Assembly (NCBI GenBank): GCA_045634325.1
Contig: JAZRAA010000040.1
Location: 33,002-97,001, forward strand
From: Acutalibacteraceae bacterium
GTDB taxonomy: Bacteria > Bacillota > Clostridia > Oscillospirales > Acutalibacteraceae
Reading direction: 5' to 3'
Length of the DNA: 64,000 nucleotides
Each line of letters begins with the position of its first letter. Position 1 is the first letter of the stretch. The position numbers and the translations under genes were made by a program. The notes under the pieces were generated by a model. It was not told the DNA's origin and ran no database searches. It was given only the letters and a program-made list of their open reading frames with translations. Of this stretch, positions 1 to 64,000 are shown piece after piece.

Positions 1-149
1 ACATAGTCTTCGAGGTCGGCATGGTCTTCGGTGATGTCCACCAAAACGTCGATGATGGCTTTGAGCAATTTGCCCTCTTTGGTGGTTTCATCTAATTGCA
101 GTCCCTCTGCGAGACCTTTGATATACGCAACTTTTTCGATGGTGGTCAT
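1..149 (-). CDS. hypothetical protein, N-terminal 49 codons only (continues beyond window start)
   Basis: ATG at 147-149 (minus) with GGAGG at 157-161. Translation is MTTIEKVAYIKGLAEGLQLDETTKEGKLLKAIIDVLVDITEDHADLEDY. It lies directly downstream of efp and recalls the CD1247 N-terminal-domain proteins found next to efp in clostridia, but I cannot verify the family. Confidence 0.45.
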   Translation of the reverse strand, partial: MTTIEKVAYIKGLAEGLQLDETTKEGKLLKAIIDVLVDITEDHADLEDY

Positions 150-167
150 AGTAAATCCTCCTTTAAA

Positions 168-725
168 TTACGCACGCTCCATGTATTCGCCGGTACGGGT
201 ATCGATACGAATCATTTCGCCTTCTTCAATGAACAACGGCACTTTTACCTGTGCGCCGGTTTCCAAAGTAGCAGGTTTGGTAGCGTTGGTAGCAGTGTCG
301 CCTTTGAAACCAGGGTCGGTTTGGCTGACCTGCAGTTCCACAAAGTTGGGGGGTTCTACACCGAACACCTTTCCTTTATAGGACATCACGCGGCACACCA
401 TGTTCTCTTTAACAAATTTAAAGTTGTCAGACAAAACGTCAGCGCCGATAGGCATCAATTCATAGGTTTCGCCATCCATGAAATAGTACAAATCGCCATC
501 GTTGTAGGAGTATTCCATTTCTTTTCTCTCAACGTAAGCGGTCGGATATTTATCGGTCGGGCTGAAAGTTTTTTCCACCACAGAACCCGCAATCACGTTA
601 CGGATTTTGGTACGCACGAAAGCCGCGCCTTTACCGGGTTTTACGTGTTGGAATTCGATGATTTGATAGACGTTACCGTCCATTTCAAAGGTTACGCCAT
701 TGCGAAAATCACCAGCAGATATCAT
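168..725 (-). CDS. efp: elongation factor P
   Basis: 185-aa ORF with the conserved [12 protein letters not shown] loop and EF-P length. GGAGG at 736-740. Confidence 0.96.
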
Positions 726-759
726 AATTGTTATACCTCCAATTATATAGTTCTATACT

Positions 760-788
760 ATTTTACAGCAATCTGTATTTTTTTGCAA
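760..788 (-). promoter_or_regulatory. sigma-A type promoter for efp (TTGCAA-N17-TAAAAT)
   Basis: Minus strand has -35 TTGCAA (783-788), a 17-nt spacer and -10 TAAAAT (760-765), about 35 nt upstream of the efp ATG. Confidence 0.5.
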
Positions 789-825
789 GTGGTAACATAC
801 ATTTTTACCCAAAAATATGCAAAAA

Positions 826-1887
826 TCAAATAATAATCAATTGTTTAGGTGTCTTTGTGAGATTTTCACAACCATTTTGGGCGAGCAACACCATGTCTTC
901 TATGCGCACACCGAAACGACCCGGTAAATAAATGCCCGGTTCCACCGTCACCACACTACCAACTTTCAGCGGTGTATCTGCCGCCGAGGGTGAAAGTCTT
1001 GGCGCTTCGTGAATTTCCACGCCAACGCCATGACCGGTACCGTGACCGAAATAAGCACCATATCCGGCGGCGGTAATAACATCCCTTGCAGCCGCATCTA
1101 CCAATTTGCCGGAAACACCGGCACGCACCGTATCCAAAGCCGCCATCTGTGCTGCTAAAACCGTATCATACACCTTTTGTTGTTCATCGGTGACAAAGCC
1201 CATCGCTACCGTGCGGGTCATGTCCGCATGATACCCTTGATACAGCGCACCGAAATCCATGGTGACAAAATCGCCTTGCTCCAATGGTTTATCGGTTGGC
1301 ACGCCATGCGGACGAGAACTGTTTGCACCCGATACGACAATGGGGTCAAACGAAATCCCGTCAGCGCCGTTGTTGCGCATAAAAAATTCCAGTTCCAGCG
1401 CCACTTCTCGTTCAGTCACACCCACCCGCAAAAAGTCTAAAATATGCTCAAACGCCTGTTCGGTAATGGTTTGCGCACGCCGTAAACTCGCTATTTCCAG
1501 ACCGTCCTTTTGTACACGGGCATCACCCAACGCTGTTTGTAAAGCGTCATCGGTCACAAGCTGACAAGGTAAGTTTTGCAAAGCCGATAACTCGCCCAAT
1601 GTCACGGTCTGTTCCAACAGCATTTGTCCAATTTGTTCTTGTTCCAACAACCGTTCCACCGTTTTCAGCAAGCTGTCGCAACAAACACATTGCATGTGTT
1701 TCACCGCTTCTTCTGCCGCTTCTATATACCTTGAATCGGTGAGTAAAAAGGCGTTTTTTTCGGTCAGCAAAACAGCACCGTCAGTGAAATCAAAGCCCGA
1801 CAAATAGCGGCACGACGGCACAGACAAGCACAATGCCGCTTTGTTATCCGACAACAACGATTGTATGGTTTGTAACCGTCTTTTCAT
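826..1887 (-). CDS. Xaa-Pro aminopeptidase / M24B metallopeptidase
   Basis: M24 metal-ligand blocks DFGALYQGYHADMTRT, HGTGHGVGVEIHE and VEPGIY. Start trimmed to ATG 1885-1887 (MKRRLQTIQ...), 5 nt after the upstream stop; the longer track ORF would overlap the upstream gene by 80 nt. Confidence 0.85.
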   Translation of the reverse strand: MKRRLQTIQSLLSDNKAALCLSVPSCRYLSGFDFTDGAVLLTEKNAFLLTDSRYIEAAEEAVKHMQCVCCDSLLKTVERLLEQEQIGQMLLEQTVTLGELSALQNLPCQLVTDDALQTALGDARVQKDGLEIASLRRAQTITEQAFEHILDFLRVGVTEREVALELEFFMRNNGADGISFDPIVVSGANSSRPHGVPTDKPLEQGDFVTMDFGALYQGYHADMTRTVAMGFVTDEQQKVYDTVLAAQMAALDTVRAGVSGKLVDAAARDVITAAGYGAYFGHGTGHGVGVEIHEAPRLSPSAADTPLKVGSVVTVEPGIYLPGRFGVRIEDMVLLAQNGCENLTKTPKQLIII

Positions 1888-1891
1888 ACCA

Positions 1892-2746
1892 TCAGCCTTT
1901 CTGTGCAAGGTACAATTGCTGCATACATGCGGCATCTGCTGTTTGGGTGCCGTCGGATTCACAAATGACAACCGGCGCCATATCTCGCTCGGCGAACAAG
2001 GTCATAAGCGGTGCGGGGTCGGGACCGAACACGTCATCCGCAAAGGTGAGATGTTTTTTCTCGCCGCCCGCTGTATATTCAATCTTGGAAAAATGCACGT
2101 GGAAACAGTTGCCACGCTCGGTACCGATCGTGTTCGAAATAGTGTCCAGCACCTTGGCAAATGCCGTTTTATCACATAACAAACCACCCGTGCGACTGTT
2201 GAGGTGTCCGAAATCCACACATGGTAAAAACCGCTCGTCTACACCGCACATGGTCAGCACCTCTTCCAAAGTGCCGAGTTGATTGATTTTGCCCATCACT
2301 TCGGGACAAATATGCACCTGCGAAAAACCGTTTTCGTCCAGTGCTTTTTGCGCTTTTTTCAAAGTTTCCACAGCAATAGCGGTGGCCTCTTCACGAGAAC
2401 GTCCACCCAATCCGCCGGGATGCACAACGATGCGGTCTCCACCCAAGCGGGTCACAGCTTGGGCGCTCTCCAGAATATATCGCACACTGTTATCACGCTT
2501 TTCTTCCTCGGCGGAAGCCAGCGAAATATAATACGGTGCATGTAAAGACAGTTGCACCGCATGCTTTTCTGCCGCAGCGCGCAGCGCAATAGCAGTCGCA
2601 TCGCTCAACCGCACGCCTCTGCCACATTGGTACTCATACGCATGCAAATCTTTTTCTGCCAAAAAAGCAGGCATTTGCGCAGTCGATTTATACCCCGCAG
2701 CATAAAACGCATCACAGTTGCCTGCCGGTCCGAATTTTGCGGTCAT
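1892..2746 (-). CDS. endonuclease IV-like (AP endonuclease family 2 / xylose-isomerase-like TIM barrel) protein
   Basis: Ordered His/Asp/Glu ligand blocks LHAPYY, VVHPG, ICPE, VDFGH and HVHF. ATG 2744-2746 forms an ATGA overlap with the yqeG stop. Confidence 0.6.
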   Translation of the reverse strand: MTAKFGPAGNCDAFYAAGYKSTAQMPAFLAEKDLHAYEYQCGRGVRLSDATAIALRAAAEKHAVQLSLHAPYYISLASAEEEKRDNSVRYILESAQAVTRLGGDRIVVHPGGLGGRSREEATAIAVETLKKAQKALDENGFSQVHICPEVMGKINQLGTLEEVLTMCGVDERFLPCVDFGHLNSRTGGLLCDKTAFAKVLDTISNTIGTERGNCFHVHFSKIEYTAGGEKKHLTFADDVFGPDPAPLMTLFAERDMAPVVICESDGTQTADAACMQQLYLAQKG

Positions 2747-3240
2747 GTCTGCACCTCCCAATGTTTCATAATACGGCGTTCCAATTTGCGCTTGAAACGA
2801 ATAAACGGTTTATCGGTTTCGGGAGAGCGGGGCAACACCTGTATCACACGGATACCCGCCAATTTACCGCCCCACACATCAGTGAAAATCTGGTCACCTA
2901 TAACAACACATTCCCGCCGCTTTAAACCGTACTGCTTTTTGATACGCAAAAAGCCAAACGGCAACGGTTTTGCCGCCATTGCAATAAAAGGCAAACCCAA
3001 TTTTTCTGCAAACGGACGGATGCGTGCGCGTTTTCCGTTGGATACAATCATTGGGATAATGCCCGCGGATTGTACTGACTCTAACCACGCAGACACCTCT
3101 TGAGGCAACTGCTGGCTATCATGCGCAGTGAGTGTGTTATCCACATCTAACAGCACCATCTTTATCCCCCACGCTTGTAGGGTTTCCACAGAAATGCAGG
3201 TTATAGATTTTTTGAGCATAAACGGTTTAAAAAGCGACAT
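2743..3240 (-). CDS. yqeG: YqeG-family HAD-IIIA phosphatase
   Basis: 165 aa with HAD motifs LLDVDNTLT, IVSNG and IGDQIFTD. GGGAGGG SD at 3247-3253. Confidence 0.85.
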   Translation of the reverse strand: MSLFKPFMLKKSITCISVETLQAWGIKMVLLDVDNTLTAHDSQQLPQEVSAWLESVQSAGIIPMIVSNGKRARIRPFAEKLGLPFIAMAAKPLPFGFLRIKKQYGLKRRECVVIGDQIFTDVWGGKLAGIRVIQVLPRSPETDKPFIRFKRKLERRIMKHWEVQT

Positions 3241-3254
3241 ATCTTTCCCTCCCG

Positions 3255-3292
3255 AAAAGAGAAAAGACAGGCATGAAACATGCCCGTCTTTT
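3255..3292 (-). terminator. rho-independent terminator after rpsU
   Basis: Minus-strand hairpin AAAGACGGGCATG/CATGCCTGTCTTT (3263-3291, one mismatch) followed by a TCTCTTTTC run. Confidence 0.7.
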
Positions 3293-3301
3293 GTTGAGAA
3301 C

Positions 3302-3478
3302 TTATTTGAATTTTCTCTTGCGCGCAGCTTCGGATTTTTTCTTACGCTTCACGGAAGGTTTCTCGTAATGCTCTCTTTTGCGCACTTCGGCGAGAACGCC
3401 GGAACGCGCGCAAGATTTCTTCCATCTACGCAGAGCGCTATCCAAAGATTCGTTTTCTCTTACTCGAACTTCTGACAT
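3302..3478 (-). CDS. rpsU: 30S ribosomal protein S21
   Basis: 58-aa ORF below the ORF-track cutoff: [70 protein letters not shown] at 3485-3494, with its own promoter and terminator. Confidence 0.93.
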
Positions 3479-3526
3479 CTTATTCCCTCCCTCCGCCTGA
3501 CAGCAGGGGTTATTTTCATAAAATGA

Positions 3527-3556
3527 ATTATACTATATAAAGGTAACATCTGTCAA
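3527..3556 (-). promoter_or_regulatory. consensus sigma-A promoter for rpsU (TTGACA-N18-TATAAT)
   Basis: Minus strand has TTGACA (3551-3556), an 18-nt spacer and TATAAT (3527-3532), immediately after the leuS stop. Confidence 0.6.
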
Positions 3557-3560
3557 GAGT

Positions 3561-5966
3561 TTATTTTGCAACAATATTCAACAATTTACCTTTAACATAG
3601 ATTTCTTTGATAATTGTCTTGCCTTCCAGTGCCGCTGCAACACGTTCTTCCGCTTTTGCGAGCGCCACAACCTCGTCTTGCGACGCATCGGGAGACACGG
3701 TCACTTTGCCGCGAATTTTACCGCAAACCTGCACCACGACCTCTGCTTGTTGGTCACGGCTCTTGGCCTCATCATACTGCGGCCATTCACTTTCGGCAAT
3801 GGTACCGGCAAATCCAAGCTGTTCCCAAATTTCCTCGGTGATGTGCGGAGCAAACGGGTTAAGCAAAATGAGCAAAATACGGTATTCTTCTTTGGTGACG
3901 CCGCCCGCCGCATTCAATTCGTTGAGCAATGCCATCATAGCCGCAATTGCCGTATTATATTTCAAATTCTCAATGTCTTCGCCGACTTTGAAGATGGTTT
4001 TGTGCACGGCACTCTCCACCTGCGGACGAACACCGTCACCCTCTACCAACTGGTCCTGCAACGCCCACACACGTTCCAAGAAACGACGAGAACCACGAAT
4101 GCTGGAATTGGACCACGGTGCAGCTTTTTCAAAGTCACCGATGAACATTTCATACACACGCAACGTATCCGCGCCAAATTCATTAACAATATCGTCAGGG
4201 TTGACCACATTGCCGCGGGATTTGGACATTTTCTCACCATTCTCACCCAAAATCATGCCATGGCTGGTACGTTTAGCATACGGTTCTTTGGTGGGAACGA
4301 CACCGATGTCATACAAGAATTTATGCCAGAAGCGGCTGTACAGCAAGTGCAGGGTGGTATGCTCCATACCGCCGTTGTACCAGTTGACAGGTGTCCAATA
4401 TTCCAACGCTTCTTTGGAAGCCAACGCTTGCTGGTTATGCGGGTCGGCATACCGCAAGAAATACCAAGAAGAACCCGCCCACTGCGGCATGGTATCGGTT
4501 TCACGTTTAGCGGCACCACCACAGCAAGGACAAGTCGTGTTGACCCAGTCGGTCATAGCGGCAAGCGGAGACTCACCACTGTCGGTCGGTTCATAGCTGT
4601 CCACCATCGGCAAGCGAAGCGGCAGCTCTTCTTCCGGAACCGGTACAAAACCGCACTTCTCACAATGGATAATCGGAATCGGCTCGCCCCAATACCGCTG
4701 ACGAGAGAACACCCAGTCACGCAGTTTGAAATTCACTTTGCGTTCGCCGATACCTTTTTCAGCGAGGAAATCTTTAATCGCTTCTTTGGCTTCTTCCACG
4801 GTTTTGCCATCGAGGAAACCCGAATTGACCATTACGCCGGTATCGCAGTCTGTAAAGGCTTCCGCCTGTACATCGCCACCTTTGACAACTTCCACAATCG
4901 GCAGATCGAATTTCTTCGCAAATTCCCAGTCACGTGTATCATGTGCGGGTACCGCCATGATAGCGCCGGTGCCATAGGAAATCAGTACATAATCCGAAAT
5001 GAAAATCGGAATTTCTTTGCCGTTTACCGGATTGATAGCTTTCACACCATCCAATTTCACGCCGGTTTTTTCTTTGACAACCTCGGTGCGTTCAAAGTCA
5101 GACTTTTGTGCCGCCATCTGCTGATAGGCTTCAATCTCAGAAACATTACCGAGTGTTTCTTTCCATTTTTCCAACAAGGGATGTTCGGGAGAAATAACCA
5201 TATAGGTTGCGCCGAACAGCGTATCGGGACGAGTGGTATATACCTGCAACGTATCCCCTAACGTCGTTTCGAAATTGACCAAAGCGCCGGTGGAACGGCC
5301 AATCCAGTTGACCTGTTGTGCACGTACACGCTCAGGATACTCCACCAAATCCAAATCGTCAATCAAACGCTGTGCGTAAGCGGTGATTTTCAGCATCCAC
5401 TGGCTTTTTACCTTATGCACAACTTGACCGCCGCAACGCTCACAAACGCCGCCCACCACTTCTTCATTGGCAAGCACGCATTTACAACCGGTACACCAGT
5501 TGACCGACATTTCCTTTTTATAGGCAAGACCTTTTTTAAACAGTTGCAGGAAAATCCACTGTGTCCACTTATAGTACGCAGGGTCGGTTGTATTGATTTC
5601 TCTGGTCCAGTCAAACGAAAGGCCCAAAGATTGCAACTGCGCTTTGAAACGAGCGATATTATTCTTGGTCACAATTTCAGGGTGGATGTGGTTCTTAATA
5701 GCAAAATTTTCGGTGGGCAGACCGAAAGCATCCCAGCCCATCGGATACAGTACATTATATCCCTGCAAACGACGTTTACGCGCCAAAATATCCAGAGCAG
5801 TATACGAACGGGGGTGTCCCACGTGCAAGCCCTGGCCCGACGGATACGGAAATTCCACCAGTGCAAAATATGCAGGTTTGCTATGGTCATCCGACGCCGC
5901 AAAGGTGTTTTCCTTCACCCATTTATCTTGCCATTTCTTCTCGATTTCTGCATGATTGTAACGCAT
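3561..5966 (-). CDS. leuS: leucine--tRNA ligase
   Basis: 801 aa with class I signatures HVGH (HIGH) and KMSKS. The ATG abuts the rsfS stop with a 0-nt gap. Confidence 0.98.
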
Positions 5967-6335
5967 TTATATCTCCTCGGTTTCCATAAATTCTGTAATA
6001 TCCACAGCGGCACCGTCTTTCCACAGCCGCTCTAAATCATAAAACTCGCGCGCTTCTTGCAAAAAAACGTGTAAGATAACCTCACCGTAATCCAGCAAAA
6101 TCCAACGCGCTTGGGTTTGATACCCTTCCACCCGTTGCGGTTGCACCTCACGCATGCCAAGTTCCTTCTCGACATAGTCGCAAAGCGCCTTTACCTGCGT
6201 GGTGCTGCCGCCGGTAGCAAAAACAAAGTAATCGGTGATAGCCGAAATACCACGCACGTCAATGGCCACGATATCTTTCGCCAAATGTTTATCCAGCGAG
6301 CGTATCATCAGCGCTAATTTTTCATTTCCGGTCAT
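5967..6335 (-). CDS. rsfS: ribosome silencing factor RsfS
   Basis: Core sequence DIVAIDVRGISAITDYFVFATGGSTTQVKAL...ILLDYGEVILHVF. Start trimmed to ATG 6333-6335 with GGAGG at 6340-6344; the 44-aa extension in the track overlaps the LCP gene. Confidence 0.9.
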   Translation of the reverse strand: MTGNEKLALMIRSLDKHLAKDIVAIDVRGISAITDYFVFATGGSTTQVKALCDYVEKELGMREVQPQRVEGYQTQARWILLDYGEVILHVFLQEAREFYDLERLWKDGAAVDITEFMETEEI

Positions 6336-6345
6336 ACTACCTCCA

Positions 6346-7656
6346 TCAAGATGCAGTCGTAGTCGTCGCAGCGGGAGCGGTCGTGGTGGGCACGCTCTGC
6401 TCCACCGCAATTTCACCCATCGCTTGTTCACGAACATCCACCGTAGCGGACGTGTTAGCGATTTCATTGATTTGCAGGTGCTCTTCTTTCATTTCAATGC
6501 CGTAAGGATTGAATTTTTCCTGCAACAATTTCACTGCCGCCGCCTTATTCACACCAAAGTAACTCGCGGAACCGAGTTTGGTGGCATTGCCCGGCAAGAT
6601 ACAGAAAACAGCATTATTCGGTTCAATCTTTTTGAAGTGCTTGATCAATTTTGTCAAGCTCTCCGCAAAGGTCATATTTTCCGTGCTGCCGGCATGAATG
6701 CCCGCCATCATCTTCGCAACCGCTTGCGCATTGGTATTGGTACGCGGCGGGTTTGCGCCGGACATCATCGGCGCAATGACATTTTTAAGCAATTCGTTCT
6801 CGTCCATTGCGGACAACCGTTGCAACAATGCCGTCCACACCTTGCGCTGACGGCAGATGCGGTCAATATCCTTTTGCGGTGTACTGTTGAAACTATACTC
6901 GGTGACATAATAGTATGCCGCCTCACCGCTTAAAACCTGTTTGCCTGCGGCATAGCTGACCTCGCCCACTTTCATATAGGCTTCCAGGTCTACGTCCACA
7001 CCGCCGACACTATTCACCAGTTCTTTCAAAGTCGCGGGAGATAACAGGAAATAGTTATCAACCGGCATACTAAACTGATCGTTAAACACCGCAAGCAGAC
7101 TTTCCACCGCCGAGCCTGTTTTTTCGGTCAGAGCAGTGCCGCAAACCGTGTGTTTGCCGTCTTTTTGCTCCGGCTCATATACACGGCCTCGACAGGTTTC
7201 ACACCACACAAGCGGCGTAGGATTGTTCCATACGTTGCCGATACGACTCACCGTCCAATCGGCAGTATTGCCGATATAGGTATCCACCGGCACCTGCAAA
7301 AAGCGTACGTTCTTTGCCGCTTTATCGTAGCATACAAGAGTGAGCATATCCATCGGGTCGGTTTCGTTTTCACCGGTCAAACCGACAAGGAAATACGAAA
7401 CTTTTTTCTCTTGAGCCACCGGAGTGGTGTCATAGGTATACAACTCTACTTCGTGCTTATTTGCACCACTGGAAAAACTGGAAGCAACACCATACACCAC
7501 AATCGCAATAAAAACCAACGACAACGTAATCAAAATCGCAAGCATTACACGAATAATCACCGTACCGGTTGTCGCTTTTTTCTTCTTTTTCTTACGCACG
7601 CCGGCAGTAGATGCCAAGCTGACCTGCCCTTTGGTTTTACGCGTATTATTTGCCAT
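6346..7656 (-). CDS. LCP (LytR-CpsA-Psr) family envelope protein with N-terminal TM anchor
   Basis: 436 aa with a basic N-terminus plus TM (VIIRVMLAILITLSLVFIAIVVYGV). LCP-like core is MDMLTLVCYD...VRFLQVPVDTYI and the C-terminal tail is Thr-rich. GGGGAGG SD at 7666-7672. Confidence 0.6.
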   Translation of the reverse strand: MANNTRKTKGQVSLASTAGVRKKKKKKATTGTVIIRVMLAILITLSLVFIAIVVYGVASSFSSGANKHEVELYTYDTTPVAQEKKVSYFLVGLTGENETDPMDMLTLVCYDKAAKNVRFLQVPVDTYIGNTADWTVSRIGNVWNNPTPLVWCETCRGRVYEPEQKDGKHTVCGTALTEKTGSAVESLLAVFNDQFSMPVDNYFLLSPATLKELVNSVGGVDVDLEAYMKVGEVSYAAGKQVLSGEAAYYYVTEYSFNSTPQKDIDRICRQRKVWTALLQRLSAMDENELLKNVIAPMMSGANPPRTNTNAQAVAKMMAGIHAGSTENMTFAESLTKLIKHFKKIEPNNAVFCILPGNATKLGSASYFGVNKAAAVKLLQEKFNPYGIEMKEEHLQINEIANTSATVDVREQAMGEIAVEQSVPTTTAPAATTTTAS

Positions 7657-7658
7657 AC

Positions 7659-8837
7659 TCAGTTGCCTCCCCTTTCGATTTCATCTAATGCAGCCAACGT
7701 GTCGGGATGCACGGTGGCACCTTTTTTCTCCAAATCCCGTACCGTATATCGTAAAGCATACCCCATCGCCTCTTCCAGCGAGCTGTCTGCCAAACGGCGC
7801 ATCACGTCCACATCGGGATAGGTGCGGTCAGCAGATATGAAATCTGCAATATACAGCACCTTTTCAAGTAAAGACATCCCTGCTCGCGCGGTGGTATGGT
7901 AGTATACGGCGTGCACGATGTCCATATCCTCAACATGCAAAATGTGCTGTATAAAAGCGGCACCTGCATAGGCATGCCACAGCTTTGGTGCCTGCTTTTC
8001 AGCAACGCTTAACAGTATACCAAACTCTTTTAGAATTTGCAACTGTTCATTGCCGGAAACATCTTTCATTACATCGTGCAACAAACCCGCCACCCGTGCT
8101 TTGTCGGGGTCAGCGCCATACCGATGCGCCAGATATTCCGCAGAGTTCGCCACTTCCAAAGAGTGCAAGAAACGGTAATCCGATTCACGTTTACGGATAA
8201 TCTCAATAAAATGCGGTTCCATTTCACGCAAAGTGAGCGATTTTTTCTGCTCATATAATCCGTTTTCACGGATATAGGTTGCCACCCCTTGCGGTACATC
8301 TTGAACGATACCGTTCACAACACCGTCACGCACGGCAGTAGAAGATATATCCCCCACCGAAGTATCCGCAACATAAAAACGAGTATAGTGCGGCAACTGT
8401 GTTTTGGCATACTGCCGCAACATATCCGCTGAAATATCCGCGCGCGGCACCGTACACACCGTTGCCATGCGCAGAATTTCCTCGAAACGATACCACGTAC
8501 CCAGTGTCATGAACATATCCGCACCCACAAATAAATACCACTCGGCTTGCGGGTATTGCTCCGTGAGGGTTGTCAAAGTATCCACCGTGAAACTGGCACC
8601 GCCACGGGTGATTTCCAGGTCGGATACTTCGAAACGCGGGTCACAGGCAATCGCCATACGGCACATTTCCAAACGATGTGCCGCAGATGCCATATCTGCT
8701 GTCAATTTATGCGGCGGAACTAAAATGGGCATAAACAGCACCTTATCCAATGACAATGCATCTGCCAACATACCCGCCATCCGCAAATGCGCGGTATGAA
8801 TCGGATTAAAGGTGCCGCCGAACAACGCTATCTTCAT
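7659..8837 (-). CDS. nadD: fusion protein: nicotinate-nucleotide adenylyltransferase (NadD) + HD-domain YqeK phosphohydrolase
   Basis: The N-terminal half has GGTFNPIHTAHL (the nucleotidyltransferase HxGH-type motif). The C-terminal half has HSLEVANSAEYLA...GLLHDVMKD (YqeK HD domain). It is a single 392-aa ORF. Confidence 0.85.
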   Translation of the reverse strand: MKIALFGGTFNPIHTAHLRMAGMLADALSLDKVLFMPILVPPHKLTADMASAAHRLEMCRMAIACDPRFEVSDLEITRGGASFTVDTLTTLTEQYPQAEWYLFVGADMFMTLGTWYRFEEILRMATVCTVPRADISADMLRQYAKTQLPHYTRFYVADTSVGDISSTAVRDGVVNGIVQDVPQGVATYIRENGLYEQKKSLTLREMEPHFIEIIRKRESDYRFLHSLEVANSAEYLAHRYGADPDKARVAGLLHDVMKDVSGNEQLQILKEFGILLSVAEKQAPKLWHAYAGAAFIQHILHVEDMDIVHAVYYHTTARAGMSLLEKVLYIADFISADRTYPDVDVMRRLADSSLEEAMGYALRYTVRDLEKKGATVHPDTLAALDEIERGGN

Positions 8838-9130
8838 GCGCGAGGCAACACGATAACAGGTTCTTTTGCGGGACGATATAGCACGAAGGTACGGCCTACA
8901 ACCTGTACCACCGCACCATTAACGGCATCGGCAATCTGTGCCGCGGCTTCTTTAGCAGTCAGCGGTGCGGTTTCCAGCAATTTGCCTTTAATCAATTCTC
9001 TTGCTTCCAACGCATCGTCTGCTTGTTTGACCAACGTATCCACAATACCACCTTTACCCACATACACAATGGGTTGCAATGTATTAGCTTTCGCACGCAA
9101 AAATGCGCGTTGTTTACTTGTTAATTCCAT
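8834..9130 (-). CDS. yhbY: ribosome assembly RNA-binding protein YhbY (CRM domain)
   Basis: 98 aa starting LTSKQRAFLRAKANTLQPIVYVGKGG. ATGA overlap with the downstream nadD. Confidence 0.88.
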   Translation of the reverse strand: MELTSKQRAFLRAKANTLQPIVYVGKGGIVDTLVKQADDALEARELIKGKLLETAPLTAKEAAAQIADAVNGAVVQVVGRTFVLYRPAKEPVIVLPRA

Positions 9131-9141
9131 ATATACTTTCC

Positions 9142-9753
9142 TTACTTTCCGTACTTTTTAATGAATTCTTTCAATTGCGGTACAAAAGCCCGCAACGCTT
9201 TACCGCGATGGCTGATGGCGTCTTTTTCGGCATCCGAAATTTCTGCCGAAGTTTTGCCCTCATATTCCACGGTCACAAACAGCGGGTCATACCCAAAACC
9301 GTTCTCGCCCTTTGGCGCATACCCAATACTGCCACGTACAATACCGTTTGCGGTCACCGTATCGCCGTCGGGAAACACACAACAAATCGCCGACACGAAC
9401 TGTGCACCACGTTGCGCGGGGGGCACATCTTTGAGTGCATCCAGTAATTTTTCATTGCACTGTTCGTCGGTGCCGTTCTCTCCTGCATAGCGTGCGGAAT
9501 ATACGCCGGGTGCACCATCCAGAGCATCCACCATCAATCCCGAATCGTCTGCAATAGCGGGCAAGCCCGAAAACTCACAGGCAGATGCCGCTTTCAAATA
9601 AGCATTCTCGGCAAAAGTTTCACCGGTTTCATCTACTTCCGGCAACACAATGCCAAGGTCGGTATCGGTGACCGCCTCAATGCCGAGCGGCTCTAAAATA
9701 CGCCGCAATTCAAGCAATTTATGAGCATTATGAGTAGCAATGATAAAACGCAT
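9142..9753 (-). CDS. rdgB: non-canonical purine NTP pyrophosphatase (RdgB/Ham1 family)
   Basis: MRFIIATHNAHKLLE..., FGYDPLF and HRGKA motifs. Start trimmed to ATG 9751-9753 with an AAGGAG SD. Confidence 0.9.
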   Translation of the reverse strand: MRFIIATHNAHKLLELRRILEPLGIEAVTDTDLGIVLPEVDETGETFAENAYLKAASACEFSGLPAIADDSGLMVDALDGAPGVYSARYAGENGTDEQCNEKLLDALKDVPPAQRGAQFVSAICCVFPDGDTVTANGIVRGSIGYAPKGENGFGYDPLFVTVEYEGKTSAEISDAEKDAISHRGKALRAFVPQLKEFIKKYGK

Positions 9754-9766
9754 ATACTGTATCTCC

Positions 9767-10675
9767 TTATTCCGCAAATAACGCATCCGCAAAAGTTTGC
9801 GGGTCGAAGGGTTGCAAATCGTCAATCCCCTCGCCGACACCGATAAATTTCACCGGCACTTTCAAATCACCATGCAAAGCCAGAACCACGCCGCCTTTGG
9901 CTGTGCCATCCAGTTTGGTGAGCACGATGCCGGTCAAACCTGCGACCTCTTTGAATTCTTTTGCTTGGTTGACTGCGTTTTGACCGGTGGTAGCATCCAG
10001 CACCAACAGCACTTCTTTGTCTGCATCCGGTAATTCTCTATCAATGATACGGCTGATTTTATGCAGTTCGTCCATCAGATGTTTTTTGTTATGCAAACGA
10101 CCCGCAGTATCACAAATCACCACGTCACACCCACGGGACTTTGCGGCGGCAATGGCATCAAACACCACTGCACCGGGGTCAGCACCTTGCGCATGACGAA
10201 CAATATCCGCATGTGCACGACCTGCCCACACTTCCAGCTGTTCAATCGCTGCATCACGAAACGTGTCAGCAGCCGCAAGCAACACTTTTTTGCCATCTTT
10301 TTGCAAATTGTGTGCCAGTTTGCCGATAGTGGTGGTTTTACCCACACCATTGACACCGATAACCAAAATCACCGACGGTTTGGTATGCAGTTGCAACGCC
10401 TGTTCACCACGCAACATATCCGCCACAATGTCCTGCAACAGCGCACGCACTTTGGTGGTGTCGGAAACCCGCTCTTCTTTCACGCGGGTTTCCAATTGTT
10501 CACGTAACAGGGCAGCAGTCACAATACCGACGTCGCCCATAATTAAGATTTCTTCCAATTCATCAAACAATTCACGGTCGATTTTCACGAATGCTTTGAG
10601 CACACTGCCCAGCGGTGCCATCATCGCATCACGTGTCTTTTTCAAACCGCCACTGAATTTCTCGAATAAACCCAT
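9767..10675 (-). CDS. ftsY: signal recognition particle receptor FtsY
   Basis: SRP GTPase motifs GVNGVGKTTTIGKLA, DTAGR and TKLDGTAKGG. 302 aa. Confidence 0.96.
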   Translation of the reverse strand: MGLFEKFSGGLKKTRDAMMAPLGSVLKAFVKIDRELFDELEEILIMGDVGIVTAALLREQLETRVKEERVSDTTKVRALLQDIVADMLRGEQALQLHTKPSVILVIGVNGVGKTTTIGKLAHNLQKDGKKVLLAAADTFRDAAIEQLEVWAGRAHADIVRHAQGADPGAVVFDAIAAAKSRGCDVVICDTAGRLHNKKHLMDELHKISRIIDRELPDADKEVLLVLDATTGQNAVNQAKEFKEVAGLTGIVLTKLDGTAKGGVVLALHGDLKVPVKFIGVGEGIDDLQPFDPQTFADALFAE

Positions 10676-10685
10676 GTTTTACTCC

Positions 10686-13600
10686 TTATGCCTTGGCATC
10701 TAATTTGAGACCCAGTTTCTCCTCTACCTCGCTGGCACGCAGCTCAAGCATCTTAGAAACACCACGTTCTTGCATGGTAACACCATACAACGTATCTGCT
10801 TCTTCCATCGTACCACGACGGTGGGTGATAGCAATAAACTGTGTCTTATCACACATACGACGCAAGTATGCTGCATAACGGTCAACGTTGACATCGTCCA
10901 GTGCGGCTTCCACTTCGTCCAGCACACAGAACGGGGACGGTGTTACTTTTAAGATGGCAAACAACAATGCCGTAGCAGACAATGCTTTTTCACCGCCGGA
11001 CAACGCATCCAGATTTAAGATAACCTTTCCGGGGGGCTGAATATACATATCAATGCCGGAATTGAGAATATCCTCAGGGTCAGCCAATCGCAGTTCACCT
11101 TTACCGCCACCAAACATTTCGGCGAAAACAATACCGTAGTAATAGTTGATTTGCTTAAAGCGTTCAATAAAAATTTCACGCATATGCACGGTGAGCTTCT
11201 CAATCTGTTTTAACAGTTCATTGCGGGAGTTTTCTACATCCTCCACGTTGGTTTTCATGAACTGATACCGTTCATTGACCTCTTTATATTCTTCGATAGC
11301 TTCCACATTGACACTGCCCAGCGCACGAATCTTGTTTTTCAGTTCGGCGACTCGACGGTTTGCTTCACCGACGTTTTCAATCGGTTTTGCCACCGCTTCC
11401 GCTTCCATACGGGTGAGTTCATATTCCTCATACAAACGGCGGGTTAAGTCATCCACTTGTTTTTGTACGGAAATACCCTTTTCTTCCAAACGGGCGACCT
11501 CTTGACCCAGACGCTCACGCTCGTCATTCTTCTCGCGTGATTGTAAGCGCAAGCGGGTTTGCTCTGCTTCGCCCTCTTGCCGTTTTTGCACCAACGCTTC
11601 GATTTGTGCGTTGGAAGCGCCCGCCTCATCACGCAGTGCTTGCGCTTTTGCCAATATATCCGCAATTTTCGTTTCGATATCAGCGTTGGCGAGTTTCAGC
11701 AACTCAATCTGCGCAAGCAAGTTCTGACGGTGTCCGTCCGCATCGTTGCGACGGCTTTCCAAATCGGCAATCACCGCTTGCAAACTTTCAATTTCTTTTT
11801 GTGCAGCAAGTGCGTCCAAACGAGATTGCGCAATCTGTGCAGACAACGATTCTCTCTGTTCGGACAACTCTCTGCGTCCGCCCGAAACCGCTTCGATTTC
11901 CGCTTCCAGAGCCGCTTTTTCAGCGTTTTTCTGTTCAATTAACACGGTAGCGGATGCCGCGGTTTCTTTGGATTGTACCGCACGCGCATTGAGCGATTCG
12001 ATTTCCGCAGTCGCCTCTTGCACGGCCTGTTCACCGGCTTGCGCCAATTCACGCAAACGACGTACCTCCGCTTCACAACGGATACGGTCTTCCTGCGCTG
12101 TAATCAATTCGCCTTTCGCACCACTCAAAGCCGCTTCCACTGCAGCAATATCTTGTTGCAAGCGAGCATACTCCTGCATGGCGGTTTTTGCCTTTTCGGT
12201 GAGAGTTTCCGCCTCTTTCTCAAAGCGTTCAATTTCCGCACGACGAGACATCAGACCTGCACCTTTGATGCTGGAACCACCGGTCAGCGAACCACCGGCG
12301 TTGACCACCTGACCATCCAGCGTCACCACACGGAATTTATAGCCGTATTTACGAGCAATTGCGGTCGCATAATCCAAGTCTTCTGCAACAACAGTGCGAC
12401 CAAGCAAATTTTCCGCAATATCGGCGTACTGTTTGTCAAAAGATACCAAGTCTACCGCAAGACCTACAAATCCTGCTTCCGCATCGGGATTTTCCTGCAA
12501 ACGTTTGCCTTTGATGTAGGAAAGCGGCAAGAAAGTCACACGACCACCATTATTATCTTTCAAATAACGGATAGCACGTTTAGCATCTTCGTCACGGTCG
12601 CACACAATATTCTGTGCCGCCGCGCCCAGAGCGGTTTCTACCGCAAGCGCATACGCCGCTTCCGCACGAATGAGACGAGAAACAGGGCCGTGAATGCCAC
12701 GCAACTGTCCGTTTTCGGACTGTTTCATCACCGTTTTAACGCTCTGGGCAAAGCCGTCAAGGTTGCGCTCCAGTTCGGTGAGCAAACGTGCACGACGTGT
12801 TTTCTCTTCAGCATCCAATTTCAGTTTATCCGCTTGTGCTTTGGCGGTTTCTACCTTTCCGATACGGCTGTCATACCGCATTTGGTAGCCGTTAACCGTA
12901 TTTTGCAACGATTCGATGTTTTCACAGCAAACCTTCAAATCGTTTTCACATTGTTTCAATTCGTCATCGGTTTTGCGGTTTTGTTCGGTACGCAAAGCCA
13001 CCGCCGCAGTCACCTGCGACAAACGCAAGGTGATTTCAGACAGTGAGGATTCACCGGTACTCACCTTAACACGCAAGTCCGACAACGCCATCGCAATTTC
13101 GTTGGCTTTCGCAGACAAGGCTTCCATCTGACCCGCCGCCGATTCGCTGTTACGGGACAGATTTTCCATTTGTTCGGAAAGATCGAGTTGCTGTTGTGTA
13201 GCGTTTTCAATTGCCGTCTGTTTCTCAACAATTTCAGCTTGGCGGGCGGCAATATCTTCATCAATATGACGATTGCCGTCATCTGCGTTTTGAATTTCCG
13301 CTTCCATACGGGCAATGTTTTCGGTGTTGTGCGCAATATCATTGTGCAACACGGCCACACTGCTGTCATGCTGTGCCGCTTGTTCTAACAGTTCGCCTGC
13401 TTGACGACGAATATCATCCATCTGCACGTTGAGTTGTTGCGCCACCATATTGATGCGTTCGATTTCCTGTTCGAAATCGTCCTGCAAATCCCCGACCTTT
13501 TCATATTGTGTGCGTGCCAATTCCAGTTTGGCATCGAGTTCACGCAACACACCGCGGGATTCGTTCATGGTGCGCAACCACAAACCGATTTCCAGTTCTT

Positions 13601-14267
13601 TTTTCTCGCCCGCATAAGTCAAGAATTTCTTCGCTTTTTCGCACTGTTGTGCAAGCGGTCCGACACGATTTTCCAATTCCTGCAAAATATCACGCAAGCG
13701 CACCAAATTATCTTCCGCCACCTGCAAACGACGTTCTGCTTCGTTTTTATGATGACGATATTTCGCAATACCTGCCGCCTCTTCGAAAATTTCACGGCGG
13801 TCATGCGATTTGGACGAAACGATAGCGTCAATTCTACCCTGTCCGATAATGGAATAACCGTCTCTACCCAAGCCGGTATCCATAAACAACATTTGAATAT
13901 CTTTCAAACGCACCGCGGCATTATTGAGCATATACTCGCTTGCACCCGAGCGGTAGCAACGGCGGGTCACTTTCACGTCATCCGCATCAAAATCGAGTGC
14001 TCTGTCTTCGTTGCTGATAATCAGCGAGACCTCTGCGTATCCCATCGGTTTGCGCACGGTGGTGCCATTAAAGATAACGTCTTCCATTTTGGTACTGCGC
14101 AAACTTTTGCTGGACTGCTCACCGAGCACCCAACGGATAGCGTCACTGATATTCGACTTACCGCTGCCGTTAGGACCAACAACCGCGGTGATACCGTCAC
14201 TGAATTTCAAAACGGTTTTATCGGGAAACGATTTAAAACCGTGTATTTCCAACGCTTTGAGTATCAA
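10686..14267 (-). CDS. smc: chromosome segregation protein SMC
   Basis: 1193 aa with Walker A GPNGSGKSN, long coiled coils, a hinge, signature LSGGEKAL and Walker B VLDEVEAALD. TTG start with a GAGGTG SD. Confidence 0.97.
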   Translation of the reverse strand: MILKALEIHGFKSFPDKTVLKFSDGITAVVGPNGSGKSNISDAIRWVLGEQSSKSLRSTKMEDVIFNGTTVRKPMGYAEVSLIISNEDRALDFDADDVKVTRRCYRSGASEYMLNNAAVRLKDIQMLFMDTGLGRDGYSIIGQGRIDAIVSSKSHDRREIFEEAAGIAKYRHHKNEAERRLQVAEDNLVRLRDILQELENRVGPLAQQCEKAKKFLTYAGEKKELEIGLWLRTMNESRGVLRELDAKLELARTQYEKVGDLQDDFEQEIERINMVAQQLNVQMDDIRRQAGELLEQAAQHDSSVAVLHNDIAHNTENIARMEAEIQNADDGNRHIDEDIAARQAEIVEKQTAIENATQQQLDLSEQMENLSRNSESAAGQMEALSAKANEIAMALSDLRVKVSTGESSLSEITLRLSQVTAAVALRTEQNRKTDDELKQCENDLKVCCENIESLQNTVNGYQMRYDSRIGKVETAKAQADKLKLDAEEKTRRARLLTELERNLDGFAQSVKTVMKQSENGQLRGIHGPVSRLIRAEAAYALAVETALGAAAQNIVCDRDEDAKRAIRYLKDNNGGRVTFLPLSYIKGKRLQENPDAEAGFVGLAVDLVSFDKQYADIAENLLGRTVVAEDLDYATAIARKYGYKFRVVTLDGQVVNAGGSLTGGSSIKGAGLMSRRAEIERFEKEAETLTEKAKTAMQEYARLQQDIAAVEAALSGAKGELITAQEDRIRCEAEVRRLRELAQAGEQAVQEATAEIESLNARAVQSKETAASATVLIEQKNAEKAALEAEIEAVSGGRRELSEQRESLSAQIAQSRLDALAAQKEIESLQAVIADLESRRNDADGHRQNLLAQIELLKLANADIETKIADILAKAQALRDEAGASNAQIEALVQKRQEGEAEQTRLRLQSREKNDERERLGQEVARLEEKGISVQKQVDDLTRRLYEEYELTRMEAEAVAKPIENVGEANRRVAELKNKIRALGSVNVEAIEEYKEVNERYQFMKTNVEDVENSRNELLKQIEKLTVHMREIFIERFKQINYYYGIVFAEMFGGGKGELRLADPEDILNSGIDMYIQPPGKVILNLDALSGGEKALSATALLFAILKVTPSPFCVLDEVEAALDDVNVDRYAAYLRRMCDKTQFIAITHRRGTMEEADTLYGVTMQERGVSKMLELRASEVEEKLGLKLDAKA

Positions 14268-14289
14268 TTCATCTCACCTCTTTAAAACC

Positions 14290-14973
14290 TTAATACCCCA
14301 TCAGCTGCAACGCTTCTTTTGCAGCCAGTTGCTCTGCTTCTTTTTTGCTTCTCGCTTTACCGGTGCCGATACTATTGGAATTGAGATACACTTGCACCGT
14401 AAACTGTTTGCGATGGTCAGGACCCGACGCACCCGTCAGGACATATTCCAGCTTTTCGCCGGGGTTTTGCTGGATTATCTCCTGGAGGGTAGTCTTATAA
14501 TCTTTAAATTGTCTGCGGCGTTGGTTTTGTGCTTCCGCCACAATGAACCGCAACACGAATTTCGTGGCAGGTTCTAAACCGCCGTCCAGATAAATAGCGG
14601 CCACAATCGCTTCAAAAGCATCCGCAAGAATAGACGGACGCCCTGCACCGCCCGACATTCTTTCGCCTTTTCCCAGCCGCAAGAATTCACCTACCTGCAA
14701 CTGTTGGGAATACGCATACAGTGCTTTCTCACACACCACCGCCGCACGCAATTTGGTCAATTCACCTTCCGCGCTGCCGTCTTTGTGAAACAGCTCATTG
14801 GCAGTGATAAATCCCAGCACCGAATCGCCCAAAAATTCCAGACGTTCGTTACTGGACAACCCCCTGTCCCCTTCGTTTGCATACGAAGAATGGGTCAGGG
14901 CGTTTTCCAAAAGGGATACATCTTGAAAGGTGTATCCAATGTTATTCATTAAGGGTTGCAAATCCTGTTGCAT
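14290..14973 (-). CDS. rnc: ribonuclease III
   Basis: ERLEFLGDSVLG signature plus a C-terminal dsRBD. ATG 14971-14973 is preferred over the GTG at 14982 because AAGGAG lies 8 nt upstream. Confidence 0.94.
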   Translation of the reverse strand: MQQDLQPLMNNIGYTFQDVSLLENALTHSSYANEGDRGLSSNERLEFLGDSVLGFITANELFHKDGSAEGELTKLRAAVVCEKALYAYSQQLQVGEFLRLGKGERMSGGAGRPSILADAFEAIVAAIYLDGGLEPATKFVLRFIVAEAQNQRRRQFKDYKTTLQEIIQQNPGEKLEYVLTGASGPDHRKQFTVQVYLNSNSIGTGKARSKKEAEQLAAKEALQLMGY

Positions 14974-14978
14974 CCCGC

Positions 14979-15977
14979 TCACTCCTTATTTTCAGTGCTC
15001 ACCGCTTCGGTGATTGCCTCAATCACACCCGATTGTGCAAACAAAGCGGCTTGCCGAATGGCACTGCAAAATGCTTTCGCATCCGAATTGCCGTGCGCTT
15101 TAATCACAGGTTTCGCCACACCGATAATGGGAGCACCACCGTGTTCGGAAACGTCCATTTTCTTCTTGAATGCACCAAGTTGCGGTTTGACCAGCATGGC
15201 CGCCAACATGGTCAGCAAGTTGCTTTTGAAAACACGCTTAATATTGCGCATTAACGTCAAGGTCGTGCCTTCGATACATTTCAGCAATATGTTACCGGTG
15301 AAACCGTCTGCCACCACAATGTCCGCCGCCCCGGCAGGTACGTCACGTGCTTCGATATTGCCCATAAACGGTAAATCGCTCTCTTTGAGCATTGCGTAGG
15401 CTTCTTGTTGTAAAGCGGTACCTTTGCATTCTTCGGTGCCGATGTTGAGCAAACCGATTTTTGCATCCTTACGACCGAGCACACGGGTCATATAAATATG
15501 TCCCATCTGTGCAAACTGCACCAACATCTCGGGACGGCAATCCGCGTTTGCGCCGCAATCAATCAACAAAAACGGATTGGTGTCTGCGGGAATGAGCGGT
15601 GCCAACGCAGGACGAGATACGCCTTTGATACGCTTGACAATAAAAGTGGCACCCATAATCAGCGCACCGGTACTGCCGGCACTGACAAACGCATCACCAT
15701 CGCCCGCCGCCAACAAGCGTAAACCTTCCGCCATAGAACTGTTTTTCTTCGCTTTGAGAACCGCACGCGGTTCATCTTCCATTTCCATCACGTCAGGGGC
15801 ATCCACGATGGTCATACCATCCAAACAAATACTATGTTTTGCAGACAAATCACGAATGATTTCCTCTCTGCCGACCAAGGTTACCTCTACCGAAAGGGTC
15901 TTTACCGCCATTGCGGCGCCACGCAAAATTTCCAGCGGTGCATTATCGCCACCGAAAGCATCTACTATAATACGCAT
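14979..15977 (-). CDS. plsX: phosphate acyltransferase PlsX
   Basis: 332 aa starting MRIIVDAFGGDNAP, with a PlsX-like sequence throughout. Confidence 0.94.
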   Translation of the reverse strand: MRIIVDAFGGDNAPLEILRGAAMAVKTLSVEVTLVGREEIIRDLSAKHSICLDGMTIVDAPDVMEMEDEPRAVLKAKKNSSMAEGLRLLAAGDGDAFVSAGSTGALIMGATFIVKRIKGVSRPALAPLIPADTNPFLLIDCGANADCRPEMLVQFAQMGHIYMTRVLGRKDAKIGLLNIGTEECKGTALQQEAYAMLKESDLPFMGNIEARDVPAGAADIVVADGFTGNILLKCIEGTTLTLMRNIKRVFKSNLLTMLAAMLVKPQLGAFKKKMDVSEHGGAPIIGVAKPVIKAHGNSDAKAFCSAIRQAALFAQSGVIEAITEAVSTENKE

Positions 15978-15981
15978 ATTA

Positions 15982-17289
15982 TCAGTCTCCCTTCCTCTCT
16001 TCTAACATGGCAAGCGCCCTCTCCGACAGTGCGGCATAGCGCATTTTTTTATCACGGATATGATTTTCAAGCGGCGGTAAAATACCAAAATTGGCACCCA
16101 TCGGTTGAAAATCCGTTGTTTTGGTACATACATGGGATGCGAGCGCACCCATCATTGTCTCACGCGGCAAGATTAGCGGGGATTCGCCTTTGACCAAGCG
16201 TGCGGCGTTGATACCGGCGAGCAAACCCGATGCCGCCGATTCCATATACCCTTCCACGCCAGTCATCTGCCCTGCAAAAAACAAATTTTTTCTGGATTTT
16301 ACAGCAAAATCCGCACCGAGAAAATCGGGGGATTGCAAAAATGTGTTGCGATGCATCACACCGTACCGCATAAACTCCGCTTTTTTCAATGCGGGAATCA
16401 TACCAAACACTCGTTTTTGCTCACCGAATTTCAAATTCGTCTGGAATCCGACCAAATTATACAGCGTACCATCGGCGTTTTCGGTGCGCAACTGCAACAC
16501 CGCCCACGGACGATGCCCTGTGCGCGGGTCCCGCAAACCCACCGGTTTCATGGGACCAAATCGCAAGGTGTCAGCGCCACGTTTGGCAAGCACCTCAATC
16601 GGCATACAACCTTCATACACTTTCAGTTTGTCAAAAGCGTGCAATGGTGCTGATTCCGCTGTGACAAGTGCTTCATAAAACGCCTCGTATTCCGCTTTGT
16701 TCATCGGGCAGTTGATATAATCGCCCTCACCCGTCTCTTCACGGTCATATCGAGAAGCACGAAAAGCACTTCCCATATCCACACTTTCCGCCGTGACAAT
16801 CGGCGCTGCTGCATCATAGAAATGCAAACCGCCGCACATCTTTTCAATGTCTGCCGCCAAGCTGTCAGCTGTCAGCGGTCCTGTTGCGACCACCGTAACA
16901 CCATCGGTAGGCAATTGGGTAACTTCTTCTTCCACCACCGTGATGAGCGGATGGGAACGGATTTTTTCTGTTATCGCGCCGGAAAATGCATCGCGGTCCA
17001 CCGCAAGTGCCCCGCCCGCCGGCACGGCACATTCCTCTGCAACCGGCACGCACAACGAACCCAATCGTTTCATCTCTGCCTTGAGCAGACCTGCTGCGCT
17101 CTCCAACCGCCGTGCTTTCAATGAATTGGAACACACCAACTCCGCAAACAAGGGAGACGTGTGCGCAGGGGTATATTTTTGCGGTTTCATTTCATACAAC
17201 TGCACGGGAATACCCGCGCTAGCCACCGCATACGCCGCTTCACAACCGGCAAGACCGGCGCCGATAACGGTTACTTTCTTTTCACTCAT
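15982..17289 (-). CDS. trmFO: methylenetetrahydrofolate--tRNA-(uracil54-C5)-methyltransferase TrmFO
   Basis: 435 aa with the N-terminal FAD fold [12 protein letters not shown] (Gid/TrmFO family). ATGA overlap with the topA stop. Confidence 0.93.
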
Positions 17290-19358
17290 ACTTTCTCAAA
17301 TCCACAATTTTCAGTGCGGCAATACACACCGCCGTTTTTACCTTTGCGTTTGAACAGAGTTTTGCCGCATTTGGGACAGGTTTCTGCCGTCGGCTCATCC
17401 CACGTCATAAAATTACAAGTGGGATAGTTTTCACAACCAAAGAATTTGCGGTTGTGGCGGGATTTTTTCATGATGATTTTTCCACCGCAATCAGGACACA
17501 CACCTACGGTTTCTTCCACAATAGGTTTGGTGTTCTTGCAGTCAGGATAAGCGGGGCAAGCGAGGAATTTACCGAATCTGCCGGACTTGACAACCATTTT
17601 CCGTCCGCACAGTTCACACACCTCATCGCTTTCCACTTCAGGCACTTTGATGCGTTCACCCGACAAAGAGGTTTCTGCCTCTTGCAAAGTTTTGGAAAAG
17701 TCCACGTAAAATGCATCCAGCGTATTCACCCAATTTTTCTTGCCGTTTTCCACCGCATCCAACTGTTGTTCGATTTGCGCGGTGAATTCGGTATCGACAA
17801 TCTGCGGGAACTTATCCTTCATCAGAGAGGTCACCACTTCACCCAAAGCAGTGGGTTTGAGCGCCTTGTTTTCCCGCTCAATATATTCACGGGATAAAAT
17901 GGTGCTGACAGTCGGCGCATACGTAGACGGACGACCGATGCCGTTTTCTTCCATTTCCTTAATCAACGAAGCTTCGGTATACCGTGCGGGCGGTTGAGTG
18001 AAATGTTGGTTACCTTTCAGTTCACGGGTCACAAAAGTATCCCCTTCGCTGATAACGGCAAGCGGACGATTCTCGTCCTCTTTTTCATCCTTACCTTCCA
18101 CGTACAAAACAGTATAACCGTCAAATTCCACCGTGTAACCGGACGATTTAAAGATATACTGACCCGCCGCAATGTCTGCTTGGCAGGTTTTTTGCTGTTG
18201 GTCAGCCATCAAACTGGCAATAAAACGTTCCCAAATCAGCTTATAAAGTTTATATTGGTCACTCGACAGAGAGCCTTTCACCTGCTCAGGTGTCAAAGAC
18301 GGCATAGACGGACGAATCGCTTCGTGTGCATCCTGCGCATTGTTTTTGCTTTTGAACACACGCGCTTTTGCAGGCAAATACGCATCGCCGTAGGTTTCTT
18401 TGATATATGCCGTACCGCTGGCACGCGCTTCGTCGGAAATGCGCAAAGAGTCGGTACGCATATAGGTGATTAAACCCGTCGTGCCTTCGCCCTCAAGTTC
18501 CACACCTTCATACAACTCCTGTGCCGCTTTCATGGTGCGATTAGAAGAGAAACCAAGTTTGCGGTTGGCTTCCTGTTGCAAAGTAGAAGTGATAAAAGGA
18601 GGCGCGGGTGCAATTTTACGTTTACCGGTTTTTACCGAAATCGCTTTAAAGGTCTCCCCTTGCAATTCCGCCAAAATAGCGTTAGCTGTTTTCTCGTCTT
18701 TGATTTTCAGTTTACCTTTGGCGTTACCATGCAAACGAGCGGGGAAAGTTTTGCCCTTTTCGGTGCGAGACAAAGCCGCATCCACCGTCCAAAACTCCTC
18801 GCTGACAAAACTGCGAATCGCATTCTCACGGTCTACCACCAAACTGACGGTAGCGGATTGCACACGACCTGCCGAAAGGCCCTGGCGAATACTTTTCCAC
18901 AAAAAAGGACTGAGTTTGTAGCCAACAATACGGTCTAATATACGGCGTGCTTGCTGTGCATCCACTAAATCCAAATCCAATTTGCGCGGTTTCTGCATGC
19001 CTGCCGTCACACCGCTGCGGGTAATTTCATTGAACGTCACACGGTTTTTTTGCGCAGTATCCAATTCTAAAATCTGTGCCAGATGCCACGAAATCGCCTC
19101 ACCTTCACGGTCAGGGTCAGTTGCGAGGTACACGCACTCCGCATCCGCTGCTTTAGCACGCAATTGACGGATCAATGCAGTTTTGCCGGGGATGTCCATA
19201 TAACGCGGTTTGAACTGCCGTTGAATATCCACGCCGAGTAAACTTTTGGGCAGATCACGCACGTGACCCATTGAAGCGACCACTTCGTATCCTGCACCCA
19301 AATATTTCTGAATAGTTTTAGCCTTGGCAGGCGACTCCACGATGACCAGTTTCGACAT
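17286..19358 (-). CDS. topA: DNA topoisomerase I
   Basis: 690 aa with [18 protein letters not shown], active-site region YMRTDS and three C-terminal Cys4 zinc ribbons. Confidence 0.97.
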
Positions 19359-19394
19359 AATGACCGGTCTCCTTTCTTCACAACCTGATGAAAA

Positions 19395-20597
19395 TTAACG
19401 TTTTATCTTTTTGCGGTATTGCTGACCCGCTGTTTGTTCCACACATTGTAACATTTCCAGCTCGGTCAACAGTATCAGTAAACGGTGCGGGGGTAGTTCC
19501 GCTTTCTTTGCCAACACATCCACTAAACACGGTTGTTCATCCATCAGAGCGAACACCCGTTTGGCTTCTGTGGACGCCTCTGCGGGACATTCCACCATCA
19601 CGGTTTCTGTTATTTTCTCATTTATCATTTCTGTATTGTGCGCTTCTTCGGTATGTCCAAAAGCCGCTTTACGACAGGTTTCCTCCGCACTTTTGGCCGC
19701 TTCTATATCCAGTATGCCGGCATATCGCTCTGCATACTCTTCCAAAATGTCCGTCGCACACGATACCAGTACGGCACCTTGCCGTATCTGTTGATGCGCA
19801 CCGTCGTGTTTTCCATCAAAAACATCTCCCGGCACAGCAAACACTTCTTTACCTTGCTCCCGTGCAAAGTTTGCCGTTATCAACGTCCCGCTTCGCGCCG
19901 GTGCCTCGGTGATACAGGTGCCCACGCACATACCCGCTATCAAACGGTTACGCACGTGATAATCACACTTTTCTTTGGTAAAAGGCGGATACTCGGTGAC
20001 AATCGCTCCGCCTCTTTTGAGTATTTCTCGGCGCAGTGCCGTGTTTTCGGGTGGGTATTCCACATCGGGCGACGCCGCTTTTACCAGCACCGTCTTTCCG
20101 CCCACATACAACGCACCTTCGTGCGCTGCGGCATCACCATACTTAGCACCGCCGCTGACCACAATTGCGCCTGCCGCCGCCAATCCGGCACTCAGACAAA
20201 ACGTGAGTTTTGCACCGTTATCCGAAATACCGCGGGTGCCAACCACCGCAATGGCGGGCAAAGTATTAAAATCGGGCAACGCACCTTGCACATACAGCAC
20301 AGCGGGAAAACCCGCAATATGCCGTAGACTGTCGGGATACCGTGCATCGTCCGGCGTGAGTATCCAACCACCCACTTGTTGCATATCCGCCACAATGCGA
20401 GTGGCATCACGCAGTGATTTATCTGCCAGCGCCTGTACGATTGCAGACCGTAACCCCAACCGTTCCAATTGCTTTTTATCCGCAGCATAGATATCACCGA
20501 TATCTTCAAAATGCTCAAACAACAAATTGATAACCGTTGAGCCGATCGGCAAACGTCGTTGCAGCCAAATCCAATATAAACGGCGGTCAGGATTCAT
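19395..20597 (-). CDS. dprA: DNA-processing protein DprA
   Basis: 400 aa with a Rossmann-like core AVVGTRGISDNG...GGAKYGDAAAH...FAVPG. The dprA-topA-trmFO order is conserved. Confidence 0.9.
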   Translation of the reverse strand: MNPDRRLYWIWLQRRLPIGSTVINLLFEHFEDIGDIYAADKKQLERLGLRSAIVQALADKSLRDATRIVADMQQVGGWILTPDDARYPDSLRHIAGFPAVLYVQGALPDFNTLPAIAVVGTRGISDNGAKLTFCLSAGLAAAGAIVVSGGAKYGDAAAHEGALYVGGKTVLVKAASPDVEYPPENTALRREILKRGGAIVTEYPPFTKEKCDYHVRNRLIAGMCVGTCITEAPARSGTLITANFAREQGKEVFAVPGDVFDGKHDGAHQQIRQGAVLVSCATDILEEYAERYAGILDIEAAKSAEETCRKAAFGHTEEAHNTEMINEKITETVMVECPAEASTEAKRVFALMDEQPCLVDVLAKKAELPPHRLLILLTELEMLQCVEQTAGQQYRKKIKR

Positions 20598-21391
20598 GCG
20601 TCACCCCGCCTTTTCATCTCCCACATCACAATTCCCGCCGCCATCGCCGCATTGAGCGATTCGGCACGGCCGTCCATGGGAATGGTCACACGTGCATTAC
20701 AAGCGGCAATCGTTTGTGATTTCAAGCCGTTGCCTTCGTTTCCAATTAAGCAAACACATCCGTTGTGCAGTACCGTTTCCCGAATATCTTGTGCATCCGC
20801 GTGCGGCACACAAGCATACGTTTGAAAGCCACCCGCACGCAAATCGGCAACCGCCGCAGTCATATCCGTAACGTAAAATAACGGCAGCCGAAACACGCCG
20901 CCCATACTGCCACGCAACACTTTCGGATTATACACATCACAACAACCCGCAGACAGTAACAAACCGTCCAGCCCCAATGCCTCAGCAGTACGCACTGTCG
21001 CGCCCAAGTTGGCGGGGTCTTGGACATCTTCCAACGCCAGATACCGTCCGTTTGCAGACAACGCCGTCAGTGCCGCGCGGGTTTGCGGCATCTCACAAAT
21101 GCAAAAAATGCCCTGCGGAGAGGTCGTTTCGCCAATATGCTGTGCCAATGCAGGCGTGATAAGCAATGCCGTGTGTGCAGCTTGCAAAATCGGTTGCAAC
21201 TGTGCCGCATATGTAACCGATGCCTGCTCAGTATATAACACCGTTTGGATACCTATACCGGACACCGCCGCATCGTTGCAAAGACGCGCGCCCTCGCACA
21301 CAAACAGGTTATGTTTACGACGAATACGGCCGTCTGCAGACAGTTGTTTGAACAGTTTTACGTGTTGATTATCCTTGCTGCTAACCACCAT
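20594..21391 (-). CDS. TrmH/SpoU-family RNA 2'-O-methyltransferase
   Basis: SpoU motifs LEDVQDPANLG, LIGNEGNGL and IPMDGRAESLNAAMAAGI. 265 aa. Confidence 0.85.
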   Translation of the reverse strand: MVVSSKDNQHVKLFKQLSADGRIRRKHNLFVCEGARLCNDAAVSGIGIQTVLYTEQASVTYAAQLQPILQAAHTALLITPALAQHIGETTSPQGIFCICEMPQTRAALTALSANGRYLALEDVQDPANLGATVRTAEALGLDGLLLSAGCCDVYNPKVLRGSMGGVFRLPLFYVTDMTAAVADLRAGGFQTYACVPHADAQDIRETVLHNGCVCLIGNEGNGLKSQTIAACNARVTIPMDGRAESLNAAMAAGIVMWEMKRRGDA

Positions 21392-21424
21392 ATGGCATAC
21401 CTCCTCACTGCAAAAATCGGGCGT

Positions 21425-21466
21425 ATAAAACGGAAACGGCGCCCATCGGTCTTGCCGATGGGCGCA
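21425..21466 (-). terminator. terminator after rplT
   Basis: 11-bp GC-rich stem GCGCCCATCGG/CCGATGGGCGC (21439-21465) followed on the minus strand by GTTTCCGTTTTAT. Confidence 0.65.
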
Positions 21467-21474
21467 ATTAGAGC

Positions 21475-21834
21475 TTATTTAGAGAGCGCTTTTTGAGCTT
21501 TGACAACCAGCGCTGCGAAAGCAGCAGAATCGGTTGCAGCCAGTTCAGCCAGCATTTTGCGGTTCATGGTGATACCCGCTTTTTTCAAACCGTTCATGAA
21601 AGTGGAATAATTCATGCCGTTGATTTTCGCAGCAGCGGAAATACGAGCAATCCACAGACGACGGAAATCACGTTTACGCTGTTTACGGCCGATGTAAGCA
21701 TACTGACCGGATTTCATAACCGCTTCTTTAGCAGTTTTGAACAGCTTGGATTTCGCACCATAGTAACCCTTTGCGAGTTTTAATACTTTCTTTCTTCTTT
21801 TGCGCGTCATCATTGCGCCTTTAATACGAGCCAT
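21475..21834 (-). CDS. rplT: 50S ribosomal protein L20
   Basis: 119 aa starting [26 protein letters not shown]. Confidence 0.98.
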
Positions 21835-21852
21835 GTTTCGTAACCTCCGTCC

Positions 21853-22050
21853 TTATTTGTAGGGAATCATGCGCTTGACCTTCGCGACATTGGTTACGTC
21901 AGCGATAGCGGTCTGGCGAAGATTTCTTTTACGTTTGCTGGTTTTCTTGTTCAAGATGTGGGATTTGTAGGCGTGTGCGCGCACCACTTTGCCGGTTTTG
22001 GTCAGCTTAAAGCGTTTTTTCGCGCCACTGTGCGTTTTAATTTTAGGCAT
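21853..22050 (-). CDS. rpmI: 50S ribosomal protein L35
   Basis: 65 aa starting [21 protein letters not shown]. Confidence 0.98.
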
Positions 22051-22079
22051 AGTTTATATCCTCCTTAAATCTTTGCTTT

Positions 22080-22598
22080 TTACTTTGCGGGCTTCGGTGC
22101 CAAGAACATCAACATTGTACGACCTTCGAGTTTTGCGGGCTTTTCAACCACGGCAAATTCCGCGCAAGCCTCTGCAAATCGTTTCATAGCGTCCAAACCG
22201 ATTTCGGGATGGCCCATTTCACGACCGCGGAAACGGATGGAAACCTTGACTTTATCACCCTGTTTGATGAAACGCTGTGCATGGTTAACCTTGGTGTTAA
22301 AATCACCGATATCGGTGTTCAAACCCAGACGCACCTCTTTCACGTCCACCACATGCTGGTTTTTCTTGGCTTCCTTTTCACGTTTTGCCTGCTCGAAACG
22401 ATATTTTCCGTAATCAGCGATACGGCAAACCGGCGGGTTAGCATTCGGAGAGATTTTAATCAAATCGAGTCCGCTGTCGTCAGCAAGTTTTTGCGCTTCT
22501 TTTGCGCTCATAATGCCGACCTGCTTTCCCTCCATGTCAATGACACGCACTTCGTTGTCACGGATTTGTTCGTTGACCTGCAGTTCTTTGATGGCTAT
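22080..22598 (-). CDS. infC: translation initiation factor IF-3 (non-AUG start, ATA)
   Basis: The track ORF starts at an internal Met and lacks the conserved N-terminus. Extending the frame gives (I)AIKELQVNEQIRDNEVRVIDMEG. The only SD-served codon is ATA at 22596-22598, with GGAGG at 22608-22612 and a 9-nt spacer. Confidence 0.85.
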   Translation of the reverse strand: MAIKELQVNEQIRDNEVRVIDMEGKQVGIMSAKEAQKLADDSGLDLIKISPNANPPVCRIADYGKYRFEQAKREKEAKKNQHVVDVKEVRLGLNTDIGDFNTKVNHAQRFIKQGDKVKVSIRFRGREMGHPEIGLDAMKRFAEACAEFAVVEKPAKLEGRTMLMFLAPKPAK

Positions 22599-22758
22599 GG
22601 ATAAGCACCTCCACCACTGTTTAACAGTGAAAAATCATAAAACGCGGGCAGCATACACTGCCCGCGTCAATACGCAACTATCCCTAAAAGGAAAAGGTAT
22701 CAGCCTGTCGGAACGCAATCCTGAGGCGAGAACGGGCAAACGTTCTGCTTTGTTTTAC
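22599..22758 (-). promoter_or_regulatory. infC-rpmI-rplT leader, probable L20-responsive attenuator (L20 leader type)
   Basis: About 160 nt of untranslated leader lies between a consensus promoter and the infC start. It contains a terminator hairpin about 45 nt before the start codon. Firmicutes regulate this operon through an L20-binding leader. Confidence 0.5.
22628..22666 (-). terminator. attenuator terminator inside the infC leader
   Basis: 9-bp perfect stem CGCGGGCAG/CTGCCCGCG (22643-22666) followed on the minus strand by TTTTATGATTTTT. Confidence 0.6.
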
Positions 22759-22764
22759 CGCGTT

Positions 22765-22793
22765 ATTATAACAGACTGTTTTTGGTTTGTCAA
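22765..22793 (-). promoter_or_regulatory. consensus sigma-A promoter for the infC operon (TTGACA-N17-TGtTATAAT)
   Basis: Minus strand has TTGACA (22788-22793), a 17-nt spacer and an extended -10 TGTTATAAT (TATAAT at 22765-22770). Confidence 0.65.
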
Positions 22794-22797
22794 GCAT

Positions 22798-23688
22798 TTA
22801 TTGTCCGGTTTTTTCAAGATATTCTTCCAGACACCATCCGTTGCTCATAATTTCCTTTGCAACTTCCTTGCCGACGTAGCGATAATGCCACGGTTCATAG
22901 ATAACACCGGTCACATCTTCTTTGCCTTTGGGGAACCGCAAAATAAAACCGTATTCCGCACAATGTTCATATAACCATTTAAACGATGCGGTGTTTTCAA
23001 AATCTTGGCTCAAAGAATAATTACCGCTGCCGCCAACATCTACAGCGAGTCCCGTACTGTGTTCACTTTGGCCGGGGCGTTTGACAACCGTGGCAGCTTT
23101 CACTTCGGCATCCGCTTGCCCATACCCTTTCTTTTTCCATTTATCCACTTCGTTCCAGTACAACGTCTTTTGTCTGGCAACAGATCGATAACAGGAAACC
23201 GCTTGTAAATTGAGCGACGGGTCGGCAGCATTGCCCGCTGCAATCATTTCACGCAACGCCTCCACTGCTCGACTGTCAAACAATGTCTTTGCATTACCGG
23301 GAATCAATTCAACAGCGGTAAAACTCGAATCATACTCTTCCGGCAACGTATTCCAATCGTTTGCCAATTTCAAATACCACACGGCATTCGCCGGTTGCAC
23401 ATATCTTCCCTCTGCGCTCAGCGTGGTAACGGTTAGCTTGGTGGTTGCGGCCGCTGTCGTTTGGGTTGTGGTGGCCGTGGTGGTCACGGCAGTTGCGGTA
23501 GTGGCAGTCGTGGTAGTAGCTGAAGTCGTGGTGACGGTAGTTTTAGAAGTTTCGTTTTCATGATACAGCGAAAACAATGCCGATACTACCAACACCAGCC
23601 CTACCAATAATAAGACGATTGCTAAAATCAACGCAATTTTTACCTGCTCCCTCGTAACCTTTTTACGGGGACGTCCATGCTTATCCAT
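22798..23688 (-). CDS. M15-family D-alanyl-D-alanine carboxypeptidase (VanY-like), membrane anchored
   Basis: N-terminal TM, a Thr-rich spacer, then VanY motifs SEHSTGLAVDV and EPWHYRYVG. 296 aa. Confidence 0.85.
   Translation of the reverse strand: MDKHGRPRKKVTREQVKIALILAIVLLLVGLVLVVSALFSLYHENETSKTTVTTTSATTTTATTATAVTTTATTTQTTAAATTKLTVTTLSAEGRYVQPANAVWYLKLANDWNTLPEEYDSSFTAVELIPGNAKTLFDSRAVEALREMIAAGNAADPSLNLQAVSCYRSVARQKTLYWNEVDKWKKKGYGQADAEVKAATVVKRPGQSEHSTGLAVDVGGSGNYSLSQDFENTASFKWLYEHCAEYGFILRFPKGKEDVTGVIYEPWHYRYVGKEVAKEIMSNGWCLEEYLEKTGQ
23422..23550 (-). repeat. Thr-rich low-complexity linker coding region (VanY-like protein)
   Basis: Codes TSKTTVTTTSATTTTATTATAVTTTATTTQTTAAATTKLTVTT using mixed ACN codons. 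Confidence 0.8.
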
Positions 23689-23721
23689 ATATACACATCC
23701 TATTTAAGTTGCATTTTCTAC

Positions 23722-23750
23722 AATATACCACAAATTCTATATATTTTCAA
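23722..23750 (-). promoter_or_regulatory. sigma-A promoter for the VanY-like gene (TTGAAA-N17-TGgTATATT)
   Basis: Minus strand has TTGAAA (23745-23750), a 17-nt spacer and TATATT (23722-23727) with an upstream TG. Confidence 0.5.
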
Positions 23751-23751
23751 G

Positions 23752-23793
23752 GGATACAAAAAGAAAATCGCCGCGTATAACGCAGCGATTTTC
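23752..23793 (-). terminator. terminator after the M23 peptidase gene
   Basis: Hairpin GAAAATCGCTGCG/CGCGGCGATTTTC (23763-23793, one mismatch) followed on the minus strand by TTTTCTTTTT. Confidence 0.6.
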
Positions 23794-23867
23794 TTTGCCC
23801 TTCTTGCCGAGCCGCTAAAAGCGGTTTCCGAGGGCGGGCACAAACAGTGTATGCACCCCTCACCGTT

Positions 23868-24569
23868 TTATTCCGACTTTTCGGGATATTTCACTTCTTT
23901 ATCAATGGTTTTGACAGGGTCGGCAAACGCATCGCTTACCGTCACTTCCAAATGCAAATGGCAACCGTCCGCACTTTCACACGGCACGCCGGACAATGTG
24001 CCGATTTTATCCGCCGCTTTCACCGTGTCCCCCGCTTTTACCGAAGCAGTGACACCGCAATACTTGGAATGCACGCCGAAACCATGGTCTACCACAATGC
24101 AACCACCCCACGCCGCATCCTCGGCAACGCTTTTAACCGTGCCGTCCGCAATCGCTTTCACCGTCATTCCCTCGTTGCCGCTGAAATCCGCACCGTTATG
24201 ACAGCGCCAATCCCCCATGGTAGCGGAATAAACAGGTGTCGATCCACTGTACGCTTTGGAAACGGCGTTAGAGCCGGGCAATACAAACAACGGTTCTGCC
24301 GCTTGTGTAGGTGCCACGGTGGTAACAGCAGTGGTGACTGCGGTTGTAGTGGTGCGGGTATCCGCTACGTTAGTGAGCGGCTCTACCACCTGCTGTCCCT
24401 GCGTTTGTTCGGTTTTACCGTCCTGTTCGTTTTTGGCAAGGCCATTCACATCGAGGAACATAGCAAACGCCACACCGCCTACCACCAACAGACAAACCGC
24501 CAATACCGCAAAAAATCCTCTGCCGGATATAAATTTTTTAAATTTTGAAGGTTTTCGTATTGTTGACAT
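23868..24569 (-). CDS. M23-family (LytM-type) metallopeptidase, membrane anchored
   Basis: TM (FFAVLAVCLLVVGGVAFAMF), a Thr-rich linker, and M23 motifs HNGADF and GCHLHLEV. Start trimmed to ATG 24567-24569, the only candidate with an SD (AGGAAG). Confidence 0.85.
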   Translation of the reverse strand: MSTIRKPSKFKKFISGRGFFAVLAVCLLVVGGVAFAMFLDVNGLAKNEQDGKTEQTQGQQVVEPLTNVADTRTTTTAVTTAVTTVAPTQAAEPLFVLPGSNAVSKAYSGSTPVYSATMGDWRCHNGADFSGNEGMTVKAIADGTVKSVAEDAAWGGCIVVDHGFGVHSKYCGVTASVKAGDTVKAADKIGTLSGVPCESADGCHLHLEVTVSDAFADPVKTIDKEVKYPEKSE

Positions 24570-24709
24570 ATCATTTCTTCCTTTCCGAAAAATATCCGCA
24601 TTCATAGTGTGAACGGATTTGTACGTTTTATGCCAAAAAATAAATGTATACAAATCCACAAAGGTGTGTTATACTATATTTCGACATTTGATGAAGGCAG
24701 GTGTATACT

Positions 24710-25189
24710 ATGTCTGTAGGGTTCCCTCTATATATCGATTTAGAAGACAATAATTGCACCATTTTCGGCGGTGATGAAACGGCTTTTGAAGCCGCTTGTA
24801 CCCTGCGTCGTTTTGGCGCAAAGGTCACCATTATCAATCCGACTGCCTGTGAAAAATTACTGCAAATGGAACAAGACGGTGAAATTCGCTATCTGCGCCG
24901 CAGGTATTTCCGTGGCGACTGCTCCTCCGCACGTCTTTGCTGTGCATTCACCGATGATGCCGCTATGAATATTGCCATTTCAGACGAATGCAAAAACAAA
25001 TCCGTTCCGGTTGCAGTAAATAAGCCTGCGGGATTTGGTACGTTCCAACTGCCGCATGCCGCCATCGAGCAAGACACGGTGATTGCCGTGTCGGGAGACA
25101 GTGCGCCGGATTGTCAGCAATACATCACCGCTCGTTTGCAATCGCTTTTGCCGCTCCTTTTAGAAGAATATGAGAAGGCGAAAAAATGA
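24710..25189 (+). CDS. SirC/CysG-N-like precorrin-2 dehydrogenase family protein (orphan, degenerate NAD motif)
   Basis: About 160 aa starting FPLYIDLEDNNCTIFGGDETAFEAACTLRRFGAKVTIINP, which resembles the siroheme synthase N-terminal Rossmann domain. The ATG at 24710 is preferred to the GTG at 24701. Confidence 0.55.
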   Translation: MSVGFPLYIDLEDNNCTIFGGDETAFEAACTLRRFGAKVTIINPTACEKLLQMEQDGEIRYLRRRYFRGDCSSARLCCAFTDDAAMNIAISDECKNKSVPVAVNKPAGFGTFQLPHAAIEQDTVIAVSGDSAPDCQQYITARLQSLLPLLLEEYEKAKK

Positions 25190-25196
25190 GACTTTT

Positions 25197-25232
25197 AAAA
25201 AGCCGTTCTTCATTCGAAGAACGGCTTTTTGG
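25197..25232. terminator. bidirectional rho-independent terminator
   Basis: Perfect 11-bp stem AGCCGTTCTTC/GAAGAACGGCT (25201-25226) with A/T runs on both sides. It serves the SirC-like gene (+) and the Gln/Asn micro-ORF (-). Confidence 0.8.
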
Positions 25233-25242
25233 TTGCGAATAA

Positions 25243-25389
25243 TCAGATGCGATTTTGCTGATCAAAACGATTCTGTTTGTTTTGGCTGTTCTGATTATTT
25301 TGTTTATTCTGATTGTTTTGCTTGTTCTGATTGTTCTGCTGCTTCTGATTGTTCTGCTGATTCTGATTGTTCTGACGATTTTCCTGCAT
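25243..25389 (-). CDS. hypothetical 48-aa Gln/Asn-rich micro-protein
   Basis: Not in the ORF track. ATG 25387-25389 has an AGAGGT SD at 25398-25403 (8-nt spacer), and the TGA at 25243-25245 lies about 15 nt before the bidirectional terminator. Translation is MQENRQNNQNQQNNQKQQNNQNKQNNQNKQNNQNSQNKQNRFDQQNRI. Confidence 0.45.
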   Translation of the reverse strand: MQENRQNNQNQQNNQKQQNNQNKQNNQNKQNNQNSQNKQNRFDQQNRI

Positions 25390-25514
25390 GATACTTTACC
25401 TCTTTTCCGCCTTAAACTTTAGGTGCGGCAAGCAAACAGTATTTGCTTGCCGTCCCATACGTAGTGTTACCAACGGCATGTTTGTTATACGCCACAACCA
25501 AAAAGAAAAAAATA

Positions 25515-25543
25515 CTTGCAATTTTAAAGAATATATGGTAATA
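25515..25543 (+). promoter_or_regulatory. sigma-A promoter for rimP-nusA-infB operon (TTGCAA-N17-TGgTAATAT)
   Basis: TTGCAA at 25515-25520, a 17-nt spacer and an extended -10 TGGTAATAT (TAATAT at 25538-25543). Confidence 0.6.
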
Positions 25544-25570
25544 TTACTTTAAAGTAAAGATTGTATGTAA

Positions 25571-25602
25571 AGGAGTGGGGCGACCCGCTCTTTTGTATTG
25601 TT
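25571..25602 (+). terminator. weak terminator-like hairpin in the rimP-nusA leader (candidate attenuator)
   Basis: GAGUGGG-GCGA-CCCGCUC (25573-25590; 7 bp including one G-U, extendable by 2 bp) followed by UUUUGUAUUGUU. It lies between the promoter and the rimP ATG at 25621. Confidence 0.45.
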
Positions 25603-25620
25603 GAGGTGAATTTAAAAAAC

Positions 25621-26133
25621 ATGGCAAAAAAACGAACAGGCGGTGCTGGTAATACCGCCGACATTGTACGCCGTCTGGCAGAGCCTATCGCAGAACAAGC
25701 GGGTGTGTTCATTTGGGATGTCCGTTTTGTGAAAGAAGGCGCCGATTGGTACTTGCGGGTGTTCATCGACCGTCAAGAAAATGGCGTTACTATCGAAGAT
25801 TGCGTGGCAGTGTCCCGCAAACTCAGCGATGTATTGGATGAGAAAGATCCCATTGCACAATCCTATTGTTTAGAAGTCAGTTCACCCGGTATTGAGCGGG
25901 AACTGACCCGCCCCGAACATTTTGAAATGTTCACCGGTGCCGCCGTGGTGGTGCGCTTATATCAAGCGTTAAACGGAGAAAAAGAATTTGCAGGTATTCT
26001 GCAAGCACCGACCGAAGAAAACAAAGTGGTGCTCATCGACATTGATGACAACACGTTGGAATTTGACCGTAAAGAAATCGCCGCCGTACACGTTTTGGAA
26101 GAAGAATACGATACGGCAGACGATGCACAATAA
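25621..26133 (+). CDS. rimP: ribosome maturation factor RimP
   Basis: DWYLRVFID...LEVSSPGIEREL motifs. Start trimmed to ATG 25621, since the TTG at 25561 lies inside the leader. Confidence 0.9.
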   Translation: MAKKRTGGAGNTADIVRRLAEPIAEQAGVFIWDVRFVKEGADWYLRVFIDRQENGVTIEDCVAVSRKLSDVLDEKDPIAQSYCLEVSSPGIERELTRPEHFEMFTGAAVVVRLYQALNGEKEFAGILQAPTEENKVVLIDIDDNTLEFDRKEIAAVHVLEEEYDTADDAQ

Positions 26134-26162
26134 ATGAAAAGTCATAAACGGAGGGTTATCTC

Positions 26163-27236
26163 ATGACAAAGAAAGAAACAACCGAGTTCTTTGAAGCACT
26201 CAAAATGCTCGAAATCGAAAAAGGCATTTCCGGCGAATACTTGATGGAAAAAATTCGCACCGCCATCGTCAGTGCGGTCAACAAAGATTATGATACCAAA
26301 GACAACGTCACGGTAATCATGGATCCTGTTGCCAATGCTTTCAAAGTTTCCATCCGCAAGGAAATCGTGGAAGAAATCACCGACCCGAAAACCGAAATTC
26401 TGCCGGAAGCGGCGGGTAAATATACCAGAAAACCCGTTGTAGGCAATTTCGTGGAAATTCCGCTCGAACCCAAGCAGTTCGGCCGTGTGGCTGCGCAAGC
26501 GGCAAAACATACTATCCATCAAGGCATCCGCGAAGCAGAAAAAAGTCAACAGATGGAAGAGTTCCAGCGTTGTAATCAAGAATTGGTTACCGCACTTGTC
26601 CGTCGCGTTGATCCCCGTACCGGTGCTGTTACCGTGGAATTCGGCAAAGGCGAATCGGTGTTGCCCAAAACCGAGCAAATCGGCGACGAAGTCATCACCG
26701 AAGGCAGCCGTATCAAAGTGTATATCGTTGACGTGAAAAACAACGAAGGCGACCCGCGCGCACTCATTTCCCGCACCCATCCCGGTCTTGTCAAAAGATT
26801 GTTCGAAATGGAAGTGCCGGAAATCTTTAACGGCGTGGTAGAGGTGAAAGCGATTTCCCGTGAAGCAGGTTCTCGCACCAAAATCGCCGTGGTTTCCCAC
26901 GACGAAAACGTCAACCCCATCAGCGCTTGTATCGGCGTGCGCGGTGCGCGTATTGCCGGCATCGTTGAAGAATTGGGCGGTGAAAAAATCGACGTCATCG
27001 AATACAGCGAAGACCCCACCGTATTCATCGCCGCCGCATTGTCCCCCGCCAAAGTGTTGTCGGTGGAAGTTGACCCCAATGGCGAAAAAGCCTGCCGTGC
27101 CACCGTGCCGGACGGTCAATTGTCCCTCGCTATCGGTAATAAAGGTCAAAACGCTCGCTTGGCGGCACGCTTGACCGGCTGGAAAATTGATATCCGCCCC
27201 GAAAGCGGTTTCTACGGCGAGGATACCGCCGACTAA
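26163..27236 (+). CDS. nusA: transcription termination/antitermination factor NusA
   Basis: 357 aa with an N-terminal domain, an S1 domain and two KH domains (GNKGQNARLAARLTGWKIDI). GGAGGG SD. Confidence 0.97.
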   Translation: MTKKETTEFFEALKMLEIEKGISGEYLMEKIRTAIVSAVNKDYDTKDNVTVIMDPVANAFKVSIRKEIVEEITDPKTEILPEAAGKYTRKPVVGNFVEIPLEPKQFGRVAAQAAKHTIHQGIREAEKSQQMEEFQRCNQELVTALVRRVDPRTGAVTVEFGKGESVLPKTEQIGDEVITEGSRIKVYIVDVKNNEGDPRALISRTHPGLVKRLFEMEVPEIFNGVVEVKAISREAGSRTKIAVVSHDENVNPISACIGVRGARIAGIVEELGGEKIDVIEYSEDPTVFIAAALSPAKVLSVEVDPNGEKACRATVPDGQLSLAIGNKGQNARLAARLTGWKIDIRPESGFYGEDTAD

Positions 27237-27265
27237 TCCATCTCAAACGGAAAGGAGAAAACGCT

Positions 27266-27538
27266 ATGCCCGAAAAGAAAATTCCGCAACGGCGTTGTGT
27301 GGGTTGTAACGAGCATAAACCCAAACGTGATTTAATCCGTGTAGTGCGCACCGAAAACGATGGCTTCGCCATTGATTTGACCGGCAAGAAAAACGGGCGC
27401 GGCGCATATATTTGCAACAGCCTTGCCTGTCTGCAAGCTGCACACAAGAAACACGCGTTAGAGCGTTCTTTCTCCTGCAAGATTCCGGAAGAAATCTACG
27501 CCCGCTTAGAGGAGGAATTATTGCAAGGTGAACAGTAA
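27266..27538 (+). CDS. ylxR: YlxR/RnpM family (DUF448) RNA-binding protein
   Basis: 90 aa with the RRCVGC...GRGAY signature. It holds the canonical position between nusA and infB. Confidence 0.9.
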   Translation: MPEKKIPQRRCVGCNEHKPKRDLIRVVRTENDGFAIDLTGKKNGRGAYICNSLACLQAAHKKHALERSFSCKIPEEIYARLEEELLQGEQ

Positions 27539-27860
27539 ATTGCTGGGCACGCTCGGTATTTGCCGTCGCGCAGGTCATCTGATACTCGGTTTTGACGCCG
27601 TGTGCGATTTAATGAAACAGCGCCGTGCAAAATGCGTGTTAACCGCCGCCGACCTGTCCGAAAAAACAAAAAAAGAACTGCTGTTTGCAGGTAAAGAACA
27701 ACATACCTTGCTGTATGACCTGCCCTATGACAAAGCGACCATATCCATCGCTTTGGGTTTACAAAAACCGGTGGGCGTGATTGCCACCGATGATGAAGGC
27801 TTTGCGAAAGCCATCGCAAAACATATCCCTGCCGAAATAAAGGAGGACGATGCCCTATGA
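27528..27860 (+). CDS. L7Ae-family ribosomal-protein-like protein YlxQ
   Basis: 110 aa starting [20 protein letters not shown] start, and the stop overlaps the infB ATG (ATGA). Confidence 0.8.
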
Positions 27861-30292
27861 TGATAAAATATCGTGTCAGTGATGTTGCCAAAGATTTTGG
27901 CGTCCCTGCAAAAGAAATTATTGAATTGCTTTCTAAATATTTTGAACCCGCGAAAAAAAGCGCAACCGCATTAGAAGAAAACGAACTGGATATCATTTTT
28001 GAACACTATACTCAAAAGTTCGCGGTAAGCAATTTCGACGCATACTTTGCCACCGCCGCCGAGCGTCCGGCAAAAGTGAAAGAAAAGCCCGTCGAACAGC
28101 CCAAGGAAGAAAAGAAACCTGCTGTTCAAAAGGCTGAAAAACCCGCTGCGCAAAAAGCGGAGAAACCTGCCGCAACAAAAGCAGAAAAACCTGTTCAAAA
28201 AGCACCGCAAAAGGCTGAAAAGCCGGCCGAAAAACCGGCAAAAGATACCGGTCCCGCCGTGGTGATTCCGCCGATGCAGAAAAAGAAAAAACAGCCCGCT
28301 CAGAAAATCGAACGCGGTCCGATTGAACGTCGTGTAGTGGATACCCGCACCGTGCAAGTGGACGTGGGTAAATACGACGAGAAATTTGACGTGATGGCGC
28401 AAACCAACAGCCATCGTGGCAATGAAAATGCCGTCCGCAAACAAAAAATCAATCAAAAATCACAACAATATCGCAAACCGCAACGCCGTCGTGAGACCGA
28501 GGCGGAACGTTTGAAACGTATTGAAGCTGAGCGCAAGAAAAAGCAAATGACCATTTCGGTTGGCGAAACTATCACGGTAGGCGAATTTGCTTCCCGTTTG
28601 AAAGCTACCGCCGCTGAAGTTATCAAAGCCTTGATGAAACTGGGCGTAATGGCTTCTGTCAATGAAGAAATCGACTTCGACACCGCCTATTTGGTTGCAG
28701 AAGAATTCCACGCACACGTTGAACGTGAAGTGGTGGTTACCATCGAAGAACAAATCATCGACGACAGCGAAGACGATACCGAAAACCTCCGTCCCCGTGA
28801 TCCCGTTGTGGTGGTTATGGGTCACGTTGACCACGGTAAAACCTCCATTTTGGATGCTATCCGTCAAACCAACGTCACCTCGGGTGAAGCAGGCGGTATT
28901 ACCCAGCACATTGGTGCATACCGTGTTAACTGCGACGGCAATAATATCACCTTCCTGGACACCCCCGGCCACGCCGCATTTACCTCTATGCGTGCCCGCG
29001 GTGCGCAGGTAACCGACATCGCCATTCTGGTGGTGGCTGCGGATGACGGCATTATGCCCCAAACCATTGAGGCTATCAGCCATGCGAAAGCGGCCGGTGT
29101 TTCCATCATCGTTGCTATCAACAAAATGGATAAACCCGAAGCCAACCCCGACCGCGTGATGCAACAGCTCACCGAACACGAATTGGTGCCGGAAGAATGG
29201 GGTGGCGACGTGATTTGCGTGCCGGTGTCTGCAAAAACCGGCATGAACATCGACAAATTGCTCGAAACCGTTCTGCTGATTGCAGAAGTGCAAGAATATA
29301 AAGCCAACCCCGACCGTGCCGCAAAAGGTACTGTCATCGAATCCCGTCTGGATAAAGGCCGTGGCCCGCTCGCAACCGTGTTGGTGCAAAACGGTACCCT
29401 GCACGCAGGCGATATCGTGGTGGCGGGTTCCAGCGTTGGTCGCGTCCGTGCAATGACCGACGAAAACGGTCGTTCTTTGCAGATTGCAGGTCCTTCCGTT
29501 CCTGTGGAAATCATGGGTCTGGACAGCGTACCCGCTTCCGGCGATATGTTCAACGCCGTTACCGACGAACGTCTCGCACGTCAGTTGGTGGAGCAGCGTA
29601 AGACTGCCGCTAAAGAAGAACGCTTTAACGAATATCAGAAAGTTACCCTTGAAAACGTATTTGACCAGATGCAAGCGGGCGATATGAAAACCCTCAACGT
29701 CATCGTCAAAGCAGACGTACAAGGCTCTGTCGAAGCTGTTAAACAGTCGCTGGAAAAACTGTCCAACGAAGAAGTGCGTGTGCGTGTTATCCACGGTGCC
29801 GTCGGCGGTGTTACCGAAAACGACGTGATGCTGGCTTCTGCTTCGGAGGCTATCATCGTTGGCTTCAACGTGCGTCCCGACCCGCTTGCACAGGTCGCCG
29901 CCGAGCAAAACGAAGTGGATATGCGTATGTACCGCATCATCTACGATTGCATCGAGGAAATCGAATCTGCCATGAAAGGCAAGATGGCGCCCAAAACCCG
30001 CGAAGTGTTGCACGGTCGTGCGGAAGTCCGCCAGGTATACCGCATCACCGGTGTGGGTCTGGTTGCCGGTTGCTATGTCTTGGACGGCAAAGTATACCGC
30101 AATGATTTGTTGCGTATTGTGCGCGATAACATCATCATCGGTGACGACAAAATGATTTCGCTCAAACGCTTTAAAGATGACCAAAAGGAAGTTGCTCAAG
30201 GATATGAATGTGGTATCGGTCTGGAGAAATTCACCGACATCAAAGAGGGCGACATCTATGAAACCTATATCATTGAGGAGTATAGAGACTAA
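27857..30292 (+). CDS. infB: translation initiation factor IF-2
   Basis: 811 aa with G motifs [14 protein letters not shown] and NKMD, plus a repetitive Lys/Pro/Ala/Glu N-terminal region. Confidence 0.98.
28115..28243 (+). repeat. imperfect tandem 24-nt (8-aa) repeats in the IF-2 N-terminal linker
   Basis: Codes [43 protein letters not shown]. Confidence 0.8.
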
Positions 30293-30657
30293 TGGGAAGT
30301 TATCGTTCCGACCGTACAAGTGAAGATATCATGCGTGAACTGACCGCCATTCTGCGAACCGTCAAGGATCCCAGAGTAGCGGGCAAGATGTTGAGCATCG
30401 TGCGGGTGGATGTCACACGCGATATGTCCTATGCCACTGTGTTTGTCAGCGCAATGGAAGGATTAGACGTGGCAAAAGCTGCCGTGAAAGGCCTTGTATC
30501 CGCCGCCGGTTATATGCGACGGGAATTAGGGCTTTCCCTGCGCTTGCGCCACACACCCGAACTGCGTTTTGTAGCCGATGATTCCATCGCTTACAGTGCG
30601 GGTATCGCCGCGACACTCAACCGCCTCCACAAGGAGGAAAGCGAAGATGAACAATAA
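30292..30657 (+). CDS. rbfA: ribosome-binding factor A
   Basis: 121 aa with SIVRVDVTRDMSYATVFVS...HTPELRF. TAATG overlap with infB. Confidence 0.93.
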   Translation: MGSYRSDRTSEDIMRELTAILRTVKDPRVAGKMLSIVRVDVTRDMSYATVFVSAMEGLDVAKAAVKGLVSAAGYMRRELGLSLRLRHTPELRFVADDSIAYSAGIAATLNRLHKEESEDEQ

Positions 30658-31615
30658 ACAAATCACACTTGAACAAACGGCAAAACTGTTGCTGCATGCA
30701 GATAATATATTGGTGCTTTGCCATCAATATCCCGACGGCGATACCATCGGTTCCGCCGCCGGTCTGTGTCTTGCTCTGCAACGGCTGGGAAAACGGGTGC
30801 GCATTGCCTGCAACGACCCTTTCCCGTCTAAATATGATTACATGACTGCACCCATCGCCTTGCAGGACTTTGCACCGGATTTCATCTGCGCCGTGGATGT
30901 CGCTGACAGCAAATTGCTAGGTGCCAACATGCAAGTATATGCGGATAAAATCGACCTTTGCATCGACCACCACGGCACCAATACCGGCTATGCGAAGCAG
31001 GTTTTGCTCAACGCCGAGGATGCGGCAACGACTATGCTCATTTTCAATTTGCTGAAATATTTGGGCGTACAACTTGACAATGAAATTGCCGCTTGCCTGT
31101 ATACCGGCATCGTGACCGATACCGGTTGCTTTAAATACAGCAACACCACTGCTTCCGCTCACCGCATTGCAGCCGACTGCATGGAAACAGGTATCCCCTA
31201 CGATATGATTAATCGCATCATGTTTGACACCAAATCCCGTGCACGTATCGAACTGGAACGCCGCGCTTTAGAAGGTATTTCGTTCTATTTCAACGACCGT
31301 CTTGCCATCATGGCAATCACCAACGAAATGATTGCGCAAAGCGGTGCTACTGAGGATGATTTGGAGGGATTGCCCCCCTTGGTGCGTCAAATCGAAGGCG
31401 TGTGGGTCGGTATCACCCTGCGCGAGCACGCAGACGGTGGCTTTAAAGTGAGCATGCGCACCGGTAAACACGCCAACGCCTCCAACCTGTGCAAACTGCT
31501 GGGTGGTGGAGGACATGCTGCTGCTGCGGGCTGCCGTATCGATTTGCCTTTGCAAGAAGCGACGGACAAGCTGATACACGTCGTCGGCGAAAATGTCCTG
31601 CGTATAAAGGAGTAA
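30647..31615 (+). CDS. nrnA: DHH-family bifunctional oligoribonuclease/pAp phosphatase NrnA
   Basis: DHH motifs HQYPDGDTIGS, DHHGTN and GGGHAAAAG. Start trimmed to ATG 30647 with AAGGAGGA at 30631-30638. Confidence 0.88.
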   Translation: MNNKQITLEQTAKLLLHADNILVLCHQYPDGDTIGSAAGLCLALQRLGKRVRIACNDPFPSKYDYMTAPIALQDFAPDFICAVDVADSKLLGANMQVYADKIDLCIDHHGTNTGYAKQVLLNAEDAATTMLIFNLLKYLGVQLDNEIAACLYTGIVTDTGCFKYSNTTASAHRIAADCMETGIPYDMINRIMFDTKSRARIELERRALEGISFYFNDRLAIMAITNEMIAQSGATEDDLEGLPPLVRQIEGVWVGITLREHADGGFKVSMRTGKHANASNLCKLLGGGGHAAAAGCRIDLPLQEATDKLIHVVGENVLRIKE

Positions 31616-31619
31616 CATA

Positions 31620-32498
31620 ATGGACGGTATTCTTTGCATTGACAAGCACATGGAGGTAACCTCCTTTGTTTGCTGTGCCATGGCACGCCGTATTTTAAAA
31701 GAGAAAAAAGTCGGACACGCCGGCACCCTCGACCCGATGGCGACCGGCGTGTTGCCTATTCTGTTAGGTAAAGCCACTCGTGCTCTGGATTTCTTGCCCT
31801 CACATGATAAACGCTATACTGCCACCATGCGATTTGGCTTTCATTCGGATACGCTGGATGTCTGGGGAAAGGTGCAACCAACCAACGCACCCCTTCCCAC
31901 ATTAACGCAAATAGAAGCGGTTTTACCCGCTTTTCGAGGCGATATTCTGCAAGTCCCTCCCATGACCTCCGCGCTCAAACAAAACGGTAAACGGCTGTAT
32001 GAATTGGCGCGCGAAGGCATCGAAGTAGAACGAAAACCCCGCCCAGTTACGATTTATGCGCTGGAGATTATTGATTTTCAACCGCAAAAGGGGGAACTGA
32101 CCATCGATTGCCGTTGTTCGAAAGGCACATACATTCGCTCTATCTGTGATGACATCGGCAAGGCACTGGGGTGCGGTGCGGTGATGACCGCTTTGCGACG
32201 CACCGAGGCGGCAGGATATACATTAGATGCATGCGTACCCATCACAGACGATACAGATGCCGATACCCTGCGTGCGCATATTTTACCGATAGAAACCGCC
32301 TTTTCTTCCTACCCCGCCGTCACCGTTTCCGCTGCGCAAGCGATACGGTTTCAAAACGGCGGTGCTCTCAGTTTGCAACGCCTTCACACGACCTTGCCCC
32401 CGCACACCCCTTTGCGTGTGAAGGCACCTGACGGTATGTTTTTGGGCTTGGGACAAGCAGATGATACAGATTTAAAAGTATTAAAGTTGTTTGTATAA
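31620..32498 (+). CDS. truB: tRNA pseudouridine(55) synthase TruB
   Basis: Catalytic block HAGTLDPMATGVLPI. 292 aa. Confidence 0.95.
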   Translation: MDGILCIDKHMEVTSFVCCAMARRILKEKKVGHAGTLDPMATGVLPILLGKATRALDFLPSHDKRYTATMRFGFHSDTLDVWGKVQPTNAPLPTLTQIEAVLPAFRGDILQVPPMTSALKQNGKRLYELAREGIEVERKPRPVTIYALEIIDFQPQKGELTIDCRCSKGTYIRSICDDIGKALGCGAVMTALRRTEAAGYTLDACVPITDDTDADTLRAHILPIETAFSSYPAVTVSAAQAIRFQNGGALSLQRLHTTLPPHTPLRVKAPDGMFLGLGQADDTDLKVLKLFV

Positions 32499-32507
32499 GG
32501 TGACACG

Positions 32508-34073
32508 ATGAACGTATACGCTGTACCGACACAACTGCATACCGTTCACGACGCTGACCGTATCATTGCGGTCGGCGTATTTGACGGTGTGCACATCGGG
32601 CACAGTGCCGTGTTGACCAAAGCGTTGCTGGAACATGACCTCACTCCCGCTGTTTTCACATTCAAACAAAGTGACAACCTCAAATCAGGCGGCAGTTTGC
32701 AAACCGATGAAGCACGCCGTAAAATATTAGAACGGCTGGGATTTGCAGATATATTCGAAGCGGATTTTACCGCGATTCAGAATATGACACCGCAAGAATT
32801 TGTGGATATGTTGCACTGTAACCTGCACGCCAAAGCCATCGTGTGCGGTTTTAACTTCCGTTTCGGCAAAGGCGGGGCGGGAGATATTCGATTATTAGAG
32901 CAACTGTGCGCGCAAGCGAATATCAAGGTTATGGTGCAGCCCGCTGTCACCTTAGACGGTGAAGCGGTCAGCTCCACCCGCATCAAACAAGCGTTAAAAA
33001 ACGGAGATACTGCACTCGTACTGCGTTTGCAAGGCAGACCGTTCACGGTGGAAGCCACTGTCAAAAGCGGACAAAGGCTGGGGCGCACCCTTGGCTCCCC
33101 CACCATCAACCAACCCATTGAGGACAATATCGCCTTACCGCGTTTGGGCGTGTATGCTGCGGTTGCGACAGTGAACGGCCGTATGCTTCCTGCTGTTACC
33201 AATATCGGTATACGACCTACTGTCGGCGGAACAAAGCCGCTGGCGGAAACATATATTATAGATTTTGAAGGCGATCTTTACGGAGAAAAAATACCCGTCG
33301 AGCTGGTAAAATTTCTCCGTTCCGAACAGAAATTTGAAACGATTGTGGCACTGCAACAGGCCATCCAAAAAGATATCGCAGACACCCGTGCACTATTTGC
33401 CCCCACCAATACCACTCGTGCGGTGATTTTCGATTTCGACAACACCTTGGCAGACAGGCAAATCGCGTTTCACGCCTTTTTACAAGATTGGCTACGCAAA
33501 CATTTTCCGCAAATGCCGCAAACGGAATTGTTGGCATATTGTGACCGCCTTTTAGATGTCGGGCACTACGGCTTTGTACCTTTTTCCGCTGTCTTTGACG
33601 CGGCAAAAGAAATGTTGCCGTGGGAAAACCCGCCCACGCTCGAAGAAATGTTTGCATACTTAAAAATTGCATATCCTTTGCACACCACCGTGTTCGACGA
33701 TGCTGTGAAAACCATTACGCAGTTGCGCCGACGCGGCTATATCGTCGGTATTCTCACCAACGGTAACGTGCGTGTACAAACCGCAAAACTGGATATGTCC
33801 GGTTTGCGCCCGCTGGTTGACTATATGTTAATCGGCGGTGAAGAAGATATCCAAAAACCTGAGCCCGAACTTTTTTACCGTGTTGCCAAACGTTTGGGGG
33901 TACACCCTGCTGATTGTGTGTTTGTGGGTGATAACCCTAAAAACGATATTGAAGGGGCTTTAAATGCGGGTATGCGCGCCGTGTTCAAAGATTTCGGGTA
34001 TCCAACCGTCACAGTAGATGACCCTCAGGTGCCACACATATCCGCTTTGCAAGAATTACTCAATCTGCTTTAA
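32508..34073 (+). CDS. ribF: fusion protein: bifunctional riboflavin kinase/FAD synthetase RibF + C-terminal HAD-family hydrolase
   Basis: Residues 1 to about 300 carry FAD synthetase GVFDGVHIGH and the riboflavin kinase block GRTLGSPTINQ...PTVGG. Residues from about 305 to 521 carry HAD motifs IFDFDNTLAD, ILTNG, K(P) and VGDNPKNDIEGA. Confidence 0.88.
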   Translation: MNVYAVPTQLHTVHDADRIIAVGVFDGVHIGHSAVLTKALLEHDLTPAVFTFKQSDNLKSGGSLQTDEARRKILERLGFADIFEADFTAIQNMTPQEFVDMLHCNLHAKAIVCGFNFRFGKGGAGDIRLLEQLCAQANIKVMVQPAVTLDGEAVSSTRIKQALKNGDTALVLRLQGRPFTVEATVKSGQRLGRTLGSPTINQPIEDNIALPRLGVYAAVATVNGRMLPAVTNIGIRPTVGGTKPLAETYIIDFEGDLYGEKIPVELVKFLRSEQKFETIVALQQAIQKDIADTRALFAPTNTTRAVIFDFDNTLADRQIAFHAFLQDWLRKHFPQMPQTELLAYCDRLLDVGHYGFVPFSAVFDAAKEMLPWENPPTLEEMFAYLKIAYPLHTTVFDDAVKTITQLRRRGYIVGILTNGNVRVQTAKLDMSGLRPLVDYMLIGGEEDIQKPEPELFYRVAKRLGVHPADCVFVGDNPKNDIEGALNAGMRAVFKDFGYPTVTVDDPQVPHISALQELLNLL

Positions 34074-34075
34074 GA

Positions 34076-34110
34076 AAAGGAGCAACACCTCTCGGTGTTG
34101 CTCCTTTTTT
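34076..34110. terminator. bidirectional rho-independent terminator (ends the nusA-ribF operon and the convergent rnf/flavinylation array)
   Basis: Perfect 11-bp stem GGAGCAACACC/GGTGTTGCTCC (34079-34104), with TTTTTT downstream on the plus strand and TTTTC on the minus strand. Confidence 0.85.
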
Positions 34111-34140
34111 CACTTTGTTTATATGTAAAGCGTTATAACT

Positions 34141-34782
34141 TTACATCAATATTCCCTGTAATTCCTCCGCACTCGACGCAAGGGCTTTTGCGCCGTGCAG
34201 TTCTTCCCTGGAGCCGTATCCATACAACACACCTACCGTCTCAATACCGCAAGCACGCGCACCGTCCACATCAAAACTGCGGTCGCCTACCATACACACT
34301 TGAGCGGGTGTTTGTATGTGTAATTGCTCCAACGCATAACGGATAACATCCGCTTTTTCCACCCGTGCACCACCCAGTTCACAGCCCGAAACAAAGGTGA
34401 AATATTGTTTTAAATCAAAGTGTTCTAATATGCGCTCGGCATACACGGCGGGTTTAGAAGTAGCAAGCACCAATTTGAAACCCGCTTGCTGTAAAGCGGA
34501 AAGCATTGTCGGTATACCCTCGTATACCGTGTTTTCAAACAACCCTTTATCGCCATAATACACACGATATAAGCGCAACATTTCATCTGCTTGCTCATCC
34601 GTAAGTTTAAATACAATCTTAAACTGCTCTTTAAGGGGCGGGCCGATGAACGAATACAGTTCTCGTCTATCCTCCACCACAATGCCGAAATGCTGCAAAG
34701 CATACATAATTGCATTCGTAATCCCCAAAGCAGGGTCAGTGAGCGTGCCGTCCAAATCAAAAAATATATACCGTTCCTGCAT
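34141..34782 (-). CDS. HAD-IA family hydrolase (phosphoglycolate phosphatase/PpaX-like)
   Basis: FFDLDGTLTD, LATSK and VGDRSFDVDGA motifs. The ATG directly abuts the upstream stop (TAAATG). Confidence 0.8.
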   Translation of the reverse strand: MQERYIFFDLDGTLTDPALGITNAIMYALQHFGIVVEDRRELYSFIGPPLKEQFKIVFKLTDEQADEMLRLYRVYYGDKGLFENTVYEGIPTMLSALQQAGFKLVLATSKPAVYAERILEHFDLKQYFTFVSGCELGGARVEKADVIRYALEQLHIQTPAQVCMVGDRSFDVDGARACGIETVGVLYGYGSREELHGAKALASSAEELQGILM

Positions 34783-35277
34783 TTAGCGCCCTCCCATTTG
34801 TTTTACGTGTGGTAACAGTATTTTGGTGACCACACCAATCACACAGCCGGTGACGGCACCGGCACATAACAGTGGCAAAACATAATACAACACACCGCCC
34901 ATACCCAACAACGCAAACGCCACAAGGAGCTGTCCGATATTGTGCAACACACCGCCCAACACGCTAACCCCAATCGGGCTAAAATGCTGATGACGGTAGC
35001 AGAGGCACATACCGATGAAACTCAGCACGGCACCCGCCAGACTATATAACATACCGGACACCGAGCCAAATATAAACGTCGCAAGCAACACACGCACCAA
35101 TGATACCGTTACGGCGAGCGGCGCGCCCATACTGTATAAGCACAATAGCACCACCAAATTTGCTAATCCCAACTTCATGCCGGGAATACCAAACGGCAAT
35201 GGTACCAACATTTCAATATAACTGAAAACAAACGCCAGTGCGACCAGCATGCCGCCCAAGGCAATACGTTTTGACAC
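34783..35277 (-). CDS. Gx transporter family membrane protein (Hpre_diP_synt_I-like)
   Basis: 164 aa with 5 predicted TM helices and a Gly-rich sequence, LGGMLVALAFVFSYIE...GMKLGLANL. GTG start with an AAGGAGGG SD 6 nt upstream. Confidence 0.6.
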   Translation of the reverse strand: MSKRIALGGMLVALAFVFSYIEMLVPLPFGIPGMKLGLANLVVLLCLYSMGAPLAVTVSLVRVLLATFIFGSVSGMLYSLAGAVLSFIGMCLCYRHQHFSPIGVSVLGGVLHNIGQLLVAFALLGMGGVLYYVLPLLCAGAVTGCVIGVVTKILLPHVKQMGGR

Positions 35278-35289
35278 TGTGCGCCCTCC

Positions 35290-35676
35290 TTACAAATCCA
35301 CGTCACTTTGCTGACCATTTTCAACGGTGATAACCAGTTGATGCGGCAGACATATGACACTCTGTCCACGGCGGCTGACTTTTCCTTGCCGCACACACAG
35401 TCCGTCAGGACAATCCGCATCGCTGACCCATACGGCACCATCACCTATATGCACCGTATTAAAACCACCATTTGCATCTTCTATATGCAGTTCTCGTTCT
35501 TCTAGGAGAGAAAACTCACCGTACACTTCACCGTATACCGTGATTTTAACCATTCCGTTATGTGCGGTAGGATATAAAAACAACTTGCCCAAAAGGAAAA
35601 CTACGCACAACGCCAATACGAGCGCCAGTACGATACAATCGCCTTTTTTCAGAAATCGTTTTCCTCTTTTGATCAT
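35290..35676 (-). CDS. NusG domain II (DUF1312)-containing membrane-anchored protein
   Basis: 128 aa with an N-terminal TM (IVLALVLALCVVFLLG), then VKITVYGEVYGEFSL...VWVSDADCPDGLCV...ICLPHQLVITV. ATG 35674-35676 with a GGAAG SD. Confidence 0.6.
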   Translation of the reverse strand: MIKRGKRFLKKGDCIVLALVLALCVVFLLGKLFLYPTAHNGMVKITVYGEVYGEFSLLEERELHIEDANGGFNTVHIGDGAVWVSDADCPDGLCVRQGKVSRRGQSVICLPHQLVITVENGQQSDVDL

Positions 35677-35711
35677 CCTACACACTTCCTAGTTATGTAT
35701 CAAATCCAGTA

Positions 35712-35739
35712 TAGGCCGTCGGATATATCCGACGGCCTA
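35712..35739 (-). other. perfect 28-nt palindrome / stem-loop between the FMN-binding gene and the NusG-II gene
   Basis: TAGGCCGTCGGATA|TATCCGACGGCCTA, with no U-tract on either strand. Confidence 0.7.
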
Positions 35740-35743
35740 ACTC

Positions 35744-36301
35744 TTACTCAGCTTGTATATACTTTTCCTGCACAAAAGCGGCAACATCATTCACCGCTTT
35801 AACCACCGCCTGAGAGGTCACTGTTGCACCCGCAATGCCATCCACATGACTGCCGCGGCCCGCTTCGCCTGTCAGGTACATTGGCAACACACGGTCTTTG
35901 AAACGTTCTTTAAAAGAAGATTCCTTAATTCTGGCACCATAATATTCGCTTTCCTTTTGAGACAGCACCTCGATGCCACGCAATACCGTTGTATCCGAAG
36001 ATACCGTAATCGCCAATTTAATCGGCACTTCGCTGTTATATCCCGTGACAGCGGTTTGCACACGATAAGCTATCACATTTCCCTGTGCATCCGTACAGGA
36101 TTCAACGACCGAAATCGCCGCTTGTTCATCTGTGAAAATAGCGGTTTTAGACACAATCTCCGGCAACCCTTCCACAGGTTGTTCAAAAGAATTAAAAACC
36201 GCTTGCCGTGCCGCCGTGGCACACCATAACAACGCTGCGGTCAACACCGCCATGCACACAATCGATACGCCTATGCGCACCACTTTGTTTTTTCGTTTCA
36301 T
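35744..36301 (-). CDS. membrane-anchored FMN-binding domain protein (RnfG/NqrC paralogue)
   Basis: 185 aa with an N-terminal TM and an FMN_bind-like core. It carries the flavinylation motif VDGIAGATVTS. ATGA overlap with the apbE stop. Confidence 0.8.
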   Translation of the reverse strand: MKRKNKVVRIGVSIVCMAVLTAALLWCATAARQAVFNSFEQPVEGLPEIVSKTAIFTDEQAAISVVESCTDAQGNVIAYRVQTAVTGYNSEVPIKLAITVSSDTTVLRGIEVLSQKESEYYGARIKESSFKERFKDRVLPMYLTGEAGRGSHVDGIAGATVTSQAVVKAVNDVAAFVQEKYIQAE

Positions 36302-37359
36302 ACGGTATCTCCTTGATGTAAAAATGCAGTAAATCCATCGCTATATACCAAATCGCCGGTATGTTCCACCCAAACCGCCTCATATCCTTCGACGGTTTTG
36401 AGAAGCGCCGCCCCCTCTTGCTGCGGCATCAAAAACAAGGCGGTTGAAAGTATATCCGCCATCCCTGAATCCGGTCCTATCACCGAAACAGAGGCAAAAT
36501 ACTGTGCTGGTTGTAACGAATCAGGGTCAATCAGATGATGATAACGCACACCATCTACCTCAAAATACCGCTGATAATCGCCGCTGGTCACCACCGCACA
36601 ATTTTGTACATCCACTGTCAGCAGATGCTCTTGCGGATTTTTGGGGTTCTCGATGCCGATAATAAACGGCTTGCCCTGTTTGTCCCCCACGGCGACCACG
36701 TTACCACCCACACTGATTAAAGCGCTATGCACGCCAAGGTCCACAGCGTATTGGGCGACCCATTGCGCCGCCAATCCTTTTGCAAAGGCGCCCACATCCA
36801 ACGACATTGCGGTATCGGTCAATTGCACGGTGCCCGCCGCAGTATCCAGCACAACATTCGTTATGTCCGTGTGCTGATTAGCGGCTGACAGTGCCGCGTT
36901 CGACGGCGGGAGCGGTTTTTCTGCGTTACGTGCTTGATGCCACAAACACAAAACACTGCCCATCGCCATATTGACCTTGCCGTCGGTAAGGGTATATGCC
37001 TGCTTGCCGTATTGGAGCATACGCATCAAGTCTGTTGAAACCGTCACGGCTTCCCCCACGGCATCGTTGACCGCTTTTACATTCTGCAAACCTTGTATGG
37101 TATCGTAAATACTAAACTCATTGTGTAAAGCAGACAGTCGGGCGTGCAACTGTGCCGCCCAATCATCTGCCACCTGCTGTGACGTTGCATACAACTGTAA
37201 AACGGTCACCGTATCAAACACATCCAAATAGGTGTACTGGAACCGTTTTACAGTATCGGCACAACCGACAAAGGAAAAGAGCATCCCGCAGATGCATAAA
37301 AGCACAAGCAATCGTTTCAATGCCCTTTTCCTCCCCGTTTCAATCTTACACAGCAGCAT
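36298..37359 (-). CDS. apbE: FAD:protein FMN transferase ApbE (lipoprotein)
   Basis: Lipobox LFSFVGC, with ApbE blocks DVGAFAKGLAA, TSGDYQRYF and HHLIDP. 353 aa. Confidence 0.88.
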   Translation of the reverse strand: MLLCKIETGRKRALKRLLVLLCICGMLFSFVGCADTVKRFQYTYLDVFDTVTVLQLYATSQQVADDWAAQLHARLSALHNEFSIYDTIQGLQNVKAVNDAVGEAVTVSTDLMRMLQYGKQAYTLTDGKVNMAMGSVLCLWHQARNAEKPLPPSNAALSAANQHTDITNVVLDTAAGTVQLTDTAMSLDVGAFAKGLAAQWVAQYAVDLGVHSALISVGGNVVAVGDKQGKPFIIGIENPKNPQEHLLTVDVQNCAVVTSGDYQRYFEVDGVRYHHLIDPDSLQPAQYFASVSVIGPDSGMADILSTALFLMPQQEGAALLKTVEGYEAVWVEHTGDLVYSDGFTAFLHQGDTV

Positions 37360-38308
37360 TCATTGCTTTTTTCACGTTGATCAACATGGCGGGAACCATG
37401 ATGGTGCAGCCGGCAGCCGCATCGGTGATTTTAGAATCGGTAAGTTCCATACCGGCAATATCACCTTCAGTTTTGCCCGCCAAATATTTTTGCAGGTTAT
37501 CTACTTGCTCAAACCATTCCAAACCAATGCCGGAAGCAACTTTCATACCATAGTCATTTCCGAGCTGACGTTTGGTTTTCACTTCGCCGCTTTCTGCTGC
37601 AAATTTACCGTCGGTCACGGTGAATGCCTTTTGCAGTTCGTCAGCACGGCAGGCAGTTACTTTACCGTCTGCGCCAACAGCCACGCCGGTGAATTCAACG
37701 TCATAGCGAGGAGCGGTGTCTTCGCTGGAAGCATAACGAGAAGCGGTGACAGCCAGGCCCAATTTATCGGTAGCTTTTGCGCCGTCTTCTTTTGCATCGG
37801 CAGCAGCCTTGGATACCACTTTGATGAAATCGGTCACTACAATGGTGCAACCTGCGCTCAAGTCGGTGTCGACACCTTTGCCGTCTTGGGTTTGGATGCT
37901 CGAAACTTCGTTAGCTGTTTTGCCAACTACATATTTGCAGAATGCATCCACCTGCTCAAACCATTCTTGCTTTGCACCGCCATAGGTTTTCATGTTGTAA
38001 TCATTACCAAGTTCATATTTGGTTCTGAAATCCGCAACATCTTTCAAAACGTCGTTTTCTATAGCGGGTTTCAACTGCACTTCGTCCAAACGGCAGGAAA
38101 TGATTTTGCCGTCAGCATCGGTGAGTACCACTGCTGCGAGAGCGGTCAAGGAAGCTTCTTGCTCGCCTGCTTCGGCATTGGCGATGACCGCCATGCCCAT
38201 TTTGGTTTTTGCGTCATCATCATTTTGTTTGCCGCCGGCTTCCTTGGCGCAACCGACAAACGTCACCAACAAACATACTGCTAACAAACATGCCAATACT
38301 TTTTTCAT
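37346..38308 (-). CDS. internally duplicated lipoprotein with two FMN-binding-like modules (variant AGCT motif)
   Basis: Lipobox LLVTFVGC. There are two modules of about 140 aa, each with K-x-LGNDY-x-MK, EWFEQVD and GKT, and each ending D-x-x-AGCTI(V/M)V. This tail aligns residue-for-residue with the D-x-x-(S/A)GATV(T) flavinylation site of RnfG and of the neighbouring FMN-binding protein. AGAGGTG SD, 17 nt after the rnfB stop. Confidence 0.6.
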   Translation of the reverse strand: MKKVLACLLAVCLLVTFVGCAKEAGGKQNDDDAKTKMGMAVIANAEAGEQEASLTALAAVVLTDADGKIISCRLDEVQLKPAIENDVLKDVADFRTKYELGNDYNMKTYGGAKQEWFEQVDAFCKYVVGKTANEVSSIQTQDGKGVDTDLSAGCTIVVTDFIKVVSKAAADAKEDGAKATDKLGLAVTASRYASSEDTAPRYDVEFTGVAVGADGKVTACRADELQKAFTVTDGKFAAESGEVKTKRQLGNDYGMKVASGIGLEWFEQVDNLQKYLAGKTEGDIAGMELTDSKITDAAAGCTIMVPAMLINVKKAMNAAV

Positions 38309-38325
38309 TTTTCAACACCTCTTAC

Positions 38326-39120
38326 TTAAAATATAATTTTTACAGGACATTTCTCGGCACAAGTGCCGCAATCGATACATTTTTCGTGCGAGATAACCGC
38401 CACGCCGTCATCCAGCGTAATGGCTTGGGTAGGACAGTTTTTCGCACAGATGCCGCAAGCGATACAACCGATATCGCACACAGCTTTGACATCTTTGCCT
38501 TTATCGTGGGACGAACACCGCACCGTGTAAGGACGTCCCGCCGGTTGTAAACTAATCAAGTTTTTCGGGCAAGCTTTCACACATTTGCCACACGCAATAC
38601 ATGCTTCTTCATCCACCACGGCGATGCCATCTACCATATGGATGCATTGTTGCGGACAAACTTTGGCGCAAGAGCCAAATCCGAGACAACCAAACGCACA
38701 TTGCTTTTGTCCACCACCGGGAGCCAACGCCGCCGCTTCACAGGTTTCAATACCGTCGTATACATATTTTGCGCCGGCACGCTCACAACTGCCCGCACAA
38801 TGTACCATTGCCGCCAAACGCGTCGCTTCCTCAGCTTGTTTGCCCATGATTTCCCCAATTGCTTTGGCGCCTGCGGCACCGGCAACGGGGCATAGATGAA
38901 CGGGTGCATTATCCTCGGCTATCGCCTTAGCATACGCATCACAACCGACATAGCCGCAACCGCCACAGTTAGAACCGGACAATATATTGCGTACCGCCGT
39001 TTGTTTTTCATTTTCGGCTACCGCTAATAGTTTACCCGCGACACCGAGAATGATACCAAGCAGCAGACCGACACCTGCGACAACGCCTGCTGCAATCAAA
39101 ATCCCCAAATAATTTTCCAT
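38326..39120 (-). CDS. rnfB: Rnf complex subunit B (ferredoxin-binding, polyferredoxin)
   Basis: N-terminal TM, a CGGCGYVGC cluster and several CxxCxxCxxxCP motifs. 264 aa. Confidence 0.92.
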   Translation of the reverse strand: MENYLGILIAAGVVAGVGLLLGIILGVAGKLLAVAENEKQTAVRNILSGSNCGGCGYVGCDAYAKAIAEDNAPVHLCPVAGAAGAKAIGEIMGKQAEEATRLAAMVHCAGSCERAGAKYVYDGIETCEAAALAPGGGQKQCAFGCLGFGSCAKVCPQQCIHMVDGIAVVDEEACIACGKCVKACPKNLISLQPAGRPYTVRCSSHDKGKDVKAVCDIGCIACGICAKNCPTQAITLDDGVAVISHEKCIDCGTCAEKCPVKIIF

Positions 39121-39132
39121 TGTCTTCCTCCT

Positions 39133-39711
39133 TTACAACAAGGACTTAAAGCCGAAAAATGCCAACGACATCAATCCCGCCGTCATCAACACAATCGGTG
39201 TCCCTTTAAAGGATTCCGGTATATCGTTATCTGCGATTTTTTCACGCACACCCGCCATGATGACAATAGCAACGGTAAAACCAACCGCCGTACCGAAACC
39301 GCTCACCACGCTGGTGATAAACGAATATTCATTCTGCACATTATTGAGTGCCGCACCCAACACCGCACAGTTAGTGGTGATGAGCGGCAAATATACGCCC
39401 AGGGCACGATATAACCCTACGCTGTATTTTTTGAGCACCATTTCTACCAACTGCACCAGAGCGGCGATGACTAAAATAAACACAATCGTTTGCAGATAGC
39501 CAAGACCGAGCGGTTGCAAAATACCGGTATAAATTAACGACGTAAGTGCAGAAGAAACCGTGATAACACAGATAACCGCCAATCCCATACCGGAAGCGGT
39601 TTTCACCTGACCGGAAACGCCGACGAACGGGCACAAACCTAAAAACTGGCTAAGTACCACGTTATTAATCAGCGCAGTGGTGAGCAAAACAAGAAACAAA
39701 TTATCACTCAT
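39133..39711 (-). CDS. rnfA: Rnf complex subunit A
   Basis: 192 aa polytopic protein starting LINNVVLSQFLGLCPF. Start trimmed to ATG 39709-39711 (ATGA overlap with the rnfE stop). Confidence 0.92.
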   Translation of the reverse strand: MSDNLFLVLLTTALINNVVLSQFLGLCPFVGVSGQVKTASGMGLAVICVITVSSALTSLIYTGILQPLGLGYLQTIVFILVIAALVQLVEMVLKKYSVGLYRALGVYLPLITTNCAVLGAALNNVQNEYSFITSVVSGFGTAVGFTVAIVIMAGVREKIADNDIPESFKGTPIVLMTAGLMSLAFFGFKSLL

Positions 39712-40382
39712 TGTGCATCCCCCTCTCCGCTTTCGCACGCCGTACAACCACCGCAATGGCCGTTACAGGTCTTTGCGCCTTTACGGTTAGTGGCAGAGGG
39801 CGCTTTGAGTTTGTTCTGCAAAGCCGTGAGAATTGCCAACACAAAGAACGCACCCGGCGCCAACACCAAAATCGGAATGGTATACGTTTCGGGAAGCACG
39901 CGCAACCCAAACACCGTACCCGCACCCAGCAATTCACGCACAGCGCCCAAAATGGTGAGTGCTACCGTAAAGCCCAGACCCATACCGATACCGTCAAACA
40001 AAGCAGGCATGGGTTTGTTTTTAGAAGCATACGATTCCGCGCGGCCGAGAATAATACAGTTGACCACAATGAGCGGAATATAAATGCCCAACGTCTCATA
40101 CAGGCCGGTCACAAATGCCTGCATCAGCAATTGTACCATGGTAACAAACGAAGCTACCACCACAATGTAAGCGGGCATTCGCACCTTATCAGGAATGACA
40201 TTGCGCAAAATGGAAATCAGTAAATTGGAAAGCATCAACACAACCGTGGTGGAAAGACCCATACCGAGTCCGTTAAAAGCGGCGGTGGTGACCGCCAAGG
40301 TAGGACACATACCCAACATCAACATAAAGGTGGGGTTTTCTTTGATAATGCCGTTATATAACCGTTCTAAACACGTTTTCAT
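39708..40382 (-). CDS. rnfE: Rnf complex subunit E (with Cys-rich C-terminal tail)
   Basis: NPTFMLMLGMCPTLAVT and PLIVVNCIILGRAE motifs. Start trimmed to ATG 40380-40382 (ATGA overlap with the rnfG stop). The tail sequence is CNGHCGGCTAC. Confidence 0.9.
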   Translation of the reverse strand: MKTCLERLYNGIIKENPTFMLMLGMCPTLAVTTAAFNGLGMGLSTTVVLMLSNLLISILRNVIPDKVRMPAYIVVVASFVTMVQLLMQAFVTGLYETLGIYIPLIVVNCIILGRAESYASKNKPMPALFDGIGMGLGFTVALTILGAVRELLGAGTVFGLRVLPETYTIPILVLAPGAFFVLAILTALQNKLKAPSATNRKGAKTCNGHCGGCTACESGEGDAQ

Positions 40383-40996
40383 GCATCCAACCCCCCCCCG
40401 ACCATATATTCCGAAACGAACCAAACGCCCGCATTCACCGCATTGGTCACCCCTTGAGAAGTGACGGTAGCACCACTGATGCTGTCGATTTGTGTTTCAT
40501 TCGCACCGCCCTTGACCACCGAAAGGGTGGTAGCGGATTTGCCGGCAAATTGTCCATAAAACGACTCGTCGGTACATTTAGAACCCAGTCCCGCAGTTTC
40601 GGTGTGGGACAAAATGGAAATACCGGTGAGCTTACCGTCTGTTCCAATACCCAACGTCAAATCAATAGGACCGCCGTAGCCGTTACCGCTGACGGTTAAT
40701 ACATACCCGATTTTCTCGCCGTTTGCATCGGTAGCATACAAGGCATCCGCCACCTTGCAGCCTGCAAAACCGGCTTTTGCCAACGCTTCATCTGCGGTTG
40801 TTAACGCCTTGTTGACGGTCTCATCTTCCGCGAAAGATGCCGCTTGTGAGAAAATACCGCGATACGCCTTTGCACGTGCTTCAAGAGCCGCTCTCGCAAT
40901 TGGCTCTTTAGTCACCGCATATACCGCCGCCAACAAGACACCTGCTACCAACGTAATCATAAACAAGGCAAATGCATCTTTTGCTATTTTCTTCAT
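40379..40996 (-). CDS. rnfG: Rnf complex subunit G (FMN-binding)
   Basis: N-terminal TM, SHTETAGLGSK and the flavinylation site DSISGATVTS. 205 aa. Confidence 0.92.
   Translation of the reverse strand: MKKIAKDAFALFMITLVAGVLLAAVYAVTKEPIARAALEARAKAYRGIFSQAASFAEDETVNKALTTADEALAKAGFAGCKVADALYATDANGEKIGYVLTVSGNGYGGPIDLTLGIGTDGKLTGISILSHTETAGLGSKCTDESFYGQFAGKSATTLSVVKGGANETQIDSISGATVTSQGVTNAVNAGVWFVSEYMVGGGLDA
40391..40399 (-). repeat. G9 homopolymer (C9 on plus strand) in the last codons of rnfG, 9 nt upstream of the rnfE ATG
   Basis: Plus strand reads ccccccccc at 40391-40399, coding the GGG of ...YMVGGGLDA*. Confidence 0.95.
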
Positions 40997-41946
40997 GCTT
41001 TTGCCTCCTTTTTCACGCCGAAAGCGCGCGGTAGTGTCACCTTTTCAATGAGCGGCACCAAAATGTTGCCCAGCACGATTGCATAGGAGACACCCTCAGC
41101 CGCCGAACCGACTAATCGGAACAACGCGGTCAGCACGCCAATCAAAATGGCATACAACCATTGACCGCCACGCGTGATGGGGCTGGTAGAATAATCGGTT
41201 GCCATAAAGAACGCACCGAGCATCAAACCGCCGCTGCACAATTGCGCCGCCAAATACGATAACGTGGGCAAGCCACTGCCGTTCAGCAAGGAAATCAACG
41301 TGACAGATACCGCAAAACTTCCCAAATATACCAACGGAATACGCGGACTAATCACATGACGCACCAACATATACGCCGCACCAAGCAAGATTGCCACGGT
41401 GGACACCTCGCCGATACAACCCGCACGTGTGCCAAACACCAGTGACAGCATATCCACCGTTTCACCCGCCTTCATAGCAGCAAGCGGGGTGGCTCCTGTG
41501 ACACCGTCCAAGCCCGCAGGATAGGTGGTCATATAGCCACCAAAAGAAATCAGCATGAAACAACGTGCGGCTAATGCGGGGTTAATAAAGTTTTGTCCGA
41601 TGCCACCAAACAGTTGCTTGACAGCAATAATTGCAAACACACTGCCCAAGACAGCAATCCAAATCGGAATACCGACAGGCAAATTATACGCCAGCAACAA
41701 GCCGGTAACCAGCGCACTGCAATCCCCGATAGTCACCGGGAGTTTTAACAGTTTTTCATATACAAACTCCGAAAGCATGCAAGTGAGCACGCAAACGCCA
41801 ATTACCAGCAACGCGCGCCAGCCAAAATTCCACACACCGAACACACCTGCCGGCAACAGTGCAATGGCGACGTCCGCCATGATTTCACCTGTGTTGGTGT
41901 GCGCATGGATATGCGGCGAAAAAGAAATGCGTTTTAAAGTATTCAT
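40993..41946 (-). CDS. rnfD: Rnf complex subunit D
   Basis: 317 aa polytopic protein with the flavinylation site GVTGATPLAA. Confidence 0.92.
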   Translation of the reverse strand: MNTLKRISFSPHIHAHTNTGEIMADVAIALLPAGVFGVWNFGWRALLVIGVCVLTCMLSEFVYEKLLKLPVTIGDCSALVTGLLLAYNLPVGIPIWIAVLGSVFAIIAVKQLFGGIGQNFINPALAARCFMLISFGGYMTTYPAGLDGVTGATPLAAMKAGETVDMLSLVFGTRAGCIGEVSTVAILLGAAYMLVRHVISPRIPLVYLGSFAVSVTLISLLNGSGLPTLSYLAAQLCSGGLMLGAFFMATDYSTSPITRGGQWLYAILIGVLTALFRLVGSAAEGVSYAIVLGNILVPLIEKVTLPRAFGVKKEAKA

Positions 41947-43283
41947 TTTTTTGCCGCCTCCCTTGTTTGTTTATTAGCAGTGGAAATCGCCGTCTTGGCT
42001 TGCACAAAACTTTGCGTCAAATAAATGTGTGCGGGGCACACATACGAACAACTACCGCAGGAAACACATTCCATGCCGTTCAAATTCTTGAATGCATCCA
42101 TATCGCCTTTTCGCACGGCTTTCACCATTAACTGCGGCACCAAATTTGCGGGACACACACGCACACAGCGTCCACAGTGGATACAATTGGTGGTTTTCAA
42201 ATCCGCCGTTTGATTGTTTGTAAATGCCAGCAGTGCAGAAGTAGTTTTCTGCACCGGCACATCAGCGCTCATCAGCGCCGTACCCATCATCGGACCACCC
42301 GCAATGAGTTGTTGCGGTTCCGTCGCAAAACCACCCGCAAGCTCTACAACCTCTTGCAAAGAAATGCCAATGGGCACTTCATAGTTGCCGGGATTGCAAT
42401 AGGCGTTGCCCGACAAGGTAACGATGCGGGTGAGCAACGGCGTGTTTTCTACTACGGCACGATACAGTGCAATCACCGTTGCCACGTTGTGCACAATGCA
42501 GCCTGCCTCGTAAGGCAACATACGGGAATGTACTTTCTTGCCGGTCAACGCATAAATCAGTGAGCGCTCACCGCCTTGCGGATATTTGGTTTTCAGTGCG
42601 CCCACAGAAATTCCCGCATGTTCATCTGCTTTATGAGAAAGCAGACGAATCGCCTCCGGTTTATTATCTTCAATGCCAATAATTGCTTTGGCATTCGGGA
42701 ACATTTGAAGCAAAATACGAATACCGCCAAACAAAGCATCACTTTGTTCCAGCATCAAACGGTAATCCGATGTGAGATACGGCTCGCATTCCGCACCGTT
42801 GATGATGATATGCGTAATGGCGTTATCCTCACGAGGAGTAAGTTTTACATCAGCAGGGAAACCTGCGCCGCCCAAGCCGACAATGCCCGCCGCACGCGCA
42901 ATCTCGCGGATTTGACCGTTATCCAAATCATGAAAATCATCGTGCGGCGTTCCCCACTCACAAGCGGTATACTGCCCGTCATTATCCACCACGATGGACA
43001 GCACACGATTACCCGAAACAGTCAGCCGTTTTTCTATCGCTTTGACGGTACCCGACACGGCTGCACAAATACCCGCAGATAAGCCGTCGGCAGGCATGGC
43101 GATCTGCTGTCCGACCAGCACCATATCACCTTTTTTTACCGTCGGCACCGCAGGCTTACCGATATGCTGCGACAACGGATATACCGCTTCTCCGACAGGG
43201 CGCAACTGCTGTATCGGCAACGAGGCTGTCAACGCCTTACCATCGTACATATGCACGCCACCGCGAAATGTGTTTTTCAACAT
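41943..43283 (-). CDS. rnfC: Rnf complex subunit C (NADH-binding, 2x[4Fe-4S])
   Basis: GLGGAGFP and two CxxCxxCxxxCP motifs (CIHCGRCVRVCP, CVSCGSCSYVCP). Start trimmed to ATG 43281-43283 with an AAGGAGAG SD. Confidence 0.92.
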   Translation of the reverse strand: MLKNTFRGGVHMYDGKALTASLPIQQLRPVGEAVYPLSQHIGKPAVPTVKKGDMVLVGQQIAMPADGLSAGICAAVSGTVKAIEKRLTVSGNRVLSIVVDNDGQYTACEWGTPHDDFHDLDNGQIREIARAAGIVGLGGAGFPADVKLTPREDNAITHIIINGAECEPYLTSDYRLMLEQSDALFGGIRILLQMFPNAKAIIGIEDNKPEAIRLLSHKADEHAGISVGALKTKYPQGGERSLIYALTGKKVHSRMLPYEAGCIVHNVATVIALYRAVVENTPLLTRIVTLSGNAYCNPGNYEVPIGISLQEVVELAGGFATEPQQLIAGGPMMGTALMSADVPVQKTTSALLAFTNNQTADLKTTNCIHCGRCVRVCPANLVPQLMVKAVRKGDMDAFKNLNGMECVSCGSCSYVCPAHIYLTQSFVQAKTAISTANKQTREAAKK

Positions 43284-43373
43284 AAACCAACTCTCCTTCT
43301 TTCTGCTAAATATTTTTTGCAAAAAGATAACAATTATCAAAATGAACATAGCATTCGTAAATTATACATCACT

Positions 43374-43402
43374 ATTATACCATATATATATACTTTTTGC
43401 AA
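43374..43402 (-). promoter_or_regulatory. sigma-A promoter for rnfCDGEAB (TTGCAA-N17-TGgTATAAT)
   Basis: Minus strand has TTGCAA (43397-43402), a 17-nt spacer and an extended -10 with TATAAT (43374-43379). Confidence 0.6.
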
Positions 43403-43410
43403 TGTATTTT

Positions 43411-43453
43411 AAAAGACAAAAACACCACACGGCAAAAATTTGCCGTGTGGTGT
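43411..43453 (-). terminator. rho-independent terminator after fba
   Basis: 15-bp perfect stem ACACCACACGGCAAA/TTTGCCGTGTGGTGT (43422-43453) followed on the minus strand by TTTTGTCTTTT. Confidence 0.85.
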
Positions 43454-43467
43454 GTATGCACGTATGT

Positions 43468-44331
43468 TTACGCTTTGTTGACACTGCCGAACAGTTCCAT
43501 TTTTTCTTTGACGGTCGCTTTGATGGCTTCTACACCGGGAGCGAGCAATTTTCTGGGGTCAAAGCCTTTACCCTGCAAATCTTTGCCGGCTTCCACATAT
43601 TCGCGGGTAGCAGCCGCAAAAGCGAGCTGGCATTCGGTGTTAACGTTGATTTTGGAAACGCCCAAGTCAATCGCCTTTTTAATCATGTCAGCAGGGATAC
43701 CGGTGCCACCGTGCAAAACGAGCGGCATAGCGCCGGTTTTCTCCTGTACAGCCGCCAGCGTTTCGAAGCTGAGGCCTGCCCAGTTTTCAGGATATTTGCC
43801 ATGGATGTTGCCGATACCGGCAGCCAACATGGTCACACCCAAATCAGCAATTGCTTTGCACTCGTCGGGGTCAGCGCATTCGCCGTTACCCACAACGCCG
43901 TCTTCTTCGCCGCCGATAGCGCCGACTTCTGCTTCCAGAGAAAGACCTTTCTCTTCACAGATTTTCACCAGTTCAGTGGTCTTTTGAATGTTTTCATCAA
44001 TCGGATAATGAGAGCCGTCAAACATAACCGAAGAGAAGCCTGCCTCGATGCAAGCCATAGCGCCTTCATAGCTGCCGTGGTCAAGGTGCAACGCAACCGG
44101 CACGGTGATGTTGAGATTCTTGAGCATGCCTTCGACCATGCCCACAACCGTGGAATAACCGCACATATATTTACCTGCGCCCTCGGATACACCGAGGATG
44201 ACAGGAGAATTCAGTTCCTGTGCGGTCAAAAGAATGGCTTTGGTCCATTCCAGATTGTTAATGTTGAACTGACCGACAGCATAGTGGCCGGCCTTTGCTT
44301 TGGTAAGCATTTCTTTTGCGGATACTAACAT
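43468..44331 (-). CDS. fba: class II fructose-1,6-bisphosphate aldolase
   Basis: 287 aa with AVGQFNINNLE, VALHLDHGS and GGEEDG motifs. Start trimmed to ATG 44329-44331 with a GGAGGA SD. Confidence 0.94.
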   Translation of the reverse strand: MLVSAKEMLTKAKAGHYAVGQFNINNLEWTKAILLTAQELNSPVILGVSEGAGKYMCGYSTVVGMVEGMLKNLNITVPVALHLDHGSYEGAMACIEAGFSSVMFDGSHYPIDENIQKTTELVKICEEKGLSLEAEVGAIGGEEDGVVGNGECADPDECKAIADLGVTMLAAGIGNIHGKYPENWAGLSFETLAAVQEKTGAMPLVLHGGTGIPADMIKKAIDLGVSKINVNTECQLAFAAATREYVEAGKDLQGKGFDPRKLLAPGVEAIKATVKEKMELFGSVNKA

Positions 44332-44387
44332 GTTAAATTCCTCCGAACTATGAATTTTCGATTGTGGCTGATAGCCACGTTGCATCT

Positions 44388-44416
44388 ATTATACAGTGTT
44401 ATACAGTAAAAAGCAA
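44388..44416 (-). promoter_or_regulatory. sigma-A promoter for fba (TTGCTT-N17-TATAAT)
   Basis: Minus strand has TTGCTT (44411-44416), a 17-nt spacer and TATAAT (44388-44393). Confidence 0.5.
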
Positions 44417-44444
44417 TACACAATCGGGCGCTTTTTCATATAAT

Positions 44445-46730
44445 TCACGCAAAAGTGACATCAATTTCACCATTCTCGCCCACATCTGCGGTAATAACGG
44501 CGGGCGACGTCGGTGCCTTTTCCACCAAAACAGTGGCAATCGCATCCTCAATCTCCCGTCGAATGACATTGCGCAAATCACGTGCACCACGCTTTCCGCC
44601 GTGTGATTTCTTAGCTAAAACAGCGGCAACAGCAGGTGTAAAGGTGAATTTGATACCCTTATCTTTCAGCGGTTGTTCCAACTGCGACAGCATCAAAGCA
44701 GCAATTTTCTCAAAACTGTCAAGCGACAGCGGCGAGAAAAACACCACTTCGTCCACACGCCCAATAAATTCGGGTCGCAAGAATTCTCGCAACGCTTTCA
44801 TCGCACGGTCTTTTGAAGCCTGCGCATCGGTTTTGCCAAAACCCATCAGCGTATCGGCAAACTGACTGCCCGCATTGGAAGTCATCACAATCACCGTGTT
44901 GGCAAAATTGACCACTCTGCCGTGTGCATCGGTGATTTTGCCTTCATCCAGAATTTGCAACAAAATATTGAGCACATCGGGATGCGCTTTTTCAATTTCG
45001 TCAAACAACAAAACAGAATATGGTTTGCGACGCACTTTTTCGGTGAGTTGTCCCGCTTCATCATACCCCACATAACCGGGCGGAGAACCAATAATACGGG
45101 AAACTGCGTGTTTTTCCATAAATTCCGACATATCCAGTCGAATCAATGTTTCGGGGGTGTCAAACAACTCGTTTGCAAGCACCTTGACCAGTTCGGTCTT
45201 GCCCACACCGGTAGAGCCGACAAAAATGAAAGATGCGGGACGCGGGATGGGACTGATTTGCACACGGGAACGGCGCACTGCCGCCGCTACCAAATGCACC
45301 GCCTCGTCCTGACCGATGACCTTGTCACGCAACCGTTGTTCCAAAGCGGACAGTTTACCCAGTTCGCTTTGTTCAATTTTTGCGGCGGGAATACCCGTCC
45401 ACAATTCAATCACCCGTGCCAAATGGGCATCGGTGACCGGTGCGTGTAACGCCGTTTCTTCCAACGCTTGTGCAGACTGCTGCGCTTGTAACAATTCCGC
45501 TCTGGTATGCGCCAATTGTTCATAATCTACCGCTTCTGCTTCCATCTGCGTTTTTTCGAGCGCTTGCAAGCGGTCGCATTCCTTTTGTATTGACGCATAT
45601 TGCACCGCATCCTGATTAGCGAGCGAAGCCGCCGCAGATGCCTCGTCAATTAAATCGATTGCCTTATCCGGCAAAAAGCGGTCGGTAATATACCGTTCAG
45701 ACAAAGTGACCGCACGATGCAAAATTTCATCCGACAACAAAACGCCATGATATTGCTCATACCGAGGGCGCAAACCTTTCAAAATGGCAACCGATTCCGC
45801 AACGGACGGTTCCTCCACCGTCACCGGTTGGAAACGGCGTTCGAGAGCTGCATCTTTTTCGATGTGCTTGCGGTATTCGTTAAACGTAGTGGCACCCACC
45901 ACCTGAATTTCGCCGCGAGAAAGTGCCGGTTTCATAATATTTGCCGCCGACATACTCCCCTCGGAATCACCGGTGCCCACCAAACTGTGCACCTCGTCAA
46001 TGAAGAGGATAATATTGCCCTCCGCCTTGACTTCATCCAGCAAACCTTTGATGCGGCTTTCGAACTGTCCACGGAACTGTGTGCCCGCGACCAGTGCGGT
46101 CAAATCCAGCAAAAATACCTCTTTGTCCTGCAACCGCATCGGCACGTTGCCGTCAGCAATGCGTTGCGCCAAGCCCTCGGCAATCGCCGTTTTACCGACA
46201 CCGGGTTCGCCGATTAAGCAAGGATTGTTTTTGGTGCGGCGAGATAAAATCTGGGTGACACGATAGATTTCGTCTTCTCTGCCAATAACGGGGTCCATAT
46301 TACCCGCTTTGGCTTTCGCGGTTAAATCATGACAATATTGATTGAGAAAACGACGTTTGCGTTCTTTCGGGTCGCCCTCTTTTCCTTTTTTATCCTTTTT
46401 GCCTTTTTGCGAAGCATGCATACCATTTTCCGGTGACATACCACCAAACAAATTTTGCAAAAACGGAAACACCGGCGCACCACCCGCACTGAAATTCTCA
46501 TCCTCGTCGGTTTGCGCGAGTTCACCGCCCATCATTTCCTGCATCTGATTTTCCATTTGTTCGATGTCCTCTTCATCCACACCGAATTTATCCAGCATGT
46601 CGGTCACCGATTTGATGTTGAGTGCTTTTGCACAGGTGAGGCAATAGCCCTCGTTGATAACTTTTTCTCCCTCCATGCGCGTCACAAACACCACGGCAGG
46701 ACGCTTTTGACAACGGGAACACAAGGTCAT
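44445..46730 (-). CDS. ClpE-type two-AAA+ Clp/Hsp100 ATPase with N-terminal zinc ribbon
   Basis: 761 aa. The N-terminus is CSRCQKRPA-x22-CLTCAK, with no Clp_N repeats. There are two Walker A motifs (GEPGVGKTA, GSTGVGKTE), a short middle coiled coil and a candidate ClpP loop LMGFG. Confidence 0.85.
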   Translation of the reverse strand: MTLCSRCQKRPAVVFVTRMEGEKVINEGYCLTCAKALNIKSVTDMLDKFGVDEEDIEQMENQMQEMMGGELAQTDEDENFSAGGAPVFPFLQNLFGGMSPENGMHASQKGKKDKKGKEGDPKERKRRFLNQYCHDLTAKAKAGNMDPVIGREDEIYRVTQILSRRTKNNPCLIGEPGVGKTAIAEGLAQRIADGNVPMRLQDKEVFLLDLTALVAGTQFRGQFESRIKGLLDEVKAEGNIILFIDEVHSLVGTGDSEGSMSAANIMKPALSRGEIQVVGATTFNEYRKHIEKDAALERRFQPVTVEEPSVAESVAILKGLRPRYEQYHGVLLSDEILHRAVTLSERYITDRFLPDKAIDLIDEASAAASLANQDAVQYASIQKECDRLQALEKTQMEAEAVDYEQLAHTRAELLQAQQSAQALEETALHAPVTDAHLARVIELWTGIPAAKIEQSELGKLSALEQRLRDKVIGQDEAVHLVAAAVRRSRVQISPIPRPASFIFVGSTGVGKTELVKVLANELFDTPETLIRLDMSEFMEKHAVSRIIGSPPGYVGYDEAGQLTEKVRRKPYSVLLFDEIEKAHPDVLNILLQILDEGKITDAHGRVVNFANTVIVMTSNAGSQFADTLMGFGKTDAQASKDRAMKALREFLRPEFIGRVDEVVFFSPLSLDSFEKIAALMLSQLEQPLKDKGIKFTFTPAVAAVLAKKSHGGKRGARDLRNVIRREIEDAIATVLVEKAPTSPAVITADVGENGEIDVTFA

Positions 46731-46736
46731 GAACGG

Positions 46737-47339
46737 TTACTCCCCTTCCGAAACAGACGCGCCCTCTTGCACGGGCGCAGAAATTGTTTTACGAATACTA
46801 ATAAATAACAACAAATACCGTATGAATGCAAATAACATTAACAAACCCACGAGTATCACCAACGCAAGCAATAATTGTGCGGGCATATCTTTCCACAACA
46901 CAATCGCCGCCACGCTGACATAAAACACCACGGTGGAAACCTTGCCATACCACTTAGAAGCACGCATTTCACTGCCGCGGCTGAGCAATATTAGACCGCC
47001 AAGTCCTTGCAGACTTTCCTTCACAACGCAGATGAGCAATAACGGTAAGAACGCCGTATACTGTGTCGCCAAGCAAATCATCACCGCAACCTGCGTCAAT
47101 TTATCTGCAATGGGGTCAAGCAGTTTGCCGATTTCACTTTCTTGATGAAATTTGCGCGCGATATACCCGTCAAAGCAGTCGGTCAGCCCCGACAACACCA
47201 ACAAGCCAAACGCCGCATACTGCATGATATCATCAGCGGTATTGCGACTCCAAATATACATCACAATGAATATCGGCAAAATCGCAATGCGAATCAGCGA
47301 CAATACATTTGGAATGGTCCACTTCCACTGTAATTGCAT
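46737..47339 (-). CDS. pgsA: CDP-alcohol phosphatidyltransferase (phosphatidylglycerophosphate synthase-like)
   Basis: DCFDGYIARKF-x8-GKLLDPIADK signature. 200 aa polytopic protein. Confidence 0.85.
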   Translation of the reverse strand: MQLQWKWTIPNVLSLIRIAILPIFIVMYIWSRNTADDIMQYAAFGLLVLSGLTDCFDGYIARKFHQESEIGKLLDPIADKLTQVAVMICLATQYTAFLPLLLICVVKESLQGLGGLILLSRGSEMRASKWYGKVSTVVFYVSVAAIVLWKDMPAQLLLALVILVGLLMLFAFIRYLLLFISIRKTISAPVQEGASVSEGE

Positions 47340-47370
47340 GAGAAAATCCTCCCGAGAGTCTTTTACTCTC

Positions 47371-48120
47371 TTATTTTATCAACAAATCTAACCATCCGTC
47401 ACCCACACTGAGCACCGGATTATTATTGGCAATTAACTCGAACAAAATGCTTTGCTCGATAGTCTGTTGTGAAATGAAGGCATCCGCAGCGGTAAAGCCG
47501 GCAATCAACTGCACCACAGTCGTAAGTAACAGCACCCACAAAACGCCTTTTAAGGCACCGAGTATACCGCCCAGCACTCCATCCAAACCTTTGAGCGGAG
47601 TGATGCGTATAAGCTTGCTGATTAAGCGTGTGAGCAAAGCGGCGACAACCAACAATACCAGCAATAAGATGATGCCCACCGCATACCGCAACACCACCGT
47701 TGCCACCGGTCTGACCACCTGTTGTTCTACCGTGGTCGCAACCTGCATACCGACACCGGCAGTACCATTGTCCACAATCGTCAGCGCAGAGTCGGAGAGA
47801 GAAATGTTATTCTTATCCAACAAATCCTGCACAAAGGATGGCAAGGCTTGTTGGACTTCATCCAAATTATTCCCAATAACAGTCGAGCCCGTATTGGCAA
47901 TCGCATCATTCACGCTGGTTTCCACGGCGGTAATCACCGGTTTTTGCACAAAAGCACTGTAAATACCGTTAGCGAGTGGCTGGCTGAGCGTGACCGCCAA
48001 AATCACCGCCGCAACAATACCAACTAAACCGATAATGCTTCTCACAAAACCAATTTTGCGTCCGTGCAAAACGAGGCATACAAAAATCAGTATAACCGCT
48101 ATATCTAATATGTATCCCAT
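47371..48120 (-). CDS. cvpA: CvpA-family membrane protein
   Basis: N-terminal CvpA-like TM helices (ILDIAVILIFVCLVLHGRKIGFVRS). ATG 48118-48120 is chosen because GGAGGAA lies 8 nt upstream. Confidence 0.7.
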   Translation of the reverse strand: MGYILDIAVILIFVCLVLHGRKIGFVRSIIGLVGIVAAVILAVTLSQPLANGIYSAFVQKPVITAVETSVNDAIANTGSTVIGNNLDEVQQALPSFVQDLLDKNNISLSDSALTIVDNGTAGVGMQVATTVEQQVVRPVATVVLRYAVGIILLLVLLVVAALLTRLISKLIRITPLKGLDGVLGGILGALKGVLWVLLLTTVVQLIAGFTAADAFISQQTIEQSILFELIANNNPVLSVGDGWLDLLIK

Positions 48121-48137
48121 ATCCATTTCCTCCTATC

Positions 48138-49310
48138 CTATACGGTATATTGTGACAACACTTGTAATCCTAAAATCATCACACGACTACCGACACGAGC
48201 AACACGATTGCCATCCGCAGCAACCGATATCGTATCTGCAAAACCACGTGCATTCACCTGATATAACATACCGTCTGTCAACACCTGATACGTGTTATTC
48301 ACCACCGACATGTCACGGCAAGCACCTTCAATATTGCCCGAAAACGCCACCGACCCATCGGTTTTAATATATGACACCGTGCCGCCGGATGCCGCGCCAT
48401 ACGGCTTTGTCACCACCGCAACACTCTTATCACCAATTGCAAACGACATCAGTTCTCCATCTGTAAAGGTGTACTGCTTGCATGTGCCTTTTTTGGGTTG
48501 ATACATCCAAACACTATTATCCGATACCGCGGCAATGACCACATCGGTTAAATACTCCAAACGACATATCATGGTATCCCTTTCAGAATAACTGTAGAGC
48601 GGTTTTTCGGATGCGGAAGACAAGGACAACACCTCAATACCACTGCGCATTGCACCCTGTTCTGCGCCAACGGTGGCGATTGCCACGTCTTTGCCGCTAG
48701 GTGAAAATGCCACATCCGCAATCAAACTGCTGCATAAACGCTCATATATCAAATCGCCGTGCACCGAATACACCAACAATTTCGCATTATATCCCTGCTG
48801 CGCAGCAGTGACAACCGCGACACTTCCGTTCGTGTGTACCGCAGCGGTCAGAATATCATACTCAGTGGTTATGGTAAACAGCGTTTTAGAACGCATCTCC
48901 AGTTGCAAGCGTTTGCCGCCGCTTTCCGCCAGCAACACATATTTTCCTGCCGTGCGCAACAACGGTGCTGTATAAGAATGGGTGCGGCGCATCACCTCTT
49001 TGCCCTGCATATTCAACATAGTAACATACGTGTCACTCAGCAAAACAACGCAACTGTCCGCGGTATCCATTTGATAAATCGGACTGCCCGACACATCCAC
49101 GGGATACCCGTTTGTTTCTCCCTCGGTAAATAAGTTGCCGATTTGCGGTACTAATGCCGCAGGCGACAGTTTATCCCAGTTACGCACCAACGTAGCAACC
49201 AACACAGCCACAAGCGCGACCACGCCCAAACGCAACCAAAAACGTCGTCTGCGACGTACACGACGGCTATGGCGTTGTGTGCTTTCTTGTTTACGCTTTC
49301 TCGCTCCCAT
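48138..49310 (-). CDS. membrane-anchored hypothetical protein (DUF5711-like)
   Basis: 390 aa with an Arg-rich N-terminus (RRVRRRRRFW), one TM and a large beta-rich ectodomain. No catalytic motif is recognisable. Confidence 0.55.
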   Translation of the reverse strand: MGARKRKQESTQRHSRRVRRRRRFWLRLGVVALVAVLVATLVRNWDKLSPAALVPQIGNLFTEGETNGYPVDVSGSPIYQMDTADSCVVLLSDTYVTMLNMQGKEVMRRTHSYTAPLLRTAGKYVLLAESGGKRLQLEMRSKTLFTITTEYDILTAAVHTNGSVAVVTAAQQGYNAKLLVYSVHGDLIYERLCSSLIADVAFSPSGKDVAIATVGAEQGAMRSGIEVLSLSSASEKPLYSYSERDTMICRLEYLTDVVIAAVSDNSVWMYQPKKGTCKQYTFTDGELMSFAIGDKSVAVVTKPYGAASGGTVSYIKTDGSVAFSGNIEGACRDMSVVNNTYQVLTDGMLYQVNARGFADTISVAADGNRVARVGSRVMILGLQVLSQYTV

Positions 49311-50061
49311 GTGGGACTGTCACCTCCTCATAAAACACTTTTTCGAGTCGCAACCCTTTTGCGGGGGCAGTGGTGCCTGCCATTTCACGCTTACCGGTAT
49401 GTAACGCTGTTTCAATGGCATCGGGCGACAGTCTTCCCGCCGCCATATCAAGCAAGGTGCCCACCATAATGCGCACCATATTATACAAAAATCCGTTTGC
49501 TTCCACCGTAAAAGTGACCATATCACCCTGACGCTCCACAGAAAATGCGGTCACGGTACGCACTGCATCCGACGTATCTGCACCCGCAGCGCAAAACGCC
49601 GAAAAATCGTGGGTGCCGACATACGCCTGTGCGAAACGGTGCAACCGTTCCGCATCCAACGGATACGGATGCTTGGTCACAAATTTATCGGTGAATGGGT
49701 TGCGGCAGTGAGAATTCCAGACACGGTAACAATACCGCTTGCCGCGCGCGGCATACCGTGGATGAAAATCGGCAGGCACTTCTTTACAATCGTACACCGC
49801 GACATCCTCCGGCAGATGCATATTGAGCGCTAACGGCATTTTATAGGCGGAAATATCACTATCCGTGTCAAAGGTACAGCAAAACATTTCGGCGTGCACA
49901 CCGGTATCGGTGCGACTGCAACCAATCACGCCTGCACGGGTGCCCGTCAACGCCTCGATGGCATCCTGTAAGGTTTCTTGCACCGATACGGCATTAGGTT
50001 GCACCTGCCATCCATGATAGGCGGTTCCGTCATACCGCAATGTCAGCAACAACCTTCTCAC
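49291..50061 (-). CDS. truA: tRNA pseudouridine(38-40) synthase TruA
   Basis: YDGTAYHGWQ and the catalytic RTDTGVHA motif. GTG start with an AAGGAGA SD. 20-nt overlap with the downstream gene. Confidence 0.93.
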   Translation of the reverse strand: MRRLLLTLRYDGTAYHGWQVQPNAVSVQETLQDAIEALTGTRAGVIGCSRTDTGVHAEMFCCTFDTDSDISAYKMPLALNMHLPEDVAVYDCKEVPADFHPRYAARGKRYCYRVWNSHCRNPFTDKFVTKHPYPLDAERLHRFAQAYVGTHDFSAFCAAGADTSDAVRTVTAFSVERQGDMVTFTVEANGFLYNMVRIMVGTLLDMAAGRLSPDAIETALHTGKREMAGTTAPAKGLRLEKVFYEEVTVPHGSEKA

Positions 50062-50074
50062 TTTCGCATCTCCT

Positions 50075-50890
50075 TTACAAAACCGGTTTCACAATCACGT
50101 TCAAAAGAATAAAACCCACAAGCACAACCGTGCATACGGTGAACGCAATATAATCTCTCGCCGCCAAATGCAAGATTTTCATACGTGTTCTGCCGTCGCC
50201 GCCCTGATAACAGCGACATTCCATCGCAGTCGCCAGTTCATACGCACGACGGAAAGAGGAAGCGAGCAACGGAATCAGAATGGGTATCATCGCCCGCACA
50301 CGTTGTAACAGTTTTCCGCTTTCCAAATCCGCACCACGCGCTTTTTGGGCAGACATGATTTTGTCCGTTTCTTCAATCAGCGTCGGGATAAAACGCAACG
50401 CAATGGTCATCATCATCGCAAGGTCATGCACCGGCACACGCAACACTTTGAGCGGTTTTAACAGCCGTTCCAGTGCATCGGTCAATGCCGTTGGCGGCGT
50501 GGTGTAAGTCAGCAATGAACTACCTGCAATCAAACACAAAATACGCACTACAATAAACGCGGCGGTGACAAAACCACCGGTATGGATTTCAAAAATCCAC
50601 CACCGTGCCAACAAAGCACCTTGTTTGACATAGAAAATATTGATTGCGGAAGTAAACAAAATAATGGGCACGATGGGTCGTATGCTTTTGAGTACCAAAC
50701 GTGTCGGCAAACCCGAGAGGGAGATGCTCAAAAACAAAAACGCCACTGCACCGCCGAGTCCATACCAGTTTTTGGGTATAAACACCATGCAAATCCACAA
50801 AATCGTTAAAACGAGTTTCATGCGTGGGTCTAACCGATGCAAAAGCGACTTGGCGGGGAAATATTGCCCCATAGTAATATCTTTCAGCAT
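50075..50890 (-). CDS. ecfT: ECF transporter transmembrane component EcfT
   Basis: 271 aa starting MLKDITMGQYFPAKSLLHRLDPRMKL, with the coupling-helix region ARGA. Confidence 0.9.
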   Translation of the reverse strand: MLKDITMGQYFPAKSLLHRLDPRMKLVLTILWICMVFIPKNWYGLGGAVAFLFLSISLSGLPTRLVLKSIRPIVPIILFTSAINIFYVKQGALLARWWIFEIHTGGFVTAAFIVVRILCLIAGSSLLTYTTPPTALTDALERLLKPLKVLRVPVHDLAMMMTIALRFIPTLIEETDKIMSAQKARGADLESGKLLQRVRAMIPILIPLLASSFRRAYELATAMECRCYQGGDGRTRMKILHLAARDYIAFTVCTVVLVGFILLNVIVKPVL

Positions 50891-51738
50891 GTGCCCACCC
50901 CCTTTTCACGGAGATAGGCTGTCAGCTTTTCTGTCGCGGCCTCCACCGTAAAAGCATCGGCATCCAGCCCCAACATATTCAATATACGCGCAACCGAGGG
51001 TACCGATAACCCCATTTGTTGCAGTTGGTCGGCATGTGAAAACACCGCTTGCACGGTATCATACATCTGCACCCGACTGTGTTGCATGACCAACACTTTA
51101 TCCGCCATGCGCGCGACGTCTTCCATGCTATGCGACACCATCAACACAGTGGCGTTGTGCGTTTTACGATAATCGTCAATACGCTCTAACAAAACGTCCC
51201 TTCCATGCGGGTCGAGTCCTGCTGTGGGTTCATCGAGCACCAACACCTCGGGTTGCATGGCAAGCACACCCGCAATTGCCGCACGTCGTTTTTCACCGCC
51301 GGACAAATCAAAAGGAGATTTTTCCAACAGGTCACGTGACAATCCGATTGTGTCAGCCGCTTCCAACACACGCTCGTCTATCTCGCATTTGGAGAGTCCC
51401 ATATTAGCGGGGCCAAAAGCTATATCTTTATACACCGTTTCTGCAAACAGCTGATGCTCGGGGTATTGAAACACCATACCCACTTTAAAACGGACATCCC
51501 GTATCTTTTTAGGGTCTGCCCAAATATCTTTTCCGTGCAACAACACCTGACCGGAAACCGGTTTGAGCAAACCGTTTAAATGTTGTACCAACGTGGATTT
51601 GCCACTGCCGGTATGGCCGATAATGGCGGTTAGCTCGCCGCTTTCAAATGCCACTGACACGTCTTTGAGTGCCGCATGCGCAAACGGCATGCCGTCCGCA
51701 TAGGTATAACACACATTTTTCATTTCAAGAACGCTCAT
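50884..51738 (-). CDS. ecfA2: ECF transporter ATPase EcfA2
   Basis: Walker A GHTGSGKST, signature LSGGEKRR and Walker B LVLDEPT. Confidence 0.92.
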   Translation of the reverse strand: MSVLEMKNVCYTYADGMPFAHAALKDVSVAFESGELTAIIGHTGSGKSTLVQHLNGLLKPVSGQVLLHGKDIWADPKKIRDVRFKVGMVFQYPEHQLFAETVYKDIAFGPANMGLSKCEIDERVLEAADTIGLSRDLLEKSPFDLSGGEKRRAAIAGVLAMQPEVLVLDEPTAGLDPHGRDVLLERIDDYRKTHNATVLMVSHSMEDVARMADKVLVMQHSRVQMYDTVQAVFSHADQLQQMGLSVPSVARILNMLGLDADAFTVEAATEKLTAYLREKGVGTC

Positions 51739-52592
51739 TCGCCGTCACCTGCCTTTCGGACAAGTGCCGCAATTGCGGCGGCGCACTCTTCCTCGGTGAG
51801 CACCGCTTGCGGTAAATCAAATCCGGCTTTTCGTAAGCGATAAGCAAGTTCAGTGGGTTGCGGCACATCCAAACGCAATGCACGCAAAGTATCTACCTGC
51901 GCAAAAATTTCACGTGGTGTACCATCCAGACGGATAATGCCGTTATCCAACACAACCACGCGGTCTGCCGCCGCCGCTTCCGCCATGTAGTGCGTGATGA
52001 GCACCACCGTCATCCCATGTTCGCGGTTAAGCATATGCACGGTATCCAACACCTCTTTGCGCCCTTGCGGGTCCAGCATAGCGGTGGGCTCGTCCAACAC
52101 TAACACCTTTGGTTGCATGGCGAGCACACCCGCAATAGCAATACGCTGTTTTTGACCGCCCGACAGTTTGTGTGGCGCACTTTCTCGATGTTCGTACATA
52201 CCCACGGCACGCAAAGCATCATCCACACGTTTGCGGATTTCCTCCGACGGCACACCGATGTTTTCGGGGCCAAACGCCACGTCTTCTTCCACGATGGACG
52301 AAACCAGTTGGTTGTCGGGGTTTTGCAGTACCATGCCTACCGTGCGACGAATTTCATACAACAACGCCTCATCCGCGGTGTCCATTCCCTGCACCCACAC
52401 TTTGCCGCCACTGGGTAATAAAATGGCGTTAAAGTGTTTGGCGAGTGTAGATTTACCGCTACCATTAGAACCAAGCAACGCAACAAAGCTCCCCTGCTCA
52501 ACGGTAAGGTCTACGCCCCGTAATACCGTTTGAGGAGCTTCATTTGCATACGCATATTTAAATTCCACATGTTGCGTGCTGATAATCTCCAT
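51735..52592 (-). CDS. ecfA1: ECF transporter ATPase EcfA1
   Basis: Walker A GSNGSGKST, signature LSGGQKQR and Walker B LVLDEPT. Start trimmed to ATG 52590-52592 with a GGAGGA SD. Confidence 0.92.
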   Translation of the reverse strand: MEIISTQHVEFKYAYANEAPQTVLRGVDLTVEQGSFVALLGSNGSGKSTLAKHFNAILLPSGGKVWVQGMDTADEALLYEIRRTVGMVLQNPDNQLVSSIVEEDVAFGPENIGVPSEEIRKRVDDALRAVGMYEHRESAPHKLSGGQKQRIAIAGVLAMQPKVLVLDEPTAMLDPQGRKEVLDTVHMLNREHGMTVVLITHYMAEAAAADRVVVLDNGIIRLDGTPREIFAQVDTLRALRLDVPQPTELAYRLRKAGFDLPQAVLTEEECAAAIAALVRKAGDGE

Positions 52593-52608
52593 GGTTCCTC
52601 CGAGAAAA

Positions 52609-53478
52609 CTACTTGGTTTCATGCCACATGGCAGTGGCGCCGCAAGGCAGTACCAAACCGCTTGCGCTGACCGGCAAACCAATTTCGTCCGCCGAAAATG
52701 CACCGCCATATTTTTTATCCATCAGCGAAGCCAATATGTACTGCATCACCGACGGGGATAATCCTGTTGTATACGAGTTAATCAGGAAAAACAGCGGTGT
52801 GTCAGACAACAGTTTAACACATTCCGACACCAGCCCGTAAATCTGTTCTTCCAGTTTCCACACCTCGCCACCGGGACCTCTGCCGTAAGACGGCGGGTCC
52901 ATCAAAATGGCATCGTAGGTATTACCACGGCGCAGTTCACGTTGCACAAACTTACCGCAATCGTCCACCAACCATCGCATCGGACGGTCGGCAAGGCCCG
53001 AATCTACTGCATTTTCACGTCCCCAAGAAACCATGCCTTTAGAGGCATCTACGTGGGTAACGTGCGCACCCGCCGCTATGCAAGCGAGGGTGGCGCCACC
53101 GGTATACCCAAACAGGTTTAACACCCGAATGGGTCTACCGGCATTTTTAATAAATTCTGTCATTTTATCCCAATTCACAGCTTGTTCAGGGAATAAACCG
53201 GTGTGCTTAAAACCCATCGGTTTCAAATTAAAGCGCAGGTCACCGTAACCGATTTGCCAACTCGCCGCTACCGAGCGAAACGTTTCCCAGTGTCCACCGC
53301 CCGTACCCGAACGCACGTACCGTGCGTGTGCCGTTTTCCAACGGGGGTCACGGCGCTCACTGCTCCATATAATCTGCGGATCGGGGCGAATCAAAATCAC
53401 GTCGCCCCACCGCTCCAATCGCTCGCCGTCACCGGCATCCAGCAATTCATAATCTTTCCAGTTATCTGCTACTCTCAT
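52609..53478 (-). CDS. class I SAM-dependent (RlmI/COG1092-like) methyltransferase
   Basis: LNLFGYTGGATLA (motif I) and ILMDPPSYG (motif IV). The start is ambiguous between ATG 53478 and TTG 53490. Confidence 0.75.
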   Translation of the reverse strand: MRVADNWKDYELLDAGDGERLERWGDVILIRPDPQIIWSSERRDPRWKTAHARYVRSGTGGGHWETFRSVAASWQIGYGDLRFNLKPMGFKHTGLFPEQAVNWDKMTEFIKNAGRPIRVLNLFGYTGGATLACIAAGAHVTHVDASKGMVSWGRENAVDSGLADRPMRWLVDDCGKFVQRELRRGNTYDAILMDPPSYGRGPGGEVWKLEEQIYGLVSECVKLLSDTPLFFLINSYTTGLSPSVMQYILASLMDKKYGGAFSADEIGLPVSASGLVLPCGATAMWHETK

Positions 53479-53486
53479 GTTTTTTG

Positions 53487-54839
53487 TCAACCGCCAATCA
53501 AATTCTTAATCGCATTGCAAATGGTTTCTGCCGCTTCATTGATAACAGCAAAATCTTTACCTTCCACCATCACACGAATAACCGGTTCGGTGCCGGAAGG
53601 ACGCACCAATACTCTGCCGTCTCTGCCCAAAGATGCATCAACGTCCGCAATCAATTTTGCAACCGTTTCATCAGCCGCATACTTCGCTTTTGCGGCCGCA
53701 TCTGCACGCACGCTGGAAAGCACCTGCGGGTAACGCGGCATCAAAGCGCCCACTGCGGAGAATTTCCAACCATGACGTTTCACAGCGGACAACAAATGCA
53801 ACGCGGACAACTGACCGTCACCGGTAGTGGCAAATTCACGCATGATGATATGACCCGACTGTTCACCGCCAATGACATAGCCCTTTTCTACCATTTCTTC
53901 CAACACATAACGGTCACCCACTTTAGTGGAAGCCACGTTGATACCCGCTTCTTCGCAATAACGGAAGAAACCGAGGTTGGACATCACGGTTACAACAGCG
54001 GTATTACCCGTTAACTCATTGATGCCTTTAAGGTCTGTAGCCAGTGCGGCAATCATCTGGTCACCATCTATCACTTCGCCGTTTTCATCCACCGCTAAGC
54101 AACGGTCGGCATCGCCGTCAAATGCAACGCCGCCATCCAGTTTATGCGCTTTGACATATTCTGCAAGCGGTTCCAAATAGGTAGAGCCGCAACCCGCATT
54201 GATGTTCACGCCATCGGGATCTAAGGACATAAAGTCACACTGGACGCCCAATTTGTCGAACAATTTTTTGGCAGTCACACTGGCAGAACCATTGGCACAA
54301 TCCACCGCAATATGCAAACCTTTCAAATCAACCGAAACGGTGGACACCAGATGCTCGATATAGTCTTCCACTGCGTTTTCACAACGGTACACGCGACCCA
54401 CGTCACCACCGGTCGGGCAGGGGATCTCTTTTGCATTATCCAGCACAATAGCTTCAATTTCTTCTTCCAAGCTGTCGGACAGTTTAAAGCCTTCGCCGTT
54501 AAAAATCTTAATGCCATTATATTCACAAGGATTATGCGAAGCGGAAATCATCACTGCGGCATCCGCGTTATATGCTTTTGCCAAAAACGCAACAGCGGGG
54601 GTGGGCACTACTCCCAGCAAATGTACGTCTGCACCCACAGAACACAGACCCGCGCACAATGCGGTTTCCAGCATATCACCGGAGATACGGGTATCTTTAC
54701 CAATCAACACCTTGGGACGTTTTTTTTCAGCAGAGGTCAGCACCATTGCCGCCGCTCTGCCGATGCCGATAGCCAACTCACAAGTCAACTCCGTATTTGC
54801 AACGCCACGCGCGCCGTCCGTACCAAATAATCTTCCCAT
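53487..54839 (-). CDS. glmM: phosphoglucosamine mutase
   Basis: 450 aa starting MGRLFGTDGARG, with the phosphoserine loop SASHNPCEYNGIK. Confidence 0.96.
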   Translation of the reverse strand: MGRLFGTDGARGVANTELTCELAIGIGRAAAMVLTSAEKKRPKVLIGKDTRISGDMLETALCAGLCSVGADVHLLGVVPTPAVAFLAKAYNADAAVMISASHNPCEYNGIKIFNGEGFKLSDSLEEEIEAIVLDNAKEIPCPTGGDVGRVYRCENAVEDYIEHLVSTVSVDLKGLHIAVDCANGSASVTAKKLFDKLGVQCDFMSLDPDGVNINAGCGSTYLEPLAEYVKAHKLDGGVAFDGDADRCLAVDENGEVIDGDQMIAALATDLKGINELTGNTAVVTVMSNLGFFRYCEEAGINVASTKVGDRYVLEEMVEKGYVIGGEQSGHIIMREFATTGDGQLSALHLLSAVKRHGWKFSAVGALMPRYPQVLSSVRADAAAKAKYAADETVAKLIADVDASLGRDGRVLVRPSGTEPVIRVMVEGKDFAVINEAAETICNAIKNLIGG

Positions 54840-54872
54840 AAAACATAACTCCTTTTTTAAAATTAAGTTTGT

Positions 54873-55922
54873 TTACAATATCGTTATCTGCTCCGGCACA
54901 TTTTCAGTTGTACCGGGAGCAGGTAAACCCAAATGTTTGTAGGCGGCGGGTAAAACCACCCGACCGCGCGGGGTGCGGCTCAAAAAGCCGATTTGCATCA
55001 GATACGGTTCGTACACATCTTCAATAGTCACCGATTCTTCTCCGATAACCGCTGCCACCGTGTCCAAGCCAACCGGACCACCGCCGTAATGGCGAATCAT
55101 CGCTTCCAGCATATTTCTGTCCACACGATCCAACCCCAGAGCATCCACTTCCAAACGGTCCAGCGCCTGTGCAGCAGTATCCGCATCAATCACGCCGTCG
55201 TTCATTACCTGCGCAAAATCGCGCACACGCTTTAACATACGGTTAGCAATACGCGGTGTCCCGCGACTGCGGGAAGCAATTTCCAAAGCACCGCGTTCAT
55301 CACACGGCGTATGCAAAATCTGTGCACTGCGTCGGACAATTTCCGCTAAATGTGCGGGGGTGTACAACTCCAACCGCAAAATCACGCCAAAACGATCACG
55401 CAACGGTGCAGAAAGTTGTCCGGCGCGGGTGGTCGCGCCAATCAGCGTAAATTTCTGTAACGGCAGATGAATGGAAGAAGCGCCTTGTCCTTTGCCGTTG
55501 ATAATATCAATGGAGAAATCCTCCATCGCCGGATACAAAATTTCTTCCACCGTGCGGGGCAAACGATGAATTTCGTCGATGAACAGTACGTCGCCTTCCT
55601 CCATGTTGGTGAGCATTGCCGCCAAATCGCCGGGGCGTTCGAGTGCAGGACCCGAAGTAACACGGAAATTCACGCCCAGTTCATTGGCGATAATTGCCGC
55701 TAATGTAGTTTTGCCCAAACCGGGCGGTCCGTATAATAATACGTGGTCAAGAGGTTCATGCCGCAATTTCGCGGCATCGATGAACACCGACAGGTTTTCT
55801 TTCACCTTGTCTTGACCGATATACTCAGAAAGGGTGCGCGGGCGCAATGGGTTATCCCCGTCATCCTCCGGCAGATATTCCGCCGCTACCATTCGATTTT
55901 CATAATCGGTTTCAAACTCCAT
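54873..55922 (-). CDS. ruvB: Holliday junction branch migration helicase RuvB
   Basis: Walker [10 protein letters not shown], Walker B FIDEIHR and a RuvB C-terminal winged helix. Start trimmed to ATG 55920-55922. Confidence 0.96.
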
Positions 55923-55936
55923 CAAACACCCTCCCC

Positions 55937-56536
55937 TCATTTATTCGCAAGCAGTTTCAATGCACTGCGCACCAACGCCTCCACCGGCAAGTTGCTGTCC
56001 AGTTTGCCAACTGCCGCCGCCGCTTCTCCGGAAGAGAAGCCCAGCACCGTCAAAGCACTGACCGCCTGCGCAGCATTTCCCGCCGCCGAAATCGGTCCCG
56101 CTTCGGGCAAAGATACACCGTCTCCTGCCGTAGGCAATGCGCATTTATCTTTCAGTTCCAAAGCGATTCGCTGTGCGAGCTTCGGACCGACACCCGCCGC
56201 TTTGGTGAGCGCCTTGTAATCACCTGACGCCACGGCCAATGCCACTTGTTCAGGCGTGAGTTCGGATAAAATCGCAATGCCGACTTTCGGACCGACACCC
56301 GACACAGTGGTGAGCATCTTGAAAGATGCCAATTCATTTTTATCTGCAAAGCCGAATAATTCCATCGCATCCTCACGGACGTTGAGTGTGGTATACAACA
56401 TCACTTCATTGCCGACAGCGGGCAGTTGTCTTGCCGTGTTAAAGGTGATTTGGCAAGCCATGCCCACGCCGCCGCATTCCACCACCGCCAATTTGGGTTC
56501 CGCATGGGTCAGTTTGCCGCGCACACTATATATCAT
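55937..56536 (-). CDS. ruvA: Holliday junction DNA-binding protein RuvA
   Basis: MIYSVRGKL..., with HhH motifs ([24 protein letters not shown]). ATGA overlap with the ruvC stop. Confidence 0.94.
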
Positions 56537-57048
56537 ATCCTCTTCCCTCGCATTTCCAGCAACGAATTTTTCACCGCCGAGCCACCGTATTGCGCGTGGC
56601 AAATTGCCATAGCGAGCGCATCGGCAGTATCGTCGGGTTTTGGCACCGCTTTCAGCCGTAACAAACGGCGGGTCATTTCCATCACCTGCGGCTTTTGCGC
56701 TTGTCCGTAACCGGTAACGGCACTTTTCACCTGCAACGGTGTGTATTCATAAAACGGCACATCGCCTTGCTGCAACGCCAACAAAATCACACCACGCGCC
56801 TGCGCCACCTCAATCGCAGTTTTCTGGTTGTTTTGAAAGTATAATTTCTCCACAGATGCGACATCGGGATGATATCGCTCAATAACCGCCGCAAGATCGC
56901 TGTGGATTTTTTCCAGACGCGCCGAAAACGGCGTTCCCGCCTTGGTAATAACGGCACCAAAATCTATCGGTGAAAACCTGCCTCTCTCGTATTGAATCAC
57001 GCCCCAACCGACAATCGCATAACCGGGGTCAATGCCGAGAATAACCAT
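56533..57048 (-). CDS. ruvC: crossover junction endodeoxyribonuclease RuvC
   Basis: MVILGIDPGYAIVGWG... with a RuvC fold. Start trimmed to ATG 57046-57048 with a GGGAGGTG SD. Confidence 0.93.
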   Translation of the reverse strand: MVILGIDPGYAIVGWGVIQYERGRFSPIDFGAVITKAGTPFSARLEKIHSDLAAVIERYHPDVASVEKLYFQNNQKTAIEVAQARGVILLALQQGDVPFYEYTPLQVKSAVTGYGQAQKPQVMEMTRRLLRLKAVPKPDDTADALAMAICHAQYGGSAVKNSLLEMRGKRI

Positions 57049-57089
57049 GTTTTCACCTCCCAACACTTTCTCATGGTATTATCTATAAC

Positions 57090-57118
57090 AGTATAACATA
57101 TATCTGCAAAAAATGCAA
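57090..57118 (-). promoter_or_regulatory. sigma-A promoter for ruvCAB (TTGCAT-N17-TATACT)
   Basis: Minus strand has TTGCAT (57113-57118), a 17-nt spacer and TATACT (57090-57095). Confidence 0.5.
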
Positions 57119-57163
57119 AACTTTCTGTTAAATTTCTTATATATTTTGTATAGAAAATTACAG

Positions 57164-57192
57164 TTGCCATATGTGCCATTTTCGTGTATACT
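57164..57192 (+). promoter_or_regulatory. sigma-A promoter for the cysteine desulfurase-thiI operon (TTGCCA-N17-TATACT)
   Basis: TTGCCA at 57164-57169, a 17-nt spacer and TATACT at 57187-57192. Confidence 0.5.
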
Positions 57193-57223
57193 ATAACCAA
57201 CTATAAATTATGGAGTTGTGCGC

Positions 57224-58381
57224 TTGAAAATTATCTATTTAGACAACAGTGCTACCACCGCCGTGTGCCCGCAATCGGCACAAAAAGCGGTACATATCAT
57301 GCAAGAATGTTATGGCAACCCCTCTTCTTTGCACCGTTTAGGATTCGAAGCGGAAAAAGAAATCAACGCCGCCAAAGAAGTCGTTGCCGACATGATGGGC
57401 GTGCCCGCTCGTGATGTATATTTCACCTCCGGCGGCACCGAGGCAAACAACACCGCCGTTTTGGGTGCCGCACGCGCACTTGCGCGACGCGGCAAACACA
57501 TCGTCACCACCGCTGTGGAACATTCTTCGGTTGCGGCAGCGTGCGATTTGCTGGAAAAAGAAGGATTTGTCGTCACACGTCTCACCCCTGACGAAAACGG
57601 CTGTATTACACCCGGAGCAATCGCTGCCGCCTGCCGTGAAGACACCGTTGTGGTATCCATTATGTTGGTCAACAACGAAACCGGTGCGCGATTCCATCCC
57701 GAACTGGCGGTTCCGCTCATTCGCAAACGCGCTCCGCTCGCCTTCATCCACTGTGATGCAGTGCAAGCCGCGGGTAAATTGCCGTTACACGGTGCAAAAT
57801 GGCAACTGGATGCCATGACCGTTTCCGCACACAAATTGCATGGTCCGAAAGGATGCGGCGCACTGTATCTGCGACGCGGTGCACGTATGAAACCGTTGCT
57901 ACTGGGCGGCAAACAACAAGAAAGTGTGCGTCCCGGTACCGAAGCGGTACCACTGATTGCCGCTTTCGGCGAAGCAGTAAAAGCTTTACCCTCCCTGTCA
58001 GCGCAAACGGAACATTTTAAAAACTTACGCGACCATCTGGTCGGACGTTTATCTACGCTTGAAGAAGTTGTGCTGCATCTGCCGCAAGACGGCGTGCCGT
58101 ATATCATACATCTGTCTGCAGTAGGCCTGCGCAGTGAAACCGTGTTGCATTTCTTATCCGAGCGGGGCATATTCGTATCCAGCGGTTCCGCTTGCTCCAA
58201 AGGTGCGAAAAGCCCCGTATTAACCGCTATGGGACTGCCCTCGGCGGAGATTGACAGTGCTATTCGTGTCAGCTTGTGTCATACCAATACCGCGCAAGAT
58301 ATAGACGCCTTTGCAGACGCCCTTTCACTTGCCATTCAAACCATTGCCAGAAAAAAAGGAGCTTCCAATCATGAATCGTGA
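57224..58381 (+). CDS. class V aminotransferase-fold cysteine desulfurase (NifS/NifZ-like, ThiI partner)
   Basis: IYLDNSATT, PLP lysine block SAHKLHGPKG and catalytic loop SSGSACS. The TTG at 57224 is preferred (GGAG 8 nt upstream); the GTG at 57218 is too close to the SD. Confidence 0.88.
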   Translation: MKIIYLDNSATTAVCPQSAQKAVHIMQECYGNPSSLHRLGFEAEKEINAAKEVVADMMGVPARDVYFTSGGTEANNTAVLGAARALARRGKHIVTTAVEHSSVAAACDLLEKEGFVVTRLTPDENGCITPGAIAAACREDTVVVSIMLVNNETGARFHPELAVPLIRKRAPLAFIHCDAVQAAGKLPLHGAKWQLDAMTVSAHKLHGPKGCGALYLRRGARMKPLLLGGKQQESVRPGTEAVPLIAAFGEAVKALPSLSAQTEHFKNLRDHLVGRLSTLEEVVLHLPQDGVPYIIHLSAVGLRSETVLHFLSERGIFVSSGSACSKGAKSPVLTAMGLPSAEIDSAIRVSLCHTNTAQDIDAFADALSLAIQTIARKKGASNHES

Positions 58382-59909
58382 TTTCAATGAAAAAGAATAC
58401 GCAGCGGTTGAGCAAGAGATATGGGATTTGCTGAAAAAAATGCAAGAAAAATCCTTGTCCACAAAGACCGAGCAAGAGAAGAAACCGACAAGCGAAAAAA
58501 TCCTGCCGGAATTGCCCGACACGCCCAACCCCGATTTTGTAGATGCACCGCTCATATTACCTCTTGCCAATGAGCAACTGCATCCTGCAAGTGCCACCGT
58601 CAACAACGCAACACAAACAGATAAAAACAAACCCGCAAACAAACGTAGCACGGGTCTGCGCAATATGTTCCCCTCCAAATCCGACTCCATCGGTGAAAAG
58701 ATGCGCAAATGCGTATTCTTGATTTGTCTGCTATTATGTATCGTCTCGTTATGCTTTTTAAGCTATTACATGGTCGTTGAACCCAAACAAGTGGAAACCA
58801 AAAACCAGCAGTACTTAGCACTATATACCGAGCAACCCGTCAACACGACCCCCAACACCAACACCTATCCCGATGGAATGCAATCCTCTTTCCGTGGGTT
58901 ATACGACGTCAATCCCGACATCGCAGGTTGGTTGAGTTTCGCTTCCAAAGGCACCGATGCATTTTTGCGTGTCAATCTGCCGGTGGTACATTGCGACAAT
59001 AACGACACCTATTTGTCCCGCTCGTTTGACGGTGAACAAAGCCGTTCAGGTACACTGTTTTTTGATGCAAGTAACAGCATTGCCAAAGATACCGATAACA
59101 AAGTCAGCATCATCTACGGGCACAACATGGCAAGCGGTGCTATGTTTGCAGGACTAAACAAACTGGTAGATAACGTCTACCGCGCACGTGCTGCTACCAC
59201 TATTTCACTCAACACGTTGTATGACACGCAACAGTATCAAGTGTTTGCAGTGTTGGTGTGTGATGAAGATGCAACCGGCGATGCCTATTTCCCGTATCTG
59301 CGCACCTCATTTGACACAGAAGCCGAGTTCCTCGAATATGTGTCCAATTTGCGTGCACGTTCTATGTACAATTACCCCATCACCGTCAGCGGTGATGACC
59401 AGTTGTTGATTCTGTCCACCTGCACCAACAAAAGTCAGGTCAAAATCAGTAACGGCAGATTGGTGGTAGTAGCGCGCCGTGTGAAAAAAGGCGAAAACGC
59501 GCAAATGAATACCAATCTCATCACACAAAACGAAGATGCGATTATGCCGTATGCCTGGTATACCGCACAACAGTTGTCCCCCCACGCATTTTACACCGAA
59601 AAGAACTATACGGTACAAAACGAAGGTAACGTTGTAACGGCAACTACCACTCCCCCTACGACCACTACCGACGTTGCAACCACTACTACCAATACCACAA
59701 CTACGAGAAAAAAAGTCGTGGCAAAAAACAACAAAACGACTAAAACGAAAGCTACCACAACAACGGTAAAAACTACCACTACTGTAGCGACCACAACCAC
59801 AACTACGACTGCAACTACGACTGCAACTACGACTGCAACGACTACAGCGAACACAACTACTGCTGCTACCGGCAGTCAAACCACCCAAACGGAAGGAACA
59901 ACCACATGA
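58371..59909 (+). CDS. class B sortase-family transpeptidase with long cytoplasmic N-terminus, one TM and a Thr-rich C-terminal tail
   Basis: Catalytic His (IIYGHNM), Cys (LILSTCT) and Arg (VVVARR) lie in SrtB-like order. TM is CVFLICLLLCIVSLCFLSYYMVV. ATG 58371 has an AAGGAG SD, overlaps the desulfurase end by 11 nt, and its stop overlaps the thiI ATG (ATGA). Confidence 0.8.
   Translation: MNRDFNEKEYAAVEQEIWDLLKKMQEKSLSTKTEQEKKPTSEKILPELPDTPNPDFVDAPLILPLANEQLHPASATVNNATQTDKNKPANKRSTGLRNMFPSKSDSIGEKMRKCVFLICLLLCIVSLCFLSYYMVVEPKQVETKNQQYLALYTEQPVNTTPNTNTYPDGMQSSFRGLYDVNPDIAGWLSFASKGTDAFLRVNLPVVHCDNNDTYLSRSFDGEQSRSGTLFFDASNSIAKDTDNKVSIIYGHNMASGAMFAGLNKLVDNVYRARAATTISLNTLYDTQQYQVFAVLVCDEDATGDAYFPYLRTSFDTEAEFLEYVSNLRARSMYNYPITVSGDDQLLILSTCTNKSQVKISNGRLVVVARRVKKGENAQMNTNLITQNEDAIMPYAWYTAQQLSPHAFYTEKNYTVQNEGNVVTATTTPPTTTTDVATTTTNTTTTRKKVVAKNNKTTKTKATTTTVKTTTTVATTTTTTTATTTATTTATTTANTTTAATGSQTTQTEGTTT
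59637..59906 (+). repeat. Thr-rich low-complexity tail coding region, including a perfect 3 x 12-nt tandem repeat (59801-59836)
   Basis: Codes TATTTPPTTTTDVATTTTNTTTT...TTTTTTATTTATTTATTTANTTTAATGSQTTQTEGTTT. The unit aactacgactgc repeats three times. Confidence 0.85.
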
Positions 59910-61087
59910 ATGATACTGTATTAAAAGAAATTCTACTGATAAAAAACGGCGAACTGGCACTCAAAGGTTTGAACCGCGGCACGTTTGAAGCGGTGCTGGT
60001 GAAAAACCTACGATACCGCCTTCGTAAACTGGGACAGTTTACCATTCGTAAGGCCCAATCCACCATTTATATTGAACCCTCCAGCCCCGATGCCGATTTG
60101 GATGCGGCAGTGGATGCGATATCCCGCGTGTTCGGTATTGCCGGATTCTCCCGCGCTTGCGTCACCGAAAAAGACATCGATGCCATCGGCAAAGCGGCTA
60201 TTCAGTATTTGGAAAACGAGTTATGCGCCGCCTCCAGCTTTAAAGTGGAGTCCAAGCGAGCCGACAAGTCATTCACCTTTACATCTCCTGAAATCAGCCG
60301 AGAAATCGGTGGCAGAATTTTAGAGCATTATTCGCATCTGCGGGTAGACGTGCACGCCCCTGATATCACGGTGTATGTAGAGATTCGAGATTTCGGTGCT
60401 TATATACATGCGCCACAGTTGCCTGGTGCCGGTGGTATGCCGGTAGGTACCGGCGGCAAATGCGGTATCCTCATTTCCGGCGGCATCGACTCTCCCGTTG
60501 CAGCTTATATGATGGCAAAACGCGGTATTGAACTGACCGGTATTCATTTTGCCTCTCCCCCGTATACCAGTGAACGCGCCGAGCAAAAGGTTATCGACCT
60601 TTTGAAACAGGTTTCCACTTATGCAGGGCGCATTCCGTTGCATATCGTACCGTTCACGCATATTCAAGAAGAAATTCAGCGCAACTGCCCCGAAGAATAT
60701 TTCACACTGATTATGCGACGGTTTATGATGCGGCTCGCCTGTCGTATCGCCAAAGCACAAGGATGCGGCGCACTTATCACAGGCGAAAGTGTCGGACAGG
60801 TAGCCAGTCAAACAATCCCCGCACTCGCTTGCACCGATGCCGTGACCGACCTGCCGATGTTCCGTCCAGTCATTGGCATGGATAAAGAGGAAATCGTGCG
60901 TATTTCCCGTAAAATCGGTACATTTGATATTTCCATTCAACCGTTTGAGGATTGTTGTACCGTGTTTACACCCCGCCATCCCTGCACCCGCCCCAAAGTA
61001 GAGGCGGTTGCCAAAGCCGAAAGTGTTTTAGACATTGACGGGTTGGTAGAAGAAGCATTAGCGGGCGTGCGCATCATAAAAATTTGA
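59906..61087 (+). CDS. thiI: tRNA 4-thiouridine(8) synthase ThiI (no rhodanese domain)
   Basis: 393 aa with a THUMP region and the PP-loop SGGIDSPVAAY. Confidence 0.94.
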   Translation: MNDTVLKEILLIKNGELALKGLNRGTFEAVLVKNLRYRLRKLGQFTIRKAQSTIYIEPSSPDADLDAAVDAISRVFGIAGFSRACVTEKDIDAIGKAAIQYLENELCAASSFKVESKRADKSFTFTSPEISREIGGRILEHYSHLRVDVHAPDITVYVEIRDFGAYIHAPQLPGAGGMPVGTGGKCGILISGGIDSPVAAYMMAKRGIELTGIHFASPPYTSERAEQKVIDLLKQVSTYAGRIPLHIVPFTHIQEEIQRNCPEEYFTLIMRRFMMRLACRIAKAQGCGALITGESVGQVASQTIPALACTDAVTDLPMFRPVIGMDKEEIVRISRKIGTFDISIQPFEDCCTVFTPRHPCTRPKVEAVAKAESVLDIDGLVEEALAGVRIIKI

Positions 61088-61114
61088 CCGATTTGAGATG
61101 AAAGGAGGGACAGC

Positions 61115-62848
61115 ATGGCACAAACGATATCCACTGCCATTCATGAAACGGCACAAAAAGCGGTAGATGTTTTGTGTGCGAAAGCACTCACCGTTTCCAC
61201 CGCGGAATCCTGTACTGCCGGACTGCTGTCCGCCGCCATCACCGAAATAGCCGGTGCGTCCGCTGTTTTTGGTTGCGGGATTGCGGCATATTCTCCTGCT
61301 ATCAAACAACAGCTTTTAGAAGTGCCCGCCGCTATATTGGAAGCGCACGGCACTGTTAGTAGTGAAACCGCCACCGCCATGGCAGACGGTGTGCGCCGCA
61401 AAAGCGGCGCAGATATAGGTGTTGCCATTACCGGTGTCGCAGGACCTGCACAAAGCGAGGGAAAACCCGTGGGTACAGTGCACATCGCACTCTCCGACAA
61501 AAACCGTGTGTGGCTGACACAATTACCCACGCAAGATGGTCCGCAAACCCGTGAGAATATTCGCAATGCGGCTGTATTGACCGCACTTTCCCTCATACTG
61601 CAATATGCAGAAAATTTCCCACTGATGATGGCGGGCAGCATACCGATTGTGCAAGCCGAAAAAACACAGGTGGTCATCCCCGAACAACCTACCACCCATC
61701 AGCACAAGCCCTTTTTGGCCACTATTTTTCCGTGGCAAGGCGATTCCATTAAAGAAAAATTATACAAAGCGGGCGGAGCTTTTGCCGCACTGTGTGTTTT
61801 AGTGGGAATTGTTTCAAGTGGGTATCAGCTGTTTTCAGAAAGCGGTAATCGCTCGCTGTACAGCGACTTGCAAGATATGTATACCACCGAACAATCCCAA
61901 GCATCAACGCCTTCCGACCCTAAAAATATTCTTCCGCGTTTTTCCTCGCTGAGACTGCAAAATGCGGATATCGGCGGTTGGATACGCATTGCCGACACCG
62001 GCATCAACTATCCCGTGATGAAAAATGCGGGCAGTAATTTTTACGCAGACCACAATTTCCGCCAACAAGCATCTGCTTATGGCGTGCCTTTTCTGGATAA
62101 AGATAACCACTTGGCATCAGCAGAGAGCCAAGACAAAGTATTGGTCGTCTACGGCAACAACACAGAAGACGGACAGATGTTTTCGGATTTGCTGTCCTAC
62201 CGTGACCCGAACTTTTTCAAAAACCACGCCGTAGTAGAAATGAGCACCTTATATGCGGCTGAACAATGGGAATTGTTTGCCGTGATGGTCATTGACCCAC
62301 AAGAAGTCAACGCATTTGCATTTAATCAAACAACATTTGAAGACCATCAGGCTTTCACCGACCATATCGTAGGGATACGCAAGCGCTCCTTGCTCAACAC
62401 CAACGTCACCGTAAACCCCGACGACCGTCTGTTAGTACTGGTAACGCAAGCAGAAAAGACATATGGATTTGACGGGGCAACTTTTGTGGTGGTAGGCAAA
62501 CGGCTGACCCAATCGAATACGGCAAGCAAGAAAGAACCTTTGACCGTCAAAAAGAACCAGACGGTTATTATGCCGCGTGCATGGGTGCGTAACCAACAGA
62601 ACACCGTCACCAAGCACACTACCGCTTCCAAGACGCAAAATACAACCACGACCACCTCGGCAGAAACTACCACGAATGCCACATCGACAACCACCCATAC
62701 GCAACCGACGACCACCGATGTGACCATTTCTACTACCGATACAACCTCCTCTACACAAGGCACCACTACCGCAGACACGGCGGCTACCCAATCACAAACC
62801 ACTATAACGACGACAACAACCGAGTCTGCTCTATCCGAAAATACTTAA
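61115..62848 (+). CDS. fusion protein: CinA C-terminal/PncC-type nicotinamide-nucleotide amidohydrolase domain + TM + catalytically degenerate sortase-B-like domain + Thr-rich tail
   Basis: Residues 1 to about 165 are TAESCTAGLLSAAIT...GVAITGVAGP (CinA/PncC). TM is GGAFAALCVLVGIVSSGYQLF. The ectodomain is paralogous to the upstream sortase, but the His block reads VVYGNNT and the Cys block reads LVLVTQA. AAAGGAGGG SD. Confidence 0.75.
   Translation: MAQTISTAIHETAQKAVDVLCAKALTVSTAESCTAGLLSAAITEIAGASAVFGCGIAAYSPAIKQQLLEVPAAILEAHGTVSSETATAMADGVRRKSGADIGVAITGVAGPAQSEGKPVGTVHIALSDKNRVWLTQLPTQDGPQTRENIRNAAVLTALSLILQYAENFPLMMAGSIPIVQAEKTQVVIPEQPTTHQHKPFLATIFPWQGDSIKEKLYKAGGAFAALCVLVGIVSSGYQLFSESGNRSLYSDLQDMYTTEQSQASTPSDPKNILPRFSSLRLQNADIGGWIRIADTGINYPVMKNAGSNFYADHNFRQQASAYGVPFLDKDNHLASAESQDKVLVVYGNNTEDGQMFSDLLSYRDPNFFKNHAVVEMSTLYAAEQWELFAVMVIDPQEVNAFAFNQTTFEDHQAFTDHIVGIRKRSLLNTNVTVNPDDRLLVLVTQAEKTYGFDGATFVVVGKRLTQSNTASKKEPLTVKKNQTVIMPRAWVRNQQNTVTKHTTASKTQNTTTTTSAETTTNATSTTTHTQPTTTDVTISTTDTTSSTQGTTTADTAATQSQTTITTTTTESALSENT
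62618..62825 (+). repeat. Thr-rich low-complexity tail coding region
   Basis: Codes TTASKTQNTTTTTSAETTTNATSTTTHTQPTTTDVTISTTDTTSSTQGTTTADTAATQSQTTITTTTTE. Confidence 0.8.
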
Positions 62849-62890
62849 AAAAAGCGGTTTCACCGTCCAAGACGGTGAAACCGCTTTTTA
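62847..62890. terminator. bidirectional rho-independent terminator
   Basis: Perfect 15-bp stem AGCGGTTTCACCGTC/GACGGTGAAACCGCT (62853-62885), flanked by AAAAAA and TTTT. Confidence 0.88.
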
Positions 62891-62891
62891 C

Positions 62892-63518
62892 TTATTCTTC
62901 TTTTTGTTTTTCCCAAGGAATGATGCACAGCGCTTCCGCAACCGGCTCTCGCATCCACAAAGAAGGCGTGATACGCAATGTAAAACCATTACCCGCATTT
63001 GCCACACAATCTCCCATGGACAACTTGGGCAACGCATAGGTCATCATCAACATCATAATCACACCGCCGTGGGTGCAAATGACCGCCTCGGTATCTCCGC
63101 TACGCATCAGTTCTTCTACCACCGCCTCAAAAGCCGCCGTCACACGTGCACAAAACGTCTCGGTAGACTCACCGCCCGGAATCACTTGGGACGTGCCCTC
63201 CATCCATTCCAGAAAATCAGCACTGTTTTTGAGTTGCGCAATACTTTTGCCTTCCCACGCCCCGAAATCACATTCGGTCAATCCTTCTACCACTTCCAAT
63301 TTTGCTTGCGGATACAACACCTTCATCGTCTGTTTGCAACGATTGAGCGGTGCAGTAAAAAAGCGTGCGGCACCGGGATATTCCATCTGTTCTTTTAAAG
63401 TCAGAAGTTCTTTTAACCCCTCCGGTGATAACGGTAAATCGGTTCTGCCAATATACAATCCTTCCGTATTCGCGGCGGTTTGCCCGTGGCGAATGAGATG
63501 AATTTTGTAAGTTTTCAT
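62892..63518 (-). CDS. histidine phosphatase (phosphoglycerate mutase-like) family protein
   Basis: RHG motif (IHLIRHGQT) and a second catalytic His region (ICTHGGV). ATG 63516-63518 with GGAGGA 7 nt upstream. Confidence 0.8.
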   Translation of the reverse strand: MKTYKIHLIRHGQTAANTEGLYIGRTDLPLSPEGLKELLTLKEQMEYPGAARFFTAPLNRCKQTMKVLYPQAKLEVVEGLTECDFGAWEGKSIAQLKNSADFLEWMEGTSQVIPGGESTETFCARVTAAFEAVVEELMRSGDTEAVICTHGGVIMMLMMTYALPKLSMGDCVANAGNGFTLRITPSLWMREPVAEALCIIPWEKQKEE

Positions 63519-63551
63519 CAAAATTTCCTCCTAATTGTTGCAATTTGACGA

Positions 63552-63580
63552 TTTACAAATGGTATCATTTATTATATAAT
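63552..63580 (+). promoter_or_regulatory. sigma-A promoter for the XRE-family regulator (TTTACA-N17-TATAAT)
   Basis: TTTACA at 63552-63557, a 17-nt spacer and TATAAT at 63575-63580. Confidence 0.45.
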
Positions 63581-63629
63581 AATTAAACTCACTGTAATTT
63601 TTTTGAGAAAAATCTTTGGAGGATTCCCC

Positions 63630-64000
63630 ATGAACAGTACGTTCCCACGACTAATTACCCTCTTGCGCAAAGAACAGGGTATTAGTCAGAAAAAAGCATC
63701 TGCGGACTTGGGTATTTCGCAGGCATTGCTTTCTCACTATGAAAAAGGTATCCGCGAATGCGGTTTGGATTTTGTAGTACGTATTGCCGATTACTATGGT
63801 GTTTCTTGTGACTATCTGCTGGGTCGCACCGCTGACAAAAGCGGTGCTATGATTGCCGTAGACGATATTCCCGAAAACGACCCTGCGATACAAGACAGCC
63901 GTTTAAGAGGCGGCGTGCTGCCGGTCCTCAACAAAAAATTGGTTGTCAACTCCCTACATATCCTGTTCGATATGTTGCAAAAATGCAATAACAAAGCCCT
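63630..64000 (+). CDS. XRE-family helix-turn-helix transcriptional regulator (3' end outside window)
   Basis: ATG 63630 with GGAGGA at 63618-63623. HTH is LRKEQGISQKKASADLGISQALLSHYEKG. The frame stays open to the window end. It is absent from the ORF track because no stop is reached. Confidence 0.8.
   Translation, partial: MNSTFPRLITLLRKEQGISQKKASADLGISQALLSHYEKGIRECGLDFVVRIADYYGVSCDYLLGRTADKSGAMIAVDDIPENDPAIQDSRLRGGVLPVLNKKLVVNSLHILFDMLQKCNNKA

What the first reader, a model, noticed from the sequence alone, without database searches (positions are those of the whole stretch)
61115..62848. CinA/PncC NMN-amidohydrolase domain fused through a TM helix to a catalytically dead sortase-B domain
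What the sequence shows:
- The N-terminal 165 aa or so is a CinA C-terminal/PncC domain (TAESCTAGL...ITGVAGP), followed by a linker and one TM helix.
- The ectodomain aligns along its length with the upstream sortase (FRGLYDVNPDIAGWL vs FSSLRLQNADIGGWI; VNLPVV vs INYPVM).
- The catalytic His block IIYGHNM has become VVYGNNT, and the Cys block LILSTCT has become LVLVTQA. Two of the three sortase catalytic residues are therefore lost.
- A Thr-rich tail of about 70 aa follows.

Inference: this looks like a pseudo-sortase, perhaps a partner, regulator or substrate-binding module for the active paralogue, physically coupled to a cytoplasmic NAD-salvage-type enzyme domain. I am not aware of a described PncC-sortase architecture.
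Basis: partly seen in the sequence, partly recalled or inferred. Interest (0 to 1): 0.7.

Follow-up and report, generated by a model that had tools for sequence, protein, structure and literature searches.

The report
CinA enzyme fused to dead sortase
This gene encodes a membrane protein with an apparently working NAD-recycling enzyme (CinA/PncC) inside the cell and, outside, a wall-protein-anchoring enzyme (sortase B) that kept its fold but lost all three catalytic residues; it belongs to a large, unstudied family of CinA-sortase fusions in gut Clostridia.

Summary
ORF 61115-62848 (577 aa) has four parts:
- an intact CinA/PncC domain;
- one transmembrane (TM) helix;
- a class-B sortase fold (TM-score 0.91 to S. 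aureus SrtB);
- a disordered Thr-rich tail.

All three are replaced (His to N348, Cys to Q445, Arg to T456), and the ectodomain contains no cysteine.

The dead domain is not decaying: its dN/dS of 0.084 equals that of the CinA domain.

The fusion is not an artefact or a one-off. Hundreds of Clostridia proteins share it, including many with an intact His/Cys/Arg triad, so the fusion is broader than this dead lineage and probably older. Inactivation happened at least twice independently.

In the window's lineage the gene ends a conserved operon, nifS, active srtB, thiI, cinA::dead-srtB. I found this order in 17 of 19 loci with enough upstream sequence. Relatives often add SpoIID/LytB or PASTA wall-binding domains after the sortase fold.

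Most likely it is a membrane-tethered CinA whose ectodomain is a non-catalytic, wall-facing module, possibly working with the co-transcribed active sortase. That function is inferred, not shown.

I found no paper describing it. Databases label these proteins "CinA" or "SrtB family sortase". I rate it a new variant of known kinds, of moderate to high interest.

The parts
57164..57192 (+). Sigma-70-like promoter candidate upstream of the operon
   Evidence: TTGCCA-17-TATACT, 10 of 12 matches, 26 nt before nifS. This is a consensus match only.
57218..58381 (+). nifS/iscS-like cysteine desulfurase, first gene of the operon
   Evidence: Pfam Aminotran_5, E=3e-72. It holds the same position in 17 related loci.
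58371..59909 (+). Free-standing class-B sortase paralogue with an intact triad. It has a ~110-aa N-terminal cytoplasmic extension, a juxtamembrane motif, a TM helix, the sortase domain and a Thr-rich tail.
   Evidence: TIGR03064, E=1e-42, 146 bits. It carries IIYGHNM, LILSTCT and NGRLVVV, i.e. His, Cys and Arg. The ORF opens at TTG 58311; the probable start is ATG 58371, which overlaps nifS by 11 nt. The orthologue clade has 183/200 bootstrap support.
59906..61087 (+). thiI (tRNA 4-thiouridine synthase)
   Evidence: Pfam ThiI_fer + THUMP + ThiI, E=3e-67. Its start overlaps the sortase stop codon by 4 nt.
61103..61108 (+). Ribosome-binding site AGGAGG of the fusion gene
   Evidence: Read directly from the sequence; 6 nt before ATG 61115.
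61115..62848 (+). cinA::pseudo-srtB fusion gene (577 aa), the finding itself
61142..61612 (+). Cytoplasmic CinA/PncC nicotinamide-nucleotide amidohydrolase domain (aa 10-166), predicted to be catalytically competent
   Evidence: PF02464, E=1e-47. E31, S32, C33, T34, G36, G47, S49, Y59, K64, M89, T106, G107, A109, G110, P111, R146 and R150 are invariant in 121 family members. They correspond to the AtCinA Ser31/Lys63 dyad and its NMN-binding residues (PMC5384747). Foldseek to 2a9s gives TM-score 0.89, rmsd 1.7. dN/dS is 0.084.
61613..61711 (+). Linker (aa 167-199); the conserved post-CinA motif spans aa 164-175 (Y164-A-E-x-x-P169-x-x-x-A173-G174-S175), followed by a low-confidence stretch
   Evidence: P169 and G174 are invariant in 60 sequences. 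pLDDT is below 50 for aa 185-197.
61712..61768 (+). Cytoplasmic juxtamembrane motif FLATIFPWQGDSIKEKLYK (aa 200-218)
   Evidence: Shared with the upstream paralogue. A regex proxy for it, (F/L)P-x-K-G-D, matches 55 of 72 CinA-fused active proteins, 26 of 46 free-standing active and 138 of 228 CinA-fused dead.
61769..61834 (+). Single TM helix (aa ~219-240), N-terminus inside
   Evidence: Best 19-aa Kyte-Doolittle window scores 1.83. There are three K/R residues before it and a net acidic stretch after it. AF2 predicts one continuous helix over aa 212-262.
61901..62605 (+). Extracytoplasmic class-B sortase fold without a catalytic triad (aa 263-497): the pseudo-sortase
   Evidence: phmmer against SrtB structures gives E about 1e-22. 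Foldseek to 4lfd gives TM-score 0.91. There is no Cys in aa 241-497. dN/dS is 0.084 against L001.
62156..62158 (+). Codon for N348, in place of the catalytic His (S. aureus SrtB H130, B. anthracis SrtB H140)
   Evidence: Alignments. This position is Asn in 37 of 44 non-redundant dead-clade members.
62447..62449 (+). Codon for Q445, in place of the catalytic Cys (SaSrtB C223)
   Evidence: The position varies within the dead clade (D 20, P 7, Q 5, N 5, T 3 of 44).
62480..62482 (+). Codon for T456, in place of the catalytic Arg (SaSrtB R233, which lies at Cys+10)
   Evidence: Alignment to 4lfd and 1qx6 and to the active paralogue's NGRLVVV. The Cys+10 spacing is confirmed for baSrtB C233/R243 (PMC11987632).
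62606..62845 (+). Thr-rich disordered tail (aa 498-577). It is homologous in position to the linker that leads to a SpoIID/LytB domain in longer relatives.
   Evidence: 49% Thr. pLDDT is about 30. SpoIID is present in L008 and L012 relatives.
62849..62889 (.). Intrinsic terminator closing the operon. It is bidirectional, shared with the convergent histidine-phosphatase gene 62892..63521 (-).
   Evidence: 19-bp stem with 9 GC pairs, flanked by A and T runs.

Best explanation
What is shown: the gene encodes a single-pass membrane protein with its N-terminus inside the cell.
- The cytoplasmic CinA/PncC domain keeps the Ser/Lys dyad and every NMN-binding residue.
- The outside domain is a class-B sortase fold whose His, Cys and Arg are replaced by Asn, Gln and Thr. 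It therefore cannot carry out thiol transpeptidation.
- The protein is the last gene of a translationally coupled operon: nifS, active srtB, thiI, cinA::dead-srtB.
- It belongs to a large Clostridia family of CinA-TM-SrtB fusions encoded next to nifS-thiI. Many members still have an intact triad.
- The dead domain is under the same purifying selection as the CinA domain.

What is inferred about history:
- In the window's lineage (Acutalibacteraceae and other Oscillospirales-like genomes) a free-standing active paralogue sits between nifS and thiI, and the CinA-linked copy became a pseudoenzyme.
- The window protein is a reduced form. It has lost the MoCF and KH domains of full-length CinA and the C-terminal SpoIID/LytB domain that many relatives carry.

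What is inferred about function:
- The protein is a membrane-tethered CinA.
- Its ectodomain is a non-catalytic, wall-facing binding or scaffolding module, probably acting in one envelope complex with the co-transcribed active sortase.
- It thereby places or couples the cytoplasmic nicotinamide-nucleotide amidohydrolase at sites of wall or surface-protein processing.
For: Anatomy:
- Domain hits, PDB sequence matches, the AF2 model and Foldseek.

Loss of the triad:
- H to N348, C to Q445 and R to T456.
- No Cys anywhere in the ectodomain.
- His and Cys are always lost together across 392 pooled sequences.
- The ex-Cys position varies within the dead clade and no new invariant constellation appears there. 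This argues for a true pseudoenzyme rather than a new enzyme.

Still functional:
- dN/dS is 0.084 for both domains against an 84%-identical orthologue.
- The ectodomain is 62% identical to L002, against 56% for the CinA domain.

CinA competence:
- 17 key residues are invariant in 121 members, compared against AtCinA mutagenesis.

Operon:
- Overlapping genes, one promoter-like site and one strong terminator.
- The same four-gene order occurs in 17 of 19 loci with enough upstream sequence, with differing flanks.

Fusion broader than, and probably older than, this inactivation:
- 72 CinA-fused domains with intact H/C/R against 228 dead.
- Operon type I, nifS-thiI-CinA::active SrtB.
- NJ tree. The clade of upstream active paralogues has 183/200 bootstrap support, and the fused dead-domain clade excludes every upstream-paralogue sequence in 197/200 replicates.

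Wall-directed role:
- SpoIID/LytB, PASTA or Big_2 domains follow the sortase fold in relatives.

Active/dead pairing recurs in a second arrangement:
- CinA::active followed by a dead SrtB with a C-terminal SpoIID-like domain, in L034 and L035; L026 shows the same gene order but the dead gene is cut by the contig end.
Against: - No experiment or interaction prediction links the dead domain to the active paralogue.
- Dead CinA fusions exist with no adjacent active sortase: L037 (long contig), L031, and low-coverage L019. L036 has a second dead paralogue downstream, but its short contig hides the region upstream of thiI. The partner role is therefore not obligatory.
- Residues that contact the sorting signal in B. 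anthracis SrtB are almost all different here. Binding of a canonical sorting signal is therefore not supported.
- No sortase substrate is encoded in the 64-kb window.
- Why nifS and thiI are interleaved is unexplained.
- NMN deamidase activity is inferred from residue conservation only.
- The NJ tree gives only 58% support for the main dead clade (115/200). It does not resolve whether the upstream active paralogue arose by duplication of the fused copy.
Confidence: 0.55

Rival explanations
1. The sortase fold is only an anchor or oligomerisation module. The protein's sole business is CinA chemistry at the membrane. The ectodomain has no functional link to the neighbouring active sortase or to sorting. 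The operon neighbourhood reflects CinA's old linkage to nifS-thiI.
For: - The nifS-thiI-cinA::srtB order exists without any second sortase (L011, L037).
- Catalysis was lost independently several times while the fold was kept. This suggests catalysis is dispensable for the fusion's core role.
- The groove residues are not conserved.
Against: - A plain anchor would not need about 235 residues held at dN/dS 0.084, nor more conservation than the CinA domain itself.
- Relatives add wall-active domains (SpoIID/LytB, PASTA) to it.
- The active/dead pair recurs in two different gene arrangements.
Confidence: 0.25
2. The ectodomain has acquired a new catalytic activity that uses other residues, for example Asn348 with conserved His313, Ser320 or Tyr322. 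On this view it is an enzyme of unknown chemistry, not a pseudoenzyme.
For: - Purifying selection is strong.
- Asn at the ex-His position is nearly fixed (37 of 44).
- H313, S320 and Y322 are nearly invariant or invariant.
Against: - The ex-Cys position is variable (D/P/Q/N/T) and the ex-Arg is kept in only about half of members.
- Only one position (S357) is conserved specifically in dead members. Most invariant residues are shared with active sortases, so they are structural.
- The ectodomain has no Cys.
Confidence: 0.08
3. The fusion is an artefact, with two genes joined by a frameshift or assembly error. Alternatively, the sortase half is a decaying relic.
For: None beyond the prior possibility. 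One related low-coverage contig (L019) shows a split ORF.
Against: - The ORF is continuous, with its own ribosome-binding site and terminator.
- More than 200 independent homologues from NCBI, ENA, JGI and Logan assemblies share the same single-ORF architecture.
- AF2 predicts one continuous TM helix joining the two domains.
- dN/dS of 0.084 excludes neutral decay.
Confidence: 0.02

Closest known systems
Class B sortases (S. aureus SrtB 4lfd/1ng5, B. anthracis SrtB 2oqw, L. monocytogenes 5jcv, C. difficile 4ux7, C. perfringens 5b23)
   Same: - Same fold (TM-score 0.87-0.91) and about 25% identity.
- N-terminal membrane anchor followed by the extra SrtB helix.
- Conserved structural motifs: GW...I.YPV, YG.N and RS.
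   Different: - His, Cys and Arg are all replaced and there is no cysteine.
- The TLxTC motif reads LVTQA.
- It scores below the TIGR03064 cutoff and gives no Pfam Sortase hit.
- It has a cytoplasmic enzyme domain at the N-terminus and a Thr-rich tail.
- Substrate-contact residues are not conserved.
CinA / PncC NMN deamidases (A. tumefaciens CinA 2a9s, T. thermophilus CinA 4ct8, S. mutans 6mr3, E. coli PncC)
   Same: - PF02464 domain, 40% identical to 2a9s, rmsd 1.7 A.
- The Ser/Lys dyad and the phosphate- and ribose-binding residues are all present and invariant across the family.
   Different: - Known CinA/PncC proteins are soluble. This one is tethered to the membrane through a C-terminal TM helix and an ectodomain.
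- The window protein lacks the MoCF (COG1058) and KH domains. Longer relatives of the same fusion family keep them.
CinA(full-length)-TM-SrtB fusions with an intact triad (e.g. P0155; P0267 from Eubacteriaceae bacterium CHKCI005). They are annotated 'putative competence-damage inducible protein' and are uncharacterised.
   Same: - Same overall architecture and the same juxtamembrane motif.
- Same genomic position downstream of nifS-thiI.
   Different: - They keep His/Cys/Arg and pass the Pfam Sortase threshold.
- They keep the MoCF and KH domains.
- L011 has no second sortase gene between nifS and thiI.
Catalytically dead cell-wall enzyme paralogues that act as regulators: the degenerate LytM factors EnvC and NlpD, which activate amidases, and SpoIIQ. 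This comparison comes from my own knowledge and was not tested here.
   Same: A hydrolase or transpeptidase fold that lost its catalytic residues but is conserved, sits in the envelope, and is encoded with or acts with an active enzyme. The FtsEX-EnvC system also couples a cytoplasmic enzyme to an outside dead domain.
   Different: The fold is different (LytM against sortase). No activation or interaction has been shown for the sortase case.

Membership tests
Class B sortase (NCBIfam TIGR03064; MEROPS C60B) | Sortase B fold: a beta-barrel with the extra N-terminal helix | tested here: met
   AF2 pLDDT is above 90. Foldseek gives TM-score 0.91 and E=2e-20 to 4lfd.
Class B sortase (NCBIfam TIGR03064; MEROPS C60B) | Catalytic His-Cys-Arg triad, including the TLxTC motif | tested here: not met
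   The triad positions hold N348, Q445 and T456. There is no Cys in aa 241-497.
Class B sortase (NCBIfam TIGR03064; MEROPS C60B) | Score at or above the curated family cutoffs | tested here: not met
   TIGR03064 scores 133.1 bits against a cutoff of 153.75. Pfam PF04203 gives no hit at E<=0.01.
Class B sortase (NCBIfam TIGR03064; MEROPS C60B) | N-terminal membrane anchor with the catalytic domain outside the cell | tested here: inconclusive
   A single TM helix preceded by K/R-rich sequence fits an N-in, C-out topology. No dedicated topology predictor or experiment was available.
Class B sortase (NCBIfam TIGR03064; MEROPS C60B) | A cognate substrate with a C-terminal sorting signal encoded nearby | tested here: not met
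   No ORF in the 64-kb window has a credible sorting signal.
CinA / PncC nicotinamide-nucleotide amidohydrolase (Pfam PF02464; TIGR00199) | Domain score above the curated cutoffs | tested here: met
   PF02464 scores 162 bits against 23.5. TIGR00199 scores 130.7 bits against 68.9.
CinA / PncC nicotinamide-nucleotide amidohydrolase (Pfam PF02464; TIGR00199) | Ser/Lys catalytic dyad plus the Tyr, Thr and Arg residues that bind substrate (AtCinA S31, K63, Y58, T105, R145) | tested here: met
   S32, K64, Y59, T106, R146 and R150 are present, and invariant in 121 relatives.
CinA / PncC nicotinamide-nucleotide amidohydrolase (Pfam PF02464; TIGR00199) | NMN deamidase activity | not testable with these tools
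   Needs an enzyme assay.
Full-length CinA (NF001813: MoCF/COG1058 + KH + PncC) | N-terminal MoCF_biosynth and CinA_KH domains | tested here: not met
   Only model positions 259-410 of NF001813 are matched, at 149.6 bits against a cutoff of 379. Relatives L005, L007, L008 and L012 keep KH, with or without MoCF.
Pseudoenzyme (a conserved, non-catalytic homologue of an enzyme) | Catalytic residues lost while the fold is maintained under purifying selection | tested here: met
   dN/dS is 0.084. The dead clade is conserved across sequences 35-60% identical.
SpoIID/LytB domain proteins (TIGR02669) | C-terminal SpoIID/LytB domain | tested here: not met
   Absent from the window protein, which ends in the Thr-rich tail. 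Present in 111 of 392 pooled relatives, e.g. L008 at 95.8 bits against a cutoff of 83.3.

The most novel reading that the evidence does not exclude
Clostridia may have a conserved envelope module with three parts: an active class-B sortase, a dead sortase paralogue (often carrying a SpoIID/LytB or PASTA domain), and a membrane-tethered CinA. In this module the pseudo-sortase would sense or bind a wall or lipid-II-linked ligand and pass that state across the membrane to the CinA nucleotide amidohydrolase, or the reverse. That would link NAD/NMN turnover or damage and competence signalling to wall remodelling or surface-protein anchoring. It would be the first functional pseudo-sortase, and it would physically explain CinA's long-unexplained membrane association.
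Probability: 0.12. Interest if true: 0.85.

Novelty: new variant of a known kind. Interest (0 to 1): 0.6.

Why it matters
- Sortases are treated as obligate Cys transpeptidases. A large, conserved clade that keeps the fold but not the triad, and that arose more than once, would be the first pseudo-sortase family. It implies a catalysis-independent job for the sortase fold.
- CinA is widespread, but its cellular role is still debated (competence and damage induction, NMN deamidase, NAD-adduct cleavage, reported membrane association; these roles are from my own knowledge). A covalent fusion of CinA to a wall-facing module in hundreds of gut Clostridia is a Rosetta-stone-type clue that ties CinA to the envelope.
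- The hypotheses are testable. The conserved operon with nifS and thiI, and the recurring SpoIID/LytB and PASTA additions, offer concrete handles.
- The organisms are abundant gut anaerobes (Acutalibacteraceae and other Clostridia).

Tried and rejected
- Alternative His or Cys restoring the triad: rejected, because aa 241-497 contain no Cys.
- Frameshift or misassembly at the junction: rejected.
- Neutral decay of the sortase half: rejected by dN/dS.
- Sortase substrates in the window: a scan for C-terminal sorting signals gave only two spurious hits.
- A second CinA or a further sortase in the window: none.
- Rfam families across the whole window: none at gathering score.
- Literature: searches for pseudosortase or inactive sortase, CinA + sortase, class B sortase + ThiI, sortase superfamily domain architecture, and PF02464 + PF04203 found nothing relevant.
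Taxonomic breadth therefore rests on a few named records.
- The listing of cluster members returned no names or accessions.
- The look-up of encoding contigs found no record for the window's own protein.
- A single ancient origin for all dead domains, including the free-standing copies that carry a C-terminal SpoIID-like domain, has only 99/200 bootstrap support and stays unresolved.
- Conserved substrate-groove residues: they are not conserved.
- No heterodimer prediction was possible, because the structure tool takes one chain.
Full report
**1. The observation**

The window has one uninterrupted ORF at 61115..62848 (+), 577 aa. An AGGAGG ribosome-binding site lies 6 nt before the ATG. A 19-bp-stem terminator follows the stop codon directly.

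Pfam places a CinA domain (PF02464) at aa 11-164 with E=1e-47. NCBIfam places the class B sortase model TIGR03064 at aa 226-447 with E=1e-38 and 133 bits, below its 153.75-bit cutoff. The Pfam Sortase model does not hit at all.

A single hydrophobic segment (aa ~219-240) follows a K/R-rich stretch, which fits an N-in, C-out topology.

BLASTP against the upstream ORF (58371..59909) gives 28% identity over 330 aa, E=4e-33.

An AlphaFold2 model built from a 60-sequence alignment has pLDDT above 90 in both domains. It shows one continuous helix over aa 212-262 and a disordered tail over aa 499-577. Foldseek against the PDB returns S. aureus SrtB 4lfd (TM-score 0.91, E=2e-20) and A. tumefaciens CinA 2a9s (TM-score 0.89, rmsd 1.7 A). 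The tail is 49% Thr.

**2. A correction: all three catalytic residues are gone**

In solved SrtB enzymes the catalytic Arg lies ten residues after the Cys. This is C233/R243 in B. anthracis SrtB (PMC11987632). From my own knowledge it is C223/R233 in S. aureus SrtB.

The phmmer alignment to 4lfd and 1qx6 puts that Arg opposite T456. The alignment to the active paralogue puts the R of NGRLVVV opposite the same residue.

The triad His/Cys/Arg is therefore N348/Q445/T456. The ectodomain (aa 241-497) contains no cysteine, so no nearby residue can restore a thiol nucleophile.

**3. The CinA half looks active**

A. tumefaciens CinA has a Ser31/Lys63 dyad and binding residues C32, S48, Y58, T105 and R145. 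These were defined by mutagenesis (PMC5384747). They map to S32, K64, C33, S49, Y59, T106 and R146/R150 in the window protein. These and the other conserved positions are invariant in all 121 aligned family members.

**4. It is a family, and the fusion is broader than this dead lineage**

The first homology search found 635 hits. More than 100 were full-length proteins with the same architecture, and some were 800-950 aa with CinA_KH, with or without MoCF_biosynth.

A HMMER scan of 1.84 billion representatives with the TM-plus-ectodomain segment found 13,045 relatives. Many of the top 150 were 500-1300-aa proteins with the sortase domain in the middle.

I classified 392 pooled sequences with local HMMs:
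- 72 are CinA-fused with His, Cys and Arg all intact.
- 228 are CinA-fused with neither His nor Cys. Of these, 109 keep the Arg and 119 do not.
- No intermediate lacking only His or only Cys occurs among the CinA fusions.

Architectures in the pool:
- 133 are CinA-TM-dead.
- 85 are MoCF-CinA-TM-dead-SpoIID.
- 59 are MoCF-CinA-TM-active.

A second search seeded with an active fusion (P0155) returned hundreds more clusters. Their precomputed Pfam lists read PF00994 + PF18146 + PF02464 + PF04203. Sources name them [quoted passage not shown], [quoted passage not shown] or "SrtB family sortase".

So the architecture is in the databases, but it is named after one half or the other. For dead members the sortase half falls below the Pfam threshold and goes unlisted.

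I found no paper on it.

**5. Genomic context**

In the window the four genes overlap or nearly abut:
- nifS 57218-58381
- srtB 58371-59909
- thiI 59906-61087
- the fusion 61115-62848

One promoter-like site lies upstream and one strong terminator downstream.

The same order, nifS, active sortase, thiI, CinA::dead sortase, occurs in 17 of 19 loci that have a dead fusion and enough upstream sequence (window included). These loci share only 35-84% identity and have different flanks.

Two other arrangements exist:
- Type I is nifS-thiI-CinA::active SrtB, with no second sortase at the locus (L011).
- Type II is nifS-thiI-CinA::active SrtB followed by a free-standing dead SrtB with a C-terminal SpoIID-like domain (L034 and L035; L026 has the same order, but the dead gene runs off the contig end).

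There are exceptions to active/dead pairing:
- L037 has a dead fusion with no sortase neighbour on a 34-kb contig.
- L036 has two dead paralogues in tandem, with the region upstream of thiI not visible on its 6-kb contig.
- L031 and low-coverage L019 have no upstream sortase.

**6. Evolution**

I built an NJ tree of 142 non-redundant sortase domains, rooted on S. aureus and L. monocytogenes SrtB.
- The upstream free-standing sortases form one clade (183/200 bootstraps), nested among CinA-fused active enzymes.
- The window-type dead domains fall in a separate clade. That exact clade appears in 115/200 replicates, and it excludes all upstream paralogues in 197/200.
- Dead P0265 is sister to active P0190 in 160/200 replicates.
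- P0265, P0244 and P0177 lie outside the main dead clade in 196-198/200. The triad was therefore lost at least twice, probably three or four times.
- Whether the free-standing dead copies of type II share the main clade's origin is unresolved (99/200).

All classes share a cytoplasmic juxtamembrane motif, (F/L)PWKGD..E..RK.

**7. Selection**

Against the 84%-identical orthologue in L001 (an Acutalibacteraceae MAG), dN/dS is:

| Region | dN/dS |
|---|---|
| CinA domain | 0.084 |
| Linker and TM helix | 0.132 |
| Pseudo-sortase domain | 0.084 |
| Tail | 0.104 |

Against L002 the pseudo-sortase domain is 62% identical, more than the CinA domain at 56%.

Within the dead clade:
- The ex-His position is Asn in 37 of 44 non-redundant members.
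- The ex-Cys position varies (D 20, P 7, Q 5, N 5, T 3).
- Only one position (S357) is conserved specifically in dead members.
- Almost all other invariant residues are shared with active sortases.

This is the pattern of a maintained fold without a new catalytic centre.

Residues that contact the sorting signal in B. anthracis SrtB are almost all different in the window protein.

**8. Interpretation**

Shown:
- The anatomy.
- The complete loss of the triad.
- The intact CinA residues.
- The conserved operon.
- The family-wide distribution.
- The independent inactivations.
- The purifying selection.

Inferred:
- The protein is a membrane-tethered CinA whose ectodomain is a non-catalytic, wall-facing module.
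- The recurrent SpoIID/LytB, PASTA and Big_2 additions in relatives point to peptidoglycan or the wall as its environment or ligand.
- The recurrence of active/dead pairs in two different gene arrangements points to joint action with an active sortase.
- The exceptions show that this pairing is not obligatory at the locus level.

I put about 0.9 on the structural and evolutionary description and about 0.35 on the specific partner or scaffold mechanism.

Why nifS and thiI are interleaved with the two sortase genes remains unexplained. The simplest reading is that cinA::srtB has long sat downstream of nifS-thiI (type I), and that the second sortase copy was inserted into that operon.

**9. Verdict**

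- The pseudo-sortase reading is supported, and the artefact reading is refuted.
- The architecture is not unique but widespread and unstudied.
- It is a new variant of known kinds: a class B sortase turned pseudoenzyme, and CinA turned membrane protein.
- Interest is moderate to high, because it offers a first pseudo-sortase family and a physical link between CinA and the cell envelope.

Noticed in passing
window 32508..34073 (+): A 521-aa protein combines FAD synthetase and riboflavin kinase (RibF) with a C-terminal HAD-family hydrolase domain at aa 304-492. This looks like an unusual three-part fusion.
   Followed up: no
window 58371..59909 (+): The active sortase paralogue has a ~110-aa low-complexity cytoplasmic N-terminal extension where its relatives carry CinA. 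It also has a Thr-rich C-terminal tail (57% Thr). Orthologues in other genomes have PT- or PE-rich tails instead.
   Followed up: partly
L008 5794-8646; L012 8001-11489; P0265 in L036 655-4011; P0223, P0305, P0317: Relatives of the fusion carry wall-directed domains after the sortase fold. SpoIID/LytB scores 95.8 bits on TIGR02669 in L008 and is found in 111 of 392 pooled sequences. PASTA (P0265) and Big_2 also occur.
   Followed up: partly
L026 674-4452; L034 336-6110; L035 5643-10447: A mirror-image arrangement exists. CinA is fused to the active sortase, and a free-standing dead sortase paralogue follows immediately; in L034 and L035 it carries a C-terminal SpoIID-like domain, while in L026 it is cut by the contig end. 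In L026 and L035 the dead copy has Cys one position before the canonical site (TLVCKS), with His replaced by Asn.
   Followed up: partly
L037 5523-8663; L036 628-6004: In L037 a dead CinA fusion shows a second, partial sortase-like hit within the same protein and has no sortase neighbour. L036 has two dead sortase-like genes in tandem.
   Followed up: no
L019 544-6311: A low-coverage (2x) contig from the same species group as L012 lacks the sortase gene between nifS and thiI, and its fusion ORF is split in two. It is either a deletion variant or a misassembly.
   Followed up: no
window 61604..61639 (aa 164-175): A motif lies just after the CinA domain: Y-A-E-x-x-P-x-x-x-A-G-S. P169 and G174 are invariant in 60 fusion proteins. 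Its function is unknown, and I did not check whether soluble CinA proteins have it.
   Followed up: no
window 61712..61768 and 58671..58727: A cytoplasmic juxtamembrane motif, (F/L)P-x-K-G-D-x-x-x-E-x-x-R-K, sits directly before the TM helix. Both paralogues share it, as do most active and dead members of the whole radiation.
   Followed up: partly
window 1..64000: The window is a housekeeping chromosomal region. It encodes LeuRS, SMC, TopA, IF-2, a Clp-type AAA+ ATPase (AAA_2 and ClpB_D2-small domains), RnfC, a phosphoglucosamine-mutase-like protein, RuvABC and a LytR_cpsA_psr protein at 6346..7656 (-). No Rfam family reaches its gathering score anywhere in it.
   Followed up: partly
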